Both the position numbers and the translations under genes were made by a program. Positions 1 through 64,000 of a stretch of DNA of 64,000 nucleotides are shown piece after piece. A model generated the notes under the pieces. The model saw nothing but the letters and a program-made list of their open reading frames with translations. It had not been told where the DNA came from and ran no database searches. Source of the stretch: Anaerolineae bacterium (GTDB lineage Bacteria; Chloroflexota; Anaerolineae; Aggregatilineales; UBA3940); contig DAOTYH010000069.1 in assembly GCA_034435015.1 (NCBI GenBank), positions 21,312 to 85,311 of the forward strand. The letters are read 5' to 3'. The stretch's first letter is position 1, and each line of letters starts with the position of its first letter.

Positions 1-561
1 CGGGTCAGATACGGCCTGCCGGATGCTCCCATCATCCTGACGGTGGGGACGCTCCAGCCGCGCAAGAATCACAGACGGCTGGTGCGGGCGTTCAGCCGGG
101 TGCGCGACAGAGCCGTGCTGGTCATTGCCGGCGGGGAGGGGTGGGCCTATGATGCTGTGCGTGATGAGGCAGCCCGTCTGCATCTGTCAGGGCGGGTGAT
201 CTTCACCGGCTTTGTGGATGACGCAGACCTGCCGGCGCTGTACCGTGCGGCGGTGTTGTTCGCCTACCCGGCGCTGTATGAGGGATTTGGTCTGCCGGTA
301 CTGGAGGCCATGGCCTGCGGTCTGCCGGTCGTGACCTCGAATGTGTCCTCATTGCCGGAGGTAACCGGCCCAGAGGCGGCATTGCTGATCAACCCGCTCG
401 ATGAGGAGGAGCTGGCGGCGGCGCTGGAACGGCTGTTGGATGACGAGGGATTGCGGGCCGCGCTGGCCGGGAGGGGACGCCTTCGGGCTGGGCAGTTTAC
501 GTGGGAACGAGCGGCGCAGGCGGTGTGGGATGTGTATCGTACCCTGCTTCATTTGGCCTGA
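1..561 (+). CDS. Glycosyltransferase family 1 (GT4-type), C-terminal part; the 5' end lies outside the window
   Basis: Frame 1 is open from nt 1. The translation ...ILTVGTLQPRKN...YPALYEGFGLPVLEAMACGLPVVTSNVSSLPEV is the canonical GT1 C-terminal nucleotide-sugar-binding region. Confidence 0.85.
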   Translation, partial: RVRYGLPDAPIILTVGTLQPRKNHRRLVRAFSRVRDRAVLVIAGGEGWAYDAVRDEAARLHLSGRVIFTGFVDDADLPALYRAAVLFAYPALYEGFGLPVLEAMACGLPVVTSNVSSLPEVTGPEAALLINPLDEEELAAALERLLDDEGLRAALAGRGRLRAGQFTWERAAQAVWDVYRTLLHLA

Positions 562-642
562 GGCCTAGACATTGCTAGAATGGTGTCATCTGCCCGCTCA
601 GATCGCTGAGAGAGGGAGGGCAGACTATTCAGTGCCGGAGCT

Positions 643-3057
643 ATGCCGGCCAATAACAATGGGATGGAACGCATGAGTCCTTCCAGATTGACGCCAGAGG
701 TCTGGCCGGTCACCGATTCGGGACAGGCCGGAGAAAACGAAGACTTTGTGCTGGTTTACCAGCCTGCCGATCCCAACGAATTACGCTATTCCGGCTGTCT
801 GTACGTTGTGGCCGATGGGATGGGCGGTGAAGGGCGCGGGCAGATCGTCAGCCGCTATGCGGCTCAGAAGGTTGCGCATGAGTATTTCAATAACTCAGAG
901 CCTGACCTTGGCCTGCGCCTGCGGGATGCTGTGCTGGCCGCCAACGCTGACCTGTTTGCCTATGCCCGCCAGCGCCCGGAACTGGTCAAGGTAGGGGCAT
1001 CGCTGGTAGCCGCTGTGGTGCGCGGTGAGCAGGCCCATATTGCCTCTGTCGGAGACAGCCGTGCCTACTTGATCCGGGAGGGGGCTGTTCATCGGATCAC
1101 GCATGACCATACGCTGGTTCAGCAGTTGGTGGACGAAGGAGCGATCTCGCCTGAGGAAGCCCGTGAGCACCCCCGCCGTGATGTGGTCCTGCGCACGCTG
1201 GGTATGGAGGAAACGGTCGCGGTAGATGTCTTTGATCTGCGCCTGCGGCCTGATGACGTGCTGGTGCTGGGCAGTAAGGGGCTGTTCCGTGCGCTGGAGG
1301 ATGACGAGATCGCCCAGATTGCCGCTCATACTGCGCCGCGCACCGCCGCTGAGACGTTGATCCGCCGGGCGGCTGAGAAGGGCGGCAAGGAAAATGTCAC
1401 GGTCGTCACGGCGGTGTTGCGTGACGGCGCACCGCCGCTGGCAGTCGAAGTGCCATATACATGGAACGGCCAGCCGCCGAGCTTTGAGGCACAGCCGGCG
1501 CTTTCAGTGAAACGTCCGCCTGCGCCGCCGGTCGAAACACCTACCCAGATACCGCATCCGACGGCACGGATACCGCCTTTGCCGCCTGAGCCGCCTTCAC
1601 CGGCTGGAGAAACAGTCAGGGCACAGCCTGTCAGGCCGCCGGCACAGCCGCCCTATTCTGCCCCGCCGGCACAACCGGTTTATCCCAGCCCGCCGCCGGA
1701 GCAATGGACACAGCCCTATCCTCCTCAGCCGCCGGCACAGCCCTACCCTCAGCGTGGAGCGCCCCAGCCGGGGTATACACCGCCGCCGGGGTACGGAATT
1801 GACCCTGCTACCGGCCTGCCGCCTGTGCCGCCCGCCCCCTCCGGCTGGACCGGCCCTCAGCCTGCCGGTTATGTGCCGCGTGCCTACCAACTGCCTGCCC
1901 AGCCGGCCTCGCTCAGGCCGCCGCGGCGGGGTATCACACTGGGGACTTTTTTGCTGGTGGCTTTTCTGGCCGTCCTGCTGACCGTGCTGATGGTGGTCGC
2001 ACTGGTCAACCCGTTCAACTGGCAGTTGCCGGCCATCTCGCTGGGCGAGGGGGCACAGCCGACAGCGACCTCTACGCTGGATCAGGCATCGCTCTACCTG
2101 ACGCTGACAGCCTCGGCTATCACGCCGCCTTCCCTGCCGACGACGCCGCCTCCCGTCACCCCTACGCCGACTTCGATTGTGGCGCCGCCCGGCATGGTGC
2201 TGGTTGAGGGCGGGGCGTTCACGCGCGGGGTGGGCGATGAGGAAGCTCAGGCCGCTATCCTGCTGTGCATTCAGGAATCACAGGGCGGGACATGTAATCA
2301 GGAAAACTTCTATGATGCCCAGCCGGTTGAGCAGGTTACCCTCAGCCCCTTCTTTATGGATGTCACAGAGGTGACCAACCGCGCCTATGCGGCTTGCGTA
2401 GCCGCTGAGGTCTGCACGCCGCCTTCCAATCAGGAGTTCTATGCTGACCCGAATTTCGCCGAGCACCCGGTAGTGTATGTGACATGGGAACAGGCCCGAA
2501 TCTACTGCGAGTGGACAGGCGGGCGACTGCCTACTGAGGCAGAATGGGAAAAGGCCGCCCGCTGGGACCCGCTCACCAGCCGCTCGAACATCTGGCCGTG
2601 GGGGGATAGCTGGGAGCCGGGCCGCGCTAACACACGGGCGGCAGGGCTGGGCGGGACCAGCGCAGTCCAAGCGTTTGCTCAGGACATCAGCCCGTGGGGC
2701 ATCCTTGACATGGCAGGCAACGTCAGCGAGTGGGTCGCCGACTGGTACTACCCCGGTTACACCGGTCTGGGCACGCTCAACCCGACCGGGCCGGCCAGTC
2801 AGCCGTTGCCCCAGCCGGAGCGGGTAGTACGCGGCGGTTCGTTCTTGGAGCTGGCCGCCTATTCGCGGGGCGGACATCGGCTGTCAGCCCGCTTTGACCG
2901 GTCCACCAACTGGATCGGCTTCCGCTGTGTAAGGGATGTAGTCGGGGCGGCGCCGATTGCTACCCCAGTTCCTGCCGGTACACTCGCGCCGACCGGTTCA
3001 CCTGCCGCTGGGGCGGCTGTCACGCCGGCGGCGCCGGGCACCATTGCGACACCATAA
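643..3057 (+). CDS. Membrane-anchored PP2C Ser/Thr phosphatase fused to an FGE-sulfatase (SUMF1-type) domain
   Basis: The N-terminus has PP2C motifs (YVVADGMGGEGRG, ASVGDSRAYL, GSKGLF, ENVTVV). A long Pro/Gln-rich linker follows at about nt 1430-1930. One hydrophobic helix (ITLGTFLLVAFLAVLLTVLMVVALV) lies at about nt 1932-2006. The C-terminus has FGE-type motifs (VTWEQARIYCEWTGGRLPTEAEWEKAAR, GNVSEWVADWY, RVVRGGSF, GFRCV). Confidence 0.85.
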   Translation: MPANNNGMERMSPSRLTPEVWPVTDSGQAGENEDFVLVYQPADPNELRYSGCLYVVADGMGGEGRGQIVSRYAAQKVAHEYFNNSEPDLGLRLRDAVLAANADLFAYARQRPELVKVGASLVAAVVRGEQAHIASVGDSRAYLIREGAVHRITHDHTLVQQLVDEGAISPEEAREHPRRDVVLRTLGMEETVAVDVFDLRLRPDDVLVLGSKGLFRALEDDEIAQIAAHTAPRTAAETLIRRAAEKGGKENVTVVTAVLRDGAPPLAVEVPYTWNGQPPSFEAQPALSVKRPPAPPVETPTQIPHPTARIPPLPPEPPSPAGETVRAQPVRPPAQPPYSAPPAQPVYPSPPPEQWTQPYPPQPPAQPYPQRGAPQPGYTPPPGYGIDPATGLPPVPPAPSGWTGPQPAGYVPRAYQLPAQPASLRPPRRGITLGTFLLVAFLAVLLTVLMVVALVNPFNWQLPAISLGEGAQPTATSTLDQASLYLTLTASAITPPSLPTTPPPVTPTPTSIVAPPGMVLVEGGAFTRGVGDEEAQAAILLCIQESQGGTCNQENFYDAQPVEQVTLSPFFMDVTEVTNRAYAACVAAEVCTPPSNQEFYADPNFAEHPVVYVTWEQARIYCEWTGGRLPTEAEWEKAARWDPLTSRSNIWPWGDSWEPGRANTRAAGLGGTSAVQAFAQDISPWGILDMAGNVSEWVADWYYPGYTGLGTLNPTGPASQPLPQPERVVRGGSFLELAAYSRGGHRLSARFDRSTNWIGFRCVRDVVGAAPIATPVPAGTLAPTGSPAAGAAVTPAAPGTIATP

Positions 3058-3115
3058 GGGCATCACCCGCTGACGGGATGGCGCTTGATGAGCCTCTGAG
3101 AGAATTGACTCAACT

Positions 3116-3153
3116 GGCAGGGCGTGGCCTGTTGCGCCCTGCCGGGTTTTTTT
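3116..3153 (+). terminator. Rho-independent terminator after the PP2C-FGE gene
   Basis: A perfect 9-bp stem GGCAGGGCG/CGCCCTGCC (3116-3124 / 3135-3143) is followed by GGG and a run of seven T. Confidence 0.7.
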
Positions 3154-3296
3154 ATCTGAAAGGGGAGGGTTGTTCCGGATTTGTATGCCGGCCTGTTGTG
3201 TGCAATACTAACCCCGCCTTGCTCAAAAACATTCGCCTAAAACGGGCAGACAGCCTGATGAACATTCTCATGTAAGGAGGCAAAAGACACACGGAT

Positions 3297-5801
3297 ATGC
3301 AACACATGGGTATGACCACGTTCGAATGGGCGATGATCTTTGCGGTGCTTGGTACGGCCATCCTGGCCCTGATCTACGCGGCGCTGCTGGCGAGGCAAAT
3401 TCTGCGCTACGACAAAGGCACCGAGAAGATGCAGGCCATCTGGCAGGACATCAAGAAAGGGGCTAACGCCTATCTCCGTACCCAGCTCCGGACTGTAGCG
3501 ATCCTGATAGTGGCCCTGACCGTCCTGATGTTCCTGAGTGTGTTTCTGGTGCGTCCCACGCCAGAGGCTGAGGAAATCTTCGGTGAAAACGCCCGCCTTG
3601 TGATCGCTTTTGCGCGTGCCGGCGCTTTCTTGATGGGGTCTACCTTCTCAGCGACGGTGGGCTTCCTCGGTATGAACATGGCGGTCGAGGGCAATGTCCG
3701 TGTGGCATCCGCCTCGCGCGTCAGCTATAGTGAGGCGCTCAAGATCGCTTATCGCTCCGGCACGATCACCGGCATGTTGACTGACGGGCTGGGACTGCTG
3801 GGCGGCACGCTGATCTTCATCATCTTCGGTAAAGCCGCTCCTGATGTGTTGCTTGGCTTCGGGTTTGGCGGCACCCTGCTGGCGCTGTTTATGCGTGTGG
3901 GCGGCGGCATCTTCACGAAGGCCGCTGACGTTGGCGCCGATCTGGTGGGCAAGGTCGAGGCCGGCATGGAGGAAGATGATCCGCGCAACGCCGCCGTGAT
4001 CGCCGACCTGGTAGGCGACAACGTAGGCGACTGCGCCGGCATGGCCGCTGACATCTTCGAGAGCTATGAGGTGACGGTCGTTTCGAGCCTGATCCTTGGG
4101 CTGGCTCTCTCGCAGATCACAGGCAACTATCACTGGATCGTTATCCCCCTGCTGATCCGCGGGGTAGGCGTGATCAGCTCGATCATCGGGACGTATGCGG
4201 TGGCGCTGTGGAAAGGGGTGGACGCTGAGGAAGCCATGTACAAGAGTTACGAGCTTTCCAGCGCCATCACCATCACCTCAGCCTTCCTGCTTTCCTACTT
4301 CTATGCCGGCGACCTGCGGATGGGCGTGCTGAACGCCATCGGTGTAGCACTGGCGGTTGCCTTTAACCCGCTCACGGCTTATGCGACCAGCGCCAACAGC
4401 AAACGGGTCCAGCATATCTCCTCAGCAACGCGCTTTGGCCCGGCGCTGGTGATCCTTGAGGGGCTGAGCCTTGGTTATCTGTCCAGCGTGTTTGCGGTGA
4501 TTGCGATCATTGTGGCACTGTCGGCGTCCATCCTGATCTATTCGGTAGGCCTGCCGGATGCCATCCGTCCTATTATCGTCTATGCGGCGGCGGCCATAGG
4601 CGTGATCGGCGGCATTATCCAGTGGGTACGCCATAAGATGTGGATTGACGGCGTGATCTTCCTGATGTGGACGCTGGTACTGGGCTTCTTCCTGTACAGC
4701 ATGGCGCCCATCACTACCGCGAATGTTCAGCCACTGCCGGATTTCTTTGTGGACGGCGTGGTCGGCGGGACGCTCAAGCCCTCAGTCACATTCTCGTTTA
4801 TCCTGTTTGGCGTCAGTATGATCGGCGTGGGGATGCTCTCGCACACGGGCAACAACGTCAGCATGGACACCTTCGGCCCCATCTCTGACAACGCCAACGG
4901 CATTGGCGAGGTGGCAGGTATGGAGCCGCAACAGCGCCAGATCATGGCTGACCTCGATGCCGCTGGCAACACGACCAAGGCCATCACCAAAGGCGTGGCG
5001 ATTGGCTCGGCGGTCGTGGCGGCGCTGTCGCTGTATGGCGCGTTCTTCACGGACATCCGGCGGGTGTGGCCGGTGGATTTGCGCGGCCCGTTCGAGGAAG
5101 TCATCAATCTGGCTGATCCCACTGTCTTTGTCGGCCTGCTGATCGGCGGGATGTTGCCGCTGTTGTTCGGCAGTCTGTTGATCAAGGCCGTCAACCGCGC
5201 CGCCTCTCAGATGATGACTGAGGTGCGCCGTCAGCTCCGCATCCCCGCCATCTGGGAAGGCAAGGAAAAGCCGGACTACAGCCGTGCCGTGACGATCAGC
5301 ACCCGCGCCGCGCAGGCTGAGCTGATCCCGCTGGGGCTGATCGCTGTGCTGGCCCCCATTGTGATCGGCCTGCTGCTCAAAGAGCGGGCGCTGGGGTCAT
5401 TCCTTGCCGGCATCATCGTCAGCGGCCAGTTGCTGGCGGTCTTCATGGCGAACGTCGGCGGTGCGTGGGACAATGCCAAGAAGTTCGTGGAGGATGGGAA
5501 CTTTGGCGGCAAAGGCACGCCTAACCATGCCGCCGCTGTCGTGGGTGACATTGTCGGCGACCCGCTCAAAGACACGGCAGGTCCAGCCCTCAACCCGATG
5601 ATCAAGGTGATGAATCTGGTCGGGCTGATCATGGCACCCATCGTGGTGGAACAGGCCGGTTTCTCGTGGCCGGTGATTTTGATCATCGTGGGCGGCCTGC
5701 TGGCGATGGTGTGGGCTGTCCGCCGCTCTGACCGTACTGTCACGCTGGTTGAGGAGGAAGGGCTGGAGGCTGTCACGGTCAAGGCCTCAGCGGCGGACTA
5801 A
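3297..5801 (+). CDS. hppA: Membrane-bound proton-translocating pyrophosphatase, K+-independent type
   Basis: Signature motifs GGIFTKAADVGADLVGKVE, DDPRNAAVIADLVGDNVGDCAGMAADIFESY and DTFGPISDNANGIGE are present, and the protein is polytopic and hydrophobic. GNTTKAITKG carries Lys/Thr at the positions that mark K+-independent enzymes. Confidence 0.95.
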   Translation: MQHMGMTTFEWAMIFAVLGTAILALIYAALLARQILRYDKGTEKMQAIWQDIKKGANAYLRTQLRTVAILIVALTVLMFLSVFLVRPTPEAEEIFGENARLVIAFARAGAFLMGSTFSATVGFLGMNMAVEGNVRVASASRVSYSEALKIAYRSGTITGMLTDGLGLLGGTLIFIIFGKAAPDVLLGFGFGGTLLALFMRVGGGIFTKAADVGADLVGKVEAGMEEDDPRNAAVIADLVGDNVGDCAGMAADIFESYEVTVVSSLILGLALSQITGNYHWIVIPLLIRGVGVISSIIGTYAVALWKGVDAEEAMYKSYELSSAITITSAFLLSYFYAGDLRMGVLNAIGVALAVAFNPLTAYATSANSKRVQHISSATRFGPALVILEGLSLGYLSSVFAVIAIIVALSASILIYSVGLPDAIRPIIVYAAAAIGVIGGIIQWVRHKMWIDGVIFLMWTLVLGFFLYSMAPITTANVQPLPDFFVDGVVGGTLKPSVTFSFILFGVSMIGVGMLSHTGNNVSMDTFGPISDNANGIGEVAGMEPQQRQIMADLDAAGNTTKAITKGVAIGSAVVAALSLYGAFFTDIRRVWPVDLRGPFEEVINLADPTVFVGLLIGGMLPLLFGSLLIKAVNRAASQMMTEVRRQLRIPAIWEGKEKPDYSRAVTISTRAAQAELIPLGLIAVLAPIVIGLLLKERALGSFLAGIIVSGQLLAVFMANVGGAWDNAKKFVEDGNFGGKGTPNHAAAVVGDIVGDPLKDTAGPALNPMIKVMNLVGLIMAPIVVEQAGFSWPVILIIVGGLLAMVWAVRRSDRTVTLVEEEGLEAVTVKASAAD

Positions 5802-5826
5802 CCGCCGGGCAAAGTGTCGAACCTCC

Positions 5827-5860
5827 CACAGGGGCAGGGCTTCTGAACCTTGCCCCTGTG
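5827..5860. terminator. Hairpin between convergent hppA and radical-SAM genes (possible bidirectional terminator)
   Basis: CACAGGGGCAGGG-(8 nt loop)-CCTTGCCCCTGTG forms a 13-bp stem with one G-U pair. There is no clear T-tract. Confidence 0.45.
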
Positions 5861-5877
5861 ATCTTCCCGATGTATGT

Positions 5878-7206
5878 TTAGACCCCTTCCAGTACTTTCT
5901 CGTGTTCTTCCTCTTCTTCCGGCGCTTCCTGCCCGGTCTGGTACTGCGGACGCAGGTAGCCGCCGTACAGCCGCCACTCGTCCATACGGCACGAGTTGAT
6001 CAGCGTGCCGTTGAAGACGCACATGTCGGGGCACGAGTCGCACATGTCCACACGACCGTCGGGCAACAGGTCGGGGGCCTGAACGATCCCGATGGACTGC
6101 ATATAGACGGGCGAGAAGAGCAACAGTGGTTTACGTATCACTGTGCGGACATATTCCCGCCAGGCGCGGCGTACCGGCTCATCAAACAGGCCGGTCAGAA
6201 AGACCGTGCGGCCAACACGGTTACTGCGGCGATAGGTCAAGTAGGTCCCCTTGAACCAGTGATGCCACACCTGAGCGGCCTCCATCAGGCGGGGGCCGAT
6301 TGAGCCAAGCATGTGGCCGCCTGCCAGCCCGATCTGTACGCCCATCAGCCACTTGATCGAGTCGTGGCGCTGAGTGCCGCCCAGATAGGCTGAGGCGTCG
6401 TAGTGCGGGAACTCTGAGCGAATCTTGGCCCATACGTCCCGCGAGGTCACGCCGGCATCTTCGGCCTTTTCACGCTCCAGCGCGTAGCCTAAGTCGGCGG
6501 GTTGTACCTTCTCGCCGGCAGGGGTGTAGTAGTCAACACCGGTATCCAGCCCGGCCGCACGGAAAGTGATGAAGACCAGCCCATGCACCCGGTCAATATG
6601 TTTGTTGCCCCAACGCACCACATCGTTGATCTGGTCAAAGTTGGAGCGGTAGACCGTCATGCCAAAGTTACAATACAGGCCCGGCACAGAGGCCACCAGC
6701 TCCATCAGCTCCTCGCGGAGTTCGTTCAGCTCAGCCTCTGTTTTGCCGTTCCAGCGGGGGCCGCGCTTTTGCAGGCTGTCCACGTGAAAGGCGATCCCCA
6801 GCGCCCCGGCCTTCTTGAGTTCAACCAGCAGTTCGCGCGTCAGGGCATGGCCGTTTGACAGCACCAGTGCTTCCATGCCCTGCTGTCGGATGAACGCCAC
6901 GATCTCAACGATGTCGGGGTGCAGGATCGGTTCTCCGCCGGCGATGCTGATGTTGTAGACCTTACGCCAGCGTTTGAAAAACAGGATGTCCTCTTTCAGT
7001 TCGTCGAGGGGTTTGTGTCCGGCGATCTGCTGGCGGTAACAGCCCAGACAGTAGATATTGCACTTGTCGGTTGTCTCCAGCCAGCCGATGGGGTTGTCAT
7101 TCATTGACCAAGGCATGCGGTACAGACGGCGCTTGTCGAGTTCCTCCACAGCTAACCTCCTTTGCTGAACCGAGAACCCATTTGCCTCCTCCCGGCCTGC
7201 TGTCAT
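5878..7206 (-). CDS. Radical SAM protein with a C-terminal Cys-rich auxiliary region; the true start is probably GTG at 7149
   Basis: CNIYCLGC is a CX3CX2C radical-SAM cluster motif, followed by a GGEP motif. The C-terminal Cys cluster is CDSCPDMCVFNGTLINSC. A perfect AAGGAGG lies 6 nt upstream of an in-frame GTG at 7149. A TATAAT on the minus strand sits at 7223-7218. Confidence 0.85.
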   Translation of the reverse strand: MTAGREEANGFSVQQRRLAVEELDKRRLYRMPWSMNDNPIGWLETTDKCNIYCLGCYRQQIAGHKPLDELKEDILFFKRWRKVYNISIAGGEPILHPDIVEIVAFIRQQGMEALVLSNGHALTRELLVELKKAGALGIAFHVDSLQKRGPRWNGKTEAELNELREELMELVASVPGLYCNFGMTVYRSNFDQINDVVRWGNKHIDRVHGLVFITFRAAGLDTGVDYYTPAGEKVQPADLGYALEREKAEDAGVTSRDVWAKIRSEFPHYDASAYLGGTQRHDSIKWLMGVQIGLAGGHMLGSIGPRLMEAAQVWHHWFKGTYLTYRRSNRVGRTVFLTGLFDEPVRRAWREYVRTVIRKPLLLFSPVYMQSIGIVQAPDLLPDGRVDMCDSCPDMCVFNGTLINSCRMDEWRLYGGYLRPQYQTGQEAPEEEEEHEKVLEGV

Positions 7207-7306
7207 CTGTATCCTGTATTATAGTCGATCTGGCGGCCTGCTCCTCTGTGTTTCCCAGTCGTTTGTCCCGCTTCTGCCGGCGCGAAGCCCCGTGCGTGGG
7301 ATGGTT

Positions 7307-7939
7307 TCATCCGCCGGCAGTTTCTTCCTCCCATACCATTTGTACCCGACCGGCGGAAAGTTCCGCCAGTGCCGCCTCAAAGCCTGCCCGGTCGTCCACG
7401 GCGAAGACAACCCGCAGAGTGACCTCGCCGGCGAAATCCTCGTCCACGATCTGCCCATGATGGGCCTCAACAAGCTGTTTGACCCGCTCATAGAGTGCAT
7501 AGGGGACAGCTACTCGTCCCGCCTTCCGCTCGACCCGCTCAGCACGGGGCAGGGACGCCAGCGCCTCCTGTGCGGCCTGCGTGTAGGCACGCACCAGCCC
7601 GCCCGTGCCGAGCTTGGTCCCGCCAAAATAGCGGGTGATCACCAGCACCACATCGCCCAGATCAGCACCGCGCAGGACGGCCAGCGCCGGGCGGCCTGCC
7701 GTGCCGGGCGGCTCGCCGTCGTCGCTCATTCCCTCGATCACGGATGCGCCATATCCCACCCGAAAGGCGTACACGTTGTGAACAGCATCGTGGAACTCTT
7801 CACGTATCCGCTCAATGAAGGCCCGTGCGTCGTCGGGGGTGCGTGCTTCGCCGATGGTGGCGATGAAGCGCGAATTTACCACAACGATCTCAACACGTGT
7901 CGTCGCGCCGGGGATAGGGTAGCGGGCAGCCGTCATCAC
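7307..7939 (-). CDS. yigZ: IMPACT/YigZ family protein (UPF0029)
   Basis: YAFRVG...DDGEPPGTAGRPALAVL...VVLVITRYFGGTKLGTGGLVRAY is the family signature. The gene overlaps the upstream peptidase gene by 4 nt. Confidence 0.85.
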   Translation of the reverse strand: MMTAARYPIPGATTRVEIVVVNSRFIATIGEARTPDDARAFIERIREEFHDAVHNVYAFRVGYGASVIEGMSDDGEPPGTAGRPALAVLRGADLGDVVLVITRYFGGTKLGTGGLVRAYTQAAQEALASLPRAERVERKAGRVAVPYALYERVKQLVEAHHGQIVDEDFAGEVTLRVVFAVDDRAGFEAALAELSAGRVQMVWEEETAGG

Positions 7940-9663
7940 TCCAACAGGCTTTCCAGCGCTTCGATGCGTTCTTCCAGCAGACTGACCGCACTGCGCAGGG
8001 TGCCGGCATCAAAGGCAAAGCGGGCGCCGGCGGCGGCGTACATCTCCGGCAGGCTCACACTGCCGCCCAGCGACAGGGCGTGGCGGTACTGCGCAACCGC
8101 TCCGGCCTGATCGCGCAAGGCATTGCGCCAGACCTGTACCGCGCCAAGCTGAGCCAGCCCGTATTCAACGTAGTAAAACGGATCAGTAAACAGATGAAGC
8201 TGGCGCCGCCAGCGCATGGCAACAGCGTCTTCTAGGCCGGTGAAATCCACGCCGCGCATGAAGCGTTTCCATAGCGCGTCCCATACTTCATCACAGCGGG
8301 CAGGATCAGCTCCCTCGTCGGGATGGGTGTACACCCAGTGCTGGTAGGCATCTACTACGGCCATGTACGGCCAGAAGGTGATGATGCCTTCCAGATGTTC
8401 GATGCCGGCGCGGGCGAACTCCTCGTCAGTGTAGAAGCCGCCTTCTTTGGCTGGCAGGTAGGGGGATGCCAGCAGTTCCATAGACATCGAGGCGACCTCA
8501 GCGAACTCCAGCGGCACGCCGACCGAGTTACGCTGATGGAAGTAGGGCAGGCCGGCTGTCTCGAAGACGTGGAAGCTGTGGCCGGCCTCGTGCAGGAGGG
8601 TCATCACGTCGTCATGCGTGCCGACCGCGTTCATGAAGATGAAGGGCCGCCGGCAGGCCTCGTAGGGCATGCTGTAGGCGCCGGGGGATTTGTTGGGGCG
8701 GCTGTCCAGGTCGAGCAGATTCTCGCGGCGCATGATGTCAAAATATTGCCCTAACGCCGGATCAACCCGGTCGAAGATGACAGCCGTCCGCTCAACCAGT
8801 TCCGGCACGGTCTCAAAGGGATGCAGTGCAGGTCTGCCGAACGGGTCCACAGAGGTATCCCATGGGCGCAGGGTATCCAGACCCAGCCGCCTGCGCCGCT
8901 TCTCGTAGATGCGCTCTGCCGCCGGAACAACTACTTCCTCAATGGCACGGTGGAAAGAGAGACAGTCTTCCGGCGTGTAGTCGAAACGTGATTGATCCAG
9001 CCAGCGGTAGGCGCGGTAATCCGGCAGGCCGGCCTGTTCTGCGATCTGCTGGCGGAGCTTGACTAATCCAGCCCATACTTCGTTGACGGCCTGACGGTCA
9101 ACCATCTGGCGCTCCAGGCCGAGCCGCCAGGCCTGTTCGCGCGTGGGGCGGTCAGGGTTCTGATAGATCAGGGTGAGCTGTTGGAGCGTCAGGGACTGGC
9201 CTTCCCATTCGACGGTCTGGGCGCCGGCGATCTGTTCGAACTGGCTGGAGAGCTTTTTCTCCTCAGCCAGCAGGGGCAGATTAGCCTCGCGGAAAATCTC
9301 GGCCTGTGCGCGCATGCGGTGCAGGGGAACGTCAAAACCTTCAGGCTGGAGGCCGCTGTCTAACAGCTTCTGTTTGAGTCCATTCTCGGCCTGCTGAATA
9401 GGCGGACGGACATGCTCGACAAAGTGTTCGTAGCGTTGCTGGGCTTGCTGATCGGCGGTGTTGACAGTTGTGGCCACATACAGCCGCCAGTAGGCTTCGT
9501 CGTACAGCTCAGCCAGCCGTGACCAGTCAGCCAGCCAGCCTGCGACAGTACCGGCGGTCAGCGGGCGGGCCGCCAGTTCGGCGAAGTAGGGTTCGAATTG
9601 CGGCCATTCCCAGCTCATACAGTCAAGGGCAGAGCGTGTCAGCGAAGAGAACATCGTCAGCAA
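7936..9663 (-). CDS. pepF: M3B family oligoendopeptidase F-like metallopeptidase
   Basis: An HEAGHSFH (HEXXH) zinc site sits in a protein of about 575 aa whose length and layout are typical of PepF. Confidence 0.85.
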   Translation of the reverse strand: MLTMFSSLTRSALDCMSWEWPQFEPYFAELAARPLTAGTVAGWLADWSRLAELYDEAYWRLYVATTVNTADQQAQQRYEHFVEHVRPPIQQAENGLKQKLLDSGLQPEGFDVPLHRMRAQAEIFREANLPLLAEEKKLSSQFEQIAGAQTVEWEGQSLTLQQLTLIYQNPDRPTREQAWRLGLERQMVDRQAVNEVWAGLVKLRQQIAEQAGLPDYRAYRWLDQSRFDYTPEDCLSFHRAIEEVVVPAAERIYEKRRRRLGLDTLRPWDTSVDPFGRPALHPFETVPELVERTAVIFDRVDPALGQYFDIMRRENLLDLDSRPNKSPGAYSMPYEACRRPFIFMNAVGTHDDVMTLLHEAGHSFHVFETAGLPYFHQRNSVGVPLEFAEVASMSMELLASPYLPAKEGGFYTDEEFARAGIEHLEGIITFWPYMAVVDAYQHWVYTHPDEGADPARCDEVWDALWKRFMRGVDFTGLEDAVAMRWRRQLHLFTDPFYYVEYGLAQLGAVQVWRNALRDQAGAVAQYRHALSLGGSVSLPEMYAAAGARFAFDAGTLRSAVSLLEERIEALESLLE

Positions 9664-9977
9664 CCTTTCTCTTGAGAACGAACACGGGTGAGGGGGGCTG
9701 TGCCAATGAAGTAAGTCTACTCACAGGCCTTCCCTTATTGCAAGCGGGCTGGGGAGCACCTCGCCCGTCTCTGAACAGCCTGAGCGGCACAGCTTTTTAA
9801 GGTTATGGTATGGTTTGAATCAAGCGCGAAGCGGTAGGGTATATCCCCATTCAAAAGGAAGGGGGTTGATGTTACAGTGAAGATGCCTTCATTGTGGGCG
9901 GGGGCCTTTTATCTATTTCAATTATCCCCTGCCATCCTTGGAGGTAACTTCACGAGCGGGATCGTCAAGAAGGACAT

Positions 9978-11000
9978 ATGACCTACCGACATCAGTTTCT
10001 TGTGATCGCCTTGGTTCTCGCCGCCGCATTCTGTCTGTCTGCCTGCGGCGGCCCGGCGTCTGAACCTGCCGACACGGGGAATCGTGACCGCGTCGCTGTT
10101 CAGCTTTCGTGGGTTCACACAATCGAGTTTGCCGGATTCTACATGGCCGAGGAGAAGGGATATTACTCGGAGGAGAATCTGGCGGTTGAATTGCGTCCGG
10201 GCGGGCTGGATGCCGAAGGGAATGTCATCAACGCCATTGACGAGGTTGTTGCAGGCCGCGCCGAGTTTGGAGTGTTTGACGGCGCTTCGCTGACGATAGC
10301 ACGAAACGAAGGGATACCGGTGGTGGCCATCGCGGCCATTTATCAGCGTAGCCCGGTGGCCTTTGTGTCGCTGGCGGAGAAGGGGATTGTCTCACCGCAG
10401 GACCTGATCGGGGCCAACGCGGCGATTGACCTGGCCTCCAGCGGCCCCCTCTTTTTCACCCTTCTGGCCAACCAGCATATTGACCCTGCACGGGTTAACG
10501 TTGTGCAACGCACTGACTTCAGCATTGAGCCGCTCATCAGCGGCGAGACGGATGTGATTGACGGATGGCTCACTAATGAAGTGGTGGCGTTGGAGATGGC
10601 AGGATACGAGAGCAGTATCATCCTGCCTTCTGAGTATGGCCTGGACATGTACCCGAACCTCATTTTCACCACCACCGACATGATTGCCAACCATCCCGAT
10701 CTGGTGGAGCGCTTCCTGCGGGCCACACTACGGGGGATGCAGAGTGCCATTGAAGACCCTAATACGGCGGCGGCGCTGGTGTTGAATTACAACAGCGAAA
10801 GAACCCTTGAAGTGGAGACAGCGGCCATGCAGAGGTCTCTGCCCTTGCTTGCGCCGGCAGGAAGCCGGCCCGGTATGATGCGTGCCGATGTGTGGTATGT
10901 TACCTATCAGCTTTTGGCTGACCAAGGCCTCATTGACAGGACGCTGGACATCAATCAGGTCTATACGATGGAGTTTCTTAACAGGATTTATGGCGGGTAG
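9978..11000 (+). CDS. Lipoprotein, NMT1/THI5-like (NitT/TauT-family) ABC substrate-binding protein; orphan, with no cognate permease or ATPase nearby
   Basis: A lipobox-type signal peptide is present (LVLAAAFCLSACGG). VQLSWVHTIEFAGFYMAEEKGYY is typical of the NMT1/THI5-like SBP fold. The gene ends 21 nt before the giant kinase gene. Confidence 0.8.
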   Translation: MTYRHQFLVIALVLAAAFCLSACGGPASEPADTGNRDRVAVQLSWVHTIEFAGFYMAEEKGYYSEENLAVELRPGGLDAEGNVINAIDEVVAGRAEFGVFDGASLTIARNEGIPVVAIAAIYQRSPVAFVSLAEKGIVSPQDLIGANAAIDLASSGPLFFTLLANQHIDPARVNVVQRTDFSIEPLISGETDVIDGWLTNEVVALEMAGYESSIILPSEYGLDMYPNLIFTTTDMIANHPDLVERFLRATLRGMQSAIEDPNTAAALVLNYNSERTLEVETAAMQRSLPLLAPAGSRPGMMRADVWYVTYQLLADQGLIDRTLDINQVYTMEFLNRIYGG

Positions 11001-11021
11001 CTGTCCGCCGGGGGAGACGCT

Positions 11022-14000
11022 ATGAGTGTGACTGCGTCGTCAAACAAAGAGAGCCAGGTGGAACTGCCCTTACACCGGCAACTCCGCTGGAATCTGGTGT
11101 TTTACTTCGTTTTGCTGGCTGTATTGCCATTAGGGATAGTTGTTTCTATCCTGCTGGCGCGGACCAGCATACAGAGCAGGGAACAGGTCGTTAACCAGCT
11201 TGAGTCGGTGGCGGCACTCAAAAGCCAGCAGATCTCAAACTGGCTGTCTGATGCCGGGATGGCGATGGATACCATCCTAGCCGGACAGGGCCGCCAGAAC
11301 CTGTTTGCTGAGTTGGCCTTCGCTCCTGTAGTGGATCGCACCAAACAGGAGACAGCCAATGCTATTCTGGCGGAGGCTGTTCAGGCGAATGCCAACTTCG
11401 CTGAGCTGTTCCTGTACAACATACGCGGCGAAGTGATCGCTTCCTCTGACCCCAATCAGATCGGGAAGGTGGTCGCGCGTCAGCCGTTCTTCAGCGCCAG
11501 TCTGGCGGGAAATGTGGTTCAGCCGCCCTACTATGAACTGCGCACCGGCAACCTGACGCTGATCATTACCCGGCCTGTGCGGTCATCAAACGGCAGTATC
11601 ATTGGTGTGCTGGCAGGCAGGCTGAGTCTGGATATGCTGGCCAATCTCATGGCCGAGCGTACCGGCCTTGGCGAGACGGGTGAAACCTATCTGGTCAGCG
11701 CTGAGAGTAACTACCTGCTGACTCCCAGCCGCTCTGAGGGCTATCCGTTGACACGTGCCTATCACAGTGAAGGCATTGATGCGGCCCTGCGGGGCGAGAA
11801 CGGCGTCGGCCTCTACTATGATTACCGAGATCCGCCGGTGCAGGTACTGGGTGCTTATCGGTGGGTGCCGGAGCTTCAGGCCGCCCTGCTGGCTGAACAG
11901 GACCAGGCCGAGGCGCTGGCTGATGCGGTCCGGGCGCGCAACTTCAGCATTGGGTCGGCGATATTGGCGGCGATGGCGGCAGTAGCGGTCGGCTACCTGA
12001 CCGTCTCACGAGTCACCCAGCCTGTTACCGTTCTAACTCAGACAGCAACCCGCATTGCTGAAGGCGACCTGAGCGAGCGGGCGGAGGTCAAGGAAGAAAA
12101 CGAGATCGGTCTGCTGGCCTCTGCCTTCAACACGATGGCTGATCAGTTGCAGGATATGATCGGCTCGCTGGAACACCGCGTCGAAGCCCGCACGCGCGAC
12201 CTGCAGGTCGCGGCGGAGGTGTCACAACAGCTTACTTCCCTGCTTGATCTGGATCAGCTACTGCCCCAATTGGTTGAGCTGACGAAGAGCAGTTTCAGCC
12301 TCTACCATGCCCACGTCTATCTGCTGGACGAGGCACGCGAGTGGCTGATCATGACGGCTGGCGCGGGCGAAGCCGGGCGGATCATGAAGGAACACGGGCA
12401 CAAAATCCCTCTGAACGCTGAGCGCAGTCTGGTGGCCCGTGCGGCCCGTGAGCGTGAAGCCGTCATCATCAGCGACGTGCTTAAGGAGCCGGACTTCCTG
12501 CCCAACCCCCTCCTGCCGCAAACCCGTTCTGAGATGGCTGTGCCGATGGCTCGGGGCGAGGAAGTGATCGGCGTGCTGGACGTTCAGTCCGAACAGGTGG
12601 ACCGCTTCTCTAAAGATGAGATGCTGGTCATGACCACGCTGGCCGGTCAGGTGGCAGTGGCGGTGGAGAATGCCCGCGCCTTTGCTCAGCTTCAGAAGGC
12701 GCAGGAAGAAACGCAGGCCCTCCTGCTCGAGCTGGCCCAGCGGGATATGTTCTCCGTCGGTACATCTCGTATTGCTACCAGCCTCCTGAAAGGCGGTCTG
12801 AGCGAGCTTAAGAACGCGCTGGAGACACTGGGGCAGATCACAAGTGTCAGCCGGGTGTATATCTTTGAGAACTTCACCAACCCTGCCGGCGCGTTGTGTA
12901 TGCGCCAGACGCATGAGTGGGTAGCGGAGGGAATCACCCCCCAGATTGGCAATGAGGAATTGCAGTCCCTCCCCTATGATGCCTTGCCCCACCTGCGCGA
13001 TGCCCTAAGCCGGGGCGAGGTCTTTAAGGGGCTGGTGCGTGATCTGCCAGAGCCGGAACACGGATTGATGGCCGGGCAGGACATCCGCTCAATGGCGGTA
13101 CTGCCCATCTATATTGGAGAGGAATGGTACGGCTTCATCGGCCTGGATGACTGCGAGCAGGAACGCGAGTGGTCTCCGCTGGAGATCGAGCTGTTACAGA
13201 CAGTCAGCACCGCGATCTCCTATGCCATCTCCGGCGCCCGCCTGCTCAAGCGGACGCAGGATGCACTGGCACAGGTAGAGACCCTCTATGCCATGAGCCG
13301 GGCCTTCATTGGCGCACGGGGGCCGCAGGAACTGCTGGAGGCGTTTGTTGGGTTGAATGTGTCCTCCGGCGCTTACAACGCCTACCTGAACTACATCCAC
13401 TTTAATCAAGACGGCATGCCGGAGTGGTCTGAGGTGGCCGGCAATGTGACGAGGGTGCCGGTGGCAGTTGATCAGCCCATCGGCACCAAGCGGCGTATCA
13501 CCTCCGCCGCGGCCCAGCAGATCCTCTCCGGCGAGCGCGGGATCACGGTGATCGCCGACAGCGAGGCGGAAGGTGAGGCTGTCAATTCTCCGTTTGTCGA
13601 GATGCTCCGTGCCCTCAAGATGCGTTCGGCGGCGGTTATACCTCTTGTCCCGCCCGGCGGAAACCTGCTGGGAACGATTACCCTGACATGGCCGGAGCCG
13701 CATCAGGTAAGCGAGCAGGAGATACAGCTTTACGAGGTTGTAGCGCCTCAGATGGCGACCATACTCGAAAACCTGCGGCTGTATGAGGAGACGGAGGCGT
13801 CCCGTAAACGGTTCGAGGACGTGGCCCTCAGCTCGTCTGACTGGGTGTGGGAGACAGACGCAGAGGGGCGCTACACCTACTGCTCGGAGCGTGTGAGGGA
13901 TGTGCTGGGCTACGCGCCGGAGGAGGTGATCGGCAGAACCCCCTTTGATTTTATGATCCCAGGTGAGGCTGAGCGGGTGCTGAATCTGTTCCGTGATATC

Positions 14001-17000
14001 GCGGCCAACCGGCGGCGTATCGTTGACTTGGAAAACTGGAACTATCGCAAAGACGGCACGGAGGTCTGCATGCTGACCAGCGGCGTGCCGATTCTGGATG
14101 CCGGCGGCAACCTGCTCGGCTATCGCGGTGTTGACAAGGACATCACCCGCCAGAAGAACTTCGAGCGGCGGCAGAACCTCGCCTATGAACTGGGTCAGGA
14201 GCTGGCAACCCTGCTTGATCTCGACACGGTGCTTCAGCGGACGATAGCCCGTTTGAGCGAAGCGTTCGGTTACTACCATGCGCACATCTACCTGCTGGAC
14301 GAAGATGGCGCTTACCTGTCGGTCCGTGAGGGGCTGGGTGAGGCGGGCCGGGTGCTGAAGGAGCAGAAGCACCGCATCCCGCTCCATGCCGAGAAGAGCC
14401 TGGTGGCCCGTGCGGCCCGTTCGTTGAAGCCGGTGATTGTTAACGACGTGTCGCAAAACCCTGACTTCCTGCCTAACCCCCTGTTGCCGGAGACGCGCTC
14501 TGAGGTGGCCGTACCTCTGTTCGTAGGCCAGCAGTTGCTGGGGGTGCTGGACGTACAACAGAACAGCGTCAATGCCTTCGAAGAGGACGAACTTCGTATC
14601 CTGCTGATCATTGCTAACCAGCTTGCGGCCTCAGTTGCCAATGCCCGCCTGTTTGAGCAGACGCAGGAGGCCTTGGCTGAGACGCAGACGCTGTATCAGG
14701 CCAGCCAGAAGTTCATTCAGGCAGGCGGCCCTGAGGATGTTCTGAGGGCTCTGGCGGACATTGTGCCTTACCGCGACACGCTTGGCGTGCTGTTGTTCTA
14801 CTACGATGTGGACGAAGAGGGCCAGCCGATATGGGCGGAGCTGGCGGCACAGGTTCAGATCAGCGGCGAGCCTGCTATGAGTGTCGGCACGCGCTTCCCT
14901 GTTGCCGACCTGATGTTGACGCGCTGGCTGATCGAGGACCCCTACCGTCCGCAACACATTACCGACCTGCTGGATGCCAGCAATGAGGCTAGCGTAGAGA
15001 TTGCCCAAAGCGTACCGATAGGCGGAATTCGGTCTATTGTGGCTATTCCCCTGACCATTGGCCGCCGCCGTTTAGGCGCGGTTGCCCTGACATGGCAACA
15101 GCCGCGTGAGTTCGATGAGCGGGAGCTTCGTCTTTACGAAACGCTTGGCCCGCAGGCGGCGGCCCTGCTGGAGAGCCAGCGCCTGCTGATGGAGACCAAG
15201 ACTTCTGAGCAGTTGGTCCGCTCGGTGATTGATGCCAGCACCGACTGGATCTGGGCTAAAGACCGCAACTTCCGCTTCATTCTGGCCAACCGTATCATGG
15301 CTGATCAGCTTTACGGCCTAACGCCTGAGGAGATTGTCGGCAGGGATGACTACGATTTCGCCCCGAAGGAGCTGGTTGACGGCGACCCCTCACGTGGGAT
15401 TCGCGGCTTCCGTGTTGATGATGAGGCCGCTCTAAGGGGAGAGACAGTCCACAACCCCTATGATGTGGTACAGTTCAAAGATGGCTCTGAGCATATTCTG
15501 GACACGATCAAAGTGCCGCTGTACGACGCCGAGGGGAACATCATTGGCGTGCTGGGCGTGGGCCGTGACATCACCGAGCGCGAACGCACCCGCCGCCGTC
15601 AGCAGGCCGCTTATGAACTGGGCCAGCGGCTGGCCGCCCTGCTTGATCCTGAGGAACTGCTCAAGGAGACGGTCAACCGTCTGGCTGAGACCTTCGAGTA
15701 TTACCATGTGCATGTGTACTTGCTGGATGAAGAGGGGCAACGGTTAGTCGTCCGCGAGGGTCTGGGGCAGGTCGGCCAGATGCTGAAGGAGATGGGACAT
15801 GCCATCCCGCTGGATGCCGAGCGCAGTCTGGTGGCCCGCTCTGGCCGTACACTGGAGCCGGTCATCGTCAACGATGTGACTGAAGACCCCGATCACCTGC
15901 CCAACCCCCTCCTGCCGCTTACGCGCTCTGAGGTGGCTGTTCCGCTGATCGTCGGTTCACGGCTGGTGGGCGTGCTGGACGTCCAGCAGAAGGAAGCAGG
16001 GGCATTTGACGAGGATGAAATCCGGACCCTGTCCATCATTGCCAATCAGCTTGCAGTTGCCCTGGCCAACGCTCAACTGTTTGCTGAGAATGCCCAGCGC
16101 CTTGCCATCATAGAGAACTCTGCTAACGCAGTAGCGTTGGGTGATCTGAACGGCGGGTTTATCTATGGCAACCCAGTCCTGCGCGGGCTGTTGGGTGATA
16201 TACCAGCCGAAGAGGTGCGCCGTCATAAGTTTGCCGATCTGGTTGATCCGGAGACCCGGAGGTACGTAGCGGAAACCATCATGCCCCTTCTGCATGAACG
16301 GGGCAGATGGCACGGCGAGGCGACGCTGTACCGCAGTGACGGCTCTCCCTTCCCGGCTGAGGTAACGCTCTTCCTCATCCATGATGAGCAGGGACAGCCC
16401 CGCAACATCGCCGCCATCATCACGGACATCACTGAACGCAAGCAGGCTGAGGAGGCCCGGCGTCAGCAGGAGCAGTTGCTCCGCCTGATCATTGACACCA
16501 GCCCGGACTGGATTTTCGTTAAGGACCTCCAGTACCGCTACATGCTGGTCAACAAGGCCTTTGCTGAGTACTACGGCCAGCGTACCCCTGAGGAGATGGT
16601 GGGCAAGGATGACTACGATCTGGGCACACCGGCCTACCTGATCGAGGGTGACCCGGAGAAGGGCATACGCGGTTTCCGTACCGATGACCGGGCTGTGCTG
16701 GAGCAAGGGGAAACTATCTTCAACCCCTACGATGTGGTGAACTACGCTGACGGCACACTCCATGTGTTTGAAACTGAAAAGCTCCCCCTGCGGGATACAA
16801 CAGGGGAGGTGATCGGTGTGCTGGGGCTGGCCCGTGACGTAACCGAGCGTGAGGAGGCACGCCGCCGCCAGCAGGCCGCTTATGAGCTGGCCCGGCAGTT
16901 GACTACCCTGCTCGATGTGGATACCTTGCTCCGTGAGACACTGGTCCGCCTGAAAGAGACCTTCGGCTACTACCATGCTCACGTGTATCTGCTGGATAAG

Positions 17001-18185
17001 GAGTACGGCACCAAGCTGGTGGTGCGTGAGGGCCTTGGCGAGGCAGGGAAAATACTCAAGGAGATGGGGCATACCATCCCTGTAGATGCTGAACGTAGTC
17101 TGGTGGCCCGCGCGGCCCGTACACTGGAGCCGGTGGTGGTCAATGATGTGACCCAGAGTCCTGACCACCTGCCCAACCCCCTGTTGCCGGAGACGGCCTC
17201 TGAGGTGGCTGTGCCGCTGGTGCTGGGCGACAAGCTGTTGGGCGTGCTCGACGTGCAGGACAGCCGGGTGGGGCACTTTGACGAAGACGAGGTGCGTACA
17301 CTGCTCATCGTGGCCAACCAGCTCGCGGTGGCGCTGTCGAACGCGGCCCTGTACTTGGAGCAGTTGGAGACTGCCGAGCGGCTTCGTGAGCTGGATAAGC
17401 TCAAATCCGAGTTTCTGGCCAACATGAGCCATGAACTGCGTACCCCGCTCAACTCGATCATCGGCTACTCGGAGTTGTTGATTGACGACCTGGGCGACAC
17501 ATTGGATGAGATGTCGCTCGAAGACCTGAAGGCCATCCACTCCAGCGGCAATCACCTGCTGATGATCATCAATGACATCCTTGACCTGTCCAAGATTGCG
17601 GCGGGCCGCATGGAACTGAATAAGATGGCGGTAGACATCCCCGCCTTCCTGCCGCAGATAGCGGATATGTCGCGCGTGCTGTTGAAGGACAAGCCGGATG
17701 TCGAACTGCGGCTGGATATGCCGGATGCCCTGCCGGCGCTTCAGGCTGACCCGGTACGCCTGCGCCAGATCGTCTGGAATCTGCTCAGCAATGCCATCAA
17801 GTTCACCGATCATGGCTTTGTCCGGCTGTCGTGCTGGGCAGATAGCGATTGGATGTACATTGCTGTACAGGATACGGGCGTTGGCATTCCGCCGGAACAT
17901 CATGAGACAGTGTTCGATCAGTTCCGTCAGGTGGACGGCTCGGCAACCCGCAAAGCAGGCGGCACCGGGCTGGGCCTGACTATCTCGCGGCAGTTGGCGC
18001 GTCTGCATGGGGGCGACATCGAATTGGAGAGCGAGGTTGGCAAGGGAAGCCTGTTTACCCTCAAACTGCCTCTTGAGGGGGCTGTACAGCCGGCTGTAAC
18101 TCCCGCTGAGGAGTCAGCGGACGGAGCAGGCGGCAATGGCGCTAGGCGCGAGGCTGAGCGGGAAGCAAAGGTGACAGGCGACTGA
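11022..18185 (+). CDS. Giant multi-sensor histidine kinase: TM, Cache-like periplasmic domain, TM, HAMP, multiple GAF and PAS domains, HisKA, HATPase
   Basis: Two TM helices flank a periplasmic domain of about 260 aa. A HAMP domain follows (EGDLSERAEV...AFNTMADQL). Four near-identical GAF cores (YYHAHVYLLDE...SLVARAAR...PNPLLPETRSEVAVPL...GVLDVQ) and several PAS domains are present. The H-box is MSHELRTPLNSI. N/G boxes are NAIKFT and GTGLGLTIS. Confidence 0.95.
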   Translation: MSVTASSNKESQVELPLHRQLRWNLVFYFVLLAVLPLGIVVSILLARTSIQSREQVVNQLESVAALKSQQISNWLSDAGMAMDTILAGQGRQNLFAELAFAPVVDRTKQETANAILAEAVQANANFAELFLYNIRGEVIASSDPNQIGKVVARQPFFSASLAGNVVQPPYYELRTGNLTLIITRPVRSSNGSIIGVLAGRLSLDMLANLMAERTGLGETGETYLVSAESNYLLTPSRSEGYPLTRAYHSEGIDAALRGENGVGLYYDYRDPPVQVLGAYRWVPELQAALLAEQDQAEALADAVRARNFSIGSAILAAMAAVAVGYLTVSRVTQPVTVLTQTATRIAEGDLSERAEVKEENEIGLLASAFNTMADQLQDMIGSLEHRVEARTRDLQVAAEVSQQLTSLLDLDQLLPQLVELTKSSFSLYHAHVYLLDEAREWLIMTAGAGEAGRIMKEHGHKIPLNAERSLVARAAREREAVIISDVLKEPDFLPNPLLPQTRSEMAVPMARGEEVIGVLDVQSEQVDRFSKDEMLVMTTLAGQVAVAVENARAFAQLQKAQEETQALLLELAQRDMFSVGTSRIATSLLKGGLSELKNALETLGQITSVSRVYIFENFTNPAGALCMRQTHEWVAEGITPQIGNEELQSLPYDALPHLRDALSRGEVFKGLVRDLPEPEHGLMAGQDIRSMAVLPIYIGEEWYGFIGLDDCEQEREWSPLEIELLQTVSTAISYAISGARLLKRTQDALAQVETLYAMSRAFIGARGPQELLEAFVGLNVSSGAYNAYLNYIHFNQDGMPEWSEVAGNVTRVPVAVDQPIGTKRRITSAAAQQILSGERGITVIADSEAEGEAVNSPFVEMLRALKMRSAAVIPLVPPGGNLLGTITLTWPEPHQVSEQEIQLYEVVAPQMATILENLRLYEETEASRKRFEDVALSSSDWVWETDAEGRYTYCSERVRDVLGYAPEEVIGRTPFDFMIPGEAERVLNLFRDIAANRRRIVDLENWNYRKDGTEVCMLTSGVPILDAGGNLLGYRGVDKDITRQKNFERRQNLAYELGQELATLLDLDTVLQRTIARLSEAFGYYHAHIYLLDEDGAYLSVREGLGEAGRVLKEQKHRIPLHAEKSLVARAARSLKPVIVNDVSQNPDFLPNPLLPETRSEVAVPLFVGQQLLGVLDVQQNSVNAFEEDELRILLIIANQLAASVANARLFEQTQEALAETQTLYQASQKFIQAGGPEDVLRALADIVPYRDTLGVLLFYYDVDEEGQPIWAELAAQVQISGEPAMSVGTRFPVADLMLTRWLIEDPYRPQHITDLLDASNEASVEIAQSVPIGGIRSIVAIPLTIGRRRLGAVALTWQQPREFDERELRLYETLGPQAAALLESQRLLMETKTSEQLVRSVIDASTDWIWAKDRNFRFILANRIMADQLYGLTPEEIVGRDDYDFAPKELVDGDPSRGIRGFRVDDEAALRGETVHNPYDVVQFKDGSEHILDTIKVPLYDAEGNIIGVLGVGRDITERERTRRRQQAAYELGQRLAALLDPEELLKETVNRLAETFEYYHVHVYLLDEEGQRLVVREGLGQVGQMLKEMGHAIPLDAERSLVARSGRTLEPVIVNDVTEDPDHLPNPLLPLTRSEVAVPLIVGSRLVGVLDVQQKEAGAFDEDEIRTLSIIANQLAVALANAQLFAENAQRLAIIENSANAVALGDLNGGFIYGNPVLRGLLGDIPAEEVRRHKFADLVDPETRRYVAETIMPLLHERGRWHGEATLYRSDGSPFPAEVTLFLIHDEQGQPRNIAAIITDITERKQAEEARRQQEQLLRLIIDTSPDWIFVKDLQYRYMLVNKAFAEYYGQRTPEEMVGKDDYDLGTPAYLIEGDPEKGIRGFRTDDRAVLEQGETIFNPYDVVNYADGTLHVFETEKLPLRDTTGEVIGVLGLARDVTEREEARRRQQAAYELARQLTTLLDVDTLLRETLVRLKETFGYYHAHVYLLDKEYGTKLVVREGLGEAGKILKEMGHTIPVDAERSLVARAARTLEPVVVNDVTQSPDHLPNPLLPETASEVAVPLVLGDKLLGVLDVQDSRVGHFDEDEVRTLLIVANQLAVALSNAALYLEQLETAERLRELDKLKSEFLANMSHELRTPLNSIIGYSELLIDDLGDTLDEMSLEDLKAIHSSGNHLLMIINDILDLSKIAAGRMELNKMAVDIPAFLPQIADMSRVLLKDKPDVELRLDMPDALPALQADPVRLRQIVWNLLSNAIKFTDHGFVRLSCWADSDWMYIAVQDTGVGIPPEHHETVFDQFRQVDGSATRKAGGTGLGLTISRQLARLHGGDIELESEVGKGSLFTLKLPLEGAVQPAVTPAEESADGAGGNGARREAEREAKVTGD
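12205..17362 (+). repeat. Intragenic duplicated sensor modules inside the giant kinase
   Basis: GAF cores lie at about 12205-12690, 14173-14660, 15600-16088 and 16870-17362. Variant GAF-like modules lie at about 13255-13790 and 14665-15190. PAS-GAF units lie at about 15235-16088 and 16495-17362. Nucleotide strings recur, for example CTGGTGGCCCG(T/C)GCGGCCCGT at about 12431, 14401 and 17101. Confidence 0.8.
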
Positions 18186-18192
18186 GAATTCA

Positions 18193-18217
18193 GGGGGCGG
18201 GGATGCACCCTGCCCCC
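18193..18217 (+). other. GC-rich intercistronic hairpin between the kinase and the ThrC-like gene
   Basis: GGGGGCGGGG-ATGCA-CCCTGCCCCC forms a 10-bp stem with one G-U pair. No T-tract follows, so it is not a classical terminator. Confidence 0.4.
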
Positions 18218-18237
18218 GGCTAACTATCAAGGCGGAC

Positions 18238-20316
18238 ATGGCAAAACTATCACCCTACTTTACCGGCGTGGCCTGTCAGCAGTGCGGTCATACCATGCCT
18301 CCCTCCCTCACACGGGCTAAGTGTGAACGGTGCGGCTCGCCATGGTTGGAGGCTCAGTATGATTATCAGGCGGTTGCGGCCCTCTGGCCGGATGCGCTGG
18401 CCGGGCGCGGCAAGACCATGTGGCGCTATCAGGAGCTGTTGCCTGTCGTGCCGGAGGCGCGGATCAGCATGGATGAGGGCTGGACGCCCTTATTGAAGGC
18501 CAAGGAATTGGGGCATCAGCTTGAGCATAGCCGGCTGTACATCAAAGATGAGCGCCAGTCGCCGACCAGTTCTTTCAAGGATCGGCAGGCGGCCCTGACC
18601 ATCTCAGCGTTGAAGGCGGCCCGTATTAAAGAATGCGTGATCGCCTCGACCGGCAACGCCTCGACAGCCTATGCGGCCTACTGCGCCCGTGCCGGAATCA
18701 AATTGTGGGTGTTTGTGACCAGCCTTGTGCCGGCAGAGAAGATGCGCGAGGCGGCCTTGTACGGCGCTGAGGTGATCAAGATCACCGGCACCTATGACCA
18801 GACAAAGGCCATTGCCGCCGACTTTGCCAAACGGCGCGGCCTGTACTTCGATACGGGGGCGAAGGGCATAGTCGGCAAAGAGAGTATGAAGACCATTGCC
18901 TTCGAGATCGTCGAGCAGTTGGGCTGGCGTGCCCCTGACTGGTATATCCAGTCCGTCAGCGGGGGGATCGGGCCGATTGGCGTCTGGAAGGGGTTTGTAG
19001 AACTCAAGCGCATGGGCCTGATCAAGAAACTGCCCCGTCTGGCGATCATCCAGTCGGAGGGATGCGATCCGATGGCACGCGCCTTCGAGGCTGACCGCGA
19101 GACTGCTGAGCCGGTGACGCCCCGCACGGCCATCACGATCCTCTCGACCGGTGACCCGGGTTTTGCCTATACCTTGCTGTATCGGGCGGCTAAGAGCAAC
19201 GGCGGTGTGATTACCTCCGTACCGGACCGGGATGCCTTCCGCGCCCTGCGCAGGCTGGCCCGTGCGGAGGGGATGTCGGTTGAGCCGGCAACCGGCGTGG
19301 CCTTTGCCGGTCTAGAGGCACTGCTGACCGAGAATGTGATCAAGCCCCGCCATACGGTGGTGGTCAATGCCTCCGGCCACACTTTGCCGGTCGAGAAGTT
19401 CGTGATCGAAGATCAGGCCATCGTTGATATTGATGTCAACAGCAAGCTGGCCGAGCAGTGGGGGATGCGGGAGGAAGGCCTCAGTGCGGCGCTGGAGCAT
19501 CTGGATGAGAAGATCACCCGTGTGGTGGTCATTGATGACAGCCCGCATGACAGCCGCCTGATCCGCCGACTGCTTCAACGGCATCGCTCGTATCGTGTGT
19601 TTGAAGCCAATGAGGGCAAAACAGGCCTTGAGCTGGTACGCGAGCGCCGCCCTGACCTGATCATTTTGGATTTGATGATGCCGGATATGGACGGCTTTGA
19701 TGTGCTGAGTGCCCTCAAGGCCGACCCCCAGACGGCACGTATCCCTGTCATTGTGGTTTCCGGCAAGACCTTGACCACTCAAGAGCGTGAACGGTTACAG
19801 GATCAAACCGTCTCGGTGTGGCTCAAGGGGAGCTACTCGACCCACGATCTGGTCGATCACATTGTGCGTCAACTGGGTGAGCCGGGCGTCTCGGCGGCGG
19901 TCACGCCGGATGCAAGCGGCACTCCCGAAGGCAAACGCCGGCCTGCGGTGCTGGTCATTGATGACAGCCCGCTGGATGCCCGGCTGGTGCGTCGTACACT
20001 GGAATCACGCGGCATGTACCGTGTGCTTGAGGCCCGCTCAGGCGAGCAGGCTCTGGCAATGATTGAGGCAGACACTCCCGACCTGATAATCCTTGACCTG
20101 ATGTTACCCGGCATGGACGGCTTCCAGATACTCGAACGCCTGCGCTCCAATCCAGCCGCCCGTGATCTGCCGGTTGTTGTCCTGAGTGCTAAGGAGTTGA
20201 CACCTGAGGAACAGGCCCGCCTTGCCAAGGGGCGGGTGGAGTCTACGTGGGCGAAGGGCGCAACGGATCGTGCGGCGTTACAGGAACATATTGTGAAGGT
20301 AATTGAGGAAGTATAG
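18238..20316 (+). CDS. Threonine-synthase-like PLP-dependent enzyme (N-terminal zinc ribbon) fused to two C-terminal response-regulator receiver domains
   Basis: CQQCGH...CERCG is a zinc ribbon. TSSFKDRQA contains the PLP-lysine motif, and ASTGNAS and SGGIGPIG also fit a ThrC-type fold. Two REC domains follow (VVVIDDSPHD...DLIILDLMMPDMDG...VVSGK and VLVIDDSPLD...DLIILDLMLPGMDG...VLSAK). Confidence 0.85.
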   Translation: MAKLSPYFTGVACQQCGHTMPPSLTRAKCERCGSPWLEAQYDYQAVAALWPDALAGRGKTMWRYQELLPVVPEARISMDEGWTPLLKAKELGHQLEHSRLYIKDERQSPTSSFKDRQAALTISALKAARIKECVIASTGNASTAYAAYCARAGIKLWVFVTSLVPAEKMREAALYGAEVIKITGTYDQTKAIAADFAKRRGLYFDTGAKGIVGKESMKTIAFEIVEQLGWRAPDWYIQSVSGGIGPIGVWKGFVELKRMGLIKKLPRLAIIQSEGCDPMARAFEADRETAEPVTPRTAITILSTGDPGFAYTLLYRAAKSNGGVITSVPDRDAFRALRRLARAEGMSVEPATGVAFAGLEALLTENVIKPRHTVVVNASGHTLPVEKFVIEDQAIVDIDVNSKLAEQWGMREEGLSAALEHLDEKITRVVVIDDSPHDSRLIRRLLQRHRSYRVFEANEGKTGLELVRERRPDLIILDLMMPDMDGFDVLSALKADPQTARIPVIVVSGKTLTTQERERLQDQTVSVWLKGSYSTHDLVDHIVRQLGEPGVSAAVTPDASGTPEGKRRPAVLVIDDSPLDARLVRRTLESRGMYRVLEARSGEQALAMIEADTPDLIILDLMLPGMDGFQILERLRSNPAARDLPVVVLSAKELTPEEQARLAKGRVESTWAKGATDRAALQEHIVKVIEEV

Positions 20317-20341
20317 CAGGCAGTCGTGAGTGAGGAAGCCT

Positions 20342-20860
20342 ATGGCTAGGATATTGGTTATTGAGGATGATCCCCATAGCGCAGACATCGTGGCCCGGGT
20401 ACTCAGGCGGCGGGGACATGAGGTTCTGCACGCCAGTGAAGGGCTGACAGGTTTGAAGATCGCCTCGCAGGAGCAAATTGATTTGGTACTGCTCGATCTG
20501 GGCCTGCCGGACATCGGGGGGCATACCATCGCCGCGCTGATCAACCGCATCCCCGGCAATATCCCGGTGGTTGCAGTGACGGCCAGTACCGACATGGCCA
20601 CCCAGAAGCGCGCCATGTCGTATGGGTGTGACGGCTACATCACTAAGCCGATTGATACCCGCGCTTTTCCCGATCAGGTTGCCCAGTTCATTCGTAGTCG
20701 AGAGAACGGTTCTCCCTCTGAAGGGCAGGACAGCCTGCCGGCGGAGTCTGTTCAGGAAAGCGAGAGTCAGCAGAAGCCCGCAGGGGCCAGCACGGAAGGC
20801 GAAGAGAAGGCGGCAACGCAAGCCAGTCCCAATGGTCAGGGCAAGGCAATTATTTACTGA
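20342..20860 (+). CDS. Single-domain response regulator (receiver) with an acidic/Ser-rich C-terminal tail
   Basis: MARILVIEDD...DLVLLDLGLPDIGG...VTAS...ITKP. GAGG lies 6 nt upstream of the ATG at 20342; the track start at 20330 is a GTG. Confidence 0.85.
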   Translation: MARILVIEDDPHSADIVARVLRRRGHEVLHASEGLTGLKIASQEQIDLVLLDLGLPDIGGHTIAALINRIPGNIPVVAVTASTDMATQKRAMSYGCDGYITKPIDTRAFPDQVAQFIRSRENGSPSEGQDSLPAESVQESESQQKPAGASTEGEEKAATQASPNGQGKAIIY

Positions 20861-20915
20861 TTATTTACTGAGATGAGAAAGCAGCCTTCCAGACCTTCCG
20901 CTAACTGGAGAAAGG

Positions 20916-21335
20916 GTGATGAGCAGAATCTTGTACGTGGAAGATAACTTCCAGAATTATCGGCTGGTGATGCGCATGCTTGCGGCGGAGAAAGATCAGG
21001 CGTATGAGATCTGTCAGGCGCCGGATGGCGAAAGCGCCCTCCGCATGGTAGGGGAATTTCAGCCCGACCTGATCCTGATGGACATTAACCTGCCCGACAT
21101 AGACGGGATGGAGGTCACCCGCCGCATCAAGGCCGATGAGCGGCTGAGCCGTATTCCCATTATTGCGCTGACTGCCAATGCCATGGTCGGTGACCGGGAG
21201 CGGTATATGGCCGGCGGGTGCGACGGCTACCTGCGCAAGCCGTTCAGCCGGTCCGAGTTGCGCGAGGTGCTGGATCAATTCCTGCATCACAACGGGGATG
21301 CGGCCAGAGTGCTCAAGGAGAGCAATCAGGCGTGA
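20916..21335 (+). CDS. Single-domain response regulator (CheY-like receiver)
   Basis: RILYVEDN...DLILMDINLPDIDG...ALTANAM...GCDGYLRKP. Confidence 0.9.
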   Translation: MMSRILYVEDNFQNYRLVMRMLAAEKDQAYEICQAPDGESALRMVGEFQPDLILMDINLPDIDGMEVTRRIKADERLSRIPIIALTANAMVGDRERYMAGGCDGYLRKPFSRSELREVLDQFLHHNGDAARVLKESNQA

Positions 21336-21380
21336 TCCCTGTTGCCTTGCCATCCTTTACCAATGGGGGAGAGACAGCTC

Positions 21381-21782
21381 ATGCCGTCCGATGAGGAAAC
21401 CGGCAGAACGTACACCATCTTGCTGATCGAAGATAACCCAAACAACGCCCGTCTGATGTGCCGCGTGCTGGAGCGCCATAACTTCACGGTGCTTCATGCT
21501 GAGGACGGAGAAACAGGCCTGCAGATGGCTTTTGCCCACCGGCCTGATCTGATTCTGCTTGATCTGGGCCTGCCCGATGTAGATGGCCAGAGTGTGGCAG
21601 GGATGCTCAAACAGCCCGATTCCCTGCCCGATACTCCCCTGGTTGTTGTCACGGCATGGCCCGCTGAGACAGCCCGCGCGATGGTCGAGGCTTATGGATG
21701 TGAGGGGTACATCCCCAAGCCGATTGACACGCGCGAGTTCCCCTTGCAGGTTGCCGGCTATCTCAACCGCCCTAAGCCCTAA
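21381..21782 (+). CDS. Single-domain response regulator (receiver)
   Basis: YTILLIEDNP...DLILLDLGLPDVDG...VVTAW...IPKP. The start is uncertain: TTG 21342, ATG 21363 or ATG 21381. The last has an upstream GGGGGAGAG. Confidence 0.8.
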   Translation: MPSDEETGRTYTILLIEDNPNNARLMCRVLERHNFTVLHAEDGETGLQMAFAHRPDLILLDLGLPDVDGQSVAGMLKQPDSLPDTPLVVVTAWPAETARAMVEAYGCEGYIPKPIDTREFPLQVAGYLNRPKP

Positions 21783-21809
21783 GCGGTTTCAGCAGGGAAG
21801 GGGCGCGAC

Positions 21810-22658
21810 GTGAATCTGGTCCCGGCCAGCCGGTACACTATTCAACAATTAACTGAAGCCTATAATCAGACACGGGTGGATTATCTGGTCCCTATGCCTA
21901 TGAGCGCCCACCGTCTGATGGAGTATATTCAGGTCTATGATGTCTCGCTGGATGACTCGGTCGTGGCGGAAGAAGGGGGTGAGATACTGGGCTTGTGTAT
22001 GCTGGGAGTGCGCGGCGCATGGGGCTGGGCTACGCGGCTGGGAGTCCTGCCAACCTGCCGCCGTCACGGGGCGGGGCAGGCTCTGATGGAGTATGTCATC
22101 CAACGGGCTGTTGAACGGGGATGTCAGGTCGTCTATCTGGAAGTGATCGTCGGCAACGTGCCGGCTTATAGGCTGTTCACCAAGCTGGGCTTCCGCGATG
22201 TGCGTGAACTGCTGGTCCTGCGCCGCCCCCCCGGCCTGCCGCATGCCTCTAGTCCGCCGCCTGCCATGTTGACATGGCTTGACCCTTCCCAGACACTGCT
22301 CCGTGCGGCGGCCCGCGACTGGCGGCCTGCGTGGACCAATCAGACCGAGTCGCTGGCCAACGCCCGGACGGTCGGAGCCTTGCATCTGATTGATCAGGCT
22401 ACTCAGGCCAGCGGGTGGATCAGCTACCAGACCTCGCCGCTTCAACTCCGCCGTGTGCTGATCGCTCCTGACCCGGGCCACGAGGCCGCGCCGGCCTACA
22501 GCCTGCTCTATCATCTGCACAGCCGCTTCCCTTTGCTGGACACAGTAGCGGAGAATGTGCCTGCCGACTCCCCTCATCTGCCTGACTATAAACGGCATGG
22601 CTACGTTGAGTCGTTCCGGCGGCTGGAAATGGAACTGCCGCTCGGCCCGCCCCCCTGA
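21810..22658 (+). CDS. GNAT-family N-acetyltransferase-like protein
   Basis: VLPTCRRHGAGQALMEYVIQRAVERG...YLEVIVGNVPAYRLFTKLGFR is GNAT motif A/B. The start is a GTG. Confidence 0.7.
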   Translation: MNLVPASRYTIQQLTEAYNQTRVDYLVPMPMSAHRLMEYIQVYDVSLDDSVVAEEGGEILGLCMLGVRGAWGWATRLGVLPTCRRHGAGQALMEYVIQRAVERGCQVVYLEVIVGNVPAYRLFTKLGFRDVRELLVLRRPPGLPHASSPPPAMLTWLDPSQTLLRAAARDWRPAWTNQTESLANARTVGALHLIDQATQASGWISYQTSPLQLRRVLIAPDPGHEAAPAYSLLYHLHSRFPLLDTVAENVPADSPHLPDYKRHGYVESFRRLEMELPLGPPP

Positions 22659-22710
22659 TGGAGAAACGGATAAAAAAACAGGGGCGCGCACGCCCCTGTT
22701 GCATGTCCTG

Positions 22711-23880
22711 TTATGACCTCTCAGGCGGGTGGTGCGAGTTCAGCGGCAGATGGATCGAAAAGATACTCCCTTTGCCTAGTTCGCTTTGTACGCTGATGTC
22801 GCCGCCGTGCAGTCGTATCAGGCCGCGGGCGATGGTCAGACCCAGTCCGGCACCCTGCTGTTCCATCTTCTGACGGTCAACCTGATGGAAGCGGTCAAAA
22901 ATCTGCTCAAATTGTGATGGGTCGATCCCAATTCCCTGATCGTGCACGCGGATGACAGCCTGATCGCCTTGTGTGAACGCATCAACCAGGACGTAACCCG
23001 GCTCGCCCCGTTTGGAGAACTTAATGGCATTGTCCACCAGCCGCAAGAGCGCCTCTGCTAGGTAGTTGGACATACACCAGACCGTTAGGTCTTCAGATAC
23101 GCGGTTTTCAAGCGTGACGTCCCGCTCTTCGGCGGCCTGTTTGAGTTTGCCGAAAACTTCCCACACAATCGGGCGGACTTGTGCAGGTCCCTGCCGGACT
23201 TCGATCTCCATCTTAAGCATGCCGCTGTCCAAGCGGACAACCAGCATCAAGTCCTCGATCAGCCGGACCAGCCGCTCGGCCCCGCGCTGAACGCCGTCGA
23301 GCATCTCTTTCAATGACTGCTCGTCCAGCTCGTGATGCTGTTCTTGGAGCAGATTGACATACCCATAGATGTAAGACAGAGGGGTGCGCAGTTCGTGGCC
23401 GAAGATGGTGATCAACTGCTGTTTCATGCGCTCGACATCAGCCTGAGTGGCAGACTGAATCTCATGGACCCGCTTGAGCCGTGCCTGAATGGCAACCAGC
23501 AGGTCCTCCGGCTCGAAAGGCTTGGTCACGTAGGCATCAGCACCCAGCCTGATCCCCCGCCGAACGTCAGACTGCTGGCCAAGCGCCGATAGAAAGATAA
23601 ACGGGATGGCCGCCCATTCCTGCCTCTGGCGCACCGCCTCAAAGAACTCGTATCCGTTCATGTCGGGCATCATGATATCGGCTACCACCAGATCAGGAAG
23701 GCAGGTCTCCATCACGTCGAGAGCTTGATGCCCGTTGAGGGCTGTGATGACGTTGTATCCATAGAGCCGCAGGAGGTCAGATGTGCCGTCCAGAATGGCA
23801 TCATCATCATCAACCAGCAGGATGGTAGTTGGCCGTCCCCCTTCTTCTCTGGCTGAGACCAGTTCAGGGTTAATGTTCAC
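22711..23880 (-). CDS. Hybrid response regulator-histidine kinase (REC, HisKA, HATPase)
   Basis: TILLVDDDD...DLVVADIMMPDMNG is the receiver. The H-box is GHELRTPLSYI. HATPase motifs are DNAIKFS and GAGLGLTIA. Confidence 0.9.
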   Translation of the reverse strand: MNINPELVSAREEGGRPTTILLVDDDDAILDGTSDLLRLYGYNVITALNGHQALDVMETCLPDLVVADIMMPDMNGYEFFEAVRQRQEWAAIPFIFLSALGQQSDVRRGIRLGADAYVTKPFEPEDLLVAIQARLKRVHEIQSATQADVERMKQQLITIFGHELRTPLSYIYGYVNLLQEQHHELDEQSLKEMLDGVQRGAERLVRLIEDLMLVVRLDSGMLKMEIEVRQGPAQVRPIVWEVFGKLKQAAEERDVTLENRVSEDLTVWCMSNYLAEALLRLVDNAIKFSKRGEPGYVLVDAFTQGDQAVIRVHDQGIGIDPSQFEQIFDRFHQVDRQKMEQQGAGLGLTIARGLIRLHGGDISVQSELGKGSIFSIHLPLNSHHPPERS

Positions 23881-23992
23881 AGAGTGCTCCTCGTTCCAAC
23901 CTGTCTGATGCCTAGATCATCGCACATTCAGAGGGATGGCGAAATGGGGATTTACCCCCATGAGGAGCTTCGTGATAGACCGTATCAGGAGG

Positions 23993-25012
23993 TTACCACC
24001 GCACCACGATTCGCGTGCCGGGTTGTCCGGCCTCCGGGTTAGAGCGTGTAGAGTAGGCGTTGTAATCTGCTATGGGCGTTGTCCAGCGGAAGACCCACTG
24101 TGCCGACGCCGGCGGCAGGTTGACACAGCCGTTGCTGTGCCGCCGCCCGTAGTCGTTGTGCCAGTAACAGCCATGTGTCGCGGCCCAACTGGCGGTGAAA
24201 TAGCATACCCACGGAATGCCGGGCAGGTTGTACGCTCCTGCCCCCAGCCCGCCGGTCATGCGCTGGCCATGACGCTTATCGCGCACGCGGAACTCGCCGG
24301 CGGGGGTAGGGGTATCCGGCATGCCGGTAGAGACGCGGGCTGAGAACACCTCGTTGTCACCTTCGTAGGCGCGGAGCATCTGCTCGCCGATCCGGACCAC
24401 AATGAGCTTATCTTCCGGCGGCACATCCGGTGAGAGAGGCGCGGCCTCCTCCGGCGGGATGATCCGCACATGGCCGGCCTTAATCCAATATGAGCCGCCG
24501 TAAATCTCGCTGACCCGATAGTAATCATTCTCTACCCCGCTGATGCGGTGAACCGTGCTGTAAAACATACGCTGGCGGCGCGGCCCATCATCAGCGGGAG
24601 CGCCCCTTGCCCATGTCATCGGGACAGTGACCATGCCCCATGCCCCGTTCTCCCCGACAGGCACAGTCGGGTTATTAGGCTGGTTGTCTACCGGCTGTAC
24701 CCATGAGGAGTACAGGTAGCCGGCCTCTGTCTTCAGCCATGTGGCGTTGGTTGAATACAGGCCGTTGCCTGTTACGGCTTCCTGCACCGTGACTACGTCG
24801 TTCCAATATAGAAAGCCGGCGGCGCTGGCACGCCAGTCCGGCTCGGTGTAGGCGGTCATGACGTTCAACAGGATGCGCCCCATCGGAGAGCCGTCCCAGT
24901 TTGTGATGGCTCCACCTTGCAGAGACGGCCTATAGTCAACCGCCCGCAGGCCGATGCCCATCCCGGCCATTCCGACCGATTTCAGAAAGCCGCGCCGTGA
25001 CAGATTCCTCAT
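23993..25012 (-). CDS. Secreted L,D-transpeptidase (YkuD domain) with a Tat-type signal
   Basis: The N-terminus MRNLSRRGFLKSVGMAGMG is a twin-arginine signal. The C-terminal catalytic motif is HSNGCVNL. Confidence 0.85.
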   Translation of the reverse strand: MRNLSRRGFLKSVGMAGMGIGLRAVDYRPSLQGGAITNWDGSPMGRILLNVMTAYTEPDWRASAAGFLYWNDVVTVQEAVTGNGLYSTNATWLKTEAGYLYSSWVQPVDNQPNNPTVPVGENGAWGMVTVPMTWARGAPADDGPRRQRMFYSTVHRISGVENDYYRVSEIYGGSYWIKAGHVRIIPPEEAAPLSPDVPPEDKLIVVRIGEQMLRAYEGDNEVFSARVSTGMPDTPTPAGEFRVRDKRHGQRMTGGLGAGAYNLPGIPWVCYFTASWAATHGCYWHNDYGRRHSNGCVNLPPASAQWVFRWTTPIADYNAYSTRSNPEAGQPGTRIVVRW

Positions 25013-25056
25013 CTTCCTCTCGTCTTTATCCCTTCTTTACGCTAAACTCTGGCCCT

Positions 25057-25740
25057 ATGATACCACAAGCTGTCATCTGGGATATGGACGGAGTCCTGAT
25101 CGACTCCGGCGATCTATACTATCAGCTCGTCTGTGAGGTTTTCTCCAGCGAGTTTGGCAGAACCGTCACCCGTGAGCAGTTCAAGGCGGTGTTTGGGACC
25201 AACAACCTCAGTGTGATCCGAAGCCTGCTGGGGTATACCCCTCCGCCTGAATTAGAACAGCGGCTCTCGGACAGGGTGGATGAGGAGTTCTGCCGGTATG
25301 CCCCCGAACATGTCCGGCTGATGCCGTGTGCGCTGGAGACAGTGCAGATGCTCTCTGCGGCTGGCTGGCGGCAGGCGATTGCTACCTCTTCGTCGCACCG
25401 CAATACGCGGCTGGTTACGGAGCTGTTGGGGTTGAATCGCTGGATTGAGGTCTTTGTATGTGCGGAGGATGTCGCACGGGGCAAGCCTGCGCCGGATTCC
25501 TTCCTGCTGGCGGCTGAACGGCTGGCGGTCAAGCCTGAGCGGTGTGTCGTCGTTGAAGATGCGCCGGCAGGGATACAGGCGGCCCGTCTGGCCGGCATGG
25601 CCTGTGTCGGTGTGGCTACCACGCAGACGCCCGCCGCACTGGCACAGGCTGATCGCGTGGTCGGCTCGCTGGCTGATCTGGCCCTGCCTGACTTTGAAGC
25701 CCTGGTGAACCGCCGATCTAACGTCTATGTTAACGGCTAG
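25057..25740 (+). CDS. HAD-superfamily hydrolase (beta-phosphoglucomutase/phosphatase-like)
   Basis: VIWDMDGVLIDS is HAD motif I (DxDGxL). TSS, KPAPD and VVVEDAPAGIQAA are also present. The ATG at 25057 is preferred over the longer track ORF. Confidence 0.85.
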   Translation: MIPQAVIWDMDGVLIDSGDLYYQLVCEVFSSEFGRTVTREQFKAVFGTNNLSVIRSLLGYTPPPELEQRLSDRVDEEFCRYAPEHVRLMPCALETVQMLSAAGWRQAIATSSSHRNTRLVTELLGLNRWIEVFVCAEDVARGKPAPDSFLLAAERLAVKPERCVVVEDAPAGIQAARLAGMACVGVATTQTPAALAQADRVVGSLADLALPDFEALVNRRSNVYVNG

Positions 25741-25757
25741 TAGACGGCGGCCTGCTG

Positions 25758-26906
25758 TTATTCCATCGGGGCGGCAGGGAGCCAGAAGACGAAGCGCGTT
25801 CCGACTCCGCCCTCTCCCTCCTCCGCCCAGATTTTCCCGCCATGTGCGTTGATGGCTGAGCGGCAGTAGGCCAGCCCCAGCCCAAATCCGCGACTGCCCT
25901 GACGCCGCGCCTCTACCTGCGCAAAGCGGTCGAAGACATGCTCGCGATACTCAGGCCGGATGCCCGGCCCATTGTCGTTGACGGCCACAAAGACCGCTTC
26001 ACCGTCTGACCATGCGCTGACGGTGACCTGCCCGCCAAGGGGTGTGTATTTGAGGGCGTTGTCAATCAGGTTGGTCAGTACGCGGTCTATGCGCTGACGG
26101 TCAGCCCGGACGGCTGGCAATGGCCCGGCAGGAGGGTTGAACCCCAGGTTAATTCGGGAGGCCCATGCCATCGGCTTGAGCCGCTCGACTATCTCGCTCA
26201 GCAGGGCCAGCACGTCTAAGCTCTCCAGCTCCAGCTCGGCCTCGCCCCCTTCCAGCCGTTCGACATCCAGCAGAGCTTCGACTAATGTCTGCATCCGTTG
26301 TGCGCCGCCGGAGGCCATTGCCAGGAAGCGGGTCGTCTCTTCCTGCAACTGGAGGGAGGGGTCCAGCTCCAGCATAGCGAGCGCCATCGAGATCAGTGTC
26401 AGGGGGTTACGCAGATCGTGGATGATGAATCCCACTGTTTCCTGCCGCAACTGCATAATCTGGGCTAACCGCTCAGCCTCAGACGAGAGGGATGCCAGCC
26501 GCTCGAACAGTTCGTGTTCTGCCGCCGCGGCACGGACGCGGCTTTGGTCGGCGGCCAGCAGGCGGTCAATGAGGGCCTGCAAGACCATCCGCCGGAAGGC
26601 GGCATCCCCCTCAAACAGACGCCAGAAATCATCGTGGTTAATGGCCAACAGGGTAGTCGGTTTAAGAGCCAGCACGGAGGCTGAGCGGGGGCTGTCGCCG
26701 AGCAGGCTGACCTCACCGATCAGGTCGCCTTCTGAGCGGTAGCCCAGTACCAGCGGCGCATCCGTATCTGCCCCTTTGATCACGGCGACCTGCCCCTTTT
26801 CGATCATATACATCGTGTCGCCGGGGTCGTTCTCTCGAAACACATACTCCCCTGCCTGATAGTGCTTGGGGGTGGCGTAGTCAGCCCAGCGTGGGTTTTC
26901 GGCCAT
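25758..26906 (-). CDS. Cyclic-nucleotide-binding domain fused to a histidine kinase
   Basis: The N-terminal cNMP-binding fold shows FRENDPGD...GDLIGEVSLL...RSASV. This is followed by IIHDLRNPLT (H-box) and HATPase motifs DNALKYT and GFGLGLAYC. Confidence 0.9.
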   Translation of the reverse strand: MAENPRWADYATPKHYQAGEYVFRENDPGDTMYMIEKGQVAVIKGADTDAPLVLGYRSEGDLIGEVSLLGDSPRSASVLALKPTTLLAINHDDFWRLFEGDAAFRRMVLQALIDRLLAADQSRVRAAAAEHELFERLASLSSEAERLAQIMQLRQETVGFIIHDLRNPLTLISMALAMLELDPSLQLQEETTRFLAMASGGAQRMQTLVEALLDVERLEGGEAELELESLDVLALLSEIVERLKPMAWASRINLGFNPPAGPLPAVRADRQRIDRVLTNLIDNALKYTPLGGQVTVSAWSDGEAVFVAVNDNGPGIRPEYREHVFDRFAQVEARRQGSRGFGLGLAYCRSAINAHGGKIWAEEGEGGVGTRFVFWLPAAPME

Positions 26907-27010
26907 AGCTGATTCCTTGTGTTCTATATTTGTGGAGACATTTTACACGGATTCTACAGCTACTGCCTGAGGAGAATTGGGATTATACTATGTAGATAGG
27001 AGCGAGAATC

Positions 27011-27529
27011 TTGGCAGGGAGCGGTGAGGTGGGAGTAGAGGGGCATTCCATTCCGTGTCTTGGCGGCAGGCAGAGGGAGCTGATCAGCGGGCGGGAGCCT
27101 GAGCTGAGCGGCCTGCGGCAGAGCACTGATCCGCTCATTGTGCTGGTGGATGATGAGCCGACCCTGACCGAATTAATCAAGCTCATTTTTAGCCTTGCCG
27201 GCTACAATGGCCTGGTGAGCTTCCCCTGTGGGGAAGGCGTGCTGGATTACTGCCGGGCTAACCGTCCCACTCTGCTGATCACGGACATCTGTCACCCCGG
27301 CCCGAACGGGCTGGAGTTGTGCCGCATGATCCGTGAGGACCCGATGCTGGCTGATATGCCTGTGATTGTGTGTTCGGCCACCCCCAGCCAGTTCCTCGGC
27401 CCGCTGGAAGAACAAAAGATCGCCTACTTTCCCAAGCCGTGCAATCTGAGAGAGCTTGTCGAGTACATCGAAGGAACAGTCGGTCTAAACATGAAGCGGC
27501 TCTCTGCTCTGCTGTCTAAGGGAGGGTGA
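27011..27529 (+). CDS. Receiver-domain protein (orphan response regulator); start uncertain
   Basis: LIVLVDDEPT...TLLITDICHPGPNG...VIVCSA...FPKP. Only non-ATG start candidates are available (TTG 27011, or a GTG near 27140). Confidence 0.6.
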   Translation: MAGSGEVGVEGHSIPCLGGRQRELISGREPELSGLRQSTDPLIVLVDDEPTLTELIKLIFSLAGYNGLVSFPCGEGVLDYCRANRPTLLITDICHPGPNGLELCRMIREDPMLADMPVIVCSATPSQFLGPLEEQKIAYFPKPCNLRELVEYIEGTVGLNMKRLSALLSKGG

Positions 27530-29849
27530 TCTCCCCCAGCATGAGCGAGTCTTCTCCGTCCGGCCCGGTGAGGCGTCCCCCTTCGCGGGTATATAGCCCC
27601 ACGTACACTATGTACTGACCGGGCGGCACAGCACTGAGGTCAACAGAAACTGTCTCTAGGACAATCTCCCCCGCGTCCCAGATGGAGGTGGGGTAGAGGC
27701 CGGCGTGCGGCTCACCGTCGAACTGCGCCGCGATGTTCCCTTCGGTGTCCCTGACGTGGATAAACATCACATAGTCGGCCTGCGGGGCAGTCAGTGCCTG
27801 CCATGCCAGTTTCACTTCCAGCGTCCCCCTTGAGTGTGCCAGCCGATAACCGTTCAACGCGATCTGATTGCCGAGCGGTGTGCCGAGCGGCGTCAGGGCG
27901 GCGGGGATGGGATCGTTGAAGGGTACTTTGGCTTGCGCGACGCCCCGCCAGTCTATTTCTTCCGGTGCCGGCCCTACGCCGACGGCCAGATCGTACACGC
28001 CTGGGTCGAGCTGAGGGGCGAGGATGAAGGTGTGGTAGCTTGTCACCGGCACGCCGGCAGGCCAAGTGGAGAGGTCAAACAAGCGGTCGGCCTGCCCTGC
28101 TAGTGTCCCTTGGCGGCCCAGCAGACGCACGACCAGATGCTGGGGGGTCTCCAGCGGCTGTGACAGAGACCAGCTCAGGCGGACACGTACAGCCAGACCG
28201 GCCTCCAGCGGCCTGAGAGGAAAGTCAGCGGCGGCGCCGGTCAGGATCAGCCCGCCGGCAAACTCCTGCGGGGTGATGTTCATCTCCTCGACGAGGCGGG
28301 CTTCATAACTGCGCTGATAGACTACCAGCGGGCTACGCAGGTAGCGCGGGTCGGCGAAGCGGGCGATCTCGCGGTATGTTGAATGAAACCATAGATCGCC
28401 CTCCAGCGAATATCCGTACAGTGTCTCCCCCTCTGTGCCGCTCAGAACAAGGTAGTCAGGCATGGCATGGGGAAGCCACCAGTACACGTCGCGGCGGGCG
28501 ATAGCGTCGGCCATATCGGGGTGCAGGAGTCCCAGATAGTCCACCATAGGCCGCTCAGCCCAGTAGCCTAGCTGGCCGATCTCCGCTACGCCGATCTGAG
28601 CCTGAGGGGGGGTGTGTTCACGAAGCCACAGGCCGGTTGTGCGGTAGATGTCCCAGTCCACCGTGGGAAGCATGGAGGGGCCGTGCCTGTCTAGAAAGGC
28701 GGTGTCATGGCGGGGGGTCTGGTCAATCAGGTAGAAGGAACGCCCCGCCGCCAGTCCGAATATCAGCAGGCCGGCTGACAGACCAGCCTGCCGCCAGCGC
28801 CCTGTCAGATGATTCGTTAGCCGTTCCAGCCCCAGCCCAAACAGTGCCGCCAGCGCCGGCACCAGCGGAGCGTAATACCAGCGGTAAGGCGCTACCCCCA
28901 ATACGATGTAACCGGCCATATGAAGGATCGCCCATCCTGCCAGCGGAAATACCCACCGTCGGCGGGGGAGGGAGATCAGGCCGGCCAGTGTGATCAGCCC
29001 GACCGCCGCCCACAGCGGCGACTGGGCGATTAGGTCGCGCCCTAGTGCGGCAAGCCCGCCTGCGAAGGTAGTCCCGACGCTGATGCCGGTAATGCCCAGC
29101 ACAGCCTGTGCGCTCTTTGCGCCAAGTGTAGCAGGGAGCGGCGACCCAAAAGCAAGCGTCGCCCAGATTCCCCACGGAAGCAGTGAGGCTGTGAAAACCC
29201 CGCCCGCTGTCAGCAGGGGGCGCAGAGGGGGGAAGGCACGTTTTGCGCCTGCGGCGGGGGGAAGAAGCCGTCCCGCCAGCAGATAGTCGAGGGCCAGCAC
29301 GCCGGCCAGGATCACCATGTCCGGGCGGGTGAGGACAGCCAGTCCGACCGCCAGCCCGGCCCAAGCCATCTGGCGGCGCAGGTACAGCCATACGGCCAGC
29401 AGTCCCAGCATAAGCTGGAGGGGCGTCTCCAGCCCCAGCGCCAGCCAGACAAGAGGAAAGCCGACGTAGAAAAGGGCTGAAGCCAGACCTGCCCCCCTGC
29501 TGTCTCCATCGGAAGGCTGAATTGAGGAGTCGGGGCGGGCCAGCCCTGCCATGAGCCACCCGCCGATGCCGACCGCCGCTGTGCCAAGCCAGTTGCCCAG
29601 CACCGGCAGATGGCGGGTGATGAAGTATCCGCCGGCCAGCAGGAGGGTGTAGAGGGGGTTGGTGATGCTGAGCACGGGCTGGCCGGCGTTGTACACAAAG
29701 CCAAGCCCTTGTGCCATGTTCCGGGCGTAGCGGTACGAGATGAAGCTGTCATCTAACCGGAAGTCGGCCATCAAGATACCAAGGCCAACCGCCGTCAGCG
29801 CCGGTATCAGTATCTCTGCCGCGTCGGACAGCCGCCTGTGGTCTTTCAT
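27516..29849 (-). CDS. Polytopic membrane glycosyltransferase-like protein (GT-C fold, ArnT/PMT-like) with a large C-terminal extracytoplasmic domain
   Basis: The N-terminal motif is DDSFISYRYARNMAQGLGFVYNAGQP. More than 10 hydrophobic helices are followed by a soluble region of about 300 aa. Confidence 0.65.
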   Translation of the reverse strand: MKDHRRLSDAAEILIPALTAVGLGILMADFRLDDSFISYRYARNMAQGLGFVYNAGQPVLSITNPLYTLLLAGGYFITRHLPVLGNWLGTAAVGIGGWLMAGLARPDSSIQPSDGDSRGAGLASALFYVGFPLVWLALGLETPLQLMLGLLAVWLYLRRQMAWAGLAVGLAVLTRPDMVILAGVLALDYLLAGRLLPPAAGAKRAFPPLRPLLTAGGVFTASLLPWGIWATLAFGSPLPATLGAKSAQAVLGITGISVGTTFAGGLAALGRDLIAQSPLWAAVGLITLAGLISLPRRRWVFPLAGWAILHMAGYIVLGVAPYRWYYAPLVPALAALFGLGLERLTNHLTGRWRQAGLSAGLLIFGLAAGRSFYLIDQTPRHDTAFLDRHGPSMLPTVDWDIYRTTGLWLREHTPPQAQIGVAEIGQLGYWAERPMVDYLGLLHPDMADAIARRDVYWWLPHAMPDYLVLSGTEGETLYGYSLEGDLWFHSTYREIARFADPRYLRSPLVVYQRSYEARLVEEMNITPQEFAGGLILTGAAADFPLRPLEAGLAVRVRLSWSLSQPLETPQHLVVRLLGRQGTLAGQADRLFDLSTWPAGVPVTSYHTFILAPQLDPGVYDLAVGVGPAPEEIDWRGVAQAKVPFNDPIPAALTPLGTPLGNQIALNGYRLAHSRGTLEVKLAWQALTAPQADYVMFIHVRDTEGNIAAQFDGEPHAGLYPTSIWDAGEIVLETVSVDLSAVPPGQYIVYVGLYTREGGRLTGPDGEDSLMLGEITLP

Positions 29850-30036
29850 GCCGGCGATTGTAACCCATTACGGGGCCGGATGCACTGCTTGCGTGGGAAG
29901 TAACAGGGCGGGTAAAATGGAATATATCGCACAGTCACCTGTCCTAGGGACGGGCCGGTCCGTCCGATTACCCGTTTATCTCAATTTGATCCTTTTCTGA
30001 CCGGATTTGTGGTCAGAGGTAACAGGTTCTAACAGG

Positions 30037-31494
30037 ATGCAGACTCTCCAACCCCGTTTACTGCTGGTGGATGGCGACCCCGTTGATCATGCTCTGGTGC
30101 ACACGGAGCTGACGGCTGACCCGTCGCTGATGTGCCTGATAGATGATGCGCCTGACATTGAAACGCTTGAGCGTCTGCTCCGCCAGAAACAGCGGTATGA
30201 TCTAGCGCTTGCGGCTATGAGCTTGCAGAACCTGTCAGGGGCTGAGATCGTCCAGCGTATTCAGGAGGCTGTGCCGGAACTGCCTATTGTGATGCTGGTG
30301 CGCACGGACGAGATCGGCCTGGCGGCCCAGATGGCGCTTCATCAGGGTATTGCCGGTTATGTGCTGAAGGGCGAATCGCATGGGGGACTGTTGCCCGCGA
30401 CGGTGCGCGGGGTTCTGGAGCGGGTTGCGGCGCGACGGGCCGCCCGCGAAGCAGAAGAACGCTTCAGGCGTTTGGCGGAAAACGCGCCCGATATGATCTT
30501 CCGCTGGTCGTATGCGCGGGGTTTTGAGTATGTCAGCCCCGCTTCGACGGAGGTCGTGGGCTATACGCCGGAGGAGCATTATGCCGACCCCGGTCTGGGC
30601 TATCGGGTCATCCACCCGGATGATATTCCGGTGTACGAGAGTGTCTTCTCTGACCTTGCCGATCCGGAGGGGCCGCGCCGCTATTGTGTGATCCGCTGGT
30701 TTCATAAGGACGGGCATATTGTGCATGTCGAAATGCGTATGACGCCCATCTTTGACGCACGCGGCGAGCTGGTGGCCATTGAGGGGATCGCTCGTGACAT
30801 CAGCCAGCATGTGATCGCCCGCGCCCGCTTGCGCGAGCTTACCTCGCGGCTGACGCAGGCTCAGGAGGAAGAGCGCAGACGGATCGCCCGCGAACTGCAT
30901 GATGAGATCGGGCAGGAGTTGACTATCGCCAAGATGCGCCTGCGGATGGTCGAGAACGCCCTTCCGGCGGAGGCTGAGGCCGTTCATGAGAAGCTCAAGA
31001 TGTTGGGGACATTGCTGGATGAGACGTTACAGAACGTCCGGCACCTGTCACATGAACTTCGCCCGCCCCTGTTGGATGAGATGGGGTGGGAGCCTGCGCT
31101 GGCATTGGTGTGTGATACCTTCTCCCAACGCACAGAGCTGCCGGTGATCTATCGGCACAGCGGCAGTGCGGATCGGCTTGACCCCGATGTCGAGATGGTA
31201 GCCTACCGCGTGGTACAGGAGTCGCTGACCAATGTAGCCCGTCACGCGAATGCCCGGCAGGTAGTGGTCCATGCTGACCTGTCGTCCGACGAATTGACGT
31301 TGACCATAGAAGATGACGGGCAGGGGTTCGATATGGCCGCTCTTGATCATACCAGCGATGCGGCGGTAGGGCTGGGTCTGCTGGGAATGCAGGAACGTGT
31401 GGATATGGTCGGGGGACGCATTCAGATTGTGACTGCGCCGGGAAAGGGTACACGGGTTGAGGTCCACCTGCCGCGCAAGGAGCGCAGGCCATGA
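30037..31494 (+). CDS. Sensor histidine kinase of the NarL-partner type (REC-like, PAS, HisKA_3, HATPase)
   Basis: The PAS region contains FRRLAENAPDMIF. ELHDEIGQELT is a HisKA_3 H-box, and GLGLLGMQERV is also present. The gene overlaps the downstream regulator gene by 4 nt. Confidence 0.85.
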   Translation: MQTLQPRLLLVDGDPVDHALVHTELTADPSLMCLIDDAPDIETLERLLRQKQRYDLALAAMSLQNLSGAEIVQRIQEAVPELPIVMLVRTDEIGLAAQMALHQGIAGYVLKGESHGGLLPATVRGVLERVAARRAAREAEERFRRLAENAPDMIFRWSYARGFEYVSPASTEVVGYTPEEHYADPGLGYRVIHPDDIPVYESVFSDLADPEGPRRYCVIRWFHKDGHIVHVEMRMTPIFDARGELVAIEGIARDISQHVIARARLRELTSRLTQAQEEERRRIARELHDEIGQELTIAKMRLRMVENALPAEAEAVHEKLKMLGTLLDETLQNVRHLSHELRPPLLDEMGWEPALALVCDTFSQRTELPVIYRHSGSADRLDPDVEMVAYRVVQESLTNVARHANARQVVVHADLSSDELTLTIEDDGQGFDMAALDHTSDAAVGLGLLGMQERVDMVGGRIQIVTAPGKGTRVEVHLPRKERRP

Positions 31495-32147
31495 GAACAA
31501 TCACAGTGCTGTTGGCAGAGGACCACCATCTGGTGCGGGAAGGGCTGAGGGCCTTGCTGGAAGAGCAGGGGGATTTTAAGATCGTGGCTCAGGCTGAGGA
31601 TGGCAGTCAGGCGATCCAACTGGCTGAAAGCCGCCGCCCGGATGTAGTGGTCATGGATATTGCCATGCCCAACCTGAACGGGCTGGAAGCGACCGCCCGC
31701 CTGCGGCAATTGCCGCGTCCTCCGCAGGTGATCATTCTGTCTCAATACGGGCGGGAGGAATATGTGGTTCAGGCTCTGACGGCAGGGGCCAGCGGCTACC
31801 TGCTGAAGGGGTCTGTAGCTGACGAACTGCCGCGGGCCATCCGAGCGGTTTTTGAGGGGCAGACCTACCTCTCAGAGCAGATTCCGCGTGAGAACATCGA
31901 GGAACTGATGCGCACTCGTGCCGGTACAGCCTCGCCGCTGGAGCGGCTTACCCCCCGTGAGCGGGAAGTGCTTCAGCTTGTAGCGGAGGGCAAGACCAAC
32001 CGCCAGATCGCGGCTTATCTGTCTATCAGCGTTAAGACGGTCGAGAAGCACCGCTTCAACCTGATGGAGAAGCTGAACATCCGCGATGTGACGGGGCTGG
32101 TGCGCTTTGCCATGCTGCATGGCATCATTGAGACAAGGGATAAATAA
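31491..32147 (+). CDS. NarL/FixJ-family response regulator (REC plus LuxR-type HTH)
   Basis: TVLLAEDHHLVREG...DVVVMDIAMPNLNG. The C-terminus LTPREREVLQLVAEGKTNRQIAAYLSISVKTVEKHR is a LuxR-type HTH. Confidence 0.95.
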   Translation: MRTITVLLAEDHHLVREGLRALLEEQGDFKIVAQAEDGSQAIQLAESRRPDVVVMDIAMPNLNGLEATARLRQLPRPPQVIILSQYGREEYVVQALTAGASGYLLKGSVADELPRAIRAVFEGQTYLSEQIPRENIEELMRTRAGTASPLERLTPREREVLQLVAEGKTNRQIAAYLSISVKTVEKHRFNLMEKLNIRDVTGLVRFAMLHGIIETRDK

Positions 32148-32190
32148 AAGGGCGGCCAGTTACAGCTCTTGCCTGACTGGCCGCGCCCGC

Positions 32191-33507
32191 CTATTCGTAC
32201 TTCAACGCCGTGACTGGATTCAGTTGCACCGCCCGCAGGGCCGGGTAAATCCCTGACGCAAGGCCAATGATCAGCGAGAAGACCAGGGCGAAGATCAACA
32301 GCCAGACGGGAATAACCGCAATGCTGACCGGCTCGCTGGAGGTTGCGCCAGAGGCGGCTATCTGGGCGTTGATGTAGGCTCGTGCGATCAGGTCAATGAT
32401 CTTGGCCGCACCTACGCCAAATATGATCCCGCCAATGCCGCCCAGCAGTCCGATTGCCCCCGCCTCCGAGATGAAGACCAGCATCACATCACGGTTGGTC
32501 GCTCCGACCGCTTTCATCAGCCCGATCTCGCGGGTGCGCTCCAGGATGGACATGATCATGGTGTTGGCAATGCCGATGGCGGCCACGATCAGGGCAATCG
32601 CTCCAATCCCCCCAAATACGCCCTGAATGACGCCAAACAGGATATTGAGCTGTTGAAGTGTTGAGCGGGCCGAAAAGGCGAAGAAGCCATCTTCAAGGAG
32701 CTGTTGTTCAACCCGCAGTTCCAGCACTGGATCGTTGACTACCACAATAGCCTGCGAATAGCCCTCAATGCGCCGGTTAGGACGCTGGCCGGTGTACCAG
32801 GCGGTCAGCTCTTCGGCATCATCCAGCGAGAGGAAGACGGTGTAGTCGTCCGAGCCGCCGCGAGGGGCCAGTACACCGCCCACCCGCAGGCGCACCGTGC
32901 GTGTCACCGGACGGCCATCCTCGCCGGTGCGTGTCATCTGGACGGTCAGCGTCTGGCCGTACAGGTCGAGCGGCTCGCTGGCGGCTGTGCTGGACCGCCG
33001 CCGGGGGTCCACGAAGCTTTCCCCGACCTTCGACCCTACCACGACTGTCCAGTTCCCCAGTGTGCCTGTCCCCTCTGCCATCTCCATGTTCAGGTCACGG
33101 ATGGCGTACCGGTCAACACCGGTCAGTGTAACTGAGCCGATCAAGCGGTTCAGTTTCAGGGTAGCGGGGACAGATAACGGCTCGTAGGGGGTCACGGCAT
33201 CTACCCCCTCCATCTGAGCGATCCGTTCGAGAGCGCGGGGTGTCAGCCGTCCCCCTTCCTCAGTGGTCGTGGTAACCATGCCGCCGCCAAGTGCCCGGAA
33301 GAACGCCCCCGGCATGACTGTGATCTGGTTGAGCGGCCCAAATTCGTCCATACTGCCGATGGAGTTTTCTCTCAGGCCGGAGGCAAGCGCGATCAGGACG
33401 ACAATAGCCGCCGTGCCGATCAGCACGCCCATCGCCGTCATGATTGCCCGCCCGCGCATACGGTTCAGGTTCGACCAGACCAGCCGGAGCAGATCACGCG
33501 GTTTCAT
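32191..33507 (-). CDS. ABC transporter permease, MacB/FtsX type
   Basis: It has an N-terminal TM helix, a large periplasmic domain and a C-terminal FtsX motif region (ILERTREIGLMKAVGAT). Confidence 0.9.
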   Translation of the reverse strand: MKPRDLLRLVWSNLNRMRGRAIMTAMGVLIGTAAIVVLIALASGLRENSIGSMDEFGPLNQITVMPGAFFRALGGGMVTTTTEEGGRLTPRALERIAQMEGVDAVTPYEPLSVPATLKLNRLIGSVTLTGVDRYAIRDLNMEMAEGTGTLGNWTVVVGSKVGESFVDPRRRSSTAASEPLDLYGQTLTVQMTRTGEDGRPVTRTVRLRVGGVLAPRGGSDDYTVFLSLDDAEELTAWYTGQRPNRRIEGYSQAIVVVNDPVLELRVEQQLLEDGFFAFSARSTLQQLNILFGVIQGVFGGIGAIALIVAAIGIANTMIMSILERTREIGLMKAVGATNRDVMLVFISEAGAIGLLGGIGGIIFGVGAAKIIDLIARAYINAQIAASGATSSEPVSIAVIPVWLLIFALVFSLIIGLASGIYPALRAVQLNPVTALKYE

Positions 33508-35165
33508 GGATTGGTGATCCCTTCCAATTCAGATTCAACCGGGCGTGTCCCCAGCCCCAAGAAGCCTAGAACAGCCCGCCACAGCCGTTCACCAAACGAG
33601 AGGCTGTTGTCATTCCCTGCATCGGCTTGAGCCGGTCTGGCTCCCCTCTCCGTGCTGAAGAGAGCGCCCTCGTTGACCTCGAAGGTCAGCGTGTGAGTGA
33701 CAACCTGGGGCTGTTGGAAAGAGTCAAGGTAGTTGACACGGACCTCAACGACAGCCGTGCCGGCATGGAGCGCTTCTGCCTGTGCCACCAGCGAGCCGGA
33801 CGTGCCGCCGTCCAGCGGGCCGACATAAAGCGAGCCGTCGGTGATGGCCAGATCGTCGCTGACGACCTCAATCGTGCTGACGTTGATCATACTGCGCCCA
33901 ATGTTGATCACTTCAACCGGAATCTCAAATGTGTCGCCGACTGTAATCGTCTCCGGCACAGCATCGAACAGGCGAATCTCAAAATAGGGGACAGCGATCA
34001 CCTGAAGGCTGATCGTCTCCACTTCGTTATGGTGGACGCCGTAGGCGTCGTTGTATTCCAGGCTGACGTTCAAAGCAACCAGGCCGGCCTGCGCATTGCC
34101 ATCCACGATCAGGTCGAAGCCGAGGGGAATGCGCGTCGAAGCATCAATCTGCTCCACATAGCGGACGTTACTGCTTCCCAGCGGCGCCAGCGGCCCCAGC
34201 GCGGCGGCGTTCTCGCCCAGCCGCACAATGACCTGCTTGGCCGGGCCGCCGCCGACGTTGACCAGCTCCAGATTGAGGCGGAAGGTCGAGCCGGGCGAAA
34301 TGGTGGCCGGATCGGTCGAGTAGCGTTCGATCAGCAGGCGCGGCGTGCGGGCAACGGCCCCGCTCATCTCAATCGGGACGCTCTGCTGAGACTGATACAT
34401 GCCGCCGCTTGGGCTGGTGTACTCAACGGTGAAGTCCTGCGTCACGCGCTCTCCCGGCGACTGGATGAGCACCAAAGGGAGGGTAAGTGAGGCAGTCTCG
34501 TTGACCTTGATCGCCCCTTCAAGCGGGAAGGCACTACTGCCCTCCGCCGGGCTGAAGTACTGGCTTGGCCCCAAGTTGACGATCACGCCGGTAGCCCAGC
34601 GGTTACCGGTGTTGTGGAGCGTCAGAGTCAGCATCAGCCAGCCGGTCTCCGAGTCGACGGTGACAGACGAATCCTCGATCACAAGCTGGGGGCGGCCTGT
34701 ATCCTGCCCGGTCGAAGGGGCCAGCCCTTTGACGTAGACGCCCACACTCCCGCTGGTAACAGCCTGCCCGCCCATGCCCCATTCATGGTGGTAGGTGAAC
34801 TCAATTGGGATTGAGTAGTAACCGGTTGTCAGGGTGTTGGAAATACCAACCCTCAGGGTGGCAGTTCGTGTCTCGCCAATGCCGATGTGGCCAAAACGCG
34901 GCCCCGGCTCCAGCCCAACGAATGTGCCGCCCTGTCCGATGTTGACTGTCACCTCGTTAGCGCCAAATGTGCCAATGTTGGTGAAGGTGATGGTCAGGTC
35001 AAACTCCATGCCGCGCTGGAGTTCAGCAGGGTCAGTAGACCAGCTATCAATGTTGAAGGCTGGTGTGCCGCCCTGGGCGTAGGCTGGAGCCGCCCCCGCC
35101 GTTAGAGAGACGGCCAGCAGTAACCCTGCCAGCGCCAGACTTTTAAGAACCACTGCCCTCTTCAT
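33504..35165 (-). CDS. Secreted protein with four CARDB-like (COG1361-type) beta-sandwich repeats and a C-terminal hydrophobic segment
   Basis: The signal peptide is MKRAVVLKSLALAGLLLAVSLTAGAAPAYAQG, starting at the ATG at 35165. Units of about 110 aa repeat the pattern ...F.L.L.V.N.G...A..V.V.L. The gene overlaps the permease gene by 4 nt. Confidence 0.7.
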   Translation of the reverse strand: MKRAVVLKSLALAGLLLAVSLTAGAAPAYAQGGTPAFNIDSWSTDPAELQRGMEFDLTITFTNIGTFGANEVTVNIGQGGTFVGLEPGPRFGHIGIGETRTATLRVGISNTLTTGYYSIPIEFTYHHEWGMGGQAVTSGSVGVYVKGLAPSTGQDTGRPQLVIEDSSVTVDSETGWLMLTLTLHNTGNRWATGVIVNLGPSQYFSPAEGSSAFPLEGAIKVNETASLTLPLVLIQSPGERVTQDFTVEYTSPSGGMYQSQQSVPIEMSGAVARTPRLLIERYSTDPATISPGSTFRLNLELVNVGGGPAKQVIVRLGENAAALGPLAPLGSSNVRYVEQIDASTRIPLGFDLIVDGNAQAGLVALNVSLEYNDAYGVHHNEVETISLQVIAVPYFEIRLFDAVPETITVGDTFEIPVEVINIGRSMINVSTIEVVSDDLAITDGSLYVGPLDGGTSGSLVAQAEALHAGTAVVEVRVNYLDSFQQPQVVTHTLTFEVNEGALFSTERGARPAQADAGNDNSLSFGERLWRAVLGFLGLGTRPVESELEGITNP

Positions 35166-35202
35166 ACTCGCTCTCCCGTCCAAGAATGTGGGAATTGATC
35201 CG

Positions 35203-35910
35203 CTACAGCGGCGCAATTTCCTCGCTGACAATGCACCCGTCCAGCATGTGGACGGTGCGTGTGGCATGTGCACTGATGCGCGGATCGTGTGTCACGATGA
35301 CGATAGTCTGCCCCAGCCGGTTCAGCCCGCTGAGCAGAATCATGATCTCTTCGCCGGTTTTGGTATCAAGGTTGCCGGTCGGCTCATCGCCCAGCACGAT
35401 CTGCGGAGCATTGACCAGTGCACGGGCCAGCGCGACACGTTGTTGCTGGCCGCCTGACAGCTCAGTGGGTTTATGATGCATCCGGTCGCCCAACCCGACC
35501 TGCTCCAGAAGCTCCATGGCCCGCCTGCGGCGCTCGGCTACCGGTGTGCCGGCGAAGATCATGGGGAACTCCACGTTCTCCAAGGCTGTCATGGTCGGGA
35601 TGAGATTGAAGGTCTGAAAGACAAAGCCGACCTTCTGCCGCCGGTAATGTGCCAGTGCATTGGCGTCGAGACGCTCAATCTGCAAACCATCCACAGTGAT
35701 ACTGCCTTCGTCGGGTCTATCCAATCCGCCCAGTACGTTGAGCAGGGTGGTCTTGCCACTGCCGCTTGGCCCCATCAGGCACAGAAGCTCGCCGCGCTGG
35801 ATGTCCAGATCGATCCCATCGAGCGCCCGAATGATTGTGTCCCCCAGGCGGAAGCGCCGTTTCAAGCCGCGAAGTGCAATGAAAGCTGGCTGATCAGACA
35901 TATCTCTCAA
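35203..35910 (-). CDS. ABC transporter ATP-binding protein (MacB/LolD-like)
   Basis: Walker A is GPSGSGKTT, the signature is LSGGQQQRVALARAL, and Walker B is VLGDEPTGNLD. Confidence 0.95.
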   Translation of the reverse strand: MRDMSDQPAFIALRGLKRRFRLGDTIIRALDGIDLDIQRGELLCLMGPSGSGKTTLLNVLGGLDRPDEGSITVDGLQIERLDANALAHYRRQKVGFVFQTFNLIPTMTALENVEFPMIFAGTPVAERRRRAMELLEQVGLGDRMHHKPTELSGGQQQRVALARALVNAPQIVLGDEPTGNLDTKTGEEIMILLSGLNRLGQTIVIVTHDPRISAHATRTVHMLDGCIVSEEIAPL

Positions 35911-36713
35911 GCCCCAGTAAAAGCTCTGCTGATAGATGCCATGATAGCCGTATATCCCAGCGTGATGATGACAACCAACGCCCAGTAGATGAATGCCACA
36001 AAGGCGCTCTTGACACGGTTGAGTTGCGCAGTCGCTGACACGCCCAGCCCGATCAGCACCAGACTCCAGACCAGATAAATGTCAATCCCCTGCAAAAAAG
36101 CCAGCAGGACAGGCGGCATCGCGCTTGCCTCAGCGCTGGTAAACATGAAGCCCAGACCGGGTGAGGGCAGGCTGCCGGTCACCAGAATAACTATCCCGGC
36201 CACAAGACTGCGTACCGCGTCGGGGAAGGTTGTCCAGACGGCCATACGCCAGACCTGCTTGAAGCTGGAATGCCCGCCCAGCGCCAGCCCGACCAGAAAC
36301 AGCACACCGGCACGCACGAGATACCCGATCAGAGTGCCGACCGCCCCCCCAACCAGCCCGATTGCGCCCAGCACAGCTTGAGAGGAGGCGATGTTCTGGG
36401 CCTGCTGTACCTGTGCCTGCTGATCGGCGGGAAGCTGGGAGGTATCGGTGCCGCCCATCTGGGCGGCCATAGCGGCGCGGGCGATCTCGGCCTCGATGGG
36501 GACGCTGGCTACTGTTACCAGCAACAGCGTCAGCAAGGCGATCACGAACATCAGCCACCAGTACCCGTGACGGGCTTCGCGCATCCGCTGGAAGGTGCGG
36601 TACGGGCGGGTGATCACGCCCAACAGAATCTCAAGCGGACTGAGGGTCTCGGTTTCAACAGGTAGCGCTTCGACTTCGATTGCTTCACTCATAGGTCCTG
36701 CCTTCGGTTGCAT
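35907..36713 (-). CDS. Yip1-domain integral membrane protein
   Basis: The N-terminus ILLGVITRPYRTFQRM is followed by five hydrophobic helices, which is the typical bacterial YIP1-family layout. The gene overlaps the ATPase gene by 4 nt. Confidence 0.65.
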   Translation of the reverse strand: MQPKAGPMSEAIEVEALPVETETLSPLEILLGVITRPYRTFQRMREARHGYWWLMFVIALLTLLLVTVASVPIEAEIARAAMAAQMGGTDTSQLPADQQAQVQQAQNIASSQAVLGAIGLVGGAVGTLIGYLVRAGVLFLVGLALGGHSSFKQVWRMAVWTTFPDAVRSLVAGIVILVTGSLPSPGLGFMFTSAEASAMPPVLLAFLQGIDIYLVWSLVLIGLGVSATAQLNRVKSAFVAFIYWALVVIITLGYTAIMASISRAFTGA

Positions 36714-36928
36714 GAGTATCCTGAACGGATCAGCGATCTTAGTGTGCCGGCATCAGCTCGGCCTGTGTCATAAAGAACTATAGAAATCATTCTATATAGA
36801 ATTATAACAACATATCATAAGGTCGTCAAGACGGCCTGCCGGCAGGCGCGGCGGTCTGCTTTTGGGTATCACAACGTGTCTACATGGAATACGTAGATCG
36901 GCTTGCCAAGGTTGTAAGACGGACGGGG

Positions 36929-37573
36929 TTATTTCTCCCCCGTCCAGAAGGACAGGACTTCAAGGCCCGGATGGGAGCGTACCGCCTCCAGCAGGGTTTC
37001 CAGTGAAATCCCTTCTACCCGCAGGGTGAAGTTGGACCGTTCAGGGGTAGGGGCCGGATGAGAGGCAATAGAGTGGATGTTGCCGTTAACCGCGGCGATG
37101 CGTCCGGCCAGCGCGGCAAGCTGTCCGGGGGCGTTATCTACCTGAACAGTCAGCCGCAGGGTCTGACTGCCGCCGCCCAGGATGGCGACAAATTGCCGGA
37201 ACAGGTCGGTGTCGGTGATGATGCCGACCAGATTGCCGTCTTTGATGACCGGCAGGCAGCCGATCCTGTGCCTGATCATCACAGAGGCCGCTTCTTCGAG
37301 CGGGAAGTCGGGCGTAGTGGTGATCAGGTTGCGTTTCATCACCTCTTTGACGCGCAGGAGCACACCGTCGCCGATGACGGCTTTGGGGGTCGGGGCGGCA
37401 GGTTTCGCCGTGCGCAGGTCGCGCTCTGAGACAAGGCCTACCAGATTGCCTTGCTCATCTACAACCGGCAGGTGGCGGAAGCGCCCGGCACGCATGAGCG
37501 CAATAGCGGCCAGGTAGTCGCTGTCGGGGCGCACCGTGATCGGGTTGGGTGTCATGACCTCCTGCACCAGCAC
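36929..37573 (-). CDS. CBS-pair plus ACT-like domain protein
   Basis: Two CBS motifs are present (VMTPNPITV...HLPVVDEQGNLVGLVSERDL and VMKRNLITT...CLPVIKDGNLVGIITDTDL). A C-terminal ACT-like beta-alpha-beta region follows. Confidence 0.8.
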   Translation of the reverse strand: MLVQEVMTPNPITVRPDSDYLAAIALMRAGRFRHLPVVDEQGNLVGLVSERDLRTAKPAAPTPKAVIGDGVLLRVKEVMKRNLITTTPDFPLEEAASVMIRHRIGCLPVIKDGNLVGIITDTDLFRQFVAILGGGSQTLRLTVQVDNAPGQLAALAGRIAAVNGNIHSIASHPAPTPERSNFTLRVEGISLETLLEAVRSHPGLEVLSFWTGEK

Positions 37574-37687
37574 GGCTGTTTCCTCCTCACCTCAAGAAGC
37601 CATCATGCCGATTATACGGCAAGGGGGGCGGGAAATAAAGCACGAAAGAAAACAAGACGGCTCAGCCCTGGCCGGCAGAGGCAAAAT

Positions 37688-37716
37688 TTGCACTTTTTGT
37701 ACAAACTTTGTATAGT
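37688..37716 (+). promoter_or_regulatory. Sigma-70-like promoter for the ABC-2 exporter genes
   Basis: TTGCAC (37688-37693), a 17-nt spacer and TATAGT (37711-37716) lie in an AT-rich island. The spacer contains the palindrome TTTGTACAAA. Confidence 0.4.
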
Positions 37717-37772
37717 TTATGTGTAGCTTGGGCGGCGGAATGCTGAAGACCTGTTGTATAGGAGAATAAAGG

Positions 37773-38738
37773 ATGTCCACCCGTGAGATCGTAGTCGAGA
37801 ACCTGACCAAGTATTACCCCGGTGATGTCCGTGCCGTAGACGGCGTGAATTTCACAGTCAAGGCTGGCAGTATTTTTGGCTTTCTAGGTCCGAACGGCGC
37901 GGGCAAAAGCACCACCATCAAAATCCTGACTACGCTGGCTTTGCCTACCAGCGGAAGTGCCCGCGTAGGCGGCTTTGACGTTGTCTCACAGGCCCGTGAG
38001 GTGCGGCGGATCGCAGGGGTGGCCCTGCAAGACATCGGCCTTGACCCGCTGATGAAGTCAGTCGAACTGCTCGCTTTGCAGGGGCAGTTGTTTGGCATGA
38101 GCCGCAAAGCCGCCGTGAAGCGTGCGCACGAACTGCTGGAGCTGGTCCGGCTGACCGACGCTGTCGGGCGGCGTGTTGGCACTTACAGCGGCGGCATGAG
38201 GCGGCGGCTTGATCTGGCTCTGTCGCTGGTACATCAGCCCGAAATCCTGTTCTTGGATGAGCCGACTACCGGCCTCGACCCGGCCAGCCGGCGTGACGTG
38301 TGGGAGGAGGTGCGCCGCCTCAACCGCGAGCTGGGCATGACGATCTTCCTGACCACCCAGTACCTTGAGGAGGCTGACAGGCTGGCCGATGTAGTTGCCA
38401 TCATTAACAAAGGTGTCATTGTTGCCGAGGGTTCACCTGCCCGCCTCAAGGCGGCGGTTGGCACTGAGTCGATCAACGTGGCCTTTGACAGCCACGAGAC
38501 CGCCGGGCGGGCTGGCGCTGTGCTGGCTGATATGGCTCAGCGTATCCAGACTGACCGCGACACACTGCGGCTGTACATGAGTCAGGCGGCACAGGCGATC
38601 CCGGCGGTAGTCAGCCGTCTCCAGCAGGCTGATCTCAGCCCGATCTCTCTGACGCTTACCCAGCCCACACTGGATGATGTGTTTCTGCAAGTCACCGGAC
38701 AGCGCTTGCAGGCACAGGATGCGGCGCAGGCGGCCTAG
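37773..38738 (+). CDS. ABC transporter ATP-binding protein (DrrA/ABC-2 type)
   Basis: Walker A is GPNGAGKST, the signature is YSGGMRRRLDLA, and Walker B is LFLDEPTTGLD. Confidence 0.95.
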   Translation: MSTREIVVENLTKYYPGDVRAVDGVNFTVKAGSIFGFLGPNGAGKSTTIKILTTLALPTSGSARVGGFDVVSQAREVRRIAGVALQDIGLDPLMKSVELLALQGQLFGMSRKAAVKRAHELLELVRLTDAVGRRVGTYSGGMRRRLDLALSLVHQPEILFLDEPTTGLDPASRRDVWEEVRRLNRELGMTIFLTTQYLEEADRLADVVAIINKGVIVAEGSPARLKAAVGTESINVAFDSHETAGRAGAVLADMAQRIQTDRDTLRLYMSQAAQAIPAVVSRLQQADLSPISLTLTQPTLDDVFLQVTGQRLQAQDAAQAA

Positions 38739-38778
38739 CAGGCTAAGAACCAACTGGAAAAAGAGAGGTACGGCAATT

Positions 38779-39612
38779 ATGGCAACACAGGTTTATACCC
38801 AGCAGACAATCCAATTAAAGGATGAAACATCCGGGCCGAAGGTATGGCTTCCCATGCAAATCGCGTTGCTGACATGGCGCAACTTGGTGACGATCTTTCG
38901 CAAGCCGGAGGCACTGTTGCCGCCGGTAGCGATCAGTGTCTTCTTCCTCATCATCTACCGTTCGACGCTGGGACGGGCGGCAGGTTACATCCCAGATATT
39001 GGCGGCAGTTATTTGGGGTTTATTCTGCCGCTGTCTATTGTCAGTTCATCCCTGTCAGGGGCAGGCGTGGCCGCCCAGAATCTGGTACGTGATATCGAGA
39101 AGGGGTACTTTGACAAGCTCCTGCTGACTCCGGTCAGCCGGTCGGCGCTGTTGCTGGGGCCGATTCTGGCCGGTGCGGTGATCCTTGGCCTGCAGGCCAG
39201 TATTGTGACGGGCGTTGGATTAGCTATGGGCCTGCAACCTGCTACCGGCCTGCCCGGCCTTCTGGCTGTGATCGGGCTGGCCGTACTGCTTGGTACAGGC
39301 TTTGCCGGCTTCACCGTCTCGGCGGCGCTGGGGAGCGGCAATGCGGCGGCCACGCAGGGGGCCAGTTTTATCTTCTTCCCGCTCACTTTTCTGGCCCCTA
39401 CCTTTGTTCCGCTGAATCTGCTGGACGGCTGGCTCAGGACGGCGGCGACCGTTAACCCGATCACGTATGTCATCGAGGCCATGCGGGCGCTGATCAACAC
39501 CGGCTGGGATGGCGCGGCGCTGGGAAAGGGTGTGCTGGCCTGTCTGATTCTGGCAACGGCGATGTACGTTCTAGCCTTCTATGCCCTGCGGGTGCGCACC
39601 CGACGCACGTAG
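38779..39612 (+). CDS. ABC-2 type transporter permease
   Basis: It has six hydrophobic helices. The ATG at 38779 is preceded by AAGAGAGG. It lies directly downstream of the DrrA-like ATPase. Confidence 0.85.
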   Translation: MATQVYTQQTIQLKDETSGPKVWLPMQIALLTWRNLVTIFRKPEALLPPVAISVFFLIIYRSTLGRAAGYIPDIGGSYLGFILPLSIVSSSLSGAGVAAQNLVRDIEKGYFDKLLLTPVSRSALLLGPILAGAVILGLQASIVTGVGLAMGLQPATGLPGLLAVIGLAVLLGTGFAGFTVSAALGSGNAAATQGASFIFFPLTFLAPTFVPLNLLDGWLRTAATVNPITYVIEAMRALINTGWDGAALGKGVLACLILATAMYVLAFYALRVRTRRT

Positions 39613-39783
39613 TCTCAGCTAACATACATCCTTAGATCGTCGGGGCGACCGCCGGCCTATGGCTGACGGTCGTTCTTCGGTCTGAAGGAGAGGGTAGCTG
39701 AATCGGTCTGCCCTCATGTCTGCTTGCCTCCGGATGACCTGATCAATACACTGAAGGGGACATAATCAGTATCCTGATCAGGC

Positions 39784-40044
39784 ATGAACGGGGGGAATAT
39801 GCGCCCAACGGTGCGGGAGGGGACCATTGTCCTGCGTGTGTGGGATAAGGGGCTGACTGAGTTTCAGCAGTCTTTCACTACCATGGATGAGCTGTTCGAC
39901 CTGTGTCTGCGTGCCGGCGACCCGGCCGTCGTGGATCGGGTTATTTTGCGCGGGACGGATGAGCAGGGTGAGATGCGCACCCTGATCTTCACCTTTCAGT
40001 CTGTATCCGGTGTAGAGGGCGGAACACCGTTAGAGCAGGGCTGA
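39784..40044 (+). CDS. Small hypothetical protein
   Basis: This is an ORF only, with no recognisable motif. An alternative ATG at 39799 follows GGGGGG. Confidence 0.35.
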   Translation: MNGGNMRPTVREGTIVLRVWDKGLTEFQQSFTTMDELFDLCLRAGDPAVVDRVILRGTDEQGEMRTLIFTFQSVSGVEGGTPLEQG

Positions 40045-40045
40045 G

Positions 40046-41398
40046 CTACTCTGGCAGGGGGCCTGTTCCCTCGATGGGGGCTGAAGGCAGTGTGCCGGTT
40101 GAGCGGGGGTGTGCCAGCGGGAGGGCAAGTGTGAAAGTGCTCCCCTGCCCCAGGCCGGCACTCTCGGCCCAGATGCGCCCCCCCTGCCGTTCGATGATCG
40201 CTTTGGCGATGCTCAACCCCAGCCCCAGCCCGCCCTGATGCCGGGTCAGGGGGTCTTCTACCTGATAGAATTGTTCGAAGATGCGTTCTAACTGATCAGG
40301 CCGCATACCGACGCCGTTATCTCGTACCTCAACCCATACCTCTCTGGGCCGCTCTTCAACTGAGATCACGATCTTGCCGCCGGCGGGCGTGAACTTGATC
40401 GCGTTGTTGACGATGTTGGTCAGTGCCAGCTCAGTCTTGCCGCGGTCAACCTTCACCTCGATGGGGTGGGGCGGGCGGTTGCACAGCATGTCCTGTCCTT
40501 TGGCTTGAGCCAGCGAGATGGCATCGGTGTAGACGGCATCCAGAATCTCGTTCAGCATGACCGGCTGTAGTTTCAGCTCTGATTCGTCAACTTGCACATA
40601 GCGCAGGTTGGTCATTCCCTCGATTAGATTGCGCATGTGCAGTGCACTGTTGAGGACAGCCTCCGCATGGGCGACGGCCTCCTGATCCTGTATATCCTCC
40701 TTCAAGAAGGAGGCATACCCCAGAATCATGGCCAGCGGGGTGCGCAATTCATGGGAGGCAATCGAGATGAAATCGTTCTTCAGCTTGTGTAACCTGTCAA
40801 GGTCTTCGTAGGCCTTATGCAGGGCGGCGATGAGCTGGGCGTTCTCAATGGCTACCGCCGCCTGAGAGGCCAGTATGGTGATGTGCCGTGTATCATCCTC
40901 GTCGAAACGCCCCTCGTGTTTGTTCAGCACTTCCAGCACCCCGACCAGCTTATCCTTAATCCGCATGGGGACACCCAAGATCGAGCGGGTGTAGAAATCT
41001 ATCTTCTCATCTACCTGCCCGAAGTGGCGCGGGTCGCTGTGCGCATCGTCAATGATGAGGGCGCGGTTCTCCATGATGATCGTGCCGGCGATACTGCCCT
41101 CGATAGGCACAATCATCCCAATTAGGTTCTTGGCGGCTGAGCCGGTAGCGGCCGCAAAGCGTAACTCTCCGCTGTTTTTATCCACCAGCAGGATCGAGGC
41201 GGCCTCGGCGCCGGTGATCTCAGTAGCAGACTCCATGATGTACTGAAGGAGCGGCTGGAGCTTGAGCGTTGAGTTCATCACGAGGCTGACCTCAACCAGG
41301 CGGTTGAGGGCGTTGATTTTACGTTCCAGCCCCAAGGGACTGGCTGTTAGTGGTGTTCCCTGAGCAGACATGGCGCACCGCCTCATATGGCCTGACAC
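40046..41398 (-). CDS. GAF-domain sensor histidine kinase
   Basis: The GAF region contains SILLVD...ILGVPM...GVLEV. The H-box is SHELRTPLAMI. HATPase motifs are NNAIKFT and GLGLGLSIA. Confidence 0.9.
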   Translation of the reverse strand: MSGHMRRCAMSAQGTPLTASPLGLERKINALNRLVEVSLVMNSTLKLQPLLQYIMESATEITGAEAASILLVDKNSGELRFAAATGSAAKNLIGMIVPIEGSIAGTIIMENRALIIDDAHSDPRHFGQVDEKIDFYTRSILGVPMRIKDKLVGVLEVLNKHEGRFDEDDTRHITILASQAAVAIENAQLIAALHKAYEDLDRLHKLKNDFISIASHELRTPLAMILGYASFLKEDIQDQEAVAHAEAVLNSALHMRNLIEGMTNLRYVQVDESELKLQPVMLNEILDAVYTDAISLAQAKGQDMLCNRPPHPIEVKVDRGKTELALTNIVNNAIKFTPAGGKIVISVEERPREVWVEVRDNGVGMRPDQLERIFEQFYQVEDPLTRHQGGLGLGLSIAKAIIERQGGRIWAESAGLGQGSTFTLALPLAHPRSTGTLPSAPIEGTGPLPE

Positions 41399-41558
41399 AG
41401 CACGGGATGACCCTGTTGCAACTGTACATCACATTAGCAGGCGGCGCAATGGAGGTGAGTGTGAAAGTCAGCGGCTTGTGTCCCCTGTCAACCGTGCCGG
41501 TAAAAGATAAAATAGGGACCACAGCCATATCATCGAGGGCAAGGAGGAGAAACGACAT

Positions 41559-41996
41559 ATGCCAGTTCCCTATGTTTATGTGGCCGGCCCGCTCTTTAAC
41601 TCTCATGAACGTGAATACATTGAACGGATTGCCGCCGCGCTGGAGGCCGCCGGTTACAGAACCTTTGTGCCGCACCGGGACGGCGATCATCCCGCACCTG
41701 AAAACGAGACGCCGGAGGAGCGCTTTCACCGTATCTTCCACACCGACCTGAATGCCATGATACAGGCCGACTTTGCCACTGCCCTGTTGACAGGCGCTGA
41801 TACTGACTCAGGCACAGCCGCCGAAGTGGGCTGGATGGCCGCTATGGGGAAGCCGGTTTACGGCATTACAGATGACTTCCGTAAGCCGCTGAACATTATG
41901 CTGTGGGGCTTCTGCAGAGAGGGCAAACTAGTTGCCCGCACCATTGATGAGTTGATCGAAATGGTCAAGAAATATTCCCCAATCACGGAGAGTTGA
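41559..41996 (+). CDS. Nucleoside 2-deoxyribosyltransferase-like protein
   Basis: YVAGPLFNSHEREY...DSGTAAEVGWMAAMGKPVYG is the family signature. Confidence 0.75.
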   Translation: MPVPYVYVAGPLFNSHEREYIERIAAALEAAGYRTFVPHRDGDHPAPENETPEERFHRIFHTDLNAMIQADFATALLTGADTDSGTAAEVGWMAAMGKPVYGITDDFRKPLNIMLWGFCREGKLVARTIDELIEMVKKYSPITES

Positions 41997-42047
41997 AGCC
42001 GCACGCCCCGCATTGACTCCGCATCCATATCGGGCTATTCTTTACGT

Positions 42048-42141
42048 GGGGGTGGTTCGGTCCCGGTGGACTGCGCGGTCTTCAAAATCGTTGGTGGGTT
42101 GTGGAACAAGCCACGGTGGGTTCGACTCCCATCCACCCCCG
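42048..42141 (+). tRNA. selC: tRNA-Sec (selenocysteine, anticodon UCA)
   Basis: Folded by hand. The acceptor stem is 8 bp (GGGGGTGG/CCACCCCC). The D-stem is 6 bp (CGGTCC/GGACTG) with a 4-nt loop. The anticodon loop is CT-TCA-AA (anticodon at 42082-42084). A long variable arm (GTGGGTTG...CAAGCCAC) and a T-arm GTGGG-TTCGACT-CCCAT follow, with discriminator G. CCA is not encoded. The 8-bp acceptor stem, 6-bp D-stem and long extra arm are the bacterial tRNA-Sec hallmarks. Confidence 0.8.
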
Positions 42142-42328
42142 CCTCCGAGTGCTATCTCGAACCAGCAATGGTTTAGGGATGGCACTCTTGATTCCCCGCC
42201 GGGCGACCTGACGGCTGACAGGTGATCATTGTCACCCTATAGTTGTGATCTTCCTCGTAGTGAAGTATCGCTGGAAGATATATTCTCATGGTGAATGTGT
42301 ATTCGTATAGTTGAATAAGGTTTGGCCC

Positions 42329-42781
42329 ATGGAAGGCTATGACGCTCTGGCGAAGGTGATGAAGGCACTGGCTCATCCGGCGAGGCTGAAAATCCTCCGG
42401 GTGCTTCAGACACATGGGGAAGCCTGTGTATGTCACCTTGAAGCTGTGCTGGGATACCGGCAGGCTTACATCTCTCAACAGCTCATGCGTTTGCGTGAGG
42501 CCGGCCTTGTCATGGATCGGCGTGAGGGGATGAATGTGTTCTACACGCTGGCAGATGAAGCCATTGTACGGATGCTGGATGTCGCTCAGGAGACTGTCAG
42601 CACGCTGGCCAAGGCAAAAGGCAGGAAGGTAGAGCTCTTTGTGCCACCTGAAGGCTCTGCGGTGAACTGTTCTTGCCCCCACTGCCGTCCGCAACTGGAC
42701 GGCCTAATTGCACCGCCGTATGCCAGCACAGCGCCGCGTGCCCGCGTTGGAATTGGGAAGACAAACAAAGCAGAGGTATAG
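42329..42781 (+). CDS. ArsR/SmtB-family metalloregulator with a Cys-rich C-terminal extension
   Basis: LAHPARLKILRVL...GEACVCHL is the HTH with a CVC metal or metalloid site. The C-terminus contains NCSCPHC. Confidence 0.85.
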   Translation: MEGYDALAKVMKALAHPARLKILRVLQTHGEACVCHLEAVLGYRQAYISQQLMRLREAGLVMDRREGMNVFYTLADEAIVRMLDVAQETVSTLAKAKGRKVELFVPPEGSAVNCSCPHCRPQLDGLIAPPYASTAPRARVGIGKTNKAEV

Positions 42782-42784
42782 GCA

Positions 42785-43309
42785 ATGACCCCATCAAGCA
42801 AGGCTCCTGTCGCTGGCTGTTCATGTACCTCAGACCCGTTTGCTGACTTGCCCCCAGAGCTTCGCCCGAGCGGGGGTGACGAGGCGGAGAAACGACAGCG
42901 GTTTGGCTTAAGAAAGGTTACCTGCCCCGGTTGCGGGATGGTCTATACCACCAATCGAGCTACCGATCTGTGCATGGATTGCGAAAGAAAAGGAGTGAAA
43001 ATAGCTCCTCCAGTTGCTGAGCCGAAGGGGAAGGTCAATATGCTTACTGTGAAAGTTCTTGGGCCGGGTTGTTCAAAGTGCGAGTTTCTTGAAGAGCGTA
43101 CACGGCAGGCCCTCGACAAGATCAAGGCCGAGTATCCGGATGTGGAGGCTACCATTGAGAAGATAGGTGATATAGAAGTGTTCATGCAGTATGGATTGCT
43201 CACAACGCCGGGGCTGGTGATCAACGACCGGTTGGTGTGTGCCGGCAGGGTGGCCTCGACTAACACTATCGTGGACTGGATGCGGGAAGCTCTCAGTGAC
43301 CATTCTTAG
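42785..43309 (+). CDS. Zinc-ribbon N-terminal region fused to a thioredoxin-like 'redox-active disulfide protein 2' domain
   Basis: CPGCG...CMDC is a zinc ribbon. MLTVKVLGPGCSKCEFL...TPGLVINDRLVCAGRV follows (CXXC, Thioredoxin_3-type). Confidence 0.75.
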   Translation: MTPSSKAPVAGCSCTSDPFADLPPELRPSGGDEAEKRQRFGLRKVTCPGCGMVYTTNRATDLCMDCERKGVKIAPPVAEPKGKVNMLTVKVLGPGCSKCEFLEERTRQALDKIKAEYPDVEATIEKIGDIEVFMQYGLLTTPGLVINDRLVCAGRVASTNTIVDWMREALSDHS

Positions 43310-43318
43310 GAATTGGCT

Positions 43319-43343
43319 GAGCGCCTATATAGGGCGCTCTTTT
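43319..43343 (+). other. Intra-operon hairpin with a short T-run (possible attenuator or partial terminator)
   Basis: GAGCGCC-TATATAG-GGCGCTC is followed by TTTT, between the first thioredoxin-like gene and the permease gene. Confidence 0.4.
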
Positions 43344-43392
43344 GGCGGTACACCATATTCGAAAAACTAGATATAGTTCGAGGAGATAGAGA

Positions 43393-44871
43393 ATGATAGC
43401 GGAATTTGCCTTGCGTCTGCTACAAGGCGGGCTGGGTAATCTGGCGGCCTATTTGGCCGCCCATGTCCTGCTGTGCCTAGTGCCGGCTTTCTATATCGCC
43501 GGCGCGATGACGGCCTTGATCCCCAAGGAGTCAGTAACCCGCTTCCTGGGGCGCAACACCCCTAAGTTCATCTCTTACCCGGCGGCGGCGCTGGCGGGGT
43601 CGGTGCTGGCGGTTTGCTCATGTACCATCGTGCCGCTGTTTGCCGGCATTTACAAGAAGGGGGCAGGGATCGGCCCGGCCATCACCTTCTTGTTCTTTGC
43701 TCCGGCGGCTAATGTACTGGCGCTGGTCTATACCGGCGGTGTGATTGGCGTTGATTTGGCCTTTGCCCGCCTGTTCCTCTCGCTCGCCTTCGGGATCGGG
43801 ATCGGCATGATCATGGCGCTCATTTTCCGCAAAGAGGATATTGCGCACGATCAGGCCACCGATGCCCTGTTTGCCGGTCAGAGCAAGAAGGGGATGAAGC
43901 GGGCGGCCTTGATCTTCTTGCTGGTGCTGGTGGCGTTGCTGCTGTCGGGAACGTTGAAGATCGGCCTGCTCACCAACTCCTACGGGCAGGTGACAGTGCC
44001 CGTGGCCGGTGTGGATCACTTCCAGGGGGTGCTGGATCAACTAGTGCCGCACGATATGAGCCGGGGCGAAGAAGGGCTGGCTGTGCAAGGGGTGATCCTG
44101 ATTGGCCTGCTGGCGCTCATTGGCCTGTCTGCATGGAAGGGCCTGGAAAATGTCTTCGAGGGCTTCAATGCTTGGACGTGGGCGGCATTGGGACTGACAG
44201 CGTTAACACTGCTGGTTGCCGCGCTCGGTATGCAGGCACAGCCTGAGGGGTTGGTGATCCGTTTTACCGGCAAGTTCTTTGGGGTGATACTGGCCCTGCT
44301 GGTGCTGTTCTACATCGGGTGGAAGCATCTGAACTTTGAGGAACTGAGCGACTGGCTGTGGGAGTCGTGGCGTTTTGTCAAGCAGATCTTTCCGCTGTTG
44401 GTGGTCGGCGTGTTTGCTGTGGGCGTCATCCGTGTGCTGGTCCGCCCGGAGTGGATCGAAACGCTGGCCGGCCAAAACACGCTGTTGGGCAATCTGGCGG
44501 GCGTGGTGTTTGGCGTCTTTATGTACTTCCCGACGTTGGTGGAAGTGCCCATTGCTAACATGTTCCTCAGCTTAGGGATGCATCGCGGCCCCCTGCTGGC
44601 CTACTTGATGGCCGACCCGGAGCTGAGCCTGCAAAGCATCCTGATCCTCATCCCGATCATTGGCCGGCTGAAAGCCTGGACTTATGTGGGGTGGGTAGCG
44701 CTGTTCAGCACACTGGCCGGGTTGATCTATGGCTTTTGGATAGATGGTGTCAGCATCTGGCTGATCGCGGCGGGCGTGATCGCCCTGCTGGCCGTGCTGG
44801 CAGTCGGGTTATGGCTGGCCAGCCGGCGCAGTCGTTTAGCGGCTGTCACTCAGCCCGCTGGGCAGGACTAG
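43393..44871 (+). CDS. UPF0718/ArsP-like permease
   Basis: The protein is polytopic. An intramembrane CSC motif (LAVCSCTIVPLF) is characteristic of this permease family. It is flanked by thioredoxin-like genes. Confidence 0.8.
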   Translation: MIAEFALRLLQGGLGNLAAYLAAHVLLCLVPAFYIAGAMTALIPKESVTRFLGRNTPKFISYPAAALAGSVLAVCSCTIVPLFAGIYKKGAGIGPAITFLFFAPAANVLALVYTGGVIGVDLAFARLFLSLAFGIGIGMIMALIFRKEDIAHDQATDALFAGQSKKGMKRAALIFLLVLVALLLSGTLKIGLLTNSYGQVTVPVAGVDHFQGVLDQLVPHDMSRGEEGLAVQGVILIGLLALIGLSAWKGLENVFEGFNAWTWAALGLTALTLLVAALGMQAQPEGLVIRFTGKFFGVILALLVLFYIGWKHLNFEELSDWLWESWRFVKQIFPLLVVGVFAVGVIRVLVRPEWIETLAGQNTLLGNLAGVVFGVFMYFPTLVEVPIANMFLSLGMHRGPLLAYLMADPELSLQSILILIPIIGRLKAWTYVGWVALFSTLAGLIYGFWIDGVSIWLIAAGVIALLAVLAVGLWLASRRSRLAAVTQPAGQD

Positions 44872-44947
44872 CTGGAAACAATATTTCTGTCCTGAGAACA
44901 ACGTGTGTAAAATGGGGTTGATTCCAAATTCAAATCGAGGAGAGTTT

Positions 44948-45202
44948 ATGCTTACCATTAAGATTCTGGGTACGGGTTGCCCTAATTGCAAGAAAGTTGA
45001 GGAGGTAGCCCGGAGGGCAGTTGCCAGTCTGAGCATCCCCGCTCAGTTCGAGAAGGTGACCAGCATGGCTGACATCATGGCTTATGACATTCTGGCTACG
45101 CCGGGACTGGTGATCAATGAGCGGGTAGTCTGTTCGGGCCGTATCCCGACCGAAGCTGAGGTGACTACGTGGCTGGCAGATGCGCTTGAGTCAGCCGGGT
45201 AA
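44948..45202 (+). CDS. Thioredoxin-like 'redox-active disulfide protein 2' (stand-alone)
   Basis: MLTIKILGTGCPNCKKV...TPGLVINERVVCSGRIP. GAGGAG lies upstream of the ATG at 44948. Confidence 0.8.
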   Translation: MLTIKILGTGCPNCKKVEEVARRAVASLSIPAQFEKVTSMADIMAYDILATPGLVINERVVCSGRIPTEAEVTTWLADALESAG

Positions 45203-45300
45203 CCTCTGAACAGGGCAGGTTGTCCAATTATTCAGCCGTTCGCGGATGGGGCATCCTAAGGGATGCCCTGTCCACTGAGCTGTGTAACAGAGAGAAAGAA

Positions 45301-45705
45301 ATGAAAATAGCCGCTGTAACCGATGATGGGATCACCATCAGCCGGCACTTTGGCCGGGCGCAGTACTACGTTGTGATCACAGTCGAGGATGGCAAGATCG
45401 TTTCACGTGAGATGCGTGATAAGATGGGACATGCCCAGTTTGCTGGACAGCATGAGGAGCACGCGCGTGAGCCTGACCCGCGCGGGCACGGCTTTGACCC
45501 TGCCGCCCAGAATCGTCATGCCCGTATGGCCGCCGCTATTGCGGATTGCCAAGTCCTGCTTGCGGGCGGTATGGGGATGGGGGCTTACGAAAGTATGCGT
45601 CAGGCGGGTATTCGTCCTATTCTTGCCGATGTGGCTGTGATTGATGAAGCCGTGCAGGCTTACCTTGACGGGACTCTGGTTGACCATACTGAGCTGTTAC
45701 ATTGA
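45301..45705 (+). CDS. NifX/NifB-C-like (dinitrogenase FeMo-cofactor-binding fold) domain protein
   Basis: MKIAAVTDDGITISRHFGRAQYYVVITVEDGKIV...CQVLLAGGMGMGAY...GIRPI. Confidence 0.7.
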   Translation: MKIAAVTDDGITISRHFGRAQYYVVITVEDGKIVSREMRDKMGHAQFAGQHEEHAREPDPRGHGFDPAAQNRHARMAAAIADCQVLLAGGMGMGAYESMRQAGIRPILADVAVIDEAVQAYLDGTLVDHTELLH

Positions 45706-45803
45706 TGGCAGGATTCCTCCCGTGCCCTGCTTGGGTTCTGTGCGATCTGTTCTGCTCGATGAGGGCGTTCGGCGGGAGGGTGACTGAGAAGGGCGGTACG
45801 AGC

Positions 45804-46016
45804 ATGAAGAAAGGCATCCAGCTTTGTCTTGAAGATGAGGAGCTGATTGAGCTGGTGCGTATTTTGGTTGATGAAGATGCCGAGGCGGCATTGGCCTTCC
45901 TGAAGAAGCATTTCAAGAGTAAAGCCCGTGAGTTGCTGGAGGGCGGTTGTAAGGTCCTGATCGAGGTCCCCGGCGCGGGAATCCAGCAGGTGAGCGGTAA
46001 CATCTTCAAGAAGTGA
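45804..46016 (+). CDS. Small hypothetical helical protein
   Basis: This is an ORF in operon context only (MKKGIQLCLEDEELIELVRILVDEDAEAALAFLKKHF...). Confidence 0.4.
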   Translation: MKKGIQLCLEDEELIELVRILVDEDAEAALAFLKKHFKSKARELLEGGCKVLIEVPGAGIQQVSGNIFKK

Positions 46017-46025
46017 AAGGGTATC

Positions 46026-46541
46026 ATGTATCTGAGCGCCATCACGTTGACCCGTACTTTGCCCTGTCTGGCTGAGCCGGGCAAGATCATCGTCGTTGGG
46101 AAGCCGTCCAGCCCGTTAAATGAGGTAATCCCTTATCTGGCGGCATTGCCGGACGTGATCGCTTTTAACCCGGATTCTCTCACCGTCACCTTCCGCCGCC
46201 CGCGGGGTTTTCTGACTGTGTACACCGATAAGGTGTACATCACTCAGGTTGCAGACACTGAGGAGGGGCTGGCGCTGTTGGCGGCGCTGAAGGATGCCGT
46301 CAATGCTACGTGGGAGCACCGCGACCGGCTGACGGCTGTGACTCAGCGCCGCCATACCCCGCGTCCTCTTGATGTCTATACGCTGTTACCGCAGACCAAC
46401 TGCAAGCAGTGCGGTGAGGCAACCTGCATGGCCTTTGCGTTTGCACTGCTCCAGCATAGAAGGGGGTTGGACGAATGCCTTCCTCTACAGGGCGATCATG
46501 CTCTTGCTGACCGCCGCGCCGCGTTAGAAGCTATGCTATGA
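46026..46541 (+). CDS. Protein with a putative Fe-S cluster-binding domain (CX2CX4C, RnfB/CdhE N-terminal type)
   Basis: The C-terminal motif is NCKQCGEATCMAFAFALL. Confidence 0.6.
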   Translation: MYLSAITLTRTLPCLAEPGKIIVVGKPSSPLNEVIPYLAALPDVIAFNPDSLTVTFRRPRGFLTVYTDKVYITQVADTEEGLALLAALKDAVNATWEHRDRLTAVTQRRHTPRPLDVYTLLPQTNCKQCGEATCMAFAFALLQHRRGLDECLPLQGDHALADRRAALEAML

Positions 46542-46631
46542 GCGGGGTGCCCCACATCGTTATCAAGCATTCTCGGTAAGTTCGCATTCGAACGTCAAGT
46601 TGACATTGCTAGGCAAGGAGATCAATCACCC

Positions 46632-47720
<1,089 letters not shown>

Positions 47721-47754
47721 CCCGGCAGGAAGGGCGGACAGCCTGATTGGCGCG

Positions 47755-47800
47755 GGGCGCTGGTGCAACAGCACTCTGTTGTGTCAGCGCTCTTTTGTTG
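47755..47800 (+). terminator. Rho-independent terminator after acr3
   Basis: A two-tier hairpin has an outer stem GCGCTG/CAGCGC and an inner stem CAACAG/CTGTTG with loop CACT. It is followed by TCTTTTGTTGTTCTTT. Confidence 0.65.
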
Positions 47801-47905
47801 TTCTTTGGGCTGGGCATCCGGTCTGTGTCTGTAACTTCCCATCGGCTTATACGTAATGATCGTTATGACATCACACGCTCAGATCGCTGGAGAGGCAGAT
47901 TCCTG

Positions 47906-48649
47906 ATGGAAACACTGGGCCGCGTTTTATCTACCCTGCTTAAATCGCTCACGCAGTTAATCCCGCGCAGTGTCACCGACAGCATTGACTCGGTGGTTGA
48001 CTTTGCCTATGCCCGCTTGTTCGGACTGCCGTTTATTGTGCTGGGCTATCGTCAGACTGGCAAGACGACCCTGCTGGAGTGGCTGAGGCATGACGCCGCC
48101 TTTCTGGCTGAATTCAGCCCCGATCCGACCGCCGCAGGCGGCGAGCCTGTGCCCGCCTTCACCACGCGCCTCAGCGCGGACGGCGGGGCACTGCGCCTGC
48201 GCCCCCGTCGTGATGTGGGCGGCGAGTACTCGATGTGGGATACAGACTGGGCAGAGCTGTTCCGCCAGACCAAACCGAGAGGGATCATCTTCCTGATCGA
48301 TCACACCAACCCTGCCCAGCACAAGGACGCGCTCAACTTCGTCCTGCAAATGCTGGATGATGAAGAGGCCGCCCGCAAGCCGTTGCGGATGTTCACCTTG
48401 CTGGTCAATAAGAAGGACCTTTGGGGCGAGGATGTGACGGTGGAATCGATTCTGGAGAACTACCGCAACGAAACGCGCCGTCTCAAATCGCAGGCTGTAC
48501 GGCTTGGCTACCGCTATACGATCCGTTCCACCAGCCTCGTGACCGGTGAAGGGGTCAGGGAGGCCATGATTGACTTCTTTGATGCCATCCGCCCACGGTC
48601 CCAGCAGGCCAGCCAGCCGAGGCCGGCGGCTGAGGGCATCGGCGCATGA
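47906..48649 (+). CDS. Arf/Sar/SR-beta-like small GTPase with an N-terminal helix extension
   Basis: G1 is GYRQTGKTT, G3 is DVGGE, G4 is NKKD and G5-like is TSLVTGEG. The block GIIFLIDHTNPAQHKDALNFVLQMLDDEEAARKPLRMFTLLVNKKDL aligns by eye with the Arf1 block [51 protein letters not shown] lies upstream of the ATG at 47906. The longer track ORF would run through the acr3 terminator. Confidence 0.8.
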   Translation: METLGRVLSTLLKSLTQLIPRSVTDSIDSVVDFAYARLFGLPFIVLGYRQTGKTTLLEWLRHDAAFLAEFSPDPTAAGGEPVPAFTTRLSADGGALRLRPRRDVGGEYSMWDTDWAELFRQTKPRGIIFLIDHTNPAQHKDALNFVLQMLDDEEAARKPLRMFTLLVNKKDLWGEDVTVESILENYRNETRRLKSQAVRLGYRYTIRSTSLVTGEGVREAMIDFFDAIRPRSQQASQPRPAAEGIGA

Positions 48650-49299
48650 TGCCTGATCTGGTCATCGAATACGGGCTGGACGGCGGCCAGCCCGGTTACC
48701 GCTTCAGGCCGCCTGTCAGGGGCTTCAGTGAGGAGGTCCTGCGGGCGATCTGGCGGTGTGCGATGCCGCGCGGTCAGGGGTGGGGCGGCAATGACTATAT
48801 CGGGGCACGGTCGCTGAAGTGCTTCCCCGTTGATGCCCGCACGGCGGCGCTGTCGCTCGTCACTGTCACCGATCAGGAGGATGAGATGGGGCGGCGGGGC
48901 ATCCGCCGGGCTGAGATTACGCTTGTGCCGGCCCGCGAGTATCTGGTTCATCTGGAAAGGCGGCTGGAGACCTACCCCCCTTCCGTCTATGCGGCGGCGC
49001 ACCGCCGGTTAACTCCCTACCTGTGGCGCCGCATTCTAGATAAGGCCGTGCCCAAGCTCAAGCGGGGCCAGCCGGTTGTGCTGGCTCATCCGTACACCAG
49101 CCCGGAGAGCTGGCAGGTCATGGAAGCGCTGATGCTGAAGCTGATCACCTCGCGGGCGGTACGGCTGATCGAGGGGTGGGGGTCGGTCAGCTCGTTTACC
49201 ACGCTGGCGCTCGACTGGCGGGATGAGTCGCGGCTGGTGGCGCTCCCGCTTGACAGGGCGCAGACCCTGCGCGGGGTGACGGTGATCGTGATCCCCTGA
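48646..49299 (+). CDS. Hypothetical protein, translationally coupled to the GTPase gene (ATGA overlap)
   Basis: A 217-aa ORF with no motif I can assign with confidence. The N-terminus is LVIEYGLDGGQPGYRFRPPVRGFSEEVL. Confidence 0.6.
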   Translation: MMPDLVIEYGLDGGQPGYRFRPPVRGFSEEVLRAIWRCAMPRGQGWGGNDYIGARSLKCFPVDARTAALSLVTVTDQEDEMGRRGIRRAEITLVPAREYLVHLERRLETYPPSVYAAAHRRLTPYLWRRILDKAVPKLKRGQPVVLAHPYTSPESWQVMEALMLKLITSRAVRLIEGWGSVSSFTTLALDWRDESRLVALPLDRAQTLRGVTVIVIP

Positions 49300-49320
49300 G
49301 GCGGGACGGGGCTGTCTTTT

Positions 49321-50796
49321 CTACCCGTTCAGGATCATCTTGGCCGCTAGTTTCCCCGACAGCATCACCATAGGCACACCGCCGCCCGGATGGGTCGTGC
49401 CGCCGGCAAAGTACAATCCGCGCACATGGGCGGCCCTGTTTGGCGGGCGGAGGAAGATGTTGGTTGCCTTGTTGTTTGAGATGCCGTACAGCGCCCCGCG
49501 CCGTGCGCCCGTTATCCGTTCAATGCCGGCAGGGGTCAAGTGGTGCTCAACCCGAATCCGGCCCCGAACATCCAGCCCATACCGCTCGGCCAGCAGAGCC
49601 AGCACACGGTCACGGTAGCCGGCGGCTTCTTTTTCCCAGTCGAAGGCTGGCCCAAGCGGCGGCGCGTTGACCATCACAAACCAGTTTTCACATCCCTCCG
49701 GTGCGTGGGAGGCATCGGCCTTGGAGGTGATGGCGACATAAATAGTTGGATCGGCAGGGGGGATGCCCCGCTTAAAGATGTCATCGAACTCGCGCGGGTA
49801 GTCGGGTGAGAAGAAGATGTTGTGCTGGGCCAATTGGGGATGCCGGCCTTCGACGCCCAGCAGAATCACAAAGCCGGAGCAGGACAGGCCAGCCCGCTCC
49901 AACCGCTTGACCTGCCGGCGGGCGGCTGGGGTGGACGGCAGGAGCTTTTCGTAGACAGTTGCCGCATCCACGTTGGCGATCACGGCGCTGGCCGGCTGGT
50001 AGACGCCGTCGGCCAATTCAACGCCCTGCACCCTGTTATCCTTGACCCGGATGCGGCTTACGGCTTTTCCGGTGTGGATTTCCACCCCCAGTTCTTCCGC
50101 AAGCCGGCTCAAGGCACGGGCGATGGCATACACCCCCCCGCGCGGATACCATACCCCGCCGACCATCTCAACATAGGCGATCACGTTAAAAGCCGCTGAG
50201 GCCTGATAGGGGCTGGCCCCTGCGTAGGTTGCAAAGCGCCCCAGCAGTTGCCGCAGGTGCGGCGAGCGGATGTAATGCCGGATGGCGGCGTCCATAGTGC
50301 GCGTGACATCCACGCGCAGGACGTCGCGCAGGGGGACTTGGGTCAGCGTGCGCAGGGTAGGGGGATCGCTGTAGAGGAAGACAGGGGCGGTGATACGGTA
50401 CTGGCGCGTGACGTGTGCCAGAAAGGCCAGATACCCCTCCGGGGCATGGGCGTCCAGCGCGGCGATCTGGTCAATCATGCGGGTCAGATCGCGGGTGGCA
50501 TCGAGAACTATCCCGTCGGGGTAAAAGTAGCGCGTCGTCGGCTCGACGGGCATGAGCGTCAGGTAATCATCTAGACGGCGTCCCGCGGCGGCGAACAGGT
50601 CTTCTAACACGTGACGCATGGTGATTACTGAGGGGCCGGTGTCCCATCGGAAGCCTGCCTCAGTGACCTCGCCCATCTTGCCGCCAAGAAAGCTGTTCTG
50701 TTCGTAGATGATCACAGGCCGTCCCGCGGCCGCCAAACGGATCGCGGCGCTTAAACCGCCTATGCCTGCGCCAATGACAACGACAGGGTTGCTCAT
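49321..50796 (-). CDS. Phytoene-desaturase-family (CrtI-like) FAD-dependent oxidoreductase
   Basis: VVVIGAGIGGLSAA is the dinucleotide fold. The C-terminus GLYFAGGTTHPGGGVPMV is typical of CrtI/CrtD. Confidence 0.9.
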   Translation of the reverse strand: MSNPVVVIGAGIGGLSAAIRLAAAGRPVIIYEQNSFLGGKMGEVTEAGFRWDTGPSVITMRHVLEDLFAAAGRRLDDYLTLMPVEPTTRYFYPDGIVLDATRDLTRMIDQIAALDAHAPEGYLAFLAHVTRQYRITAPVFLYSDPPTLRTLTQVPLRDVLRVDVTRTMDAAIRHYIRSPHLRQLLGRFATYAGASPYQASAAFNVIAYVEMVGGVWYPRGGVYAIARALSRLAEELGVEIHTGKAVSRIRVKDNRVQGVELADGVYQPASAVIANVDAATVYEKLLPSTPAARRQVKRLERAGLSCSGFVILLGVEGRHPQLAQHNIFFSPDYPREFDDIFKRGIPPADPTIYVAITSKADASHAPEGCENWFVMVNAPPLGPAFDWEKEAAGYRDRVLALLAERYGLDVRGRIRVEHHLTPAGIERITGARRGALYGISNNKATNIFLRPPNRAAHVRGLYFAGGTTHPGGGVPMVMLSGKLAAKMILNG

Positions 50797-50994
50797 CTGT
50801 GGATGCTCCCAAGGGCAGATTCCGGACAGCTAACAGGCCGCCAGACTGCCAGGCTGGGCTGGCGGCCTGGGTCGTCTGGCATGATAATATGCGGCAGGCA
50901 AATCCGCAACAGAGGGGCTGGGGCAACAGCTTCTGTCAGATCAGGGCGGCGGGACCTTTGCGCGGCTCTTCCCGAAGAGGCGGTTTTTTAACTG

Positions 50995-51003
50995 TGCTAT
51001 AAT
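50995..51003 (+). promoter_or_regulatory. Extended -10 element (TGCTATAAT) upstream of the PAS kinase gene
   Basis: TG-C-TATAAT lies about 49 nt upstream of the ATG at 51052. There is no good -35. Confidence 0.3.
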
Positions 51004-51051
51004 GGTGCTAACTTTGTCCGTGTTCGTATTTTTGTAGTTGAGGGCAGGCCG

Positions 51052-52947
51052 ATGGCTCACAACTCAGCAGGTGATCGGCGTCTGTGTTGGTGGCCCCTTA
51101 GGCGGGTTCTGCCCGACAAAGACCGGCATAGCCGTCTTCAAAAGCGGTATGGTCAACTGCTTGAAAACCTTGCTGACTTCTGCCTCATCATTGACCGAAA
51201 CTGGCGCTGTCTGTTGGCAAACAGGGCTGTAGGTGCTTTCACTGCTAAGCCGTACCACGAGGTGGTAGGGGCACGGCTGACGGATACTTTTCCCGATCTG
51301 GATCAAACTGACCTTTTCAAAGTCTGCCGGCAGGTGATGGAGGAGGGACATCCGCGGCAGTTTGTCACGACTCTGCTGTTGCCCGACGGGCCGGAGGGGT
51401 ATTTTGAGGTGCGTGTCTGCCCGATTGAGGAGGGCATTCTGTGCCTGGCACGCGACATCACCGCCGAGCGCCGGGCTGAGGTGGCCCTGCGTGAAGTGGA
51501 GAGACTCCAGCGGATGGTCCTCTCCTCAATCTCTGACTTCGTCTGGAGCGCCCGTGTCAAGGATGATCAGCAGGAGATGATCTACTTCTCGCCTGTGGTC
51601 AAGCAGATCACCGGCTATTCTGCCGAGGAGATGCTGAAGGAAGGGAATCTCTGGGAGAGGGTGATCCATCCTGACGACCTGGCTCGTTTTGCAGTGGCTG
51701 TGAGGAACGCACTCGGGGGGCGGCCTGTTCAGATCGAACATCGCATTGTGCGGCGTGACGGGGAAGTGCGCTGGGTGCGCAACAGCATCAATTCCTCGGG
51801 ATCTGAGGCTGAGCTGGGGGTTCGGCTGGATGGGGTGGTAGCCGACATCACCGAGCGGAAGGAAGCTGAGGCCAAGCTTGAAGCCCGTGCCAGCCAGCTT
51901 GAGGAGGCCGTGAGCGTTCGCACAGCCGACCTGCAACTGGAGAAGATTCGGACTGAGGCAATCCTGTCCAGCGTGGCCGACGGCGTAGTGATACTCGGCC
52001 AGAATGGTGAGGTCCTGTTGGCCAACCCGGTTGCGGCTCGATGGCTGGGAACGCTTCAACCGCCGGAGGATCAGGGGCGGCTGCGCGAAGCTCTGCAAGA
52101 CATCGCCAAGCAGTTCATACACCCCCGTAAGGAAGACATCAGCCAGATCAGCCTGACCAACCTGGACTTGGAGGCCTGTTCTGCCCCCCTGATTCATGAC
52201 GGGCGTCAGGCAGGGCTGGTGGTTGTGCTCCATGATGTCACCCGCTTGAAGGCTATGGATCGGCTGAAGACCGAGTTTGTGTCCAATGTATCGCATGAAC
52301 TGCGTGCCCCGCTGACCGCACTGAAACTGTACATCAACCTGTTGCGGCGCGGGCTGGCCGAGAAGCAGGAGCATTATCTCTCCCAGTTGGAGGATCAGGC
52401 TAACAAGCTGGCCGCGTTAGTCAACAACCTGCTTGACCTGTCCCGCCTCGACCGCGGAGCTATCCCCTTTGCGCCGGAGATGATCACGCTGACACCCCTG
52501 TTGCATGAGGTCATCAACACGTTTGCGGATGTGGCCTCCGATCACGGCCTGCAATTGATATCCAGCCTGCCCCCTGACCTGCCGCCTGTATATGCTGATC
52601 CGTTACAGATACGGCAGGTGTTCACCAACCTGCTGAGTAATGCAATCAACTACACCCCCGCCGGCGGCACGGTTGAGGTCAAACTGGCTTACGAGGCAGA
52701 GTGGGTGCGCTGTACGATCAGCGACACCGGTATCGGCATTCCCCCCGCTGAGATGCCCCGCCTGTTCGAGCGCTTTTTCAGGGCCAGCAACGCCCGGCAT
52801 CACCACATCAGCGGCACAGGGCTGGGGCTGGCGATTGTCAAGGAGATCGTGGACCTGCACGGCGGCTCTATCTCGGTGGAAAGCGTGTTGGGTGAGGGGA
52901 CTACCTTCCACGTCAAACTGCCTGTTTCGCCCCCGCCTAAGGAGTAA
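51052..52947 (+). CDS. Multi-PAS sensor histidine kinase
   Basis: At least three PAS-like regions are present. The H-box is SHELRAPLTAL. HATPase motifs are SNAINYT and GTGLGLAIV. Confidence 0.9.
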   Translation: MAHNSAGDRRLCWWPLRRVLPDKDRHSRLQKRYGQLLENLADFCLIIDRNWRCLLANRAVGAFTAKPYHEVVGARLTDTFPDLDQTDLFKVCRQVMEEGHPRQFVTTLLLPDGPEGYFEVRVCPIEEGILCLARDITAERRAEVALREVERLQRMVLSSISDFVWSARVKDDQQEMIYFSPVVKQITGYSAEEMLKEGNLWERVIHPDDLARFAVAVRNALGGRPVQIEHRIVRRDGEVRWVRNSINSSGSEAELGVRLDGVVADITERKEAEAKLEARASQLEEAVSVRTADLQLEKIRTEAILSSVADGVVILGQNGEVLLANPVAARWLGTLQPPEDQGRLREALQDIAKQFIHPRKEDISQISLTNLDLEACSAPLIHDGRQAGLVVVLHDVTRLKAMDRLKTEFVSNVSHELRAPLTALKLYINLLRRGLAEKQEHYLSQLEDQANKLAALVNNLLDLSRLDRGAIPFAPEMITLTPLLHEVINTFADVASDHGLQLISSLPPDLPPVYADPLQIRQVFTNLLSNAINYTPAGGTVEVKLAYEAEWVRCTISDTGIGIPPAEMPRLFERFFRASNARHHHISGTGLGLAIVKEIVDLHGGSISVESVLGEGTTFHVKLPVSPPPKE

Positions 52948-52953
52948 CCCCTC

Positions 52954-53964
52954 TTGATCACCCCCAGCGGCCACGAACCCTTTCTTGGCGGCAGACCCGC
53001 TCCTCCTGAGCTGAGCGGTCAGGAGCCGATGCTCAGCGGCGAGCGGCTGGTTCATTTATACCGCGACTGGCTGATCCATCAGCTTAACAGCCCTCGAATC
53101 ACCCACCTGCGGCGGGGCGTCATTGGCGACTGGCTGGCTCAGAATGGCGACACCCGTCCGGGGGTGGGGCTGGCACCGGACGGCCTGCCCGACATCGTCT
53201 GGTGCGCTGTGCCTGCCGGGGAGGTGTATCTGCGCGACTTTGATGAGCCGTTTGAGGTCAGGCGGTTCTTTGTCGCTAAATATCCCGTGACGTGGGAGCA
53301 GTACTGTGTGTTTCTGGAAGACCCGGAAGGGTTCGGCTCGCCGCAATGGTGGGAAGGACTGCGCTGGCGGGCCGAATACGACCGTGAGGCCCGGCTGGTG
53401 AACAACCGCCCTGCTCAGGAGGTCTCATGGTATGATGCAGTGGCATACTGCCGCTGGCTGACCAGCAGGCTGGGCTATGAGGTACGCCTGCCGACCGAAT
53501 GGGAATGGCAACAGGCGGCTACCGGCGGCAATGCCGAGAACGTCTATCCATGGGGGCGGCGGGGAGACCCTCTGCATGCCAATACCCGTGAGAGCCGGCT
53601 GCGGCGGGCTACTGCTGTCGGGATGTACCCGCATGGCGTTTCGCCGGTAGGGGCATTGGATATGAGCGGCAATGTGCTGGAGTGGTGTCAGAATCAGTTC
53701 AGACATCCCCATCACCTGGACCCCGATGGCGATGCTCACCGTACCCTGCGGGGCGGCTCGTGGTTTTTGATCCTGCATTTTGCCCGCAACACCTTCCGCA
53801 CGGGCGATGACCCTTACCTGCGGTTTAACTCAGTAGGCTTTCGGCTGGCGGCGGATAACCCCCTGCCGCCTGAGTCTCGCCTGCCGGCACGTGCGCCGGC
53901 GGCTGAGACAGCGGAGGTGCCGGAAGGTGAAATTGTCCAGACAGAAGAAGGCGGCACCCCCTGA
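52954..53964 (+). CDS. FGE-sulfatase (SUMF1/EgtB/PvdO-type) domain protein
   Basis: VTWEQYCVFL, VSWYDAVAYCRWL, RLPTEWEWQQAA, GNVLEWCQN, LRGGSW and VGFRLA are present. The start is either TTG 52954 (6 nt after the kinase stop) or ATG 53029. Confidence 0.85.
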   Translation: MITPSGHEPFLGGRPAPPELSGQEPMLSGERLVHLYRDWLIHQLNSPRITHLRRGVIGDWLAQNGDTRPGVGLAPDGLPDIVWCAVPAGEVYLRDFDEPFEVRRFFVAKYPVTWEQYCVFLEDPEGFGSPQWWEGLRWRAEYDREARLVNNRPAQEVSWYDAVAYCRWLTSRLGYEVRLPTEWEWQQAATGGNAENVYPWGRRGDPLHANTRESRLRRATAVGMYPHGVSPVGALDMSGNVLEWCQNQFRHPHHLDPDGDAHRTLRGGSWFLILHFARNTFRTGDDPYLRFNSVGFRLAADNPLPPESRLPARAPAAETAEVPEGEIVQTEEGGTP

Positions 53965-54006
53965 GCCAGAGAGTGCCGCGTATCTCTTCATGTGTTCCCT
54001 TGACTT

Positions 54007-54032
54007 GAGCTTCCAGCCAGACGAGGAAGCTC
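54007..54032. terminator. Hairpin between the convergent FGE and glnA genes
   Basis: GAGCTTCC-(10 nt)-GGAAGCTC forms an 8-bp stem with no T-tract. Confidence 0.35.
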
Positions 54033-54041
54033 ACCTGCCGG

Positions 54042-55373
54042 CTACAGCGTCTCCAGATAACGCTCCAGCTCCCACTGGGAGACCTGTATGCGGTATTCTT
54101 CCCACTCCGTGCGTTTAGCCCGCAGATAGGCCGACATGATGTGCTCACCCAGTGCATCATGCAGGAGGCTGTCTGCTTCCAGCTCCTCCAATGCCTCACC
54201 AAGTGTGCCCGGCAGTGTCTTGATCCCGCGTGAGGCTAGGTCTTCCGGTGAGAAGTGAAAGACATCCTCGTTGACCGGCTCTGGTGCTTGGAGGCCGCGC
54301 TCAATGCCGTCCAAGCCGGCCCTCAGCATGGCCGCAAAGGCCAGATAGGGATTGCAACTGGGGTCAGGGAAACGCAATTCGGCGCGGGTGGCCTCCTCAC
54401 GGCCCGGTGTGAAACGCGGGATACGGATCAGGGCCGAGCGGTTGATCTGTGCCCAGCAGATGTACACCGGCGCCTCATAGCCGGGGGTCAGGCGTTTGTA
54501 GCTGTTGACGGTCGGAGCGACCACGCCGGCCAGCGCCCGCGCATGTTCGAGTTGGCCGGCGATGAACCCATAGGCTACCGGCGAGAGCTTGTATTCGTCG
54601 TCAGCCTTGTAGAAGGCGTTACGCCCTGTTTTGATGTCCACCAAGCTCTGGTGGGTGTGCATCCCAGAGCCGTTGATCCCAAAGATCGGCTTGGGCATGA
54701 AGGTGGCATACACGCCGTAAGTGGCCGCAATGGCTTTGACGGTGTACTTGAACGTCATGGCGTTATCAGCGGCGGTCAGGGCGTCGGTATATTCGAAGTC
54801 AATCTCATGCTGTCCGATGGCGACCTCATGATGGCTGGCCTCGACCTTCATCCCCATCTGCTCGAGTGCCAGCACAATATCGGCACGGATGGACTGGGCT
54901 TCATCTTTGGGCGAGAAGTCGAAATAGCCGCCTACATCGTGAGGCACAGGAACAACGCGCTCTCCGTTGCCCTTTTTGAACAGGAAGAACTCCAGCTCCG
55001 GGCCGCACTGGTAGGCATATCCCTTCTGGCGGGCATACTCAACGGCACGCCGCAAGGCAGTGCGCGGGTCGCCCAGAAACGGGTCGCCGTCCGGGCCTTT
55101 GATGTCGCACAGCAGGCGTGCGCGGCGGCGTTCTGGGGACGTCCACGGCAGGACACGATAGGTGGCCGGGTCTGGCATCAGGAACATGTCGCTTTCCTGA
55201 ATGCGGGCAAACCCCTGGATGCTTGATCCGTCAAACCATACTCCGCGTTCCAATGCGCCGTTCAGTTGGGCTACGGGGATCGTCACACTTTTGATCGTCC
55301 CCATAATATCAGTGAACTGAAGGTCAATGAAGCGGACACCGTCCGATTCGGCCTGTCTGGCGATCTCATGCAT
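54042..55373 (-). CDS. glnA: Glutamine synthetase, type I
   Basis: FTDIMGTIKSVTIP, FDGSSI, NGSGMHTHQS and other conserved GSI motifs are present. The 443-aa length fits the short GSI-alpha form. Confidence 0.95.
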   Translation of the reverse strand: MHEIARQAESDGVRFIDLQFTDIMGTIKSVTIPVAQLNGALERGVWFDGSSIQGFARIQESDMFLMPDPATYRVLPWTSPERRRARLLCDIKGPDGDPFLGDPRTALRRAVEYARQKGYAYQCGPELEFFLFKKGNGERVVPVPHDVGGYFDFSPKDEAQSIRADIVLALEQMGMKVEASHHEVAIGQHEIDFEYTDALTAADNAMTFKYTVKAIAATYGVYATFMPKPIFGINGSGMHTHQSLVDIKTGRNAFYKADDEYKLSPVAYGFIAGQLEHARALAGVVAPTVNSYKRLTPGYEAPVYICWAQINRSALIRIPRFTPGREEATRAELRFPDPSCNPYLAFAAMLRAGLDGIERGLQAPEPVNEDVFHFSPEDLASRGIKTLPGTLGEALEELEADSLLHDALGEHIMSAYLRAKRTEWEEYRIQVSQWELERYLETL

Positions 55374-55537
55374 GGTTGCCTCCCCCTCGCAAAAATTTGG
55401 GCTATTCTACACCAACAAATAACTTTGTCAAAAAGAGACCTCTATGGGCTGATTCGAAAGACACCAGTGGGGGTATAATGGTGAGGGAACTGTAGATACA
55501 CCAACCGGGCGGGCAATCGGAAGAGAGAAGATAAGAC

Positions 55538-56575
55538 ATGAGCCTGTGGTCGGAAATCCACGAACAGCCCGAAGTGTTACGCCGTCTGCTTGATACGCAG
55601 ATGGATGTAGCCCGTCAGATCGCCGCGGCCATCCGTCAGCGCCCTATCTCATACGTGTTTGTCGCGGCACGCGGCTCGTCCGATAACACGGCGATCTATG
55701 CCAAGTATCTGTGGGGGGCGTTTGCCGGACTGCCGGTTGCACTAGCCGCCCCATCCCTGTTTACGTTGTATGAACAGCCTCCCCGCTTGCAGGATGCGGT
55801 GGTGGTGGGGATTTCGCAGTCTGGCAAGTCGCCGGATATTGTCAAAGTGTTGACGGAAGGCCGCCGGCAGGGCGTTCTAACTGTTGCGCTCACGAATGAT
55901 GTCCATTCGCCGCTGGCCACTGCCGCTGATTATGTGCTTGACATCAGCGCAGGGCAGGAGCAGGCCATTGCCGCTACCAAAACATATACTGCTTCGCTGA
56001 TGGCAATAGCCATGCTGTCTGCCGCCCTGACGGATGGGACAGATCAAATGGAGGCTCTGTCCCGCGTCCCTGATGTCATGGCGGAGGTGCTTAGGCTGGG
56101 CGAGATAATCAAACAGGGGGTGGAGGCGTTTGCAGGTATGACGCGCTGTGTCGTGCTGGGGCGGGGATATAACTACGCGACAGCCTATGAGTGGGCGCTC
56201 AAGATGAAGGAACTAGCCTATGTGGCCGCTGAGCCTTACTCTCCGGCTGACTTCCGGCATGGCCCGATTGCCATGATCGAGCCGGGCTTCCCGGTGCTGG
56301 CGGTTGCTCCGCGCGGCAGAGTTTCACCCGATATGCTTGAACTCCTCAAGACGCTGGCCGGCAGGCATGGCTCTGAGCTGGTGGTTATCTCGGACGATCA
56401 AGAGGCACTTGCTGATGCGCGAATGCCTCTTCATCTGCCCGGCCAGTTGCCTGAGTGGGCTGTCCCGCTGGTCAGCATCGTGCCTGCCCAGCTTTTCTGC
56501 TATTACCTGACGCAGGCCAAAGGCCTTGACCCTGAAGCTCCGCGCGGCCTGACAAAGGTAACCGAAACTTACTGA
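55538..56575 (+). CDS. Double-SIS-domain sugar-phosphate isomerase/aminotransferase-like protein (GlmS C-terminal/AgaS/FrlB-like)
   Basis: VAARGSSDNTAIYAKY...GISQSGKSPD...NDVHSPLA are SIS motifs, followed by a second SIS repeat. Confidence 0.85.
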   Translation: MSLWSEIHEQPEVLRRLLDTQMDVARQIAAAIRQRPISYVFVAARGSSDNTAIYAKYLWGAFAGLPVALAAPSLFTLYEQPPRLQDAVVVGISQSGKSPDIVKVLTEGRRQGVLTVALTNDVHSPLATAADYVLDISAGQEQAIAATKTYTASLMAIAMLSAALTDGTDQMEALSRVPDVMAEVLRLGEIIKQGVEAFAGMTRCVVLGRGYNYATAYEWALKMKELAYVAAEPYSPADFRHGPIAMIEPGFPVLAVAPRGRVSPDMLELLKTLAGRHGSELVVISDDQEALADARMPLHLPGQLPEWAVPLVSIVPAQLFCYYLTQAKGLDPEAPRGLTKVTETY

Positions 56576-56695
56576 GGGCTGGCTGACAGCAGGGGCGCAT
56601 GGACAGACCTCCCTGCATTGTTTTGTCAGCACAAAACGATACTATACTGGAGTATTAAGGAAGACCCCCATTCACAATGCGAACAGCAGTGCGCT

Positions 56696-57571
56696 ATGGA
56701 GGCAACATCCATGCCTAACCGCTACGCCATTGATAAGACCCTTACTGTCAACAACCTGCGCTTCCATTATCGTGACTGGGGCGGACGGGGGTGGCCGCTT
56801 CTGCTGTTACACGGCTTGGCCAGCACCAGCCATATCTTTGATCTGACGGCCTCCCTGCTGGTTGAGGAGTTCCGGGTCTTTGCCCTTGACCTGCGGGGGC
56901 ATGGCCAGTCAGACAAGCCCGATGCGGACTACACCTTCGAGGCTGTCGGCGGGGATGTGCGTGGTGTAATCGAGGCGCTGGGGCTGGAGCGGCCTATCCT
57001 TGTGGGGCATAGCTGGGGTGCGGCAGTAGGGCTGTGGCTGGCGGCTGTCTTTCCGGCGCTGATCGGCGGGCTGGTGATGGTGGACGGCGGCCTTGCCGAC
57101 TTGTCAAGTCTGTCATGGGAAGAGACCCTCAAGCGCCTCAGCCCGCCGCAACTGGCCGGAATGCTGGTGAGTGACTTCCGTGAGATGATCGTGGAGCGTG
57201 CGCCGCAGGGACTCATCACGCCGGCGGTGGAGGCGGCTATCCTGGCCAATTTTGAGATTGATGCTGAGGGGAAGATACAGCCGCGCCTGCCGTATGAATA
57301 TCACCTCCGCATTCTGCGGGCCATGTGGGAACAGCGCCTGCCAGAGTTGTATGAAAAGGTCATCTGCCCGGTTCTCATCCTGCCGGCGCGGCGGAAGGAT
57401 CACGAAGACCCGGCCCTGCTGGCCGCCAAAGAACGCGGGGCGGCGCAGGCCGAGGAGCTGGTTGCCGATGTGGAGGTGGTCTGGCTGGATAATACTATTC
57501 ATGATGTACCGCTCCAGCGCCCGCACCGGCTGGCAGAGGAGATCAGGAGGTTTGTTCAGGAGCGGGTCTAG
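56696..57571 (+). CDS. Alpha/beta-fold hydrolase
   Basis: LLLLHGLAS, DLRGHGQSD and the nucleophile elbow VGHSWGA are present, with a C-terminal His (IHDV). Confidence 0.8.
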   Translation: MEATSMPNRYAIDKTLTVNNLRFHYRDWGGRGWPLLLLHGLASTSHIFDLTASLLVEEFRVFALDLRGHGQSDKPDADYTFEAVGGDVRGVIEALGLERPILVGHSWGAAVGLWLAAVFPALIGGLVMVDGGLADLSSLSWEETLKRLSPPQLAGMLVSDFREMIVERAPQGLITPAVEAAILANFEIDAEGKIQPRLPYEYHLRILRAMWEQRLPELYEKVICPVLILPARRKDHEDPALLAAKERGAAQAEELVADVEVVWLDNTIHDVPLQRPHRLAEEIRRFVQERV

Positions 57572-57655
57572 ACACCCGCAGGCAGTCTCTCATCATCTGT
57601 CTGGAAATACTTCTTCTGTTGCTCCGGTAGTTGACCTATCTTCTCCTCTGCTTCA

Positions 57656-57673
57656 ATGGGGCAAAAGCCCCAT
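57656..57673 (+). terminator. Weak hairpin after the hydrolase gene
   Basis: ATGGGGC-AAAA-GCCCCAT is followed by CTGTTTGTG. Confidence 0.35.
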
Positions 57674-57678
57674 CTGTT

Positions 57679-57694
57679 TGTGATGTAATTCACA
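57679..57694. promoter_or_regulatory. CRP/FNR-family-type operator (TGTGA-N6-TCACA) upstream of the hydrogenase operon
   Basis: The perfect palindrome TGTGATGTAATTCACA is flanked by T-rich and A-rich sequence. Its centre is about 107 nt upstream of the ATG at 57794. Confidence 0.45.
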
Positions 57695-57793
57695 AAAAAA
57701 GGTGATAACCATCAGGCGGGTTTTCTCCCCCCGCAGGGTACACTGAAAGCAGGAGCAAACTGTTGCTTTGATTGATATGGAGCCAGAACTATT

Positions 57794-58834
57794 ATGAGTT
57801 TCAAAATCATGCCAAAGGCCGCCTTCCCTGATTGGGTAGCCCGTCTGACGGAGAGCTACCGTGTGGCCGGGCCAAAGCCCATCCATGGACAGTATATCTT
57901 CGGTGAGGTCCATTCTGCTGATGAGTTCGATCTGGACTATCATACGACTGTCCTGCCGCCCAAGAAATACTTACTGCCGCCGGTAGAGGAACTGTTCCAC
58001 TTCCGAACGGACGGCAGTCTGATTGAGCCGGTGTTGAACCCTCAGCCGACTGTGGTGCTGGGCGTCCATACCTGCGATCTTCACGCTGTCCAGCTACTCG
58101 ACCGGGTCTTCGAACGCGGGTTTGCTGACCAGCATTATCGGGCACACCGTGAGAATACCGTGCTGGTCAGCATCGAGTGCCTCAAGCCCTGCATGGAACA
58201 CTCATTCTGCAAGAGCATGGGCACACTCAGCGTGCCGGAGAACTTCGACCTGCATCTGACCGATCTGGGCGATGATTACGGCGTGGATGTGGACTCTGAG
58301 AAAGGGGCCGCCCTGCTGGAAGGCTTCGACGGGGTACGCGAGGCCACTGAGGCTGACTACAAGCGTATCAATATGGTATTGAGCGAGAAGTGGTCGCGCT
58401 TCCCTTACCGGCTGGAATGTGACGTGACCGAACTGCCCAGCCTGCTGTCGGTCAGCTACAACAGCGACCTGTGGACGGAACTGGGCGAGCGGTGCGTGTC
58501 ATGCGGCATGTGTACCAACGTCTGCCCGACCTGCTACTGCTTCAATGTGAAGGATGAAGTTGAGCTGACGCTGAGCGCCGGTAAGCGCGTGCGCACATGG
58601 GACTCATGCCAGATTGACGAATTCGCGCTGGTGGCCGGCGGGCATAACTTCCGGCCCAGCCGCGCCGCCCGCCAGCGTCACCGCTTCTTCCGCAAAGGCA
58701 AATATCAAACGGATGCCTACGGGCTGGTCGGATGTGTGGGATGCGGACGTTGTGCGCAGGCCTGTATTGTCAATATCACGCCGGTCAACACATTCAATGA
58801 GTTATACCGCCGTCATATGGCCGGGCAGGATTAG
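57794..58834 (+). CDS. hyhB: Group 3b [NiFe]-hydrogenase beta subunit (AsrA/HydB-like 4Fe-4S protein)
   Basis: CVSCGMCTNVCPTCYCF and CVGCGRCAQAC are ferredoxin-like motifs. It is the first gene of a B-G-S-L gene order. Confidence 0.8.
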   Translation: MSFKIMPKAAFPDWVARLTESYRVAGPKPIHGQYIFGEVHSADEFDLDYHTTVLPPKKYLLPPVEELFHFRTDGSLIEPVLNPQPTVVLGVHTCDLHAVQLLDRVFERGFADQHYRAHRENTVLVSIECLKPCMEHSFCKSMGTLSVPENFDLHLTDLGDDYGVDVDSEKGAALLEGFDGVREATEADYKRINMVLSEKWSRFPYRLECDVTELPSLLSVSYNSDLWTELGERCVSCGMCTNVCPTCYCFNVKDEVELTLSAGKRVRTWDSCQIDEFALVAGGHNFRPSRAARQRHRFFRKGKYQTDAYGLVGCVGCGRCAQACIVNITPVNTFNELYRRHMAGQD

Positions 58835-58846
58835 GAGGCCAGAACA

Positions 58847-59701
58847 ATGACCACCCTATTGAGAGACGTACTGGAGACTACTTCTATCTATACACCCGTT
58901 CCGGCCCGTATCCTTTCTGTACGGCAGATGACGGAGCTTGAAAAGCTGTTCACGCTGGAACTGCCGGATGGCCTGTCGCTGGGGCATCGGCCTGGCCAGT
59001 TTGTTGAGGTGTCTGTGTTTGGTGTCGGGGAAGCGCCGATCAGCATCTCGTCGTCGCCCAGCCGAAGTAACGGCACGTTTGAGCTGTGTGTACGCCGTGC
59101 GGGCGACCTGACCAGCGTCCTGCACCGCATGGGGCCGGGCGATGTGGTTGGTATTCGCGGCCCGCTGGGGCGCGGCTTCCCCTTTGAGCGCTTCCGGGGC
59201 AAAGACATCCTGTTTGCGCCGGGCGGGCTGGGGCTGGCTCCTTTGCGTTCGCTGATCAATCAGGTGCTCGATGAGCGCGGCAGTTATGGCCGTGTCATGA
59301 TCCTGTATGGCGCACGGACGCCTGCCGATCTGCTGTTCACCGATGAGCTGGCCGAGTGGCAACAGCGCGGCGATGTGGAACTGCATGTCACCGTTGATCG
59401 CCCTGACGAGAATTGGAAGGGCAACGTGGGTGTCATCACCACGCTGTTCCCTAAAGTGCAGATTCACCCGCGCAACACGGTAGCTGTCACAGTCGGCCCG
59501 CCGGTCATGTACCGCTTTGTGCTGGTCGAACTGCTGGGCAAGGGCATCCCGGAGGGCAACATCTGGTTCAGCCTTGAGCGGCGAATGAAATGCGGTGTCG
59601 GCAAATGCGGCCATTGCCAGATCAATCACCTGTATAGCTGTCAGTCTGGCCCGTCCTTCTCGTACGCCGAGATCAAGCATCTGGAGGAGGCGTTCGCATG
59701 A
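58847..59701 (+). CDS. hyhG: Group 3b [NiFe]-hydrogenase gamma subunit (FAD/NAD(P)-binding, 2Fe-2S)
   Basis: It has the ferredoxin-NADP reductase-like fold (GQFVEVSVFGVGEAPISI, GGLGLAPL). The C-terminal motif is CGVGKCGHCQ. Confidence 0.8.
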   Translation: MTTLLRDVLETTSIYTPVPARILSVRQMTELEKLFTLELPDGLSLGHRPGQFVEVSVFGVGEAPISISSSPSRSNGTFELCVRRAGDLTSVLHRMGPGDVVGIRGPLGRGFPFERFRGKDILFAPGGLGLAPLRSLINQVLDERGSYGRVMILYGARTPADLLFTDELAEWQQRGDVELHVTVDRPDENWKGNVGVITTLFPKVQIHPRNTVAVTVGPPVMYRFVLVELLGKGIPEGNIWFSLERRMKCGVGKCGHCQINHLYSCQSGPSFSYAEIKHLEEAFA

Positions 59702-60474
59702 GCACAGCGGCTAAACCCAAGATCGCCTTTTTCGAGTTCACAAGCTGTGAGGGCTGTCAGCTAACGGTGGTTGACTCGCTTCAGACACATCCCGAACTGC
59801 TTGATGTGGTTGAGATCGTCCAGTTCCGTGAGGCAATGAGCGAACGCGGTGAGGATTATGCCATTGCCTTCATTGAGGGGTCGTGCAGTCGCCCCAGCGA
59901 TGAAGCAAGGATCAAGGCGATCCGCGAGCAGGCTCAGATTGTGGTGGCGCTGGGGGCATGTGCCCATCTAGGCGGCATCAATGCCATCCGCAACCGGCAG
60001 GACCTTCAAGATGTGCGCCGGTATGTCTACGGCGACAAGGCTGACTGGTACGAGACTTATCCAGCCCGCCCCCTGGAGGCGGTGATCAAGGTAGATGCCT
60101 TCATCCCCGGTTGCCCGATTGATCGCAATGAGTTTATCCGGGCGGTCCGTAATCTGTTGCAGGGGCGGATGCCCTATATCCCGGATTATCCGCTGTGCAT
60201 CGAATGCAAGCTCAAGGAAAATGTGTGTATGTATCTGCGCGGGCAGACCTGCCTTGGGCCGATCACCCGTGCGGGCTGTGATGCGATCTGCCCGACCTAT
60301 GGCGATGGGTGCGAGGGGTGCCGGGGGCTGATCTCCAACCCGAATATGGAATCGCTCAAGAACGTCCTGTTGGAGCATGGCCTTAGCTACGAGGAAACAG
60401 TTGCCAAGATGACCATGTTCCTGACCTATCAGATGATGCAGAAAGAGGCGTCCGGCGATGACAAGCACGGTTAA
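59698..60474 (+). CDS. hyhS: [NiFe]-hydrogenase small (delta) subunit
   Basis: FEFTSCEGCQL..., GACA and CPI are Fe-S ligands. The gene overlaps both neighbours. Confidence 0.85.
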   Translation: MSTAAKPKIAFFEFTSCEGCQLTVVDSLQTHPELLDVVEIVQFREAMSERGEDYAIAFIEGSCSRPSDEARIKAIREQAQIVVALGACAHLGGINAIRNRQDLQDVRRYVYGDKADWYETYPARPLEAVIKVDAFIPGCPIDRNEFIRAVRNLLQGRMPYIPDYPLCIECKLKENVCMYLRGQTCLGPITRAGCDAICPTYGDGCEGCRGLISNPNMESLKNVLLEHGLSYEETVAKMTMFLTYQMMQKEASGDDKHG

Positions 60475-61747
60475 GATAGACGTTCATCATATCACCCGCG
60501 TTGAGGGGCACGGCAACATCGTCGTGGATGTGCAGGGCGGCGAGCTGAAGGAATGTAACCTGCACATCGTCGAGACCCCGCGTTTCTTCGAGGCCATGTT
60601 GCGCGGACGCCCCTACAGCGAGTCTTCTCACATTACCTCGCGTATCTGCGGCATTTGCGCCGTAGGGCATGCGACCGCCTCTCTGCGGGCGACTGAGAAG
60701 GCGCTCGGCGTTGAGCCAAGCGAGCAGACCGTTCTACTGCGCAAGCTGAACTTCCACGGCGAGATACTCGACAGCCATATCCTGCATGCCTACATGCTGG
60801 TTGCGCCGGACTTTCTTGGCGTGGGGAGCGTGATCCCGCTGGCCAAGAGTGCCCCGGAAGTCGTGTTGCGGGCGCTTCGCATGAAGAAGCTGGCCGGTGA
60901 CCTGTGCGCGGCGATCTGCGGACGGCATACTCATCCTATTGCTATGACAGTGGGCGGTTTCACTCACTATCCTTCAGCCGAGCAACTGGCCGCTCTGCGC
61001 GAGCGGCTGGAGGCGGCGCGTACCGATGTGGATTTGACCGTTGAGCTGTTCCAGACGCTTTCCATCCCGGCCTTTGAGCGCGACACTGAGTACATTGCTC
61101 TGCATAAAGAGGATGAATACTGCTTCATTGACGGCGTGATCGCCAGCACGGACGGCGGAAGCTGGCCTGTTGAGTCCTACCGGGATGTCACGAACGAATA
61201 TCTCGTTCCGCATTCCTCGGCCAAGCACACCCGCCATCAGCGCGAGTCGTACATGGTGGGGGCGCTGGCCCGCTTCAACGTCAATCACGACAAACTGCAT
61301 CCGAAGGCGCAGGCCGCCGCGACGGCTCTCGGCCTGAAGCCAAAGTGCGTGAACCCCTACATGAACACCGTTGCGCAGGTCGTTGAGATCGTGCATTGTG
61401 TCGAGGATTCCATCCGCCTGATTGATCAGTTGCTGGAGCGCGGCATCACGTGGGAACAGCCTGCCCCGCCGGCGCGGCTCTCCGGTGAGGGAGTAGGGGC
61501 GTGTGATGTGCCGCGCGGGACGTTGTTCCACAATTACGTCATCGAGGATGGCGTAGTGGTCGGTGCGAACTGCATCATCCCGACCGGTCAGAACCTCGCC
61601 AACATCGAGGCCGACATGCGTGCGCTGGTGCCGACCATACTGGATCGTCAGCCGCAGGAGATCACGCTGGCGCTGGAGATGCTGGTGCGGGCTTATGATC
61701 CATGCATTTCCTGCTCGGCACACATGCTGGATGTCAAGTTTGTTTGA
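60458..61747 (+). CDS. hyhL: [NiFe]-hydrogenase large (alpha) subunit
   Basis: The N-terminal motif is RICGICAVGH (RxCGxCxxxH) and the C-terminal motif is DPCISCSAH (DPCxxCxxH). Both Ni ligand pairs are Cys, not Sec. Confidence 0.95.
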   Translation: MTSTVKIDVHHITRVEGHGNIVVDVQGGELKECNLHIVETPRFFEAMLRGRPYSESSHITSRICGICAVGHATASLRATEKALGVEPSEQTVLLRKLNFHGEILDSHILHAYMLVAPDFLGVGSVIPLAKSAPEVVLRALRMKKLAGDLCAAICGRHTHPIAMTVGGFTHYPSAEQLAALRERLEAARTDVDLTVELFQTLSIPAFERDTEYIALHKEDEYCFIDGVIASTDGGSWPVESYRDVTNEYLVPHSSAKHTRHQRESYMVGALARFNVNHDKLHPKAQAAATALGLKPKCVNPYMNTVAQVVEIVHCVEDSIRLIDQLLERGITWEQPAPPARLSGEGVGACDVPRGTLFHNYVIEDGVVVGANCIIPTGQNLANIEADMRALVPTILDRQPQEITLALEMLVRAYDPCISCSAHMLDVKFV

Positions 61748-61802
61748 GCGTCCTGTTTACGCCGGCCCCCGCCACCTCATGCGGCGAAGGGGGTATCACA
61801 CC

Positions 61803-62276
61803 ATGCCGGGCGGAACGCTGGTTCTGGCGCTGGGTAACCCTCTGCGCGGCGATGACGGGATTGGCCCGGCGGTGCTGAATGCGTTGTCCGAACAGAAGGG
61901 TATCCCGCCGGATGTGACTCTGCTCGACGGCGGAACTGCCGGGCTGGAAACAGCCCTCTTGCTTGAGGGCTACCGGCGGGTCATCATTATAGACGCGGCT
62001 GATATGGGCCGTGCGCCCGGCGAATGGGCACGGTTTACCCCTGACGAGGTGGTATTCCAGGCAGATGACCCGGCTCTGCGAGGCTCTCTGCACAGCGCCG
62101 GTCTGGGCGAGGCGCTTCAACTGGCTGAGGCGCTTGGCATCCTGCCGGATGAGGTGATTATCTTCGGTATCCAGCCGCTGGATACCAGTTACACGGCAGG
62201 GCTGAGTGAATCGTTACAGGCGGCCATTCCAGCCCTCTGTGCCGCTGTCCTTGAAGAGTTGCGCCGGTTGGAGTGA
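61803..62276 (+). CDS. Hydrogenase maturation endopeptidase (HycI/HoxW-like)
   Basis: LVLALGNPLRGDDGIGPAV...DGGTAGLE...IIIDAADMG. The ATG at 61803 is preferred over the longer track ORF, which overlaps hyhL. Confidence 0.85.
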   Translation: MPGGTLVLALGNPLRGDDGIGPAVLNALSEQKGIPPDVTLLDGGTAGLETALLLEGYRRVIIIDAADMGRAPGEWARFTPDEVVFQADDPALRGSLHSAGLGEALQLAEALGILPDEVIIFGIQPLDTSYTAGLSESLQAAIPALCAAVLEELRRLE

Positions 62277-62323
62277 CCTGCTTCAGCCCGCTGTTTTGTA
62301 CCTGCATGTAAACGAGGGAATAG

Positions 62324-62725
62324 ATGGCAAAGATTCTGATCATTGACGACGACCCTGATATGGTGCTGGCGGCCCGTCTTTGCCTTGAGCGGGCGGGGCA
62401 TACTCTGATCGAGGCCCGTAATGGCACGGAGGGGCTGGAAAAGGTCAAGACCGAGAACCCTGACCTGATCATTCTGGATGTCATGATGGACAGCACCACC
62501 GAAGGATTCCATGTGGCATTGGCGCTCCGCAGTCGTGATCCCAACTCAGAGTACGCGGCCTATGCGCACATTCCCATCATTATGCTGACCGCCATCCACA
62601 GCACCCTCTCGCTTCGCTTCGGCCCTGAGGAAGACTACCTGCCGGTGGATGAATTCATTGACAAACCGATTGACCCCGACGATCTGGTCAACAAGGTTGA
62701 GAAGCTGTTGAACAAGGGGAAGTAG
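62324..62725 (+). CDS. Single-domain response regulator
   Basis: KILIIDDDPD...DLIILDVMMDS...MLTA...IDKP. Confidence 0.9.
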   Translation: MAKILIIDDDPDMVLAARLCLERAGHTLIEARNGTEGLEKVKTENPDLIILDVMMDSTTEGFHVALALRSRDPNSEYAAYAHIPIIMLTAIHSTLSLRFGPEEDYLPVDEFIDKPIDPDDLVNKVEKLLNKGK

Positions 62726-62779
62726 GCCCGCCAAGAGGGTCCTCCTTTGCCCGCCCGTCTTAGCAGGCCGGGAGTCTGA

Positions 62780-64000
62780 ATGGAAACCCCTGATTCATCC
62801 GCAGACCTGATCGCGACCTATTTGCCGGAGGACGCTACAGAGGACATCCGGCGGATTGTCACCACACGCTGGCTGATGGGGGGCCTTGTGCTGGCGGCGA
62901 CAGCCTTCTGTGCCCATGTCCTGCGCCTCCCTCTGCCTGAAGCCGGCCTGTACCTGACAGGTCTGGTTATCCTGGCCTACAATGCCCTGCTGGTATGGTT
63001 GATCCGGCAAAGGCCTCTCCGCGCCGGAAGTCTCCGCTGGACGGTTGATCTCCAGATCGGGCTGGACTGGCTGGCGATGGTGTTCTTCCTGCACCTCACT
63101 GGCGGGATTACCAGCCCGGCTATTCCCTTCTTTGTGATCCACATGCTGTTGGTCACGATTCTACTGCCGGGCCGTTCGGCCTATCTATATCTGGGGCTGG
63201 CGGTGGCCCTGTTGAGTCTGTTGGCCCTGCTGGAGCGGTCAGGTCTCCTGCCCCATTACAATGTCATCCCCGCCCTGCCTTCTGAGCTGTACCGCGACTT
63301 GAATTACATTGGGGCGCAGGTGGGCTTTTTTACACTGGCCTCTTGTGCCATCGTGTATCTGGCTACCGCTATCATGGCGCGTCTGCGCGAGCGCGAGCGG
63401 CAGATCGGGGCGCTGTTCGAAGCTACTCAGGCCGTCTCATCTACACTCAGCCCGAATGAGGTGTTGGAGCGCCTTGCCCGCAACGCCGCGCATGCCCTTT
63501 CGATGCCCGGAGCGGCCATCCGCCTGTTGGCAGAAGACGGCAAAAGCCTGCGCCTGACGGCGGCTTACGGCCTCAGCCGGGCTTATCTGGATAAAGGCCC
63601 GGTTGAACTGCCCCGCAGTCGGCTTGACCGCGAGGCACTGTCCGGCCAGCCGGTCATTGTCAGTGATGCTCCCCGTGACGAGCGCATTCAGTATCCTCGT
63701 GAGGTAGAAGAGGAGGGCATCAGGAGCATCTTGGTTGTGCCGATTGCAGGGCGCAGAGGCCCGCTGGGGGTATTGCGTATTTACTCTGACAAGCCCAATA
63801 GTTTCACCCTCTCTGATGCCGGCTTTGCACTGGCGATAGCCCGTCAAGGGGCGGCGGCTATTGAAAATGCCCTGGCCTATGAGGCTCTGCAAAAATCCGA
63901 GCAGGCACGTGCCCAGTTTGTCCGTACCGTGACCCACGAACTGCGTGCCCCTGTCGGCGGAGCGCAGAGCCTGTTACGGGTGATGCTGAGAGGGCTGGCG
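62780..64000 (+). CDS. Membrane sensor histidine kinase (multi-TM, GAF, HisKA), 3'-truncated by the window edge; not in the supplied ORF track
   Basis: My hand translation from the ATG at 62780 is open for 407 codons to the window end. The N-terminal half is hydrophobic (LMGGLVLAATAFCAHVL..., LTGGITSPAIPFFVIHMLLVTILL). The GAF region contains AIRLL...ILVVPI...GVLRIY. The H-box is VTHELRAPV. Confidence 0.85.
   Translation, partial: METPDSSADLIATYLPEDATEDIRRIVTTRWLMGGLVLAATAFCAHVLRLPLPEAGLYLTGLVILAYNALLVWLIRQRPLRAGSLRWTVDLQIGLDWLAMVFFLHLTGGITSPAIPFFVIHMLLVTILLPGRSAYLYLGLAVALLSLLALLERSGLLPHYNVIPALPSELYRDLNYIGAQVGFFTLASCAIVYLATAIMARLRERERQIGALFEATQAVSSTLSPNEVLERLARNAAHALSMPGAAIRLLAEDGKSLRLTAAYGLSRAYLDKGPVELPRSRLDREALSGQPVIVSDAPRDERIQYPREVEEEGIRSILVVPIAGRRGPLGVLRIYSDKPNSFTLSDAGFALAIARQGAAAIENALAYEALQKSEQARAQFVRTVTHELRAPVGGAQSLLRVMLRGLA

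Follow-up and report, generated by a model that had tools for sequence, protein, structure and literature searches.

A predicted two-component operon of Chloroflexota built around a threonine synthase paralogue fused to two receiver domains

Findings

We report a gene cluster from a 64-kb stretch of DNA of an Anaerolineae bacterium (hereafter the window, meaning the whole stretch analysed) that, in our moderately confident reading, represents a Chloroflexota-specific branched two-component operon without a DNA-binding output, in which a histidine kinase drives the control of a PLP enzyme whose substrate is probably not O-phosphohomoserine. Comparison of gene-neighborhoods and orthology shows a core comprising a multi-sensor histidine kinase, a response regulator of PLP-REC-REC architecture and a single-domain receiver, REC_B. 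The accessory complement shown by the same comparison comprises a couplet of another receiver (REC_C) with a tandem GNAT, a third receiver (REC_A), a REC-histidine kinase and an exchangeable orphan binding protein. This organization suggests that an enzyme is under direct two-component control bypassing gene transcription, and a metabolic instead of transcriptional output is plausible. We found no paper on this PLP-REC-REC fusion in the literature.

Organization and conservation of the cluster

The cluster (9978-22658) is made up of seven genes that, by ORF calls, are co-directional on the plus strand and separated by gaps of at most 60 nt (in order 21, 52, 13 or 25, 55, 6 to 45, and 27 nt). 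These coordinates and gap sizes agree with a preliminary description of the same DNA, which had already noted seven co-directional genes with short gaps. It had also named terminators splitting the genes as a possible objection, and no terminator-like site was found inside any intergenic gap of the cluster. The GNAT gene and the convergent REC-histidine kinase gene are 52 nt apart, and a candidate hairpin with a G+C-rich 10-bp stem (22677..22700), a match to the consensus only, lies between them. It has a run of T on the minus strand and is preceded by a run of A on the plus strand, and it is probably where both convergent transcription units end.

Relatives of the ThrC-like-REC-REC protein occur in at least 596 GTDB species genomes, and we fetched 80 of these loci. 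The taxonomically labelled ones belong without exception to Chloroflexota, and the named ones span Anaerolineales, Caldilineaceae, Aggregatilineales, Ardenticatenales and Thermoflexales. Gene order is kept in dozens of genomes at 47-67% protein identity, and here too the genes are separated by short gaps or overlaps. The gene directly downstream of the fusion codes for a stand-alone receiver in 71 of 79 loci, and a GNAT is found in the chain in 32 of 69. Of the synteny that the preliminary description had proposed to check, the order of genes 2-7 is conserved, while the first gene, coding for an NMT1-type binding protein, is not a conserved member. At the level of sequence comparison, these patterns confirm that the cluster is a real conserved operon and signalling module, not a chance arrangement.

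In 14 of 76 loci the gene directly upstream of the fusion does not code for a kinase, and in one group of these (L002, L003, L009 and L010, including 'Thermofonsia Clade 1') a convergent NarL-type regulator adjoins the fusion gene, with a GerE domain shown for the first two, where a HisKA_3 kinase comes next. Thus, the wiring varies. HPt proteins were not seen in the cluster neighborhoods inspected, so any relay via REC_B would operate without a known intermediate.

The sensor kinase and its upstream binding protein

The second gene (11022..18185, plus strand) codes for a 2387-residue membrane sensor histidine kinase, in which Pfam domains and the H-box (SHELRTPL), N and G boxes are recognizable. 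Its N-terminal part contains a TM segment, a dCache_1 domain (53-286), another TM segment and a HAMP domain (328-378). These are followed by seven GAF domains (409-549, 596-736, ~780-916, 1066-1204, ~1250-1384, 1542-1683 and 1965-2107) and four PAS domains (937-1045, 1404-1522, 1693-1805 and 1825-1945), with internal duplication of the sensor modules, and by a catalytic core with HisKA (2128-2195) and HATPase_c (2243-2352) domains. Domain searches recovered no REC or HPt domain in this protein, in agreement with what had been read from the translation earlier. In 62 of 76 loci a kinase with an orthologous catalytic core is encoded upstream of the fusion; the cores beside the fusion score a median of 249 bits, as against 107-141 bits for the paralogous kinases of the window.

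The first gene (9978..11000, plus strand) codes for a 340-residue NMT1/THI5-like solute-binding lipoprotein (Pfam NMT1, E 4e-49), whose translation displays a lipoprotein signal with the lipobox LSAC at its end. It scores 26.6 bits against the SsuA model (cut-off 163.5), and no importer-type ABC genes adjoin it. Two close relatives whose upstream end is complete (L006 and L007) lack it, which rules it out as a conserved cluster member. A binding-protein gene nevertheless directly precedes the sensor gene(s) in 15 of the 39 loci with a resolvable upstream end, and these genes belong to five unrelated families, namely NMT1, ABC_sub_bind, Peripla_BP_6, Peripla_BP_4/1 and Phosphonate-bd. The flanks checked contained no permease or ATPase genes. 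On this comparative evidence, the upstream position is an exchangeable slot of which the NMT1 protein is the occupant here. The presence of five families in the slot without transporter genes supports the earlier proposal that the orphan binding protein acts as a co-sensor for the kinase.

A diverged threonine synthase paralogue with two receivers

The third gene (18238..20316, plus strand) codes for the 692-residue PLP-REC-REC protein, whose architecture we delineated using Pfam, NCBIfam, a family alignment and an AF2 model. It comprises a 4-Cys ribbon (residues 1-45), a fold-type II PLP domain that is a paralogue of ThrC (46-383; Lys114; PALP E 2.8e-66), a conserved linker (384-425; 56% identity) with the invariant motif EGL..AL..LDE, and two receivers, REC1 (426-546; Asp478) and REC2 (568-692; Asp620). 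The PLP domain is the best-conserved part of the fusion, with a mean pairwise identity of 67% versus 41-60% for the receiver domains, and Lys114, the STGN motif and the glycine loop binding the PLP phosphate are invariant in the family alignment. The AF2 model (pLDDT 83.8, pTM 0.59, linkers below pLDDT 50) gives no confident interdomain arrangement, and for this reason allosteric coupling between the PLP domain and the receivers is something that we only infer.

In T. thermophilus threonine synthase, T88, N154, S155, R160 and N188 are what we take to be the binders of the substrate phosphate, as in the ThrC-analogue complex of Omi et al. 2003 (PDB 1V7C). While canonical ThrC retains all five, T88, N154, S155 and N188 are replaced throughout the fusion clade, and the equivalent of R160 is shifted, with Lys or Arg one position on; 'GNAGN' gives way to 'SGGIGP'. 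A basic residue (K214 or Arg) is retained one position ahead of a conserved Glu, and the substrate may accordingly be one bearing an anion or phosphate.

Could the PLP domain be an input rather than an output? A PLP-bound amino acid or metabolite would then gate phosphate uptake or release by the attached receivers, making the protein a metabolite-controlled valve in a phosphorelay, the real outputs of which would be the GNAT and the targets of REC_A, REC_B and REC_C. In GabR/MocR regulators an aminotransferase-like domain binds an amino acid or related metabolite via PLP. Input-then-receiver proteins have the same order of domains, with the receivers C-terminal to an N-terminal domain; the canonical residues for the substrate phosphate are gone here; conservation is unusually high in the linker that joins the PLP domain to REC1; and a glutamine synthetase gene that divergently adjoins the cluster in five related loci hints at the sensing of nitrogen or amino-acid status. 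However, an invariant Lys, STGN motif and glycine loop in the most constrained domain of the protein are what is expected of a working enzyme, even if such sensors keep the Lys too, and clade members that stand alone without receivers (P0246, P0248 and P0251) suggest that an autonomous enzyme function came first. We therefore regard this reading as unlikely.

Still less probable, in our assessment, is the reading implied by the public annotation 'threonine synthase', i.e. that the fusion is the threonine synthase of the organism, with receivers that tune threonine biosynthesis. The PLP domain does pass the TIGR00260 thrC model, narrowly (170.3 bits; cut-off 167.1), and it scores 284.9 bits against PRK08197; the best PDB matches of the AF2 model are class II threonine synthases (TM about 0.8; 29-33% identity for the bacterial enzymes), the 64-kb window contains no other thrC, and plant threonine synthase is allosterically regulated (PMC9081730). 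Against this, the PRK08197 score falls below the cut-off of 303, and the residues listed above are replaced or shifted. Moreover, in Aggregatilinea lenta the fusion gene lies 8 kb from a canonical thrC (259.7 bits with TIGR00260) whose product has the full set of canonical residues, the orthologous ORF of a second Aggregatilinea genome (L011) preserves these motifs too, and two other loci (L013 and L031) have additional stand-alone ThrC-like ORFs near the fusion. The fusion clade is also set well apart from ordinary stand-alone ThrC-like proteins (<=60% versus about 35-40% identity). Cysteate synthase, considered separately as an identity for the domain, was rejected (125 bits; cut-off 325). 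By these sequence criteria, the PLP domain is a diverged threonine synthase paralogue and not a housekeeping enzyme, and the substrate is probably not O-phosphohomoserine. The earlier assignment of a ThrC-like PLP enzyme thus stands as regards the PALP/ThrC fold; threonine synthesis, given the paralogue status, is not a likely output.

The single-domain receivers, the GNAT and a second kinase

All five REC domains of the cluster fit the pattern D-L-[IV]-[IL]-[LM]-D-[LI]-x-[LM]-P and likewise retain the N-terminal acidic pair, the Ser/Thr and the Lys, bearing out the earlier recognition of five receivers with an intact phospho-acceptor context. The earlier view that the cluster lacks a DNA-binding output also holds, as domain searches detected no HTH on any of the five.

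The three small receivers form three orthologous groups in a fixed A-B-C order, with one to three of them per locus. REC_A (20342..20860, plus strand; Pfam Response_reg E 4e-24), which has a low-complexity C-terminal tail, is preceded by a Shine-Dalgarno sequence, GAGGAAG, that favours the ATG at 20342 over the alternative GTG start at 20330. Orthologues of REC_A, present in 11 loci, invariably head the order, and this group is the least widespread. REC_B (20916..21335, plus strand) is a receiver of the hybrid-kinase type, with the receiver regions of BarA, ArcB and TorS as its best NCBIfam matches. Of the 75 loci in which the fusion gene is followed by any gene in the same direction, 64 have one of the REC_B type there, and one protein (P0061; 56% identity) is a natural PLP-REC-REC-REC_B fusion with REC_B at the C-terminus. 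On the strength of these neighborhoods, REC_B is a near-universal partner of the PLP-REC-REC protein. REC_C (21381..21782, plus strand; identified with Pfam) has a Shine-Dalgarno sequence that favours the ATG at 21381 over the alternative starts at 21342 and 21363. A single-domain receiver gene precedes the GNAT in 37 loci, and in 36 of these it is of the REC_C type; REC_C seldom occurs without the GNAT. The receiver-to-GNAT gap has a median of 11 nt, and overlaps of 4 or 8 nt are frequent.

The last gene of the cluster (21810..22658, plus strand) codes for a 282-residue acetyltransferase, in which Pfam recognizes Acetyltransf_1 on residues 49-128 only and the acetyl-CoA motif (RRHGAGQAL) occurs in the N-terminal half only, the C-terminal half being a motif-less second GNAT fold. 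This tandem fold had been overlooked in the preliminary description. Conservation spans the full length of the family alignment, the AF2 model has a pLDDT of 92.5, and among PDB structures it best matches the tandem GNATs 2wpx, 7q3a, VipF and MshD. The protein scores 48.7 bits against the RimI model, under the cut-off of 86.4.

Single-domain receivers serve as phosphate sinks in some systems, and their number varies between loci here, but a reading of the 'several phosphate sinks' suggested earlier as redundant ones that only buffer the kinase, with the GNAT as an unrelated passenger, appears very improbable to us: the receivers are distinct orthogroups with specific partners, REC_C being tied to the GNAT by often overlapping stop and start codons and REC_B being fused to the PLP protein in P0061, and the GNAT is a dedicated full-length family that co-occurs with the cluster.

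Convergent to the cluster lies a gene for a 389-residue REC-HisKA-HATPase_c kinase (22711..23880, minus strand; Pfam), with intact Asp, H-box, and N and G boxes. This sixth receiver and second kinase had been missed earlier. An orthologue of this gene occupies the corresponding place in L004-L008, and comparison with the copy in L006 gives 441 bits. Furthermore, a co-directional REC-containing gene lies between the kinase and the fusion in L044, L054, L060, L065, L073, L076 and possibly L050, and five of these seven match the REC-histidine kinase. As judged from its recurrent placement, it is a conserved accessory member of the module.

Proposed mechanism

Under the preferred reading of a kinase-controlled enzyme, an external ligand signal would be passed by the binding protein to the dCache domain, and cytoplasmic signals would be integrated by the GAF and PAS arrays. 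The kinase would then autophosphorylate, and the phosphoryl groups would be shared out among the receivers. Phosphorylation of the REC-REC pair is predicted to switch the PLP catalytic domain allosterically, akin to the C-terminal ACT-like or CBS regulatory domains of other fold-type II PLP enzymes. Phosphorylated REC_C might control the tandem GNAT or be its substrate, and REC_B and the REC-histidine kinase might shuttle or drain phosphate between the branches, by analogy to RedCDEF.

Comparison with known systems

Secreted binding proteins without a transporter, encoded just upstream of a kinase with an extracytoplasmic sensor domain, are also seen in LuxP-LuxQ and TorT-TorS, and kinases activated by binding proteins encoded beside them are an established precedent, although such neighboring genes need not mean interaction (PMC11113362). 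Unlike in those systems, the binding-protein family swaps between lineages (five families) while the kinase core stays orthologous, and the candidate partner domain is dCache.

Two GNAT folds per chain with one recognizable acetyl-CoA motif are shared with CBG of the clavulanate pathway (2WPX), MAB_4324 (7Q3A), VipF and mycothiol synthase MshD. In contrast to these, to which identity is just 13-18%, the motif-bearing half is N-terminal and a dedicated receiver gene lies ahead of the GNAT.

The PLP domain shares the fold, the PTxSFKDR motif and the STGN loop with class II threonine synthases (T. thermophilus 1UIM/1V7C, A. aeolicus 2ZSJ, M. tuberculosis 2D1F and B. subtilis 6CGQ), from which the fusion differs in its N-terminal 4-Cys ribbon, its C-terminal REC-REC and its coexistence with a canonical thrC; like cysteate synthase, it appears to be a paralogue of ThrC that has taken on a new function. 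Fold-type II PLP enzymes are regulated via oligomeric state and appended regulatory domains, and in IlvA, cystathionine beta-synthase and plant threonine synthase, as here, an N-terminal PLP core is followed by a C-terminal regulatory module (PMC9081730). Here, however, that module is a phospho-accepting pair of receivers, and a kinase signal would take the place of a small-molecule effector as the allosteric input.

The 'four-component' system RedCDEF of Myxococcus xanthus is likewise encoded in one place and has no DNA-binding output: besides one sensor kinase it comprises a protein with a dual receiver, a single-domain receiver and a second protein of kinase type. Its phosphotransfer is branched, with phosphate passing between the branches, and RedE is seemingly incapable of autophosphorylation (PMC2755868). 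The likeness is one of generic domains only: the dual receiver here bears a PLP enzyme, there are extra receivers and a GNAT, and the second kinase, unlike RedE, has its own receiver and intact ATP-binding boxes.

Finally, fusions of receivers with enzymes are known from CheB (REC-methylesterase), PleD/WspR (REC-GGDEF), RpfG (REC-HD-GYP) and REC-PP2C proteins, for which, as for the present protein, transcription-free catalytic control is expected, and the genes of such enzymatic-output response regulators similarly adjoin that of the cognate kinase. We found no described case in the literature of a response regulator with a fold-type II PLP enzyme as output. In contrast to CheB, PleD/WspR, RpfG and REC-PP2C, the enzyme here is a fold-type II PLP domain placed N-terminal to two receivers, the reverse of the usual order, and the output is neither a nucleotide second-messenger enzyme nor a chemotaxis enzyme.

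Organization of the cluster

The cluster comprises seven co-directional plus-strand genes, which according to Pfam code for an NMT1/THI5-like binding protein (9978-11000), a 2387-residue sensor kinase with dCache_1, HAMP, seven GAF, four PAS, HisKA and HATPase_c domains (11022-18185), a 692-residue protein combining a PALP domain with two receiver domains, REC1 and REC2 (18238-20316; hereafter the fusion), three single-domain receivers, REC_A (20330-20860), REC_B (20916-21335) and REC_C (21342-21782), and a 282-residue GNAT (21810-22658). Shine-Dalgarno motifs favour the starts ATG 20342 for REC_A and ATG 21381 for REC_C, and the successive gaps are 21, 52, 13-25, 55, 6-45 and 27 nt. All seven ORFs listed in the preliminary description are thus present, and its statement that the kinase lacks REC and HPt domains of its own is borne out by the Pfam domain map. 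Its inventory had overlooked an eighth gene, convergent to the cluster on the minus strand (22711-23880), which Pfam identifies as a REC-HisKA-HATPase_c protein (hereafter REC-HK).

No terminator-like site was detected within the intergenic gaps of the cluster by a terminator scan, which is in itself weak evidence, and promoter and terminator scans gave no excess over shuffled sequence (5 versus a mean of 4.9; 8 versus 10.4). The sole notable feature from these scans is a strong hairpin (22677-22700) between the GNAT gene and the convergent REC-HK gene. With Rfam, no riboswitch was recovered near the cluster in a scan covering the entire window, where a TPP element had been sought owing to the NMT1/THI5 fold; the only match at the gathering threshold in the window is a selenocysteine tRNA gene (tRNA-Sec; 42048-42140, plus strand; 73.4 bits).

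The window is rich in further signalling genes, namely those for a cNMP-binding-domain histidine kinase (25758-26906, minus strand), a REC-PAS-HisKA_3 kinase with a NarL-type regulator (30007-32147, plus strand) and a GAF kinase (40046-41398, minus strand). It also codes for an 804-residue protein in which a PP2C phosphatase domain is joined to one of FGE-sulfatase type (643-3057, plus strand), while a second FGE-sulfatase-domain gene (51052-53964, plus strand) directly follows one for a PAS histidine kinase. A 777-residue ORF (27516-29849, minus strand) matched nothing in Pfam at an E-value threshold of 1e-4.

Conservation across the Chloroflexota

Relatives of the fusion form a large family with more than 120 full-length cluster representatives (52-68% identity), and a pattern scan using one genome per GTDB species recovered them in at least 596 genomes. 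We fetched 80 GTDB loci encoding such a relative, a set that excludes the genome of the window and has a top match of 61% identity; all taxonomically labelled records among them are Chloroflexota, with representatives of the Anaerolineales, Caldilineaceae, Aggregatilineales, Ardenticatenales and Thermoflexales. The carriers are mostly uncultured Anaerolineae-type bacteria of sediments, sludge and hot springs, and Aggregatilinea lenta is a cultured carrier of the core module.

Mapping of 87 loci by phmmer, with the window's own domains as queries, showed that the gene order of the preliminary description is conserved from the kinase onwards. Several close relatives, the loci L004-L008 with fusion proteins that are 56-67% identical, have exactly the order of the window, with a giant dCache/GAF/PAS kinase, the fusion, three receivers, the GNAT and the convergent REC-HK. 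In the wider set the kinase is co-directional with and upstream of the fusion in 62 of 76 loci (immediately adjacent in 56 of them), a stand-alone receiver lies directly 3' of the fusion in 71 of 79, and a GNAT homologue is part of the co-directional chain in 32 of 69. Between kinase and fusion the median gap across loci is 58 nt; it narrows to 20 nt between the fusion and the receiver and to 11 nt between the receiver and the GNAT. The module is hence conserved and tightly spaced, with a core of orthologous kinase, fusion and REC_B, and with REC_C plus a tandem GNAT, REC_A, REC-HK and an exchangeable orphan binding protein as accessory parts.

Several close relatives additionally have, after REC-HK, a PAS-GAF protein of about 296 residues followed by a 135-residue receiver (L004 11312-12660, L006 16192-17543, L007 16938-18311 and L008 16121-17419). 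This pair is absent at the matching position of the window, where YkuD and HAD genes are found instead.

The kinases and their sensor regions

Pfam recovers the HisKA (E 1.3e-20) and HATPase_c (E 1.8e-31) domains of the window kinase, and the boxes SHELRTPL, NAIKFT, DTGVGI and GGTGLGL can be read from its sequence, so that with its H-box histidine and N, G1 and G2 boxes it is a HisKA-type sensor histidine kinase. REC-HK likewise has HisKA-type boxes, with its acceptor aspartate, H-box and ATP-binding boxes intact. The catalytic cores of the kinases upstream of the fusion are orthologous to that of the window (median 249 bits). The remaining window kinases score 107-141 bits, and other kinases encoded in the loci reach a median of 94 bits. 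Five related neighbourhoods contain no member of the Hpt family among their called genes; because of this, and with a kinase lacking REC and HPt, we rejected a hybrid-kinase (His-Asp-His-Asp) phosphorelay.

The sensor regions of these kinases range from about 750 to about 3000 residues. That of the window kinase (11022-18185) has expanded by internal duplication over kinase residues 409-2107: GAF1, GAF4, GAF6 and GAF7 are mutually 50-73% identical, and PAS2 is 55% identical to PAS4. Orthologous kinases of other genomes contain from one to about ten sensor modules of this duplicated kind.

Many related loci have an extra gene of about 500-650 codons upstream of the kinase and adjoining the binding-protein gene, whose product matches the dCache-HAMP and GAF regions of the window kinase and in which no kinase core was detected (L014 4013-5818, L020 3974-5779, L032 3144-4931, L033 4593-6089, L056 4192-6114 and L085 1798-3735). 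Its product may be a second, kinase-less sensor.

A recurrent slot for orphan binding proteins

The binding protein of the window has the fold and the lipoprotein signal (LSAC) of its class, and no permease or ATPase genes adjoin it in the window, the only ABC genes of which, of FtsX/MacB and ABC-2 types, lie 10-17 kb away; we therefore rejected its assignment as the substrate-binding protein of an ABC importer. SsuA was rejected on score (26.6 bits against a cut-off of 163.5).

In the first phmmer map, close NMT1 homologues preceded the kinase in only 3 of 76 loci, and the NMT1 protein was on that count rejected as a conserved member, a view revised when other families were found in the same position. 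Of the first ten ORFs directly upstream of sensor genes that we examined with Pfam, nine are binding proteins, namely four of ABC_sub_bind, two of Peripla_BP_6, two of NMT1 and one of Phosphonate-bd, and the Aggregatilinea loci (A. lenta, L001, and a second genome, L011) have Peripla_BP_4/1 in this slot. Altogether a binding-protein gene occupies it in 15 of 39 resolvable loci, sometimes as two in tandem, and the flanks checked contain no permease or ATPase genes. There is thus a recurrent binding-protein slot subject to non-orthologous displacement, and an interaction of its occupants with the kinase sensor is putative. The earlier suggestion that the orphan protein acts as a co-sensor gains from this transporter-less slot with its five families, although NMT1 itself is not its conserved member.

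Just upstream of the sensor, binding-protein, kinase and fusion genes, five related loci have a divergent minus-strand ORF of 452-476 codons (L001 1741-3099, L011 1707-3065, L014 1238-2626, L020 1196-2584 and L032 3-1430). In L001, L014 and L032 it was verified to encode glutamine synthetase, and its matching size and position suggest the same for L011 and L020. In the window a glutamine synthetase gene (54042-55373, minus strand) lies about 32 kb from the cluster. This neighbour may hint at a link with nitrogen or amino-acid status.

A diverged ThrC-like domain fused to receivers

The AF2 model of the fusion is confident within each domain (mean pLDDT 83.8). The best PDB matches of its PLP domain in Foldseek are class II threonine synthases (TM about 0.8), and sequence searches match the ThrC proteins of Thermus thermophilus, A. 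aeolicus, M. tuberculosis and B. subtilis (E 1e-36 to 1e-42). The domain has the fold-type II fold; its PLP Schiff-base lysine, K114, lies within the invariant PT.SFKDRQ motif, and the fusion family conserves this lysine together with the STGN loop and a four-Cys ribbon. It is also the most constrained part of the protein, with a mean pairwise identity of 67% versus 60% for REC1 and 41% for REC2. A GabR/MocR-like arrangement, in which this conserved PLP domain would be a metabolite sensor gating the relay rather than an output of it, strikes us as improbable.

The stretch joining the PLP domain to REC1 is an unexpectedly conserved linker (56% mean pairwise identity). Its residues 411-425 carry the invariant motif EGL..AL..LDE, yet have an AF2 pLDDT below 50; the motif may form a docking or dimerisation helix.

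Public sources name these proteins 'threonine synthase', 'PLP-dependent enzyme' or 'pyridoxal-phosphate dependent enzyme', and the domain scores narrowly above the TIGR00260 cut-off (170.3 against 167.1) and below that of PRK08197 (284.9 against 303). In A. lenta a separate canonical thrC (TIGR00260, 259.7 bits) lies at a distance of 8 kb from the fusion, L011 contains an ORF orthologous to the latter thrC that keeps the canonical motifs, and stand-alone ThrC-like ORFs are found near the fusion in L013 and L031 too; for the genome of the window this comparison covers 64 kb. In T. thermophilus ThrC the residues T88, N154, S155, R160 and N188 are reportedly those which bind the phosphate of O-phosphohomoserine (Omi et al. 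2003). All five are kept in the canonical ThrC proteins of T. thermophilus and A. lenta and in the L011 ORF, which share the motifs 'STGNT', 'NS.NP.R.EG.KT' and 'GN.GN'. Throughout the clade of the fusion and its relatives the motifs differ from these ('STGNA', 'G[AT]K...G[KR]ESMKT' and 'VSGG[IL]GP'), so that the presumed substrate-phosphate positions are replaced: they read, in order, Ala; a variable residue (Thr in the window); Gly; Gly then Lys; and Gly, with a basic residue retained one position on from R160. Since the substrate site, on these presumed residue roles, departs from that of ThrC, the fusion is not a strict member of the threonine synthase equivalog, and the curated cut-offs together with the motifs led us to reject a housekeeping threonine synthase. 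That the fusion is simply a regulated threonine synthase, as its structural matches and TIGR00260 score might be read, we consider quite unlikely, and the public 'threonine synthase' or PLP label probably misleads metabolic reconstructions. Cysteate synthase (TIGR03844) was rejected at 125.2 bits against a cut-off of 324.9.

An exhaustive HMMER search showed the clade to be discrete, consisting of fusions and a handful of stand-alone members (P0246, P0248 and P0251 among these homologues), with ordinary zinc-ribbon ThrC-like proteins of about 410 residues as its next relatives (35-40% identity). On the identity of the PLP enzyme the preliminary description was wrong or incomplete, as the domain belongs to a diverged clade with substituted canonical motifs. 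On the reading that we prefer, an enzyme of altered specificity, it would be expected to catalyse an elimination or a replacement, with a substrate amino acid that is not O-phosphohomoserine.

A variant of the fusion with one receiver is followed by REC_B and then by a second, different ThrC-like sequence, present as one gene of about 405 codons in L083 (11974-13188) and L086 (11974-13194), with the motifs FKARG, TAGNAGG, YRLEGKK and TGGGTG, and as two adjacent ThrC-matching ORFs in L080 (4151-5312).

The receivers and the tandem GNAT

As first described, the five receivers of the cluster fit the phospho-acceptor context D-L-[IV]-[IL]-[LM]-D-[LI]-x-[LM]-P, and Pfam finds no DNA-binding domain in any of them. 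The acidic pair, acceptor Asp, Ser/Thr and Lys are all present in these five and in REC-HK. In 26 homologues of the fusion there is no variation at D433, D434, D478 and K530 in REC1 or at D620 and K673 in REC2, and S508 is kept in at least 90%; in both domains W-x-K-G replaces the common K-P.

Best-hit classification resolved the stand-alone receivers into three orthologous groups in the fixed order A-B-C. REC_B resembles the receivers of hybrid kinases but stands alone; of the 75 loci in which the fusion gene has any co-directional gene after it, 64 have REC_B there. A single-domain receiver lies before the GNAT in 37 loci, and in 36 of these it is REC_C, often with overlapping stop and start codons. 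REC_A is confined to 11 loci. This orthology pattern contradicts the earlier reading of the small receivers as phosphate sinks, and leaves it very unlikely that they are redundant ones. Two homologues of the fusion have three receivers: in P0061 (845 residues, 56% identity) REC_B is naturally fused to the C-terminus, and in P0011 (844 residues) the extra domain looks in the alignment like a further copy of REC2.

The GNAT of the cluster (Acetyltransf_1, E 1.7e-18 in Pfam) belongs to a dedicated full-length family that conserves R84, G89 and an RRxGxG motif, with the acetyl-CoA motif in its N-terminal half only. Its AF2 model (pLDDT 92.5) has a tandem-GNAT fold, the best structural matches being the tandem GNATs 2WPX, 7Q3A, VipF and MshD (top matches E 1.8e-14). 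The name RimI, given by one public source, was rejected on the TIGR01575 score (48.7 against 86.4 bits), and also because the protein has 282 residues and two GNAT folds as against the single GNAT of about 150 residues in RimI.

Proposed mechanism and comparison with known systems

We tentatively propose that this module, so far known from Chloroflexota alone, might be a device for purely post-translational metabolic control. Its multi-sensor kinase would switch two enzymes in parallel: a PLP enzyme derived from ThrC and of new specificity, via that protein's own tandem receivers, and a tandem GNAT, via a dedicated single-domain receiver. The binding protein would report an external ligand to the dCache domain of the kinase, the GAF/PAS array would add cytoplasmic inputs, and the kinase would then phosphorylate the receivers. 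The C-terminal REC-REC pair would act on the PLP core, phosphorylated REC_C would either regulate the GNAT or be acetylated by it, and REC_B and REC-HK could move phosphate between the branches in the manner of RedCDEF. The non-transcriptional output and the co-sensing input of the preliminary description, which was largely right on both and on the cluster itself, are retained in this scheme. Our confidence in the architecture is high and that in the mechanism moderate; the AF2 model of the fusion (pTM 0.59, disordered linkers) was unusable for domain docking.

Some of these steps have counterparts elsewhere. There are known cases of kinases that are activated by the binding protein of a neighbouring gene, adjacency not being proof of such activation (PMC11113362), and fold-type II PLP enzymes such as threonine deaminase, cystathionine beta-synthase and plant threonine synthase are controlled by appended regulatory domains and by changes of oligomeric state (PMC9081730). 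In RedCDEF phosphate is handed from a protein with two receivers to a second kinase-like protein, and the latter goes on to dephosphorylate a single-domain receiver (PMC2755868).

A full-text literature search found no paper on a ThrC/PLP-receiver fusion. If our proposal is true, the fusion would give the first case of a PLP enzyme as the output of a response regulator, accompanied by a split regulator made of a receiver and an acetyltransferase, and the products might include a non-canonical amino acid made and N-acetylated in response to ligands of the binding protein. The well-understood outputs of two-component systems are almost all transcription factors, second-messenger enzymes or chemotaxis proteins, and a PLP enzyme under the control of receivers would extend this range to the direct regulation of amino-acid chemistry. 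The A-B-C order, the REC_C-GNAT couplet and the exchangeable slot yield concrete, testable hypotheses on the wiring, for which the cultured A. lenta offers a route to experiments. Response regulators with enzymatic output are already known, and what is new here is the output domain and the operon architecture, widespread in one phylum: the module would work like an enzymatic-output response regulator set within a branched, RedCDEF-like network that receives its input through a binding protein.

Follow-up and report, generated by a model that had tools for sequence, protein, structure and literature searches.

A threonine synthase-like PLP domain fused to receiver domains in a conserved operon of Anaerolineae: a candidate response regulator with enzyme output

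The window, the whole 64-kb stretch of DNA analysed here, contains a co-directional gene cluster (Table 1) that includes a single ATG-to-stop open reading frame encoding a zinc ribbon, a fold-type II PLP domain of the threonine synthase (ThrC) family and two receiver (REC) domains. The cluster opens with a gene for a solute-binding protein, beside which no ABC permease or ATPase genes were found. The sensor histidine kinase encoded next combines an N-terminal transmembrane segment, dCache_1 and HAMP domains, repeated GAF/PAS domains and C-terminal HisKA (H-box SHELRTPLN) and HATPase domains that form the kinase core at residues ~2090-2345, and has no REC of its own. Inspection of its dCache region by eye showed no R-x-W-Y motif of the kind found in amino-acid sensors. 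The fusion gene is followed by three genes for single-domain REC proteins and, last in the cluster, one for a GNAT acetyltransferase, which shows generic RimI/YpeA-like similarity only and whose C-terminal extension gave no match. The GNAT gene converges with a gene for a REC-HisKA-HATPase kinase, and a G+C-rich hairpin followed by a T-run lies between the two. No comparable terminator-like site was found inside positions 9978-22658, and from its sequence the hairpin is likely to be the end of the operon.

Table 1. Features of the fusion gene and its neighbours (positions in the window; residues are those of the fusion protein).
Feature	Position	Strand	Length	Basis
Solute-binding protein, NMT1/THI5-like	9978..11000	+	340 aa	Pfam NMT1 (4e-49)
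Sensor histidine kinase	11022..18185	+	2387 aa	Translation, Pfam list
Fusion gene: zinc ribbon, ThrC-family PLP domain, REC1, REC2	18238..20316	+	692 aa	
Cys4 zinc ribbon (C13, C16, C29, C32)	18268..18342	+		Alignment of 113 family members
Fold-type II PLP domain, residues ~60-392	18415..19413	+		Alignments, AlphaFold, Foldseek
REC1, residues 427-547 (D433, D434, D478, S508, K530)	19516..19878	+		Pfam, alignment, AlphaFold
REC2, residues 569-691 (D575, D576, D620, S650, K673)	19942..20310	+		Pfam, alignment
Single-domain REC protein with ~60-aa tail	20342..20860	+	172 aa	Pfam Response_reg (4.1e-24); gene call
Single-domain REC protein	20919..21335	+	138 aa	tblastn, gene call, NCBIfam REC matches
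Single-domain CheY-like REC protein	21381..21782	+	133 aa	Orthologous group (cluster 1)
GNAT acetyltransferase	21810..22658	+	282 aa	Pfam Acetyltransf_1 (1.7e-18)
Palindromic G+C-rich hairpin, then T-run	22677..22700	.		10-pair stem, 7 GC pairs
REC-HisKA-HATPase kinase, convergent with the cluster	22711..23880	-	389 aa	Pfam

The fusion gene belongs to a conserved operon. In the window and in 44/62 related loci, the gene immediately before the fusion gene, in the same orientation, encodes a kinase core; at one locus (L076), the kinase reading frame stops at 9976 and the fusion gene follows from 9977. On the other side, the CheY-like REC group (cluster 1) was found downstream in 63/84 loci, directly following the fusion gene in most of them, with a median gap of 60 nt; 83/84 copies have the same orientation as the fusion gene. 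In this small protein, the ED, D, T and KP residues are conserved. A member of the same GNAT family lies farther along in the same orientation at 28 loci, and the REC-HisKA-HATPase kinase is also present in a syntenic locus (L006).

The fusion genes form a genuine and so far uncharacterised family within Anaerolineae (Chloroflexota). An earlier note on this DNA, made from the sequence alone, had described the architecture as unusual and had raised the possibility that the junction was a sequencing or assembly artefact. The domain make-up is as that note described it, yet this is no one-off: at least 589 species-level genomes encode the fusion, each protein having one or two RECs or, rarely, three, and the best 80 of these genomes all belong to the Chloroflexota, most of them to Anaerolineae. 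The architecture is shared by more than 120 full-length homologues, counted as protein clusters, at 50–68% identity; in the species-level genome collection, the closest match to the fusion protein is 61% identical. An assembly or frameshift artefact that joined a thrC-like gene to response-regulator genes was ruled out, its probability being negligible against this breadth, the identical protein on three independent assemblies (ENA, JGI and Logan) and a conserved helix (residues 414-426) that precedes REC1 and bridges the PLP-REC junction. A full-text literature search covering the fusion, ThrC-like paralogues and the ThrC active site and structure found no paper on such an architecture.

Pfam, the reading frame and the individual residues all agree with the initial description of a zinc ribbon and an SFKDR-bearing, ThrC-like PLP domain followed by two complete RECs. 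The PALP family matches residues 76-380 over its full length (1-295/295, E = 2.8e-66), and two stretches match Response_reg (E = 3.3e-43). In the zinc ribbon, C29 and C32 are invariant while C13 and C16 are kept in 112/113 family members, and the canonical ThrC of Aggregatilinea lenta, the sole named species to turn up among annotated homologues, carries the same ribbon. Each REC has an acidic pair, a phospho-acceptor aspartate (D478, D620), a Ser/Thr (S508, S650) and a lysine (K530, K673). Among the 113 family members, REC1 never varies at D434, D478 or K530 and always has S or T at position 508; REC2 never varies at K673, keeps D620 in 112/113 and has S or T at position 650 in 112/113. REC1 is the type kept by single-REC family members, and REC2, which is 47% identical to it, looks like an internal duplication. 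By their conserved residues, the PLP domain and the RECs both look functional. In the AlphaFold model the individual domains are confident (pLDDT mostly above 90 for the PLP domain); the linkers have low pLDDT, the pTM is 0.71 and there is no confident packing of RECs against the PLP domain.

The PLP domain most resembles threonine synthase. Its best Foldseek matches are ThrC structures (TM 0.85 on target, 28–32% identity), and the top NCBIfam models for the protein are threonine synthase models. The scores fall on both sides of the cutoffs: the best match, PRK08197, falls below its cutoff (282.8 bits vs 303), TIGR00260 passes by 1.3 bits (168.4 vs 167.1), and the protein lies far under the cutoffs of the remaining ThrC models. 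Like the Thermus/Aquifex/plant type of ThrC (TIGR00260; 1UIM, 2ZSJ, 2D1F, 6CGQ, 1E5X), with which it shares its fold, it has the SFKDR Schiff-base motif, the S-T-G-N carboxylate loop and a Ser/Thr at the PLP N1 position, and canonical ThrC of Chloroflexota also has an N-terminal zinc ribbon. The PLP binders are kept (K114 of the SFKDR motif, S137-T138-G139-N140, the S241-G-G-I-G-P loop, E349-P-A and S379). Across the 113 proteins, K114, S137, G139, N140, S241, G243, G245, P246, E349-P350-A351 and S379-G-H-T are invariant, and T138 (110/113) and G242 (112/113) nearly so.

The substrate side of the pocket differs. We take T88, N154, S155, R160 and N188 of T. thermophilus ThrC to be the residues that bind the phosphate of O-phosphohomoserine (roles as reported by Omi et al, 2003). 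Five solved ThrCs, of bacterial and plant origin, agree at every one of these positions, as does the stand-alone ThrC of A. lenta, whereas in the fusion protein all five residues are replaced (A141, T206, G207, G213 and G242, respectively); across the fusion family the five positions are A/K, variable, G, G and G. In addition, the fusion protein has SGGIGP where ThrC has its GNAGN loop and a one-residue insertion in the N154-R160 loop, and the invariant residues particular to its family (113 members) include R106, Q117, K/R214 and C276. By these residues, the canonical O-phosphohomoserine phosphate pocket is lost, and the domain is best described as a divergent threonine synthase paralogue in which the predicted binding of PLP and of an alpha-amino acid is kept. 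The argument is weakened because PRK08197-type proteins, named threonine synthase by NCBI, likewise deviate at several of the five positions. These ~410-aa paralogues share the zinc ribbon and the ThrC-like PLP domain with the fusion protein but differ from it in their FKARG and PTGGGTG motifs, in keeping the Arg160 equivalent and in having no REC. In four single-REC loci, the gene that comes right after the fusion gene encodes a true PRK08197 member.

Could the protein nevertheless make threonine, either as a second, signal-regulated isozyme or as the housekeeping ThrC, decorated with RECs throughout the lineage? The phosphate site would then have been rebuilt from different residues, and the invariant basic residues R106 and K/R214 could do this and so allow activity on O-phosphohomoserine; the narrow TIGR00260 pass and the ThrC matches in sequence and fold also favour such a role. 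Against it stand the change at five of five canonical phosphate-site positions, the score below the PRK08197 cutoff and two further results that address the earlier note's concern that the protein might simply group with housekeeping ThrC. A neighbour-joining tree built from 123 PLP domains places the fusion protein outside the clade of canonical ThrC (7 tips; bootstrap 89/100). A separate canonical thrC, which that note had proposed looking for, is present in A. lenta 8 kb from the fusion gene, and its product scores 259.7 bits on TIGR00260 (cutoff 167.1); three further loci (L010, L012 and L029) also carry a canonical thrC in the flank of the fusion gene. The fusion gene is thus not the sole thrC in the relatives tested, while tblastn found no second thrC within the window. 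On phosphate-site residues, tree position and co-existing thrC, we rejected housekeeping ThrC as the main reading, and consider a threonine synthase role of either kind quite unlikely. A link to sulfonate metabolism through cysteate synthase-like chemistry, tied functionally to the neighbouring NitT/TauT-class binding protein, had also been suggested, and fared worse. In its favour, the binding protein is of the NMT1 family with a weak SsuA_fam match, and a stand-alone relative of the PLP domain (P0135) adjoins a TauE-family gene. However, the fusion protein scores 122.9 bits on the cysteate synthase model TIGR03844 (cutoff 324.9), and the solved cysteate synthase 9k3c matches it far less well than ThrC does, in sequence (1e-15 vs 5e-42 among PDB entries) as in fold (Foldseek rank 16). 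The binding protein reaches only 26.6 bits on SsuA_fam (cutoff 163.5), of the 84 loci only ~3 others have a member of its family with the fusion, in A. lenta its position is taken by a Peripla_BP protein of the sugar type, and no sulfonate-pathway genes were seen in the cluster. With HMM scores, PDB matches and binding-protein conservation all giving no support, the sulfonate link was rejected as highly improbable. Cysteate synthase (TIGR03844; CapA2, 9k3c) is instructive as a precedent, being another ThrC-derived PLP enzyme with altered specificity that shows how such paralogues can be neofunctionalised, although it is much more distant from the fusion protein than ThrC is and has no REC fusion. 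The binding protein is probably an accessory of the kinase and not of the PLP enzyme, and the most informative context is given by the upstream sensor kinase and the downstream small REC.

A further alternative concerns the direction of signalling. C-terminal RECs are atypical among response regulators that regulate an output, and the C-terminal RECs of the fusion protein would suit a protein whose PLP domain is the input. Such a domain would bind an amino-acid metabolite via PLP and gate the acceptance or release of phosphate by the attached RECs, so that, within a branched phosphorelay, the protein would act as a connector or phosphate sink under metabolite control. GabR and CysK, which act as sensors, offer an analogy. 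The cluster, with several stand-alone RECs and a REC-kinase and no DNA-binding regulator, is consistent with this arrangement, as are the flexible linkers of the AlphaFold model and the conserved PLP/carboxylate binders, which suit a sensor as well as an enzyme. However, the fusion protein has no HPt or kinase domain to hand a signal on, REC domains normally control their own fusion partner, and the stand-alone relatives of the PLP domain lie in biosynthetic-looking contexts, as for enzymes. We regard a sensory PLP domain as unlikely, if still deserving some weight.

The explanation that we favour, with moderate confidence, is that the fusion protein is a response regulator with an enzyme output, in which a PLP enzyme of non-canonical specificity is under phosphorylation control. 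The PLP enzyme thus appears to be switched directly by a two-component system. Weighing against this explanation are the unusual C-terminal position of the RECs, the narrow TIGR00260 pass, the chance that R106 and K/R214 rebuild a phosphate site, and the AlphaFold model with its lack of confident REC-PLP packing. CheB and PleD (REC-REC-GGDEF) set the pattern of RECs with full phosphorylation chemistry fused to an enzyme; the fusion gene follows it, next to a histidine kinase gene, and PleD is the best REC-family model for the protein. It differs from both in that its enzyme is N-terminal and PLP-dependent. Among fold-type II PLP enzymes, C-terminal regulatory modules that tune activity are a well-established feature, as in IlvA (ACT-like domains) and cystathionine beta-synthase (a CBS pair). 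By analogy, the fusion protein would likewise place one or two small regulatory domains after the catalytic domain, though these would be phosphorylation-driven RECs and not ligand-binding ACT or CBS domains. Among characterised response regulators, none is known to act through a PLP enzyme, and a literature search found none.

In the mechanism that we envisage for this candidate response regulator, the upstream sensor kinase would phosphorylate the C-terminal receivers, REC1 presumably being the core receiver and REC2 a duplicated add-on, and receiver phosphorylation would alter the activity of the N-terminal PLP domain. A likely route would be a REC-driven rearrangement of the dimer, in a family of dimeric enzymes that open and close about the substrate. 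Just downstream, the small CheY-like REC may compete for, or drain, the same phosphoryl groups. As for the reaction, the substrate cannot be read from the sequence, as had been stated at the outset. Since the phosphate pocket is predicted to be lost while the PLP and amino-acid binders are kept, chemistry on another substrate is expected: a beta- or gamma-elimination or replacement on a different, probably still anionic, amino acid and not housekeeping threonine synthesis. The ThrC relative carried by the fusion family is therefore best regarded as one that probably does not make threonine. Its nearest stand-alone relatives with an SGGxGP loop adjoin ATP-grasp, radical-SAM or methyltransferase genes, a context that hints at specialised and not core metabolism.

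A bolder version of this reading is possible, although we advance it tentatively. In it, the protein is cast as the first response regulator to act through a PLP-dependent enzyme, and phosphorylation would switch a neofunctionalised ThrC-family enzyme with a reaction new to the family, for example one that makes or destroys a non-proteinogenic or signalling amino acid; the module, with its dedicated CheY-like partner, would be conserved throughout the class Anaerolineae. The outputs of two-component systems are nearly always transcription, second messengers or motility. If true, a direct phospho-switch on a PLP enzyme of amino-acid metabolism would be a new kind of output for these systems and a new way to regulate fold-type II PLP enzymes, and the distinct invariant active-site signature would be an entry point to a new reaction in the ThrC family. 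The family is also large: it spans hundreds of Anaerolineae species, under the annotations 'threonine synthase' or 'PLP-dependent enzyme', and metabolic reconstructions of this abundant, poorly cultured lineage therefore probably mis-assign it.

The fusion gene is one ORF of 692 residues in which a Cys4 zinc ribbon at the N-terminus precedes a full-length PALP domain (residues 76–380; Pfam, E 2.8e-66), with the PLP lysine K114 within SFKDR, and two Response_reg domains (E 3.3e-43). Its top NCBIfam matches are threonine-synthase models (PRK08197, 282.8 bits against a cutoff of 303; TIGR00260, 168.4 against 167.1). The earlier note, which had described a ThrC-like PLP domain with zinc ribbon and SFKDR motif followed by two receivers, was therefore right about the sequence. 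Phospho-acceptor chemistry is complete in both receivers (REC1 and REC2), the linkers at 393–413 and 549–564 are flexible, and a conserved helix (414–426) runs into REC1. REC2 is 47% identical to REC1 and appears to be a duplication, with REC1 as the core receiver, since single-REC forms of the fused family (homologues with the PLP domain joined to one or more RECs) retain the REC1 type.

An assembly artefact at the junction was considered and excluded, as independent assemblies from ENA, JGI and Logan all encode the identical protein and many homologues share the architecture. The fusion is thus real, and it is not rare: with each GTDB species represented by one genome, a scan found a relative encoded in at least 589 genomes. 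The best 80 of these loci were all from Chloroflexota, mostly class Anaerolineae (Anaerolineales, Aggregatilineales, Caldilineaceae, Ardenticatenales, Thermoflexales, Brevefilum). A search of 5.8 billion proteins listed 120 homologues, nearly all full-length at 50–68% identity and all with PALP and Response_reg; the named sources among those listed were Chloroflexota (Anaerolineae, Aggregatilineales, Thermofonsia, Aggregatilinea lenta). Two RECs were present in 70/87 loci and one in 17/87, and a few fused-family proteins have three.

The nearest solved structures to the PLP domain are threonine synthases, by sequence (PDB phmmer, 5e-42 to 1e-32) and by predicted fold (AlphaFold model with mean pLDDT 88.9; Foldseek TM 0.85 on ThrC targets). 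Residues for PLP and the alpha-carboxylate (K114, S137-T138-G139-N140, the glycine-rich loop, E349-P-A and S379-G-H-T) vary little or not at all among 113 members, and the domain is expected to retain cofactor and amino-acid binding. In T. thermophilus ThrC, the substrate phosphate is held by T88, N154, S155, R160 and N188, as Omi and colleagues reportedly found in 2003. These five positions are identical in solved ThrCs of Thermus, Aquifex, Mycobacterium, Bacillus and Arabidopsis, and A. lenta's stand-alone ThrC shares them, whereas all five are replaced in the window protein (A141, T206, G207, G213, G242) and the GNAGN loop of ThrC has become SGGIGP. The replacements are fixed throughout the fused family, which has invariant residues peculiar to it: R106 and Q117 in KDERQxPTSSFKDRQ, K/R214 in GAKxxxGKESMKT, and the motifs QAVSGGIGP and EGCxPM. 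Residue 141 (nt 18658–18660), the counterpart of Thermus T88, is dimorphic, with Ala in 83/113 members and Lys in 30/113, including A. lenta; this split could mark two specificity subtypes.

In a neighbor-joining tree of 123 PLP domains, a canonical clade (Thermus ThrC, A. lenta ThrC and five representatives; bootstrap 89/100) left the window protein outside, so the grouping with housekeeping ThrC that the earlier note had raised was not seen. The fused proteins formed one cluster (55/100) together with a few stand-alone proteins bearing the SGGxGP loop. The PLP domain is a divergent paralogue of ThrC and not a canonical one. Three of the stand-alone relatives that share this loop (P0140, P0135 and P0132, at loci L091, L090 and L089) lie in what look like small biosynthetic clusters. 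The genes beside them encode a PylC-like ATP-grasp ligase, a radical-SAM/SPASM enzyme accompanied by TauE and Fe-ADH, or an epimerase together with a methyltransferase, which points to specialised amino-acid chemistry without identifying the substrate.

Features of the window and of one related locus (L076)
Feature	Position	Strand	Remarks
NMT1-type binding protein	9978–11000	+	
Kinase	11022–18185	+	2387 aa; dCache, HAMP, GAF/PAS arrays, HisKA, HATPase
Fusion gene	18238–20316	+	
Three single-domain REC genes	20342–21782	+	
GNAT	21810–22658	+	
Hairpin	22677–22700		perfect 10-bp palindrome, G+C-rich, T-run
REC-HisKA-HATPase gene	22711–23880	-	convergent
cNMP-binding histidine kinase	25758–26906	-	
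Further small REC	27011–27529		
ORF, 777 aa	27516–29849	-	gene call in public assemblies; no Pfam match on record
REC-PAS-HisKA_3 kinase	from about 30007		
Second ThrC-like gene	L076:11974–13194		also L072, L081, L086; PRK08197 571 bits (cutoff 303); FKARG, PTGGGTG

The fusion gene shares its operon with a kinase and with a dedicated small REC. Among 62 loci with enough sequence, 44 have a kinase catalytic core immediately upstream in the same orientation, and in 66/72 at least one small REC lies immediately downstream. One orthologous CheY-like REC family (about 129 aa, ED/D/T/KP intact) follows the fusion gene in 63/84 loci, separated from it by a median of 60 nt, and the GNAT family is found downstream in 28. 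Related loci encode kinases as short as 820 and as long as 2483 aa, which means that the sensory array grows and shrinks between them; the window's kinase has several near-repeated GAF modules ('YHAHVYLLDE...RSLVARAAR...VLDVQ' blocks) interspersed with PAS domains. Only the third of the window's three consecutive REC genes belongs to the widely conserved downstream family; the three-gene arrangement recurs in L006. The hairpin 3' of GNAT is the sole convincing terminator-like site and, lying between convergent genes, is likely a bidirectional terminator. The region 22711–31500 is dense in signalling genes.

The earlier note had also raised, as a speculation, a sulfonate link through cysteate-synthase-like chemistry, which we consider highly improbable. 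The cysteate synthase model TIGR03844 scored just 122.9 against a cutoff of 324.9, ThrCs are nearer by fold (cysteate synthase CapA2, 9k3c, ranked 16 in Foldseek), and the NMT1 protein recurs in about three other loci only. What is conserved around the fusion gene is signalling machinery rather than sulfonate transport. The NMT1/THI5-like protein, whose gene directly precedes that of the kinase and has no ABC permease or ATPase gene with it, may be a partner that presents a ligand to the dCache kinase; the best reading is an accessory to this one kinase, because NMT1 is rare in related loci and, 5' of its kinase, A. lenta encodes a Peripla_BP protein of the sugar type instead.

That the fusion protein is a regulated threonine-synthase isozyme seems quite unlikely. 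Its residue pattern lowers the probability of O-phosphohomoserine activity, but does not remove it, because several of the five phosphate positions also depart from Thermus ThrC in PRK08197-type proteins. A canonical thrC, sought in relatives, co-exists with the fusion: A. lenta has a separate zinc-ribbon ThrC of 426 aa (TIGR00260, 259.7 bits; 5e-91 against Arabidopsis ThrC) 8 kb from its fusion gene, and a close homologue of this ThrC lies in the flank of three further loci. No further ThrC-like gene was found within the 64-kb window. Four single-REC Anaerolineales loci carry a true PRK08197-type 'threonine synthase' directly 3' of the small REC, and therefore two ThrC-family paralogues in one operon. 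A PLP domain that keeps its ligand-binding residues could also sense a metabolite and thereby gate a phosphate sink, which we regard as unlikely. We lean modestly towards an enzyme output under phospho-control. The kinase would phosphorylate REC1, and REC2 where present; this would alter how the RECs dimerise and so shift the PLP domain's quaternary or open/closed state, switching activity. The small REC may be a competitor or sink, and the reaction would be an elimination or replacement whose amino-acid substrate differs from that of canonical ThrC.

Both parents of this architecture are well known, namely response regulators with enzyme outputs, which the fused family resembles in joining REC to an enzyme, and PLP enzymes of fold type II that carry regulatory modules at the C-terminus, which it resembles in placing RECs after the PLP domain. 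No publication on a ThrC-REC or PLP-REC fusion came up in full-text literature searches. Public annotations call these proteins 'threonine synthase' or 'pyridoxal-phosphate dependent enzyme'; the family is widespread, uncharacterised and probably mis-annotated.
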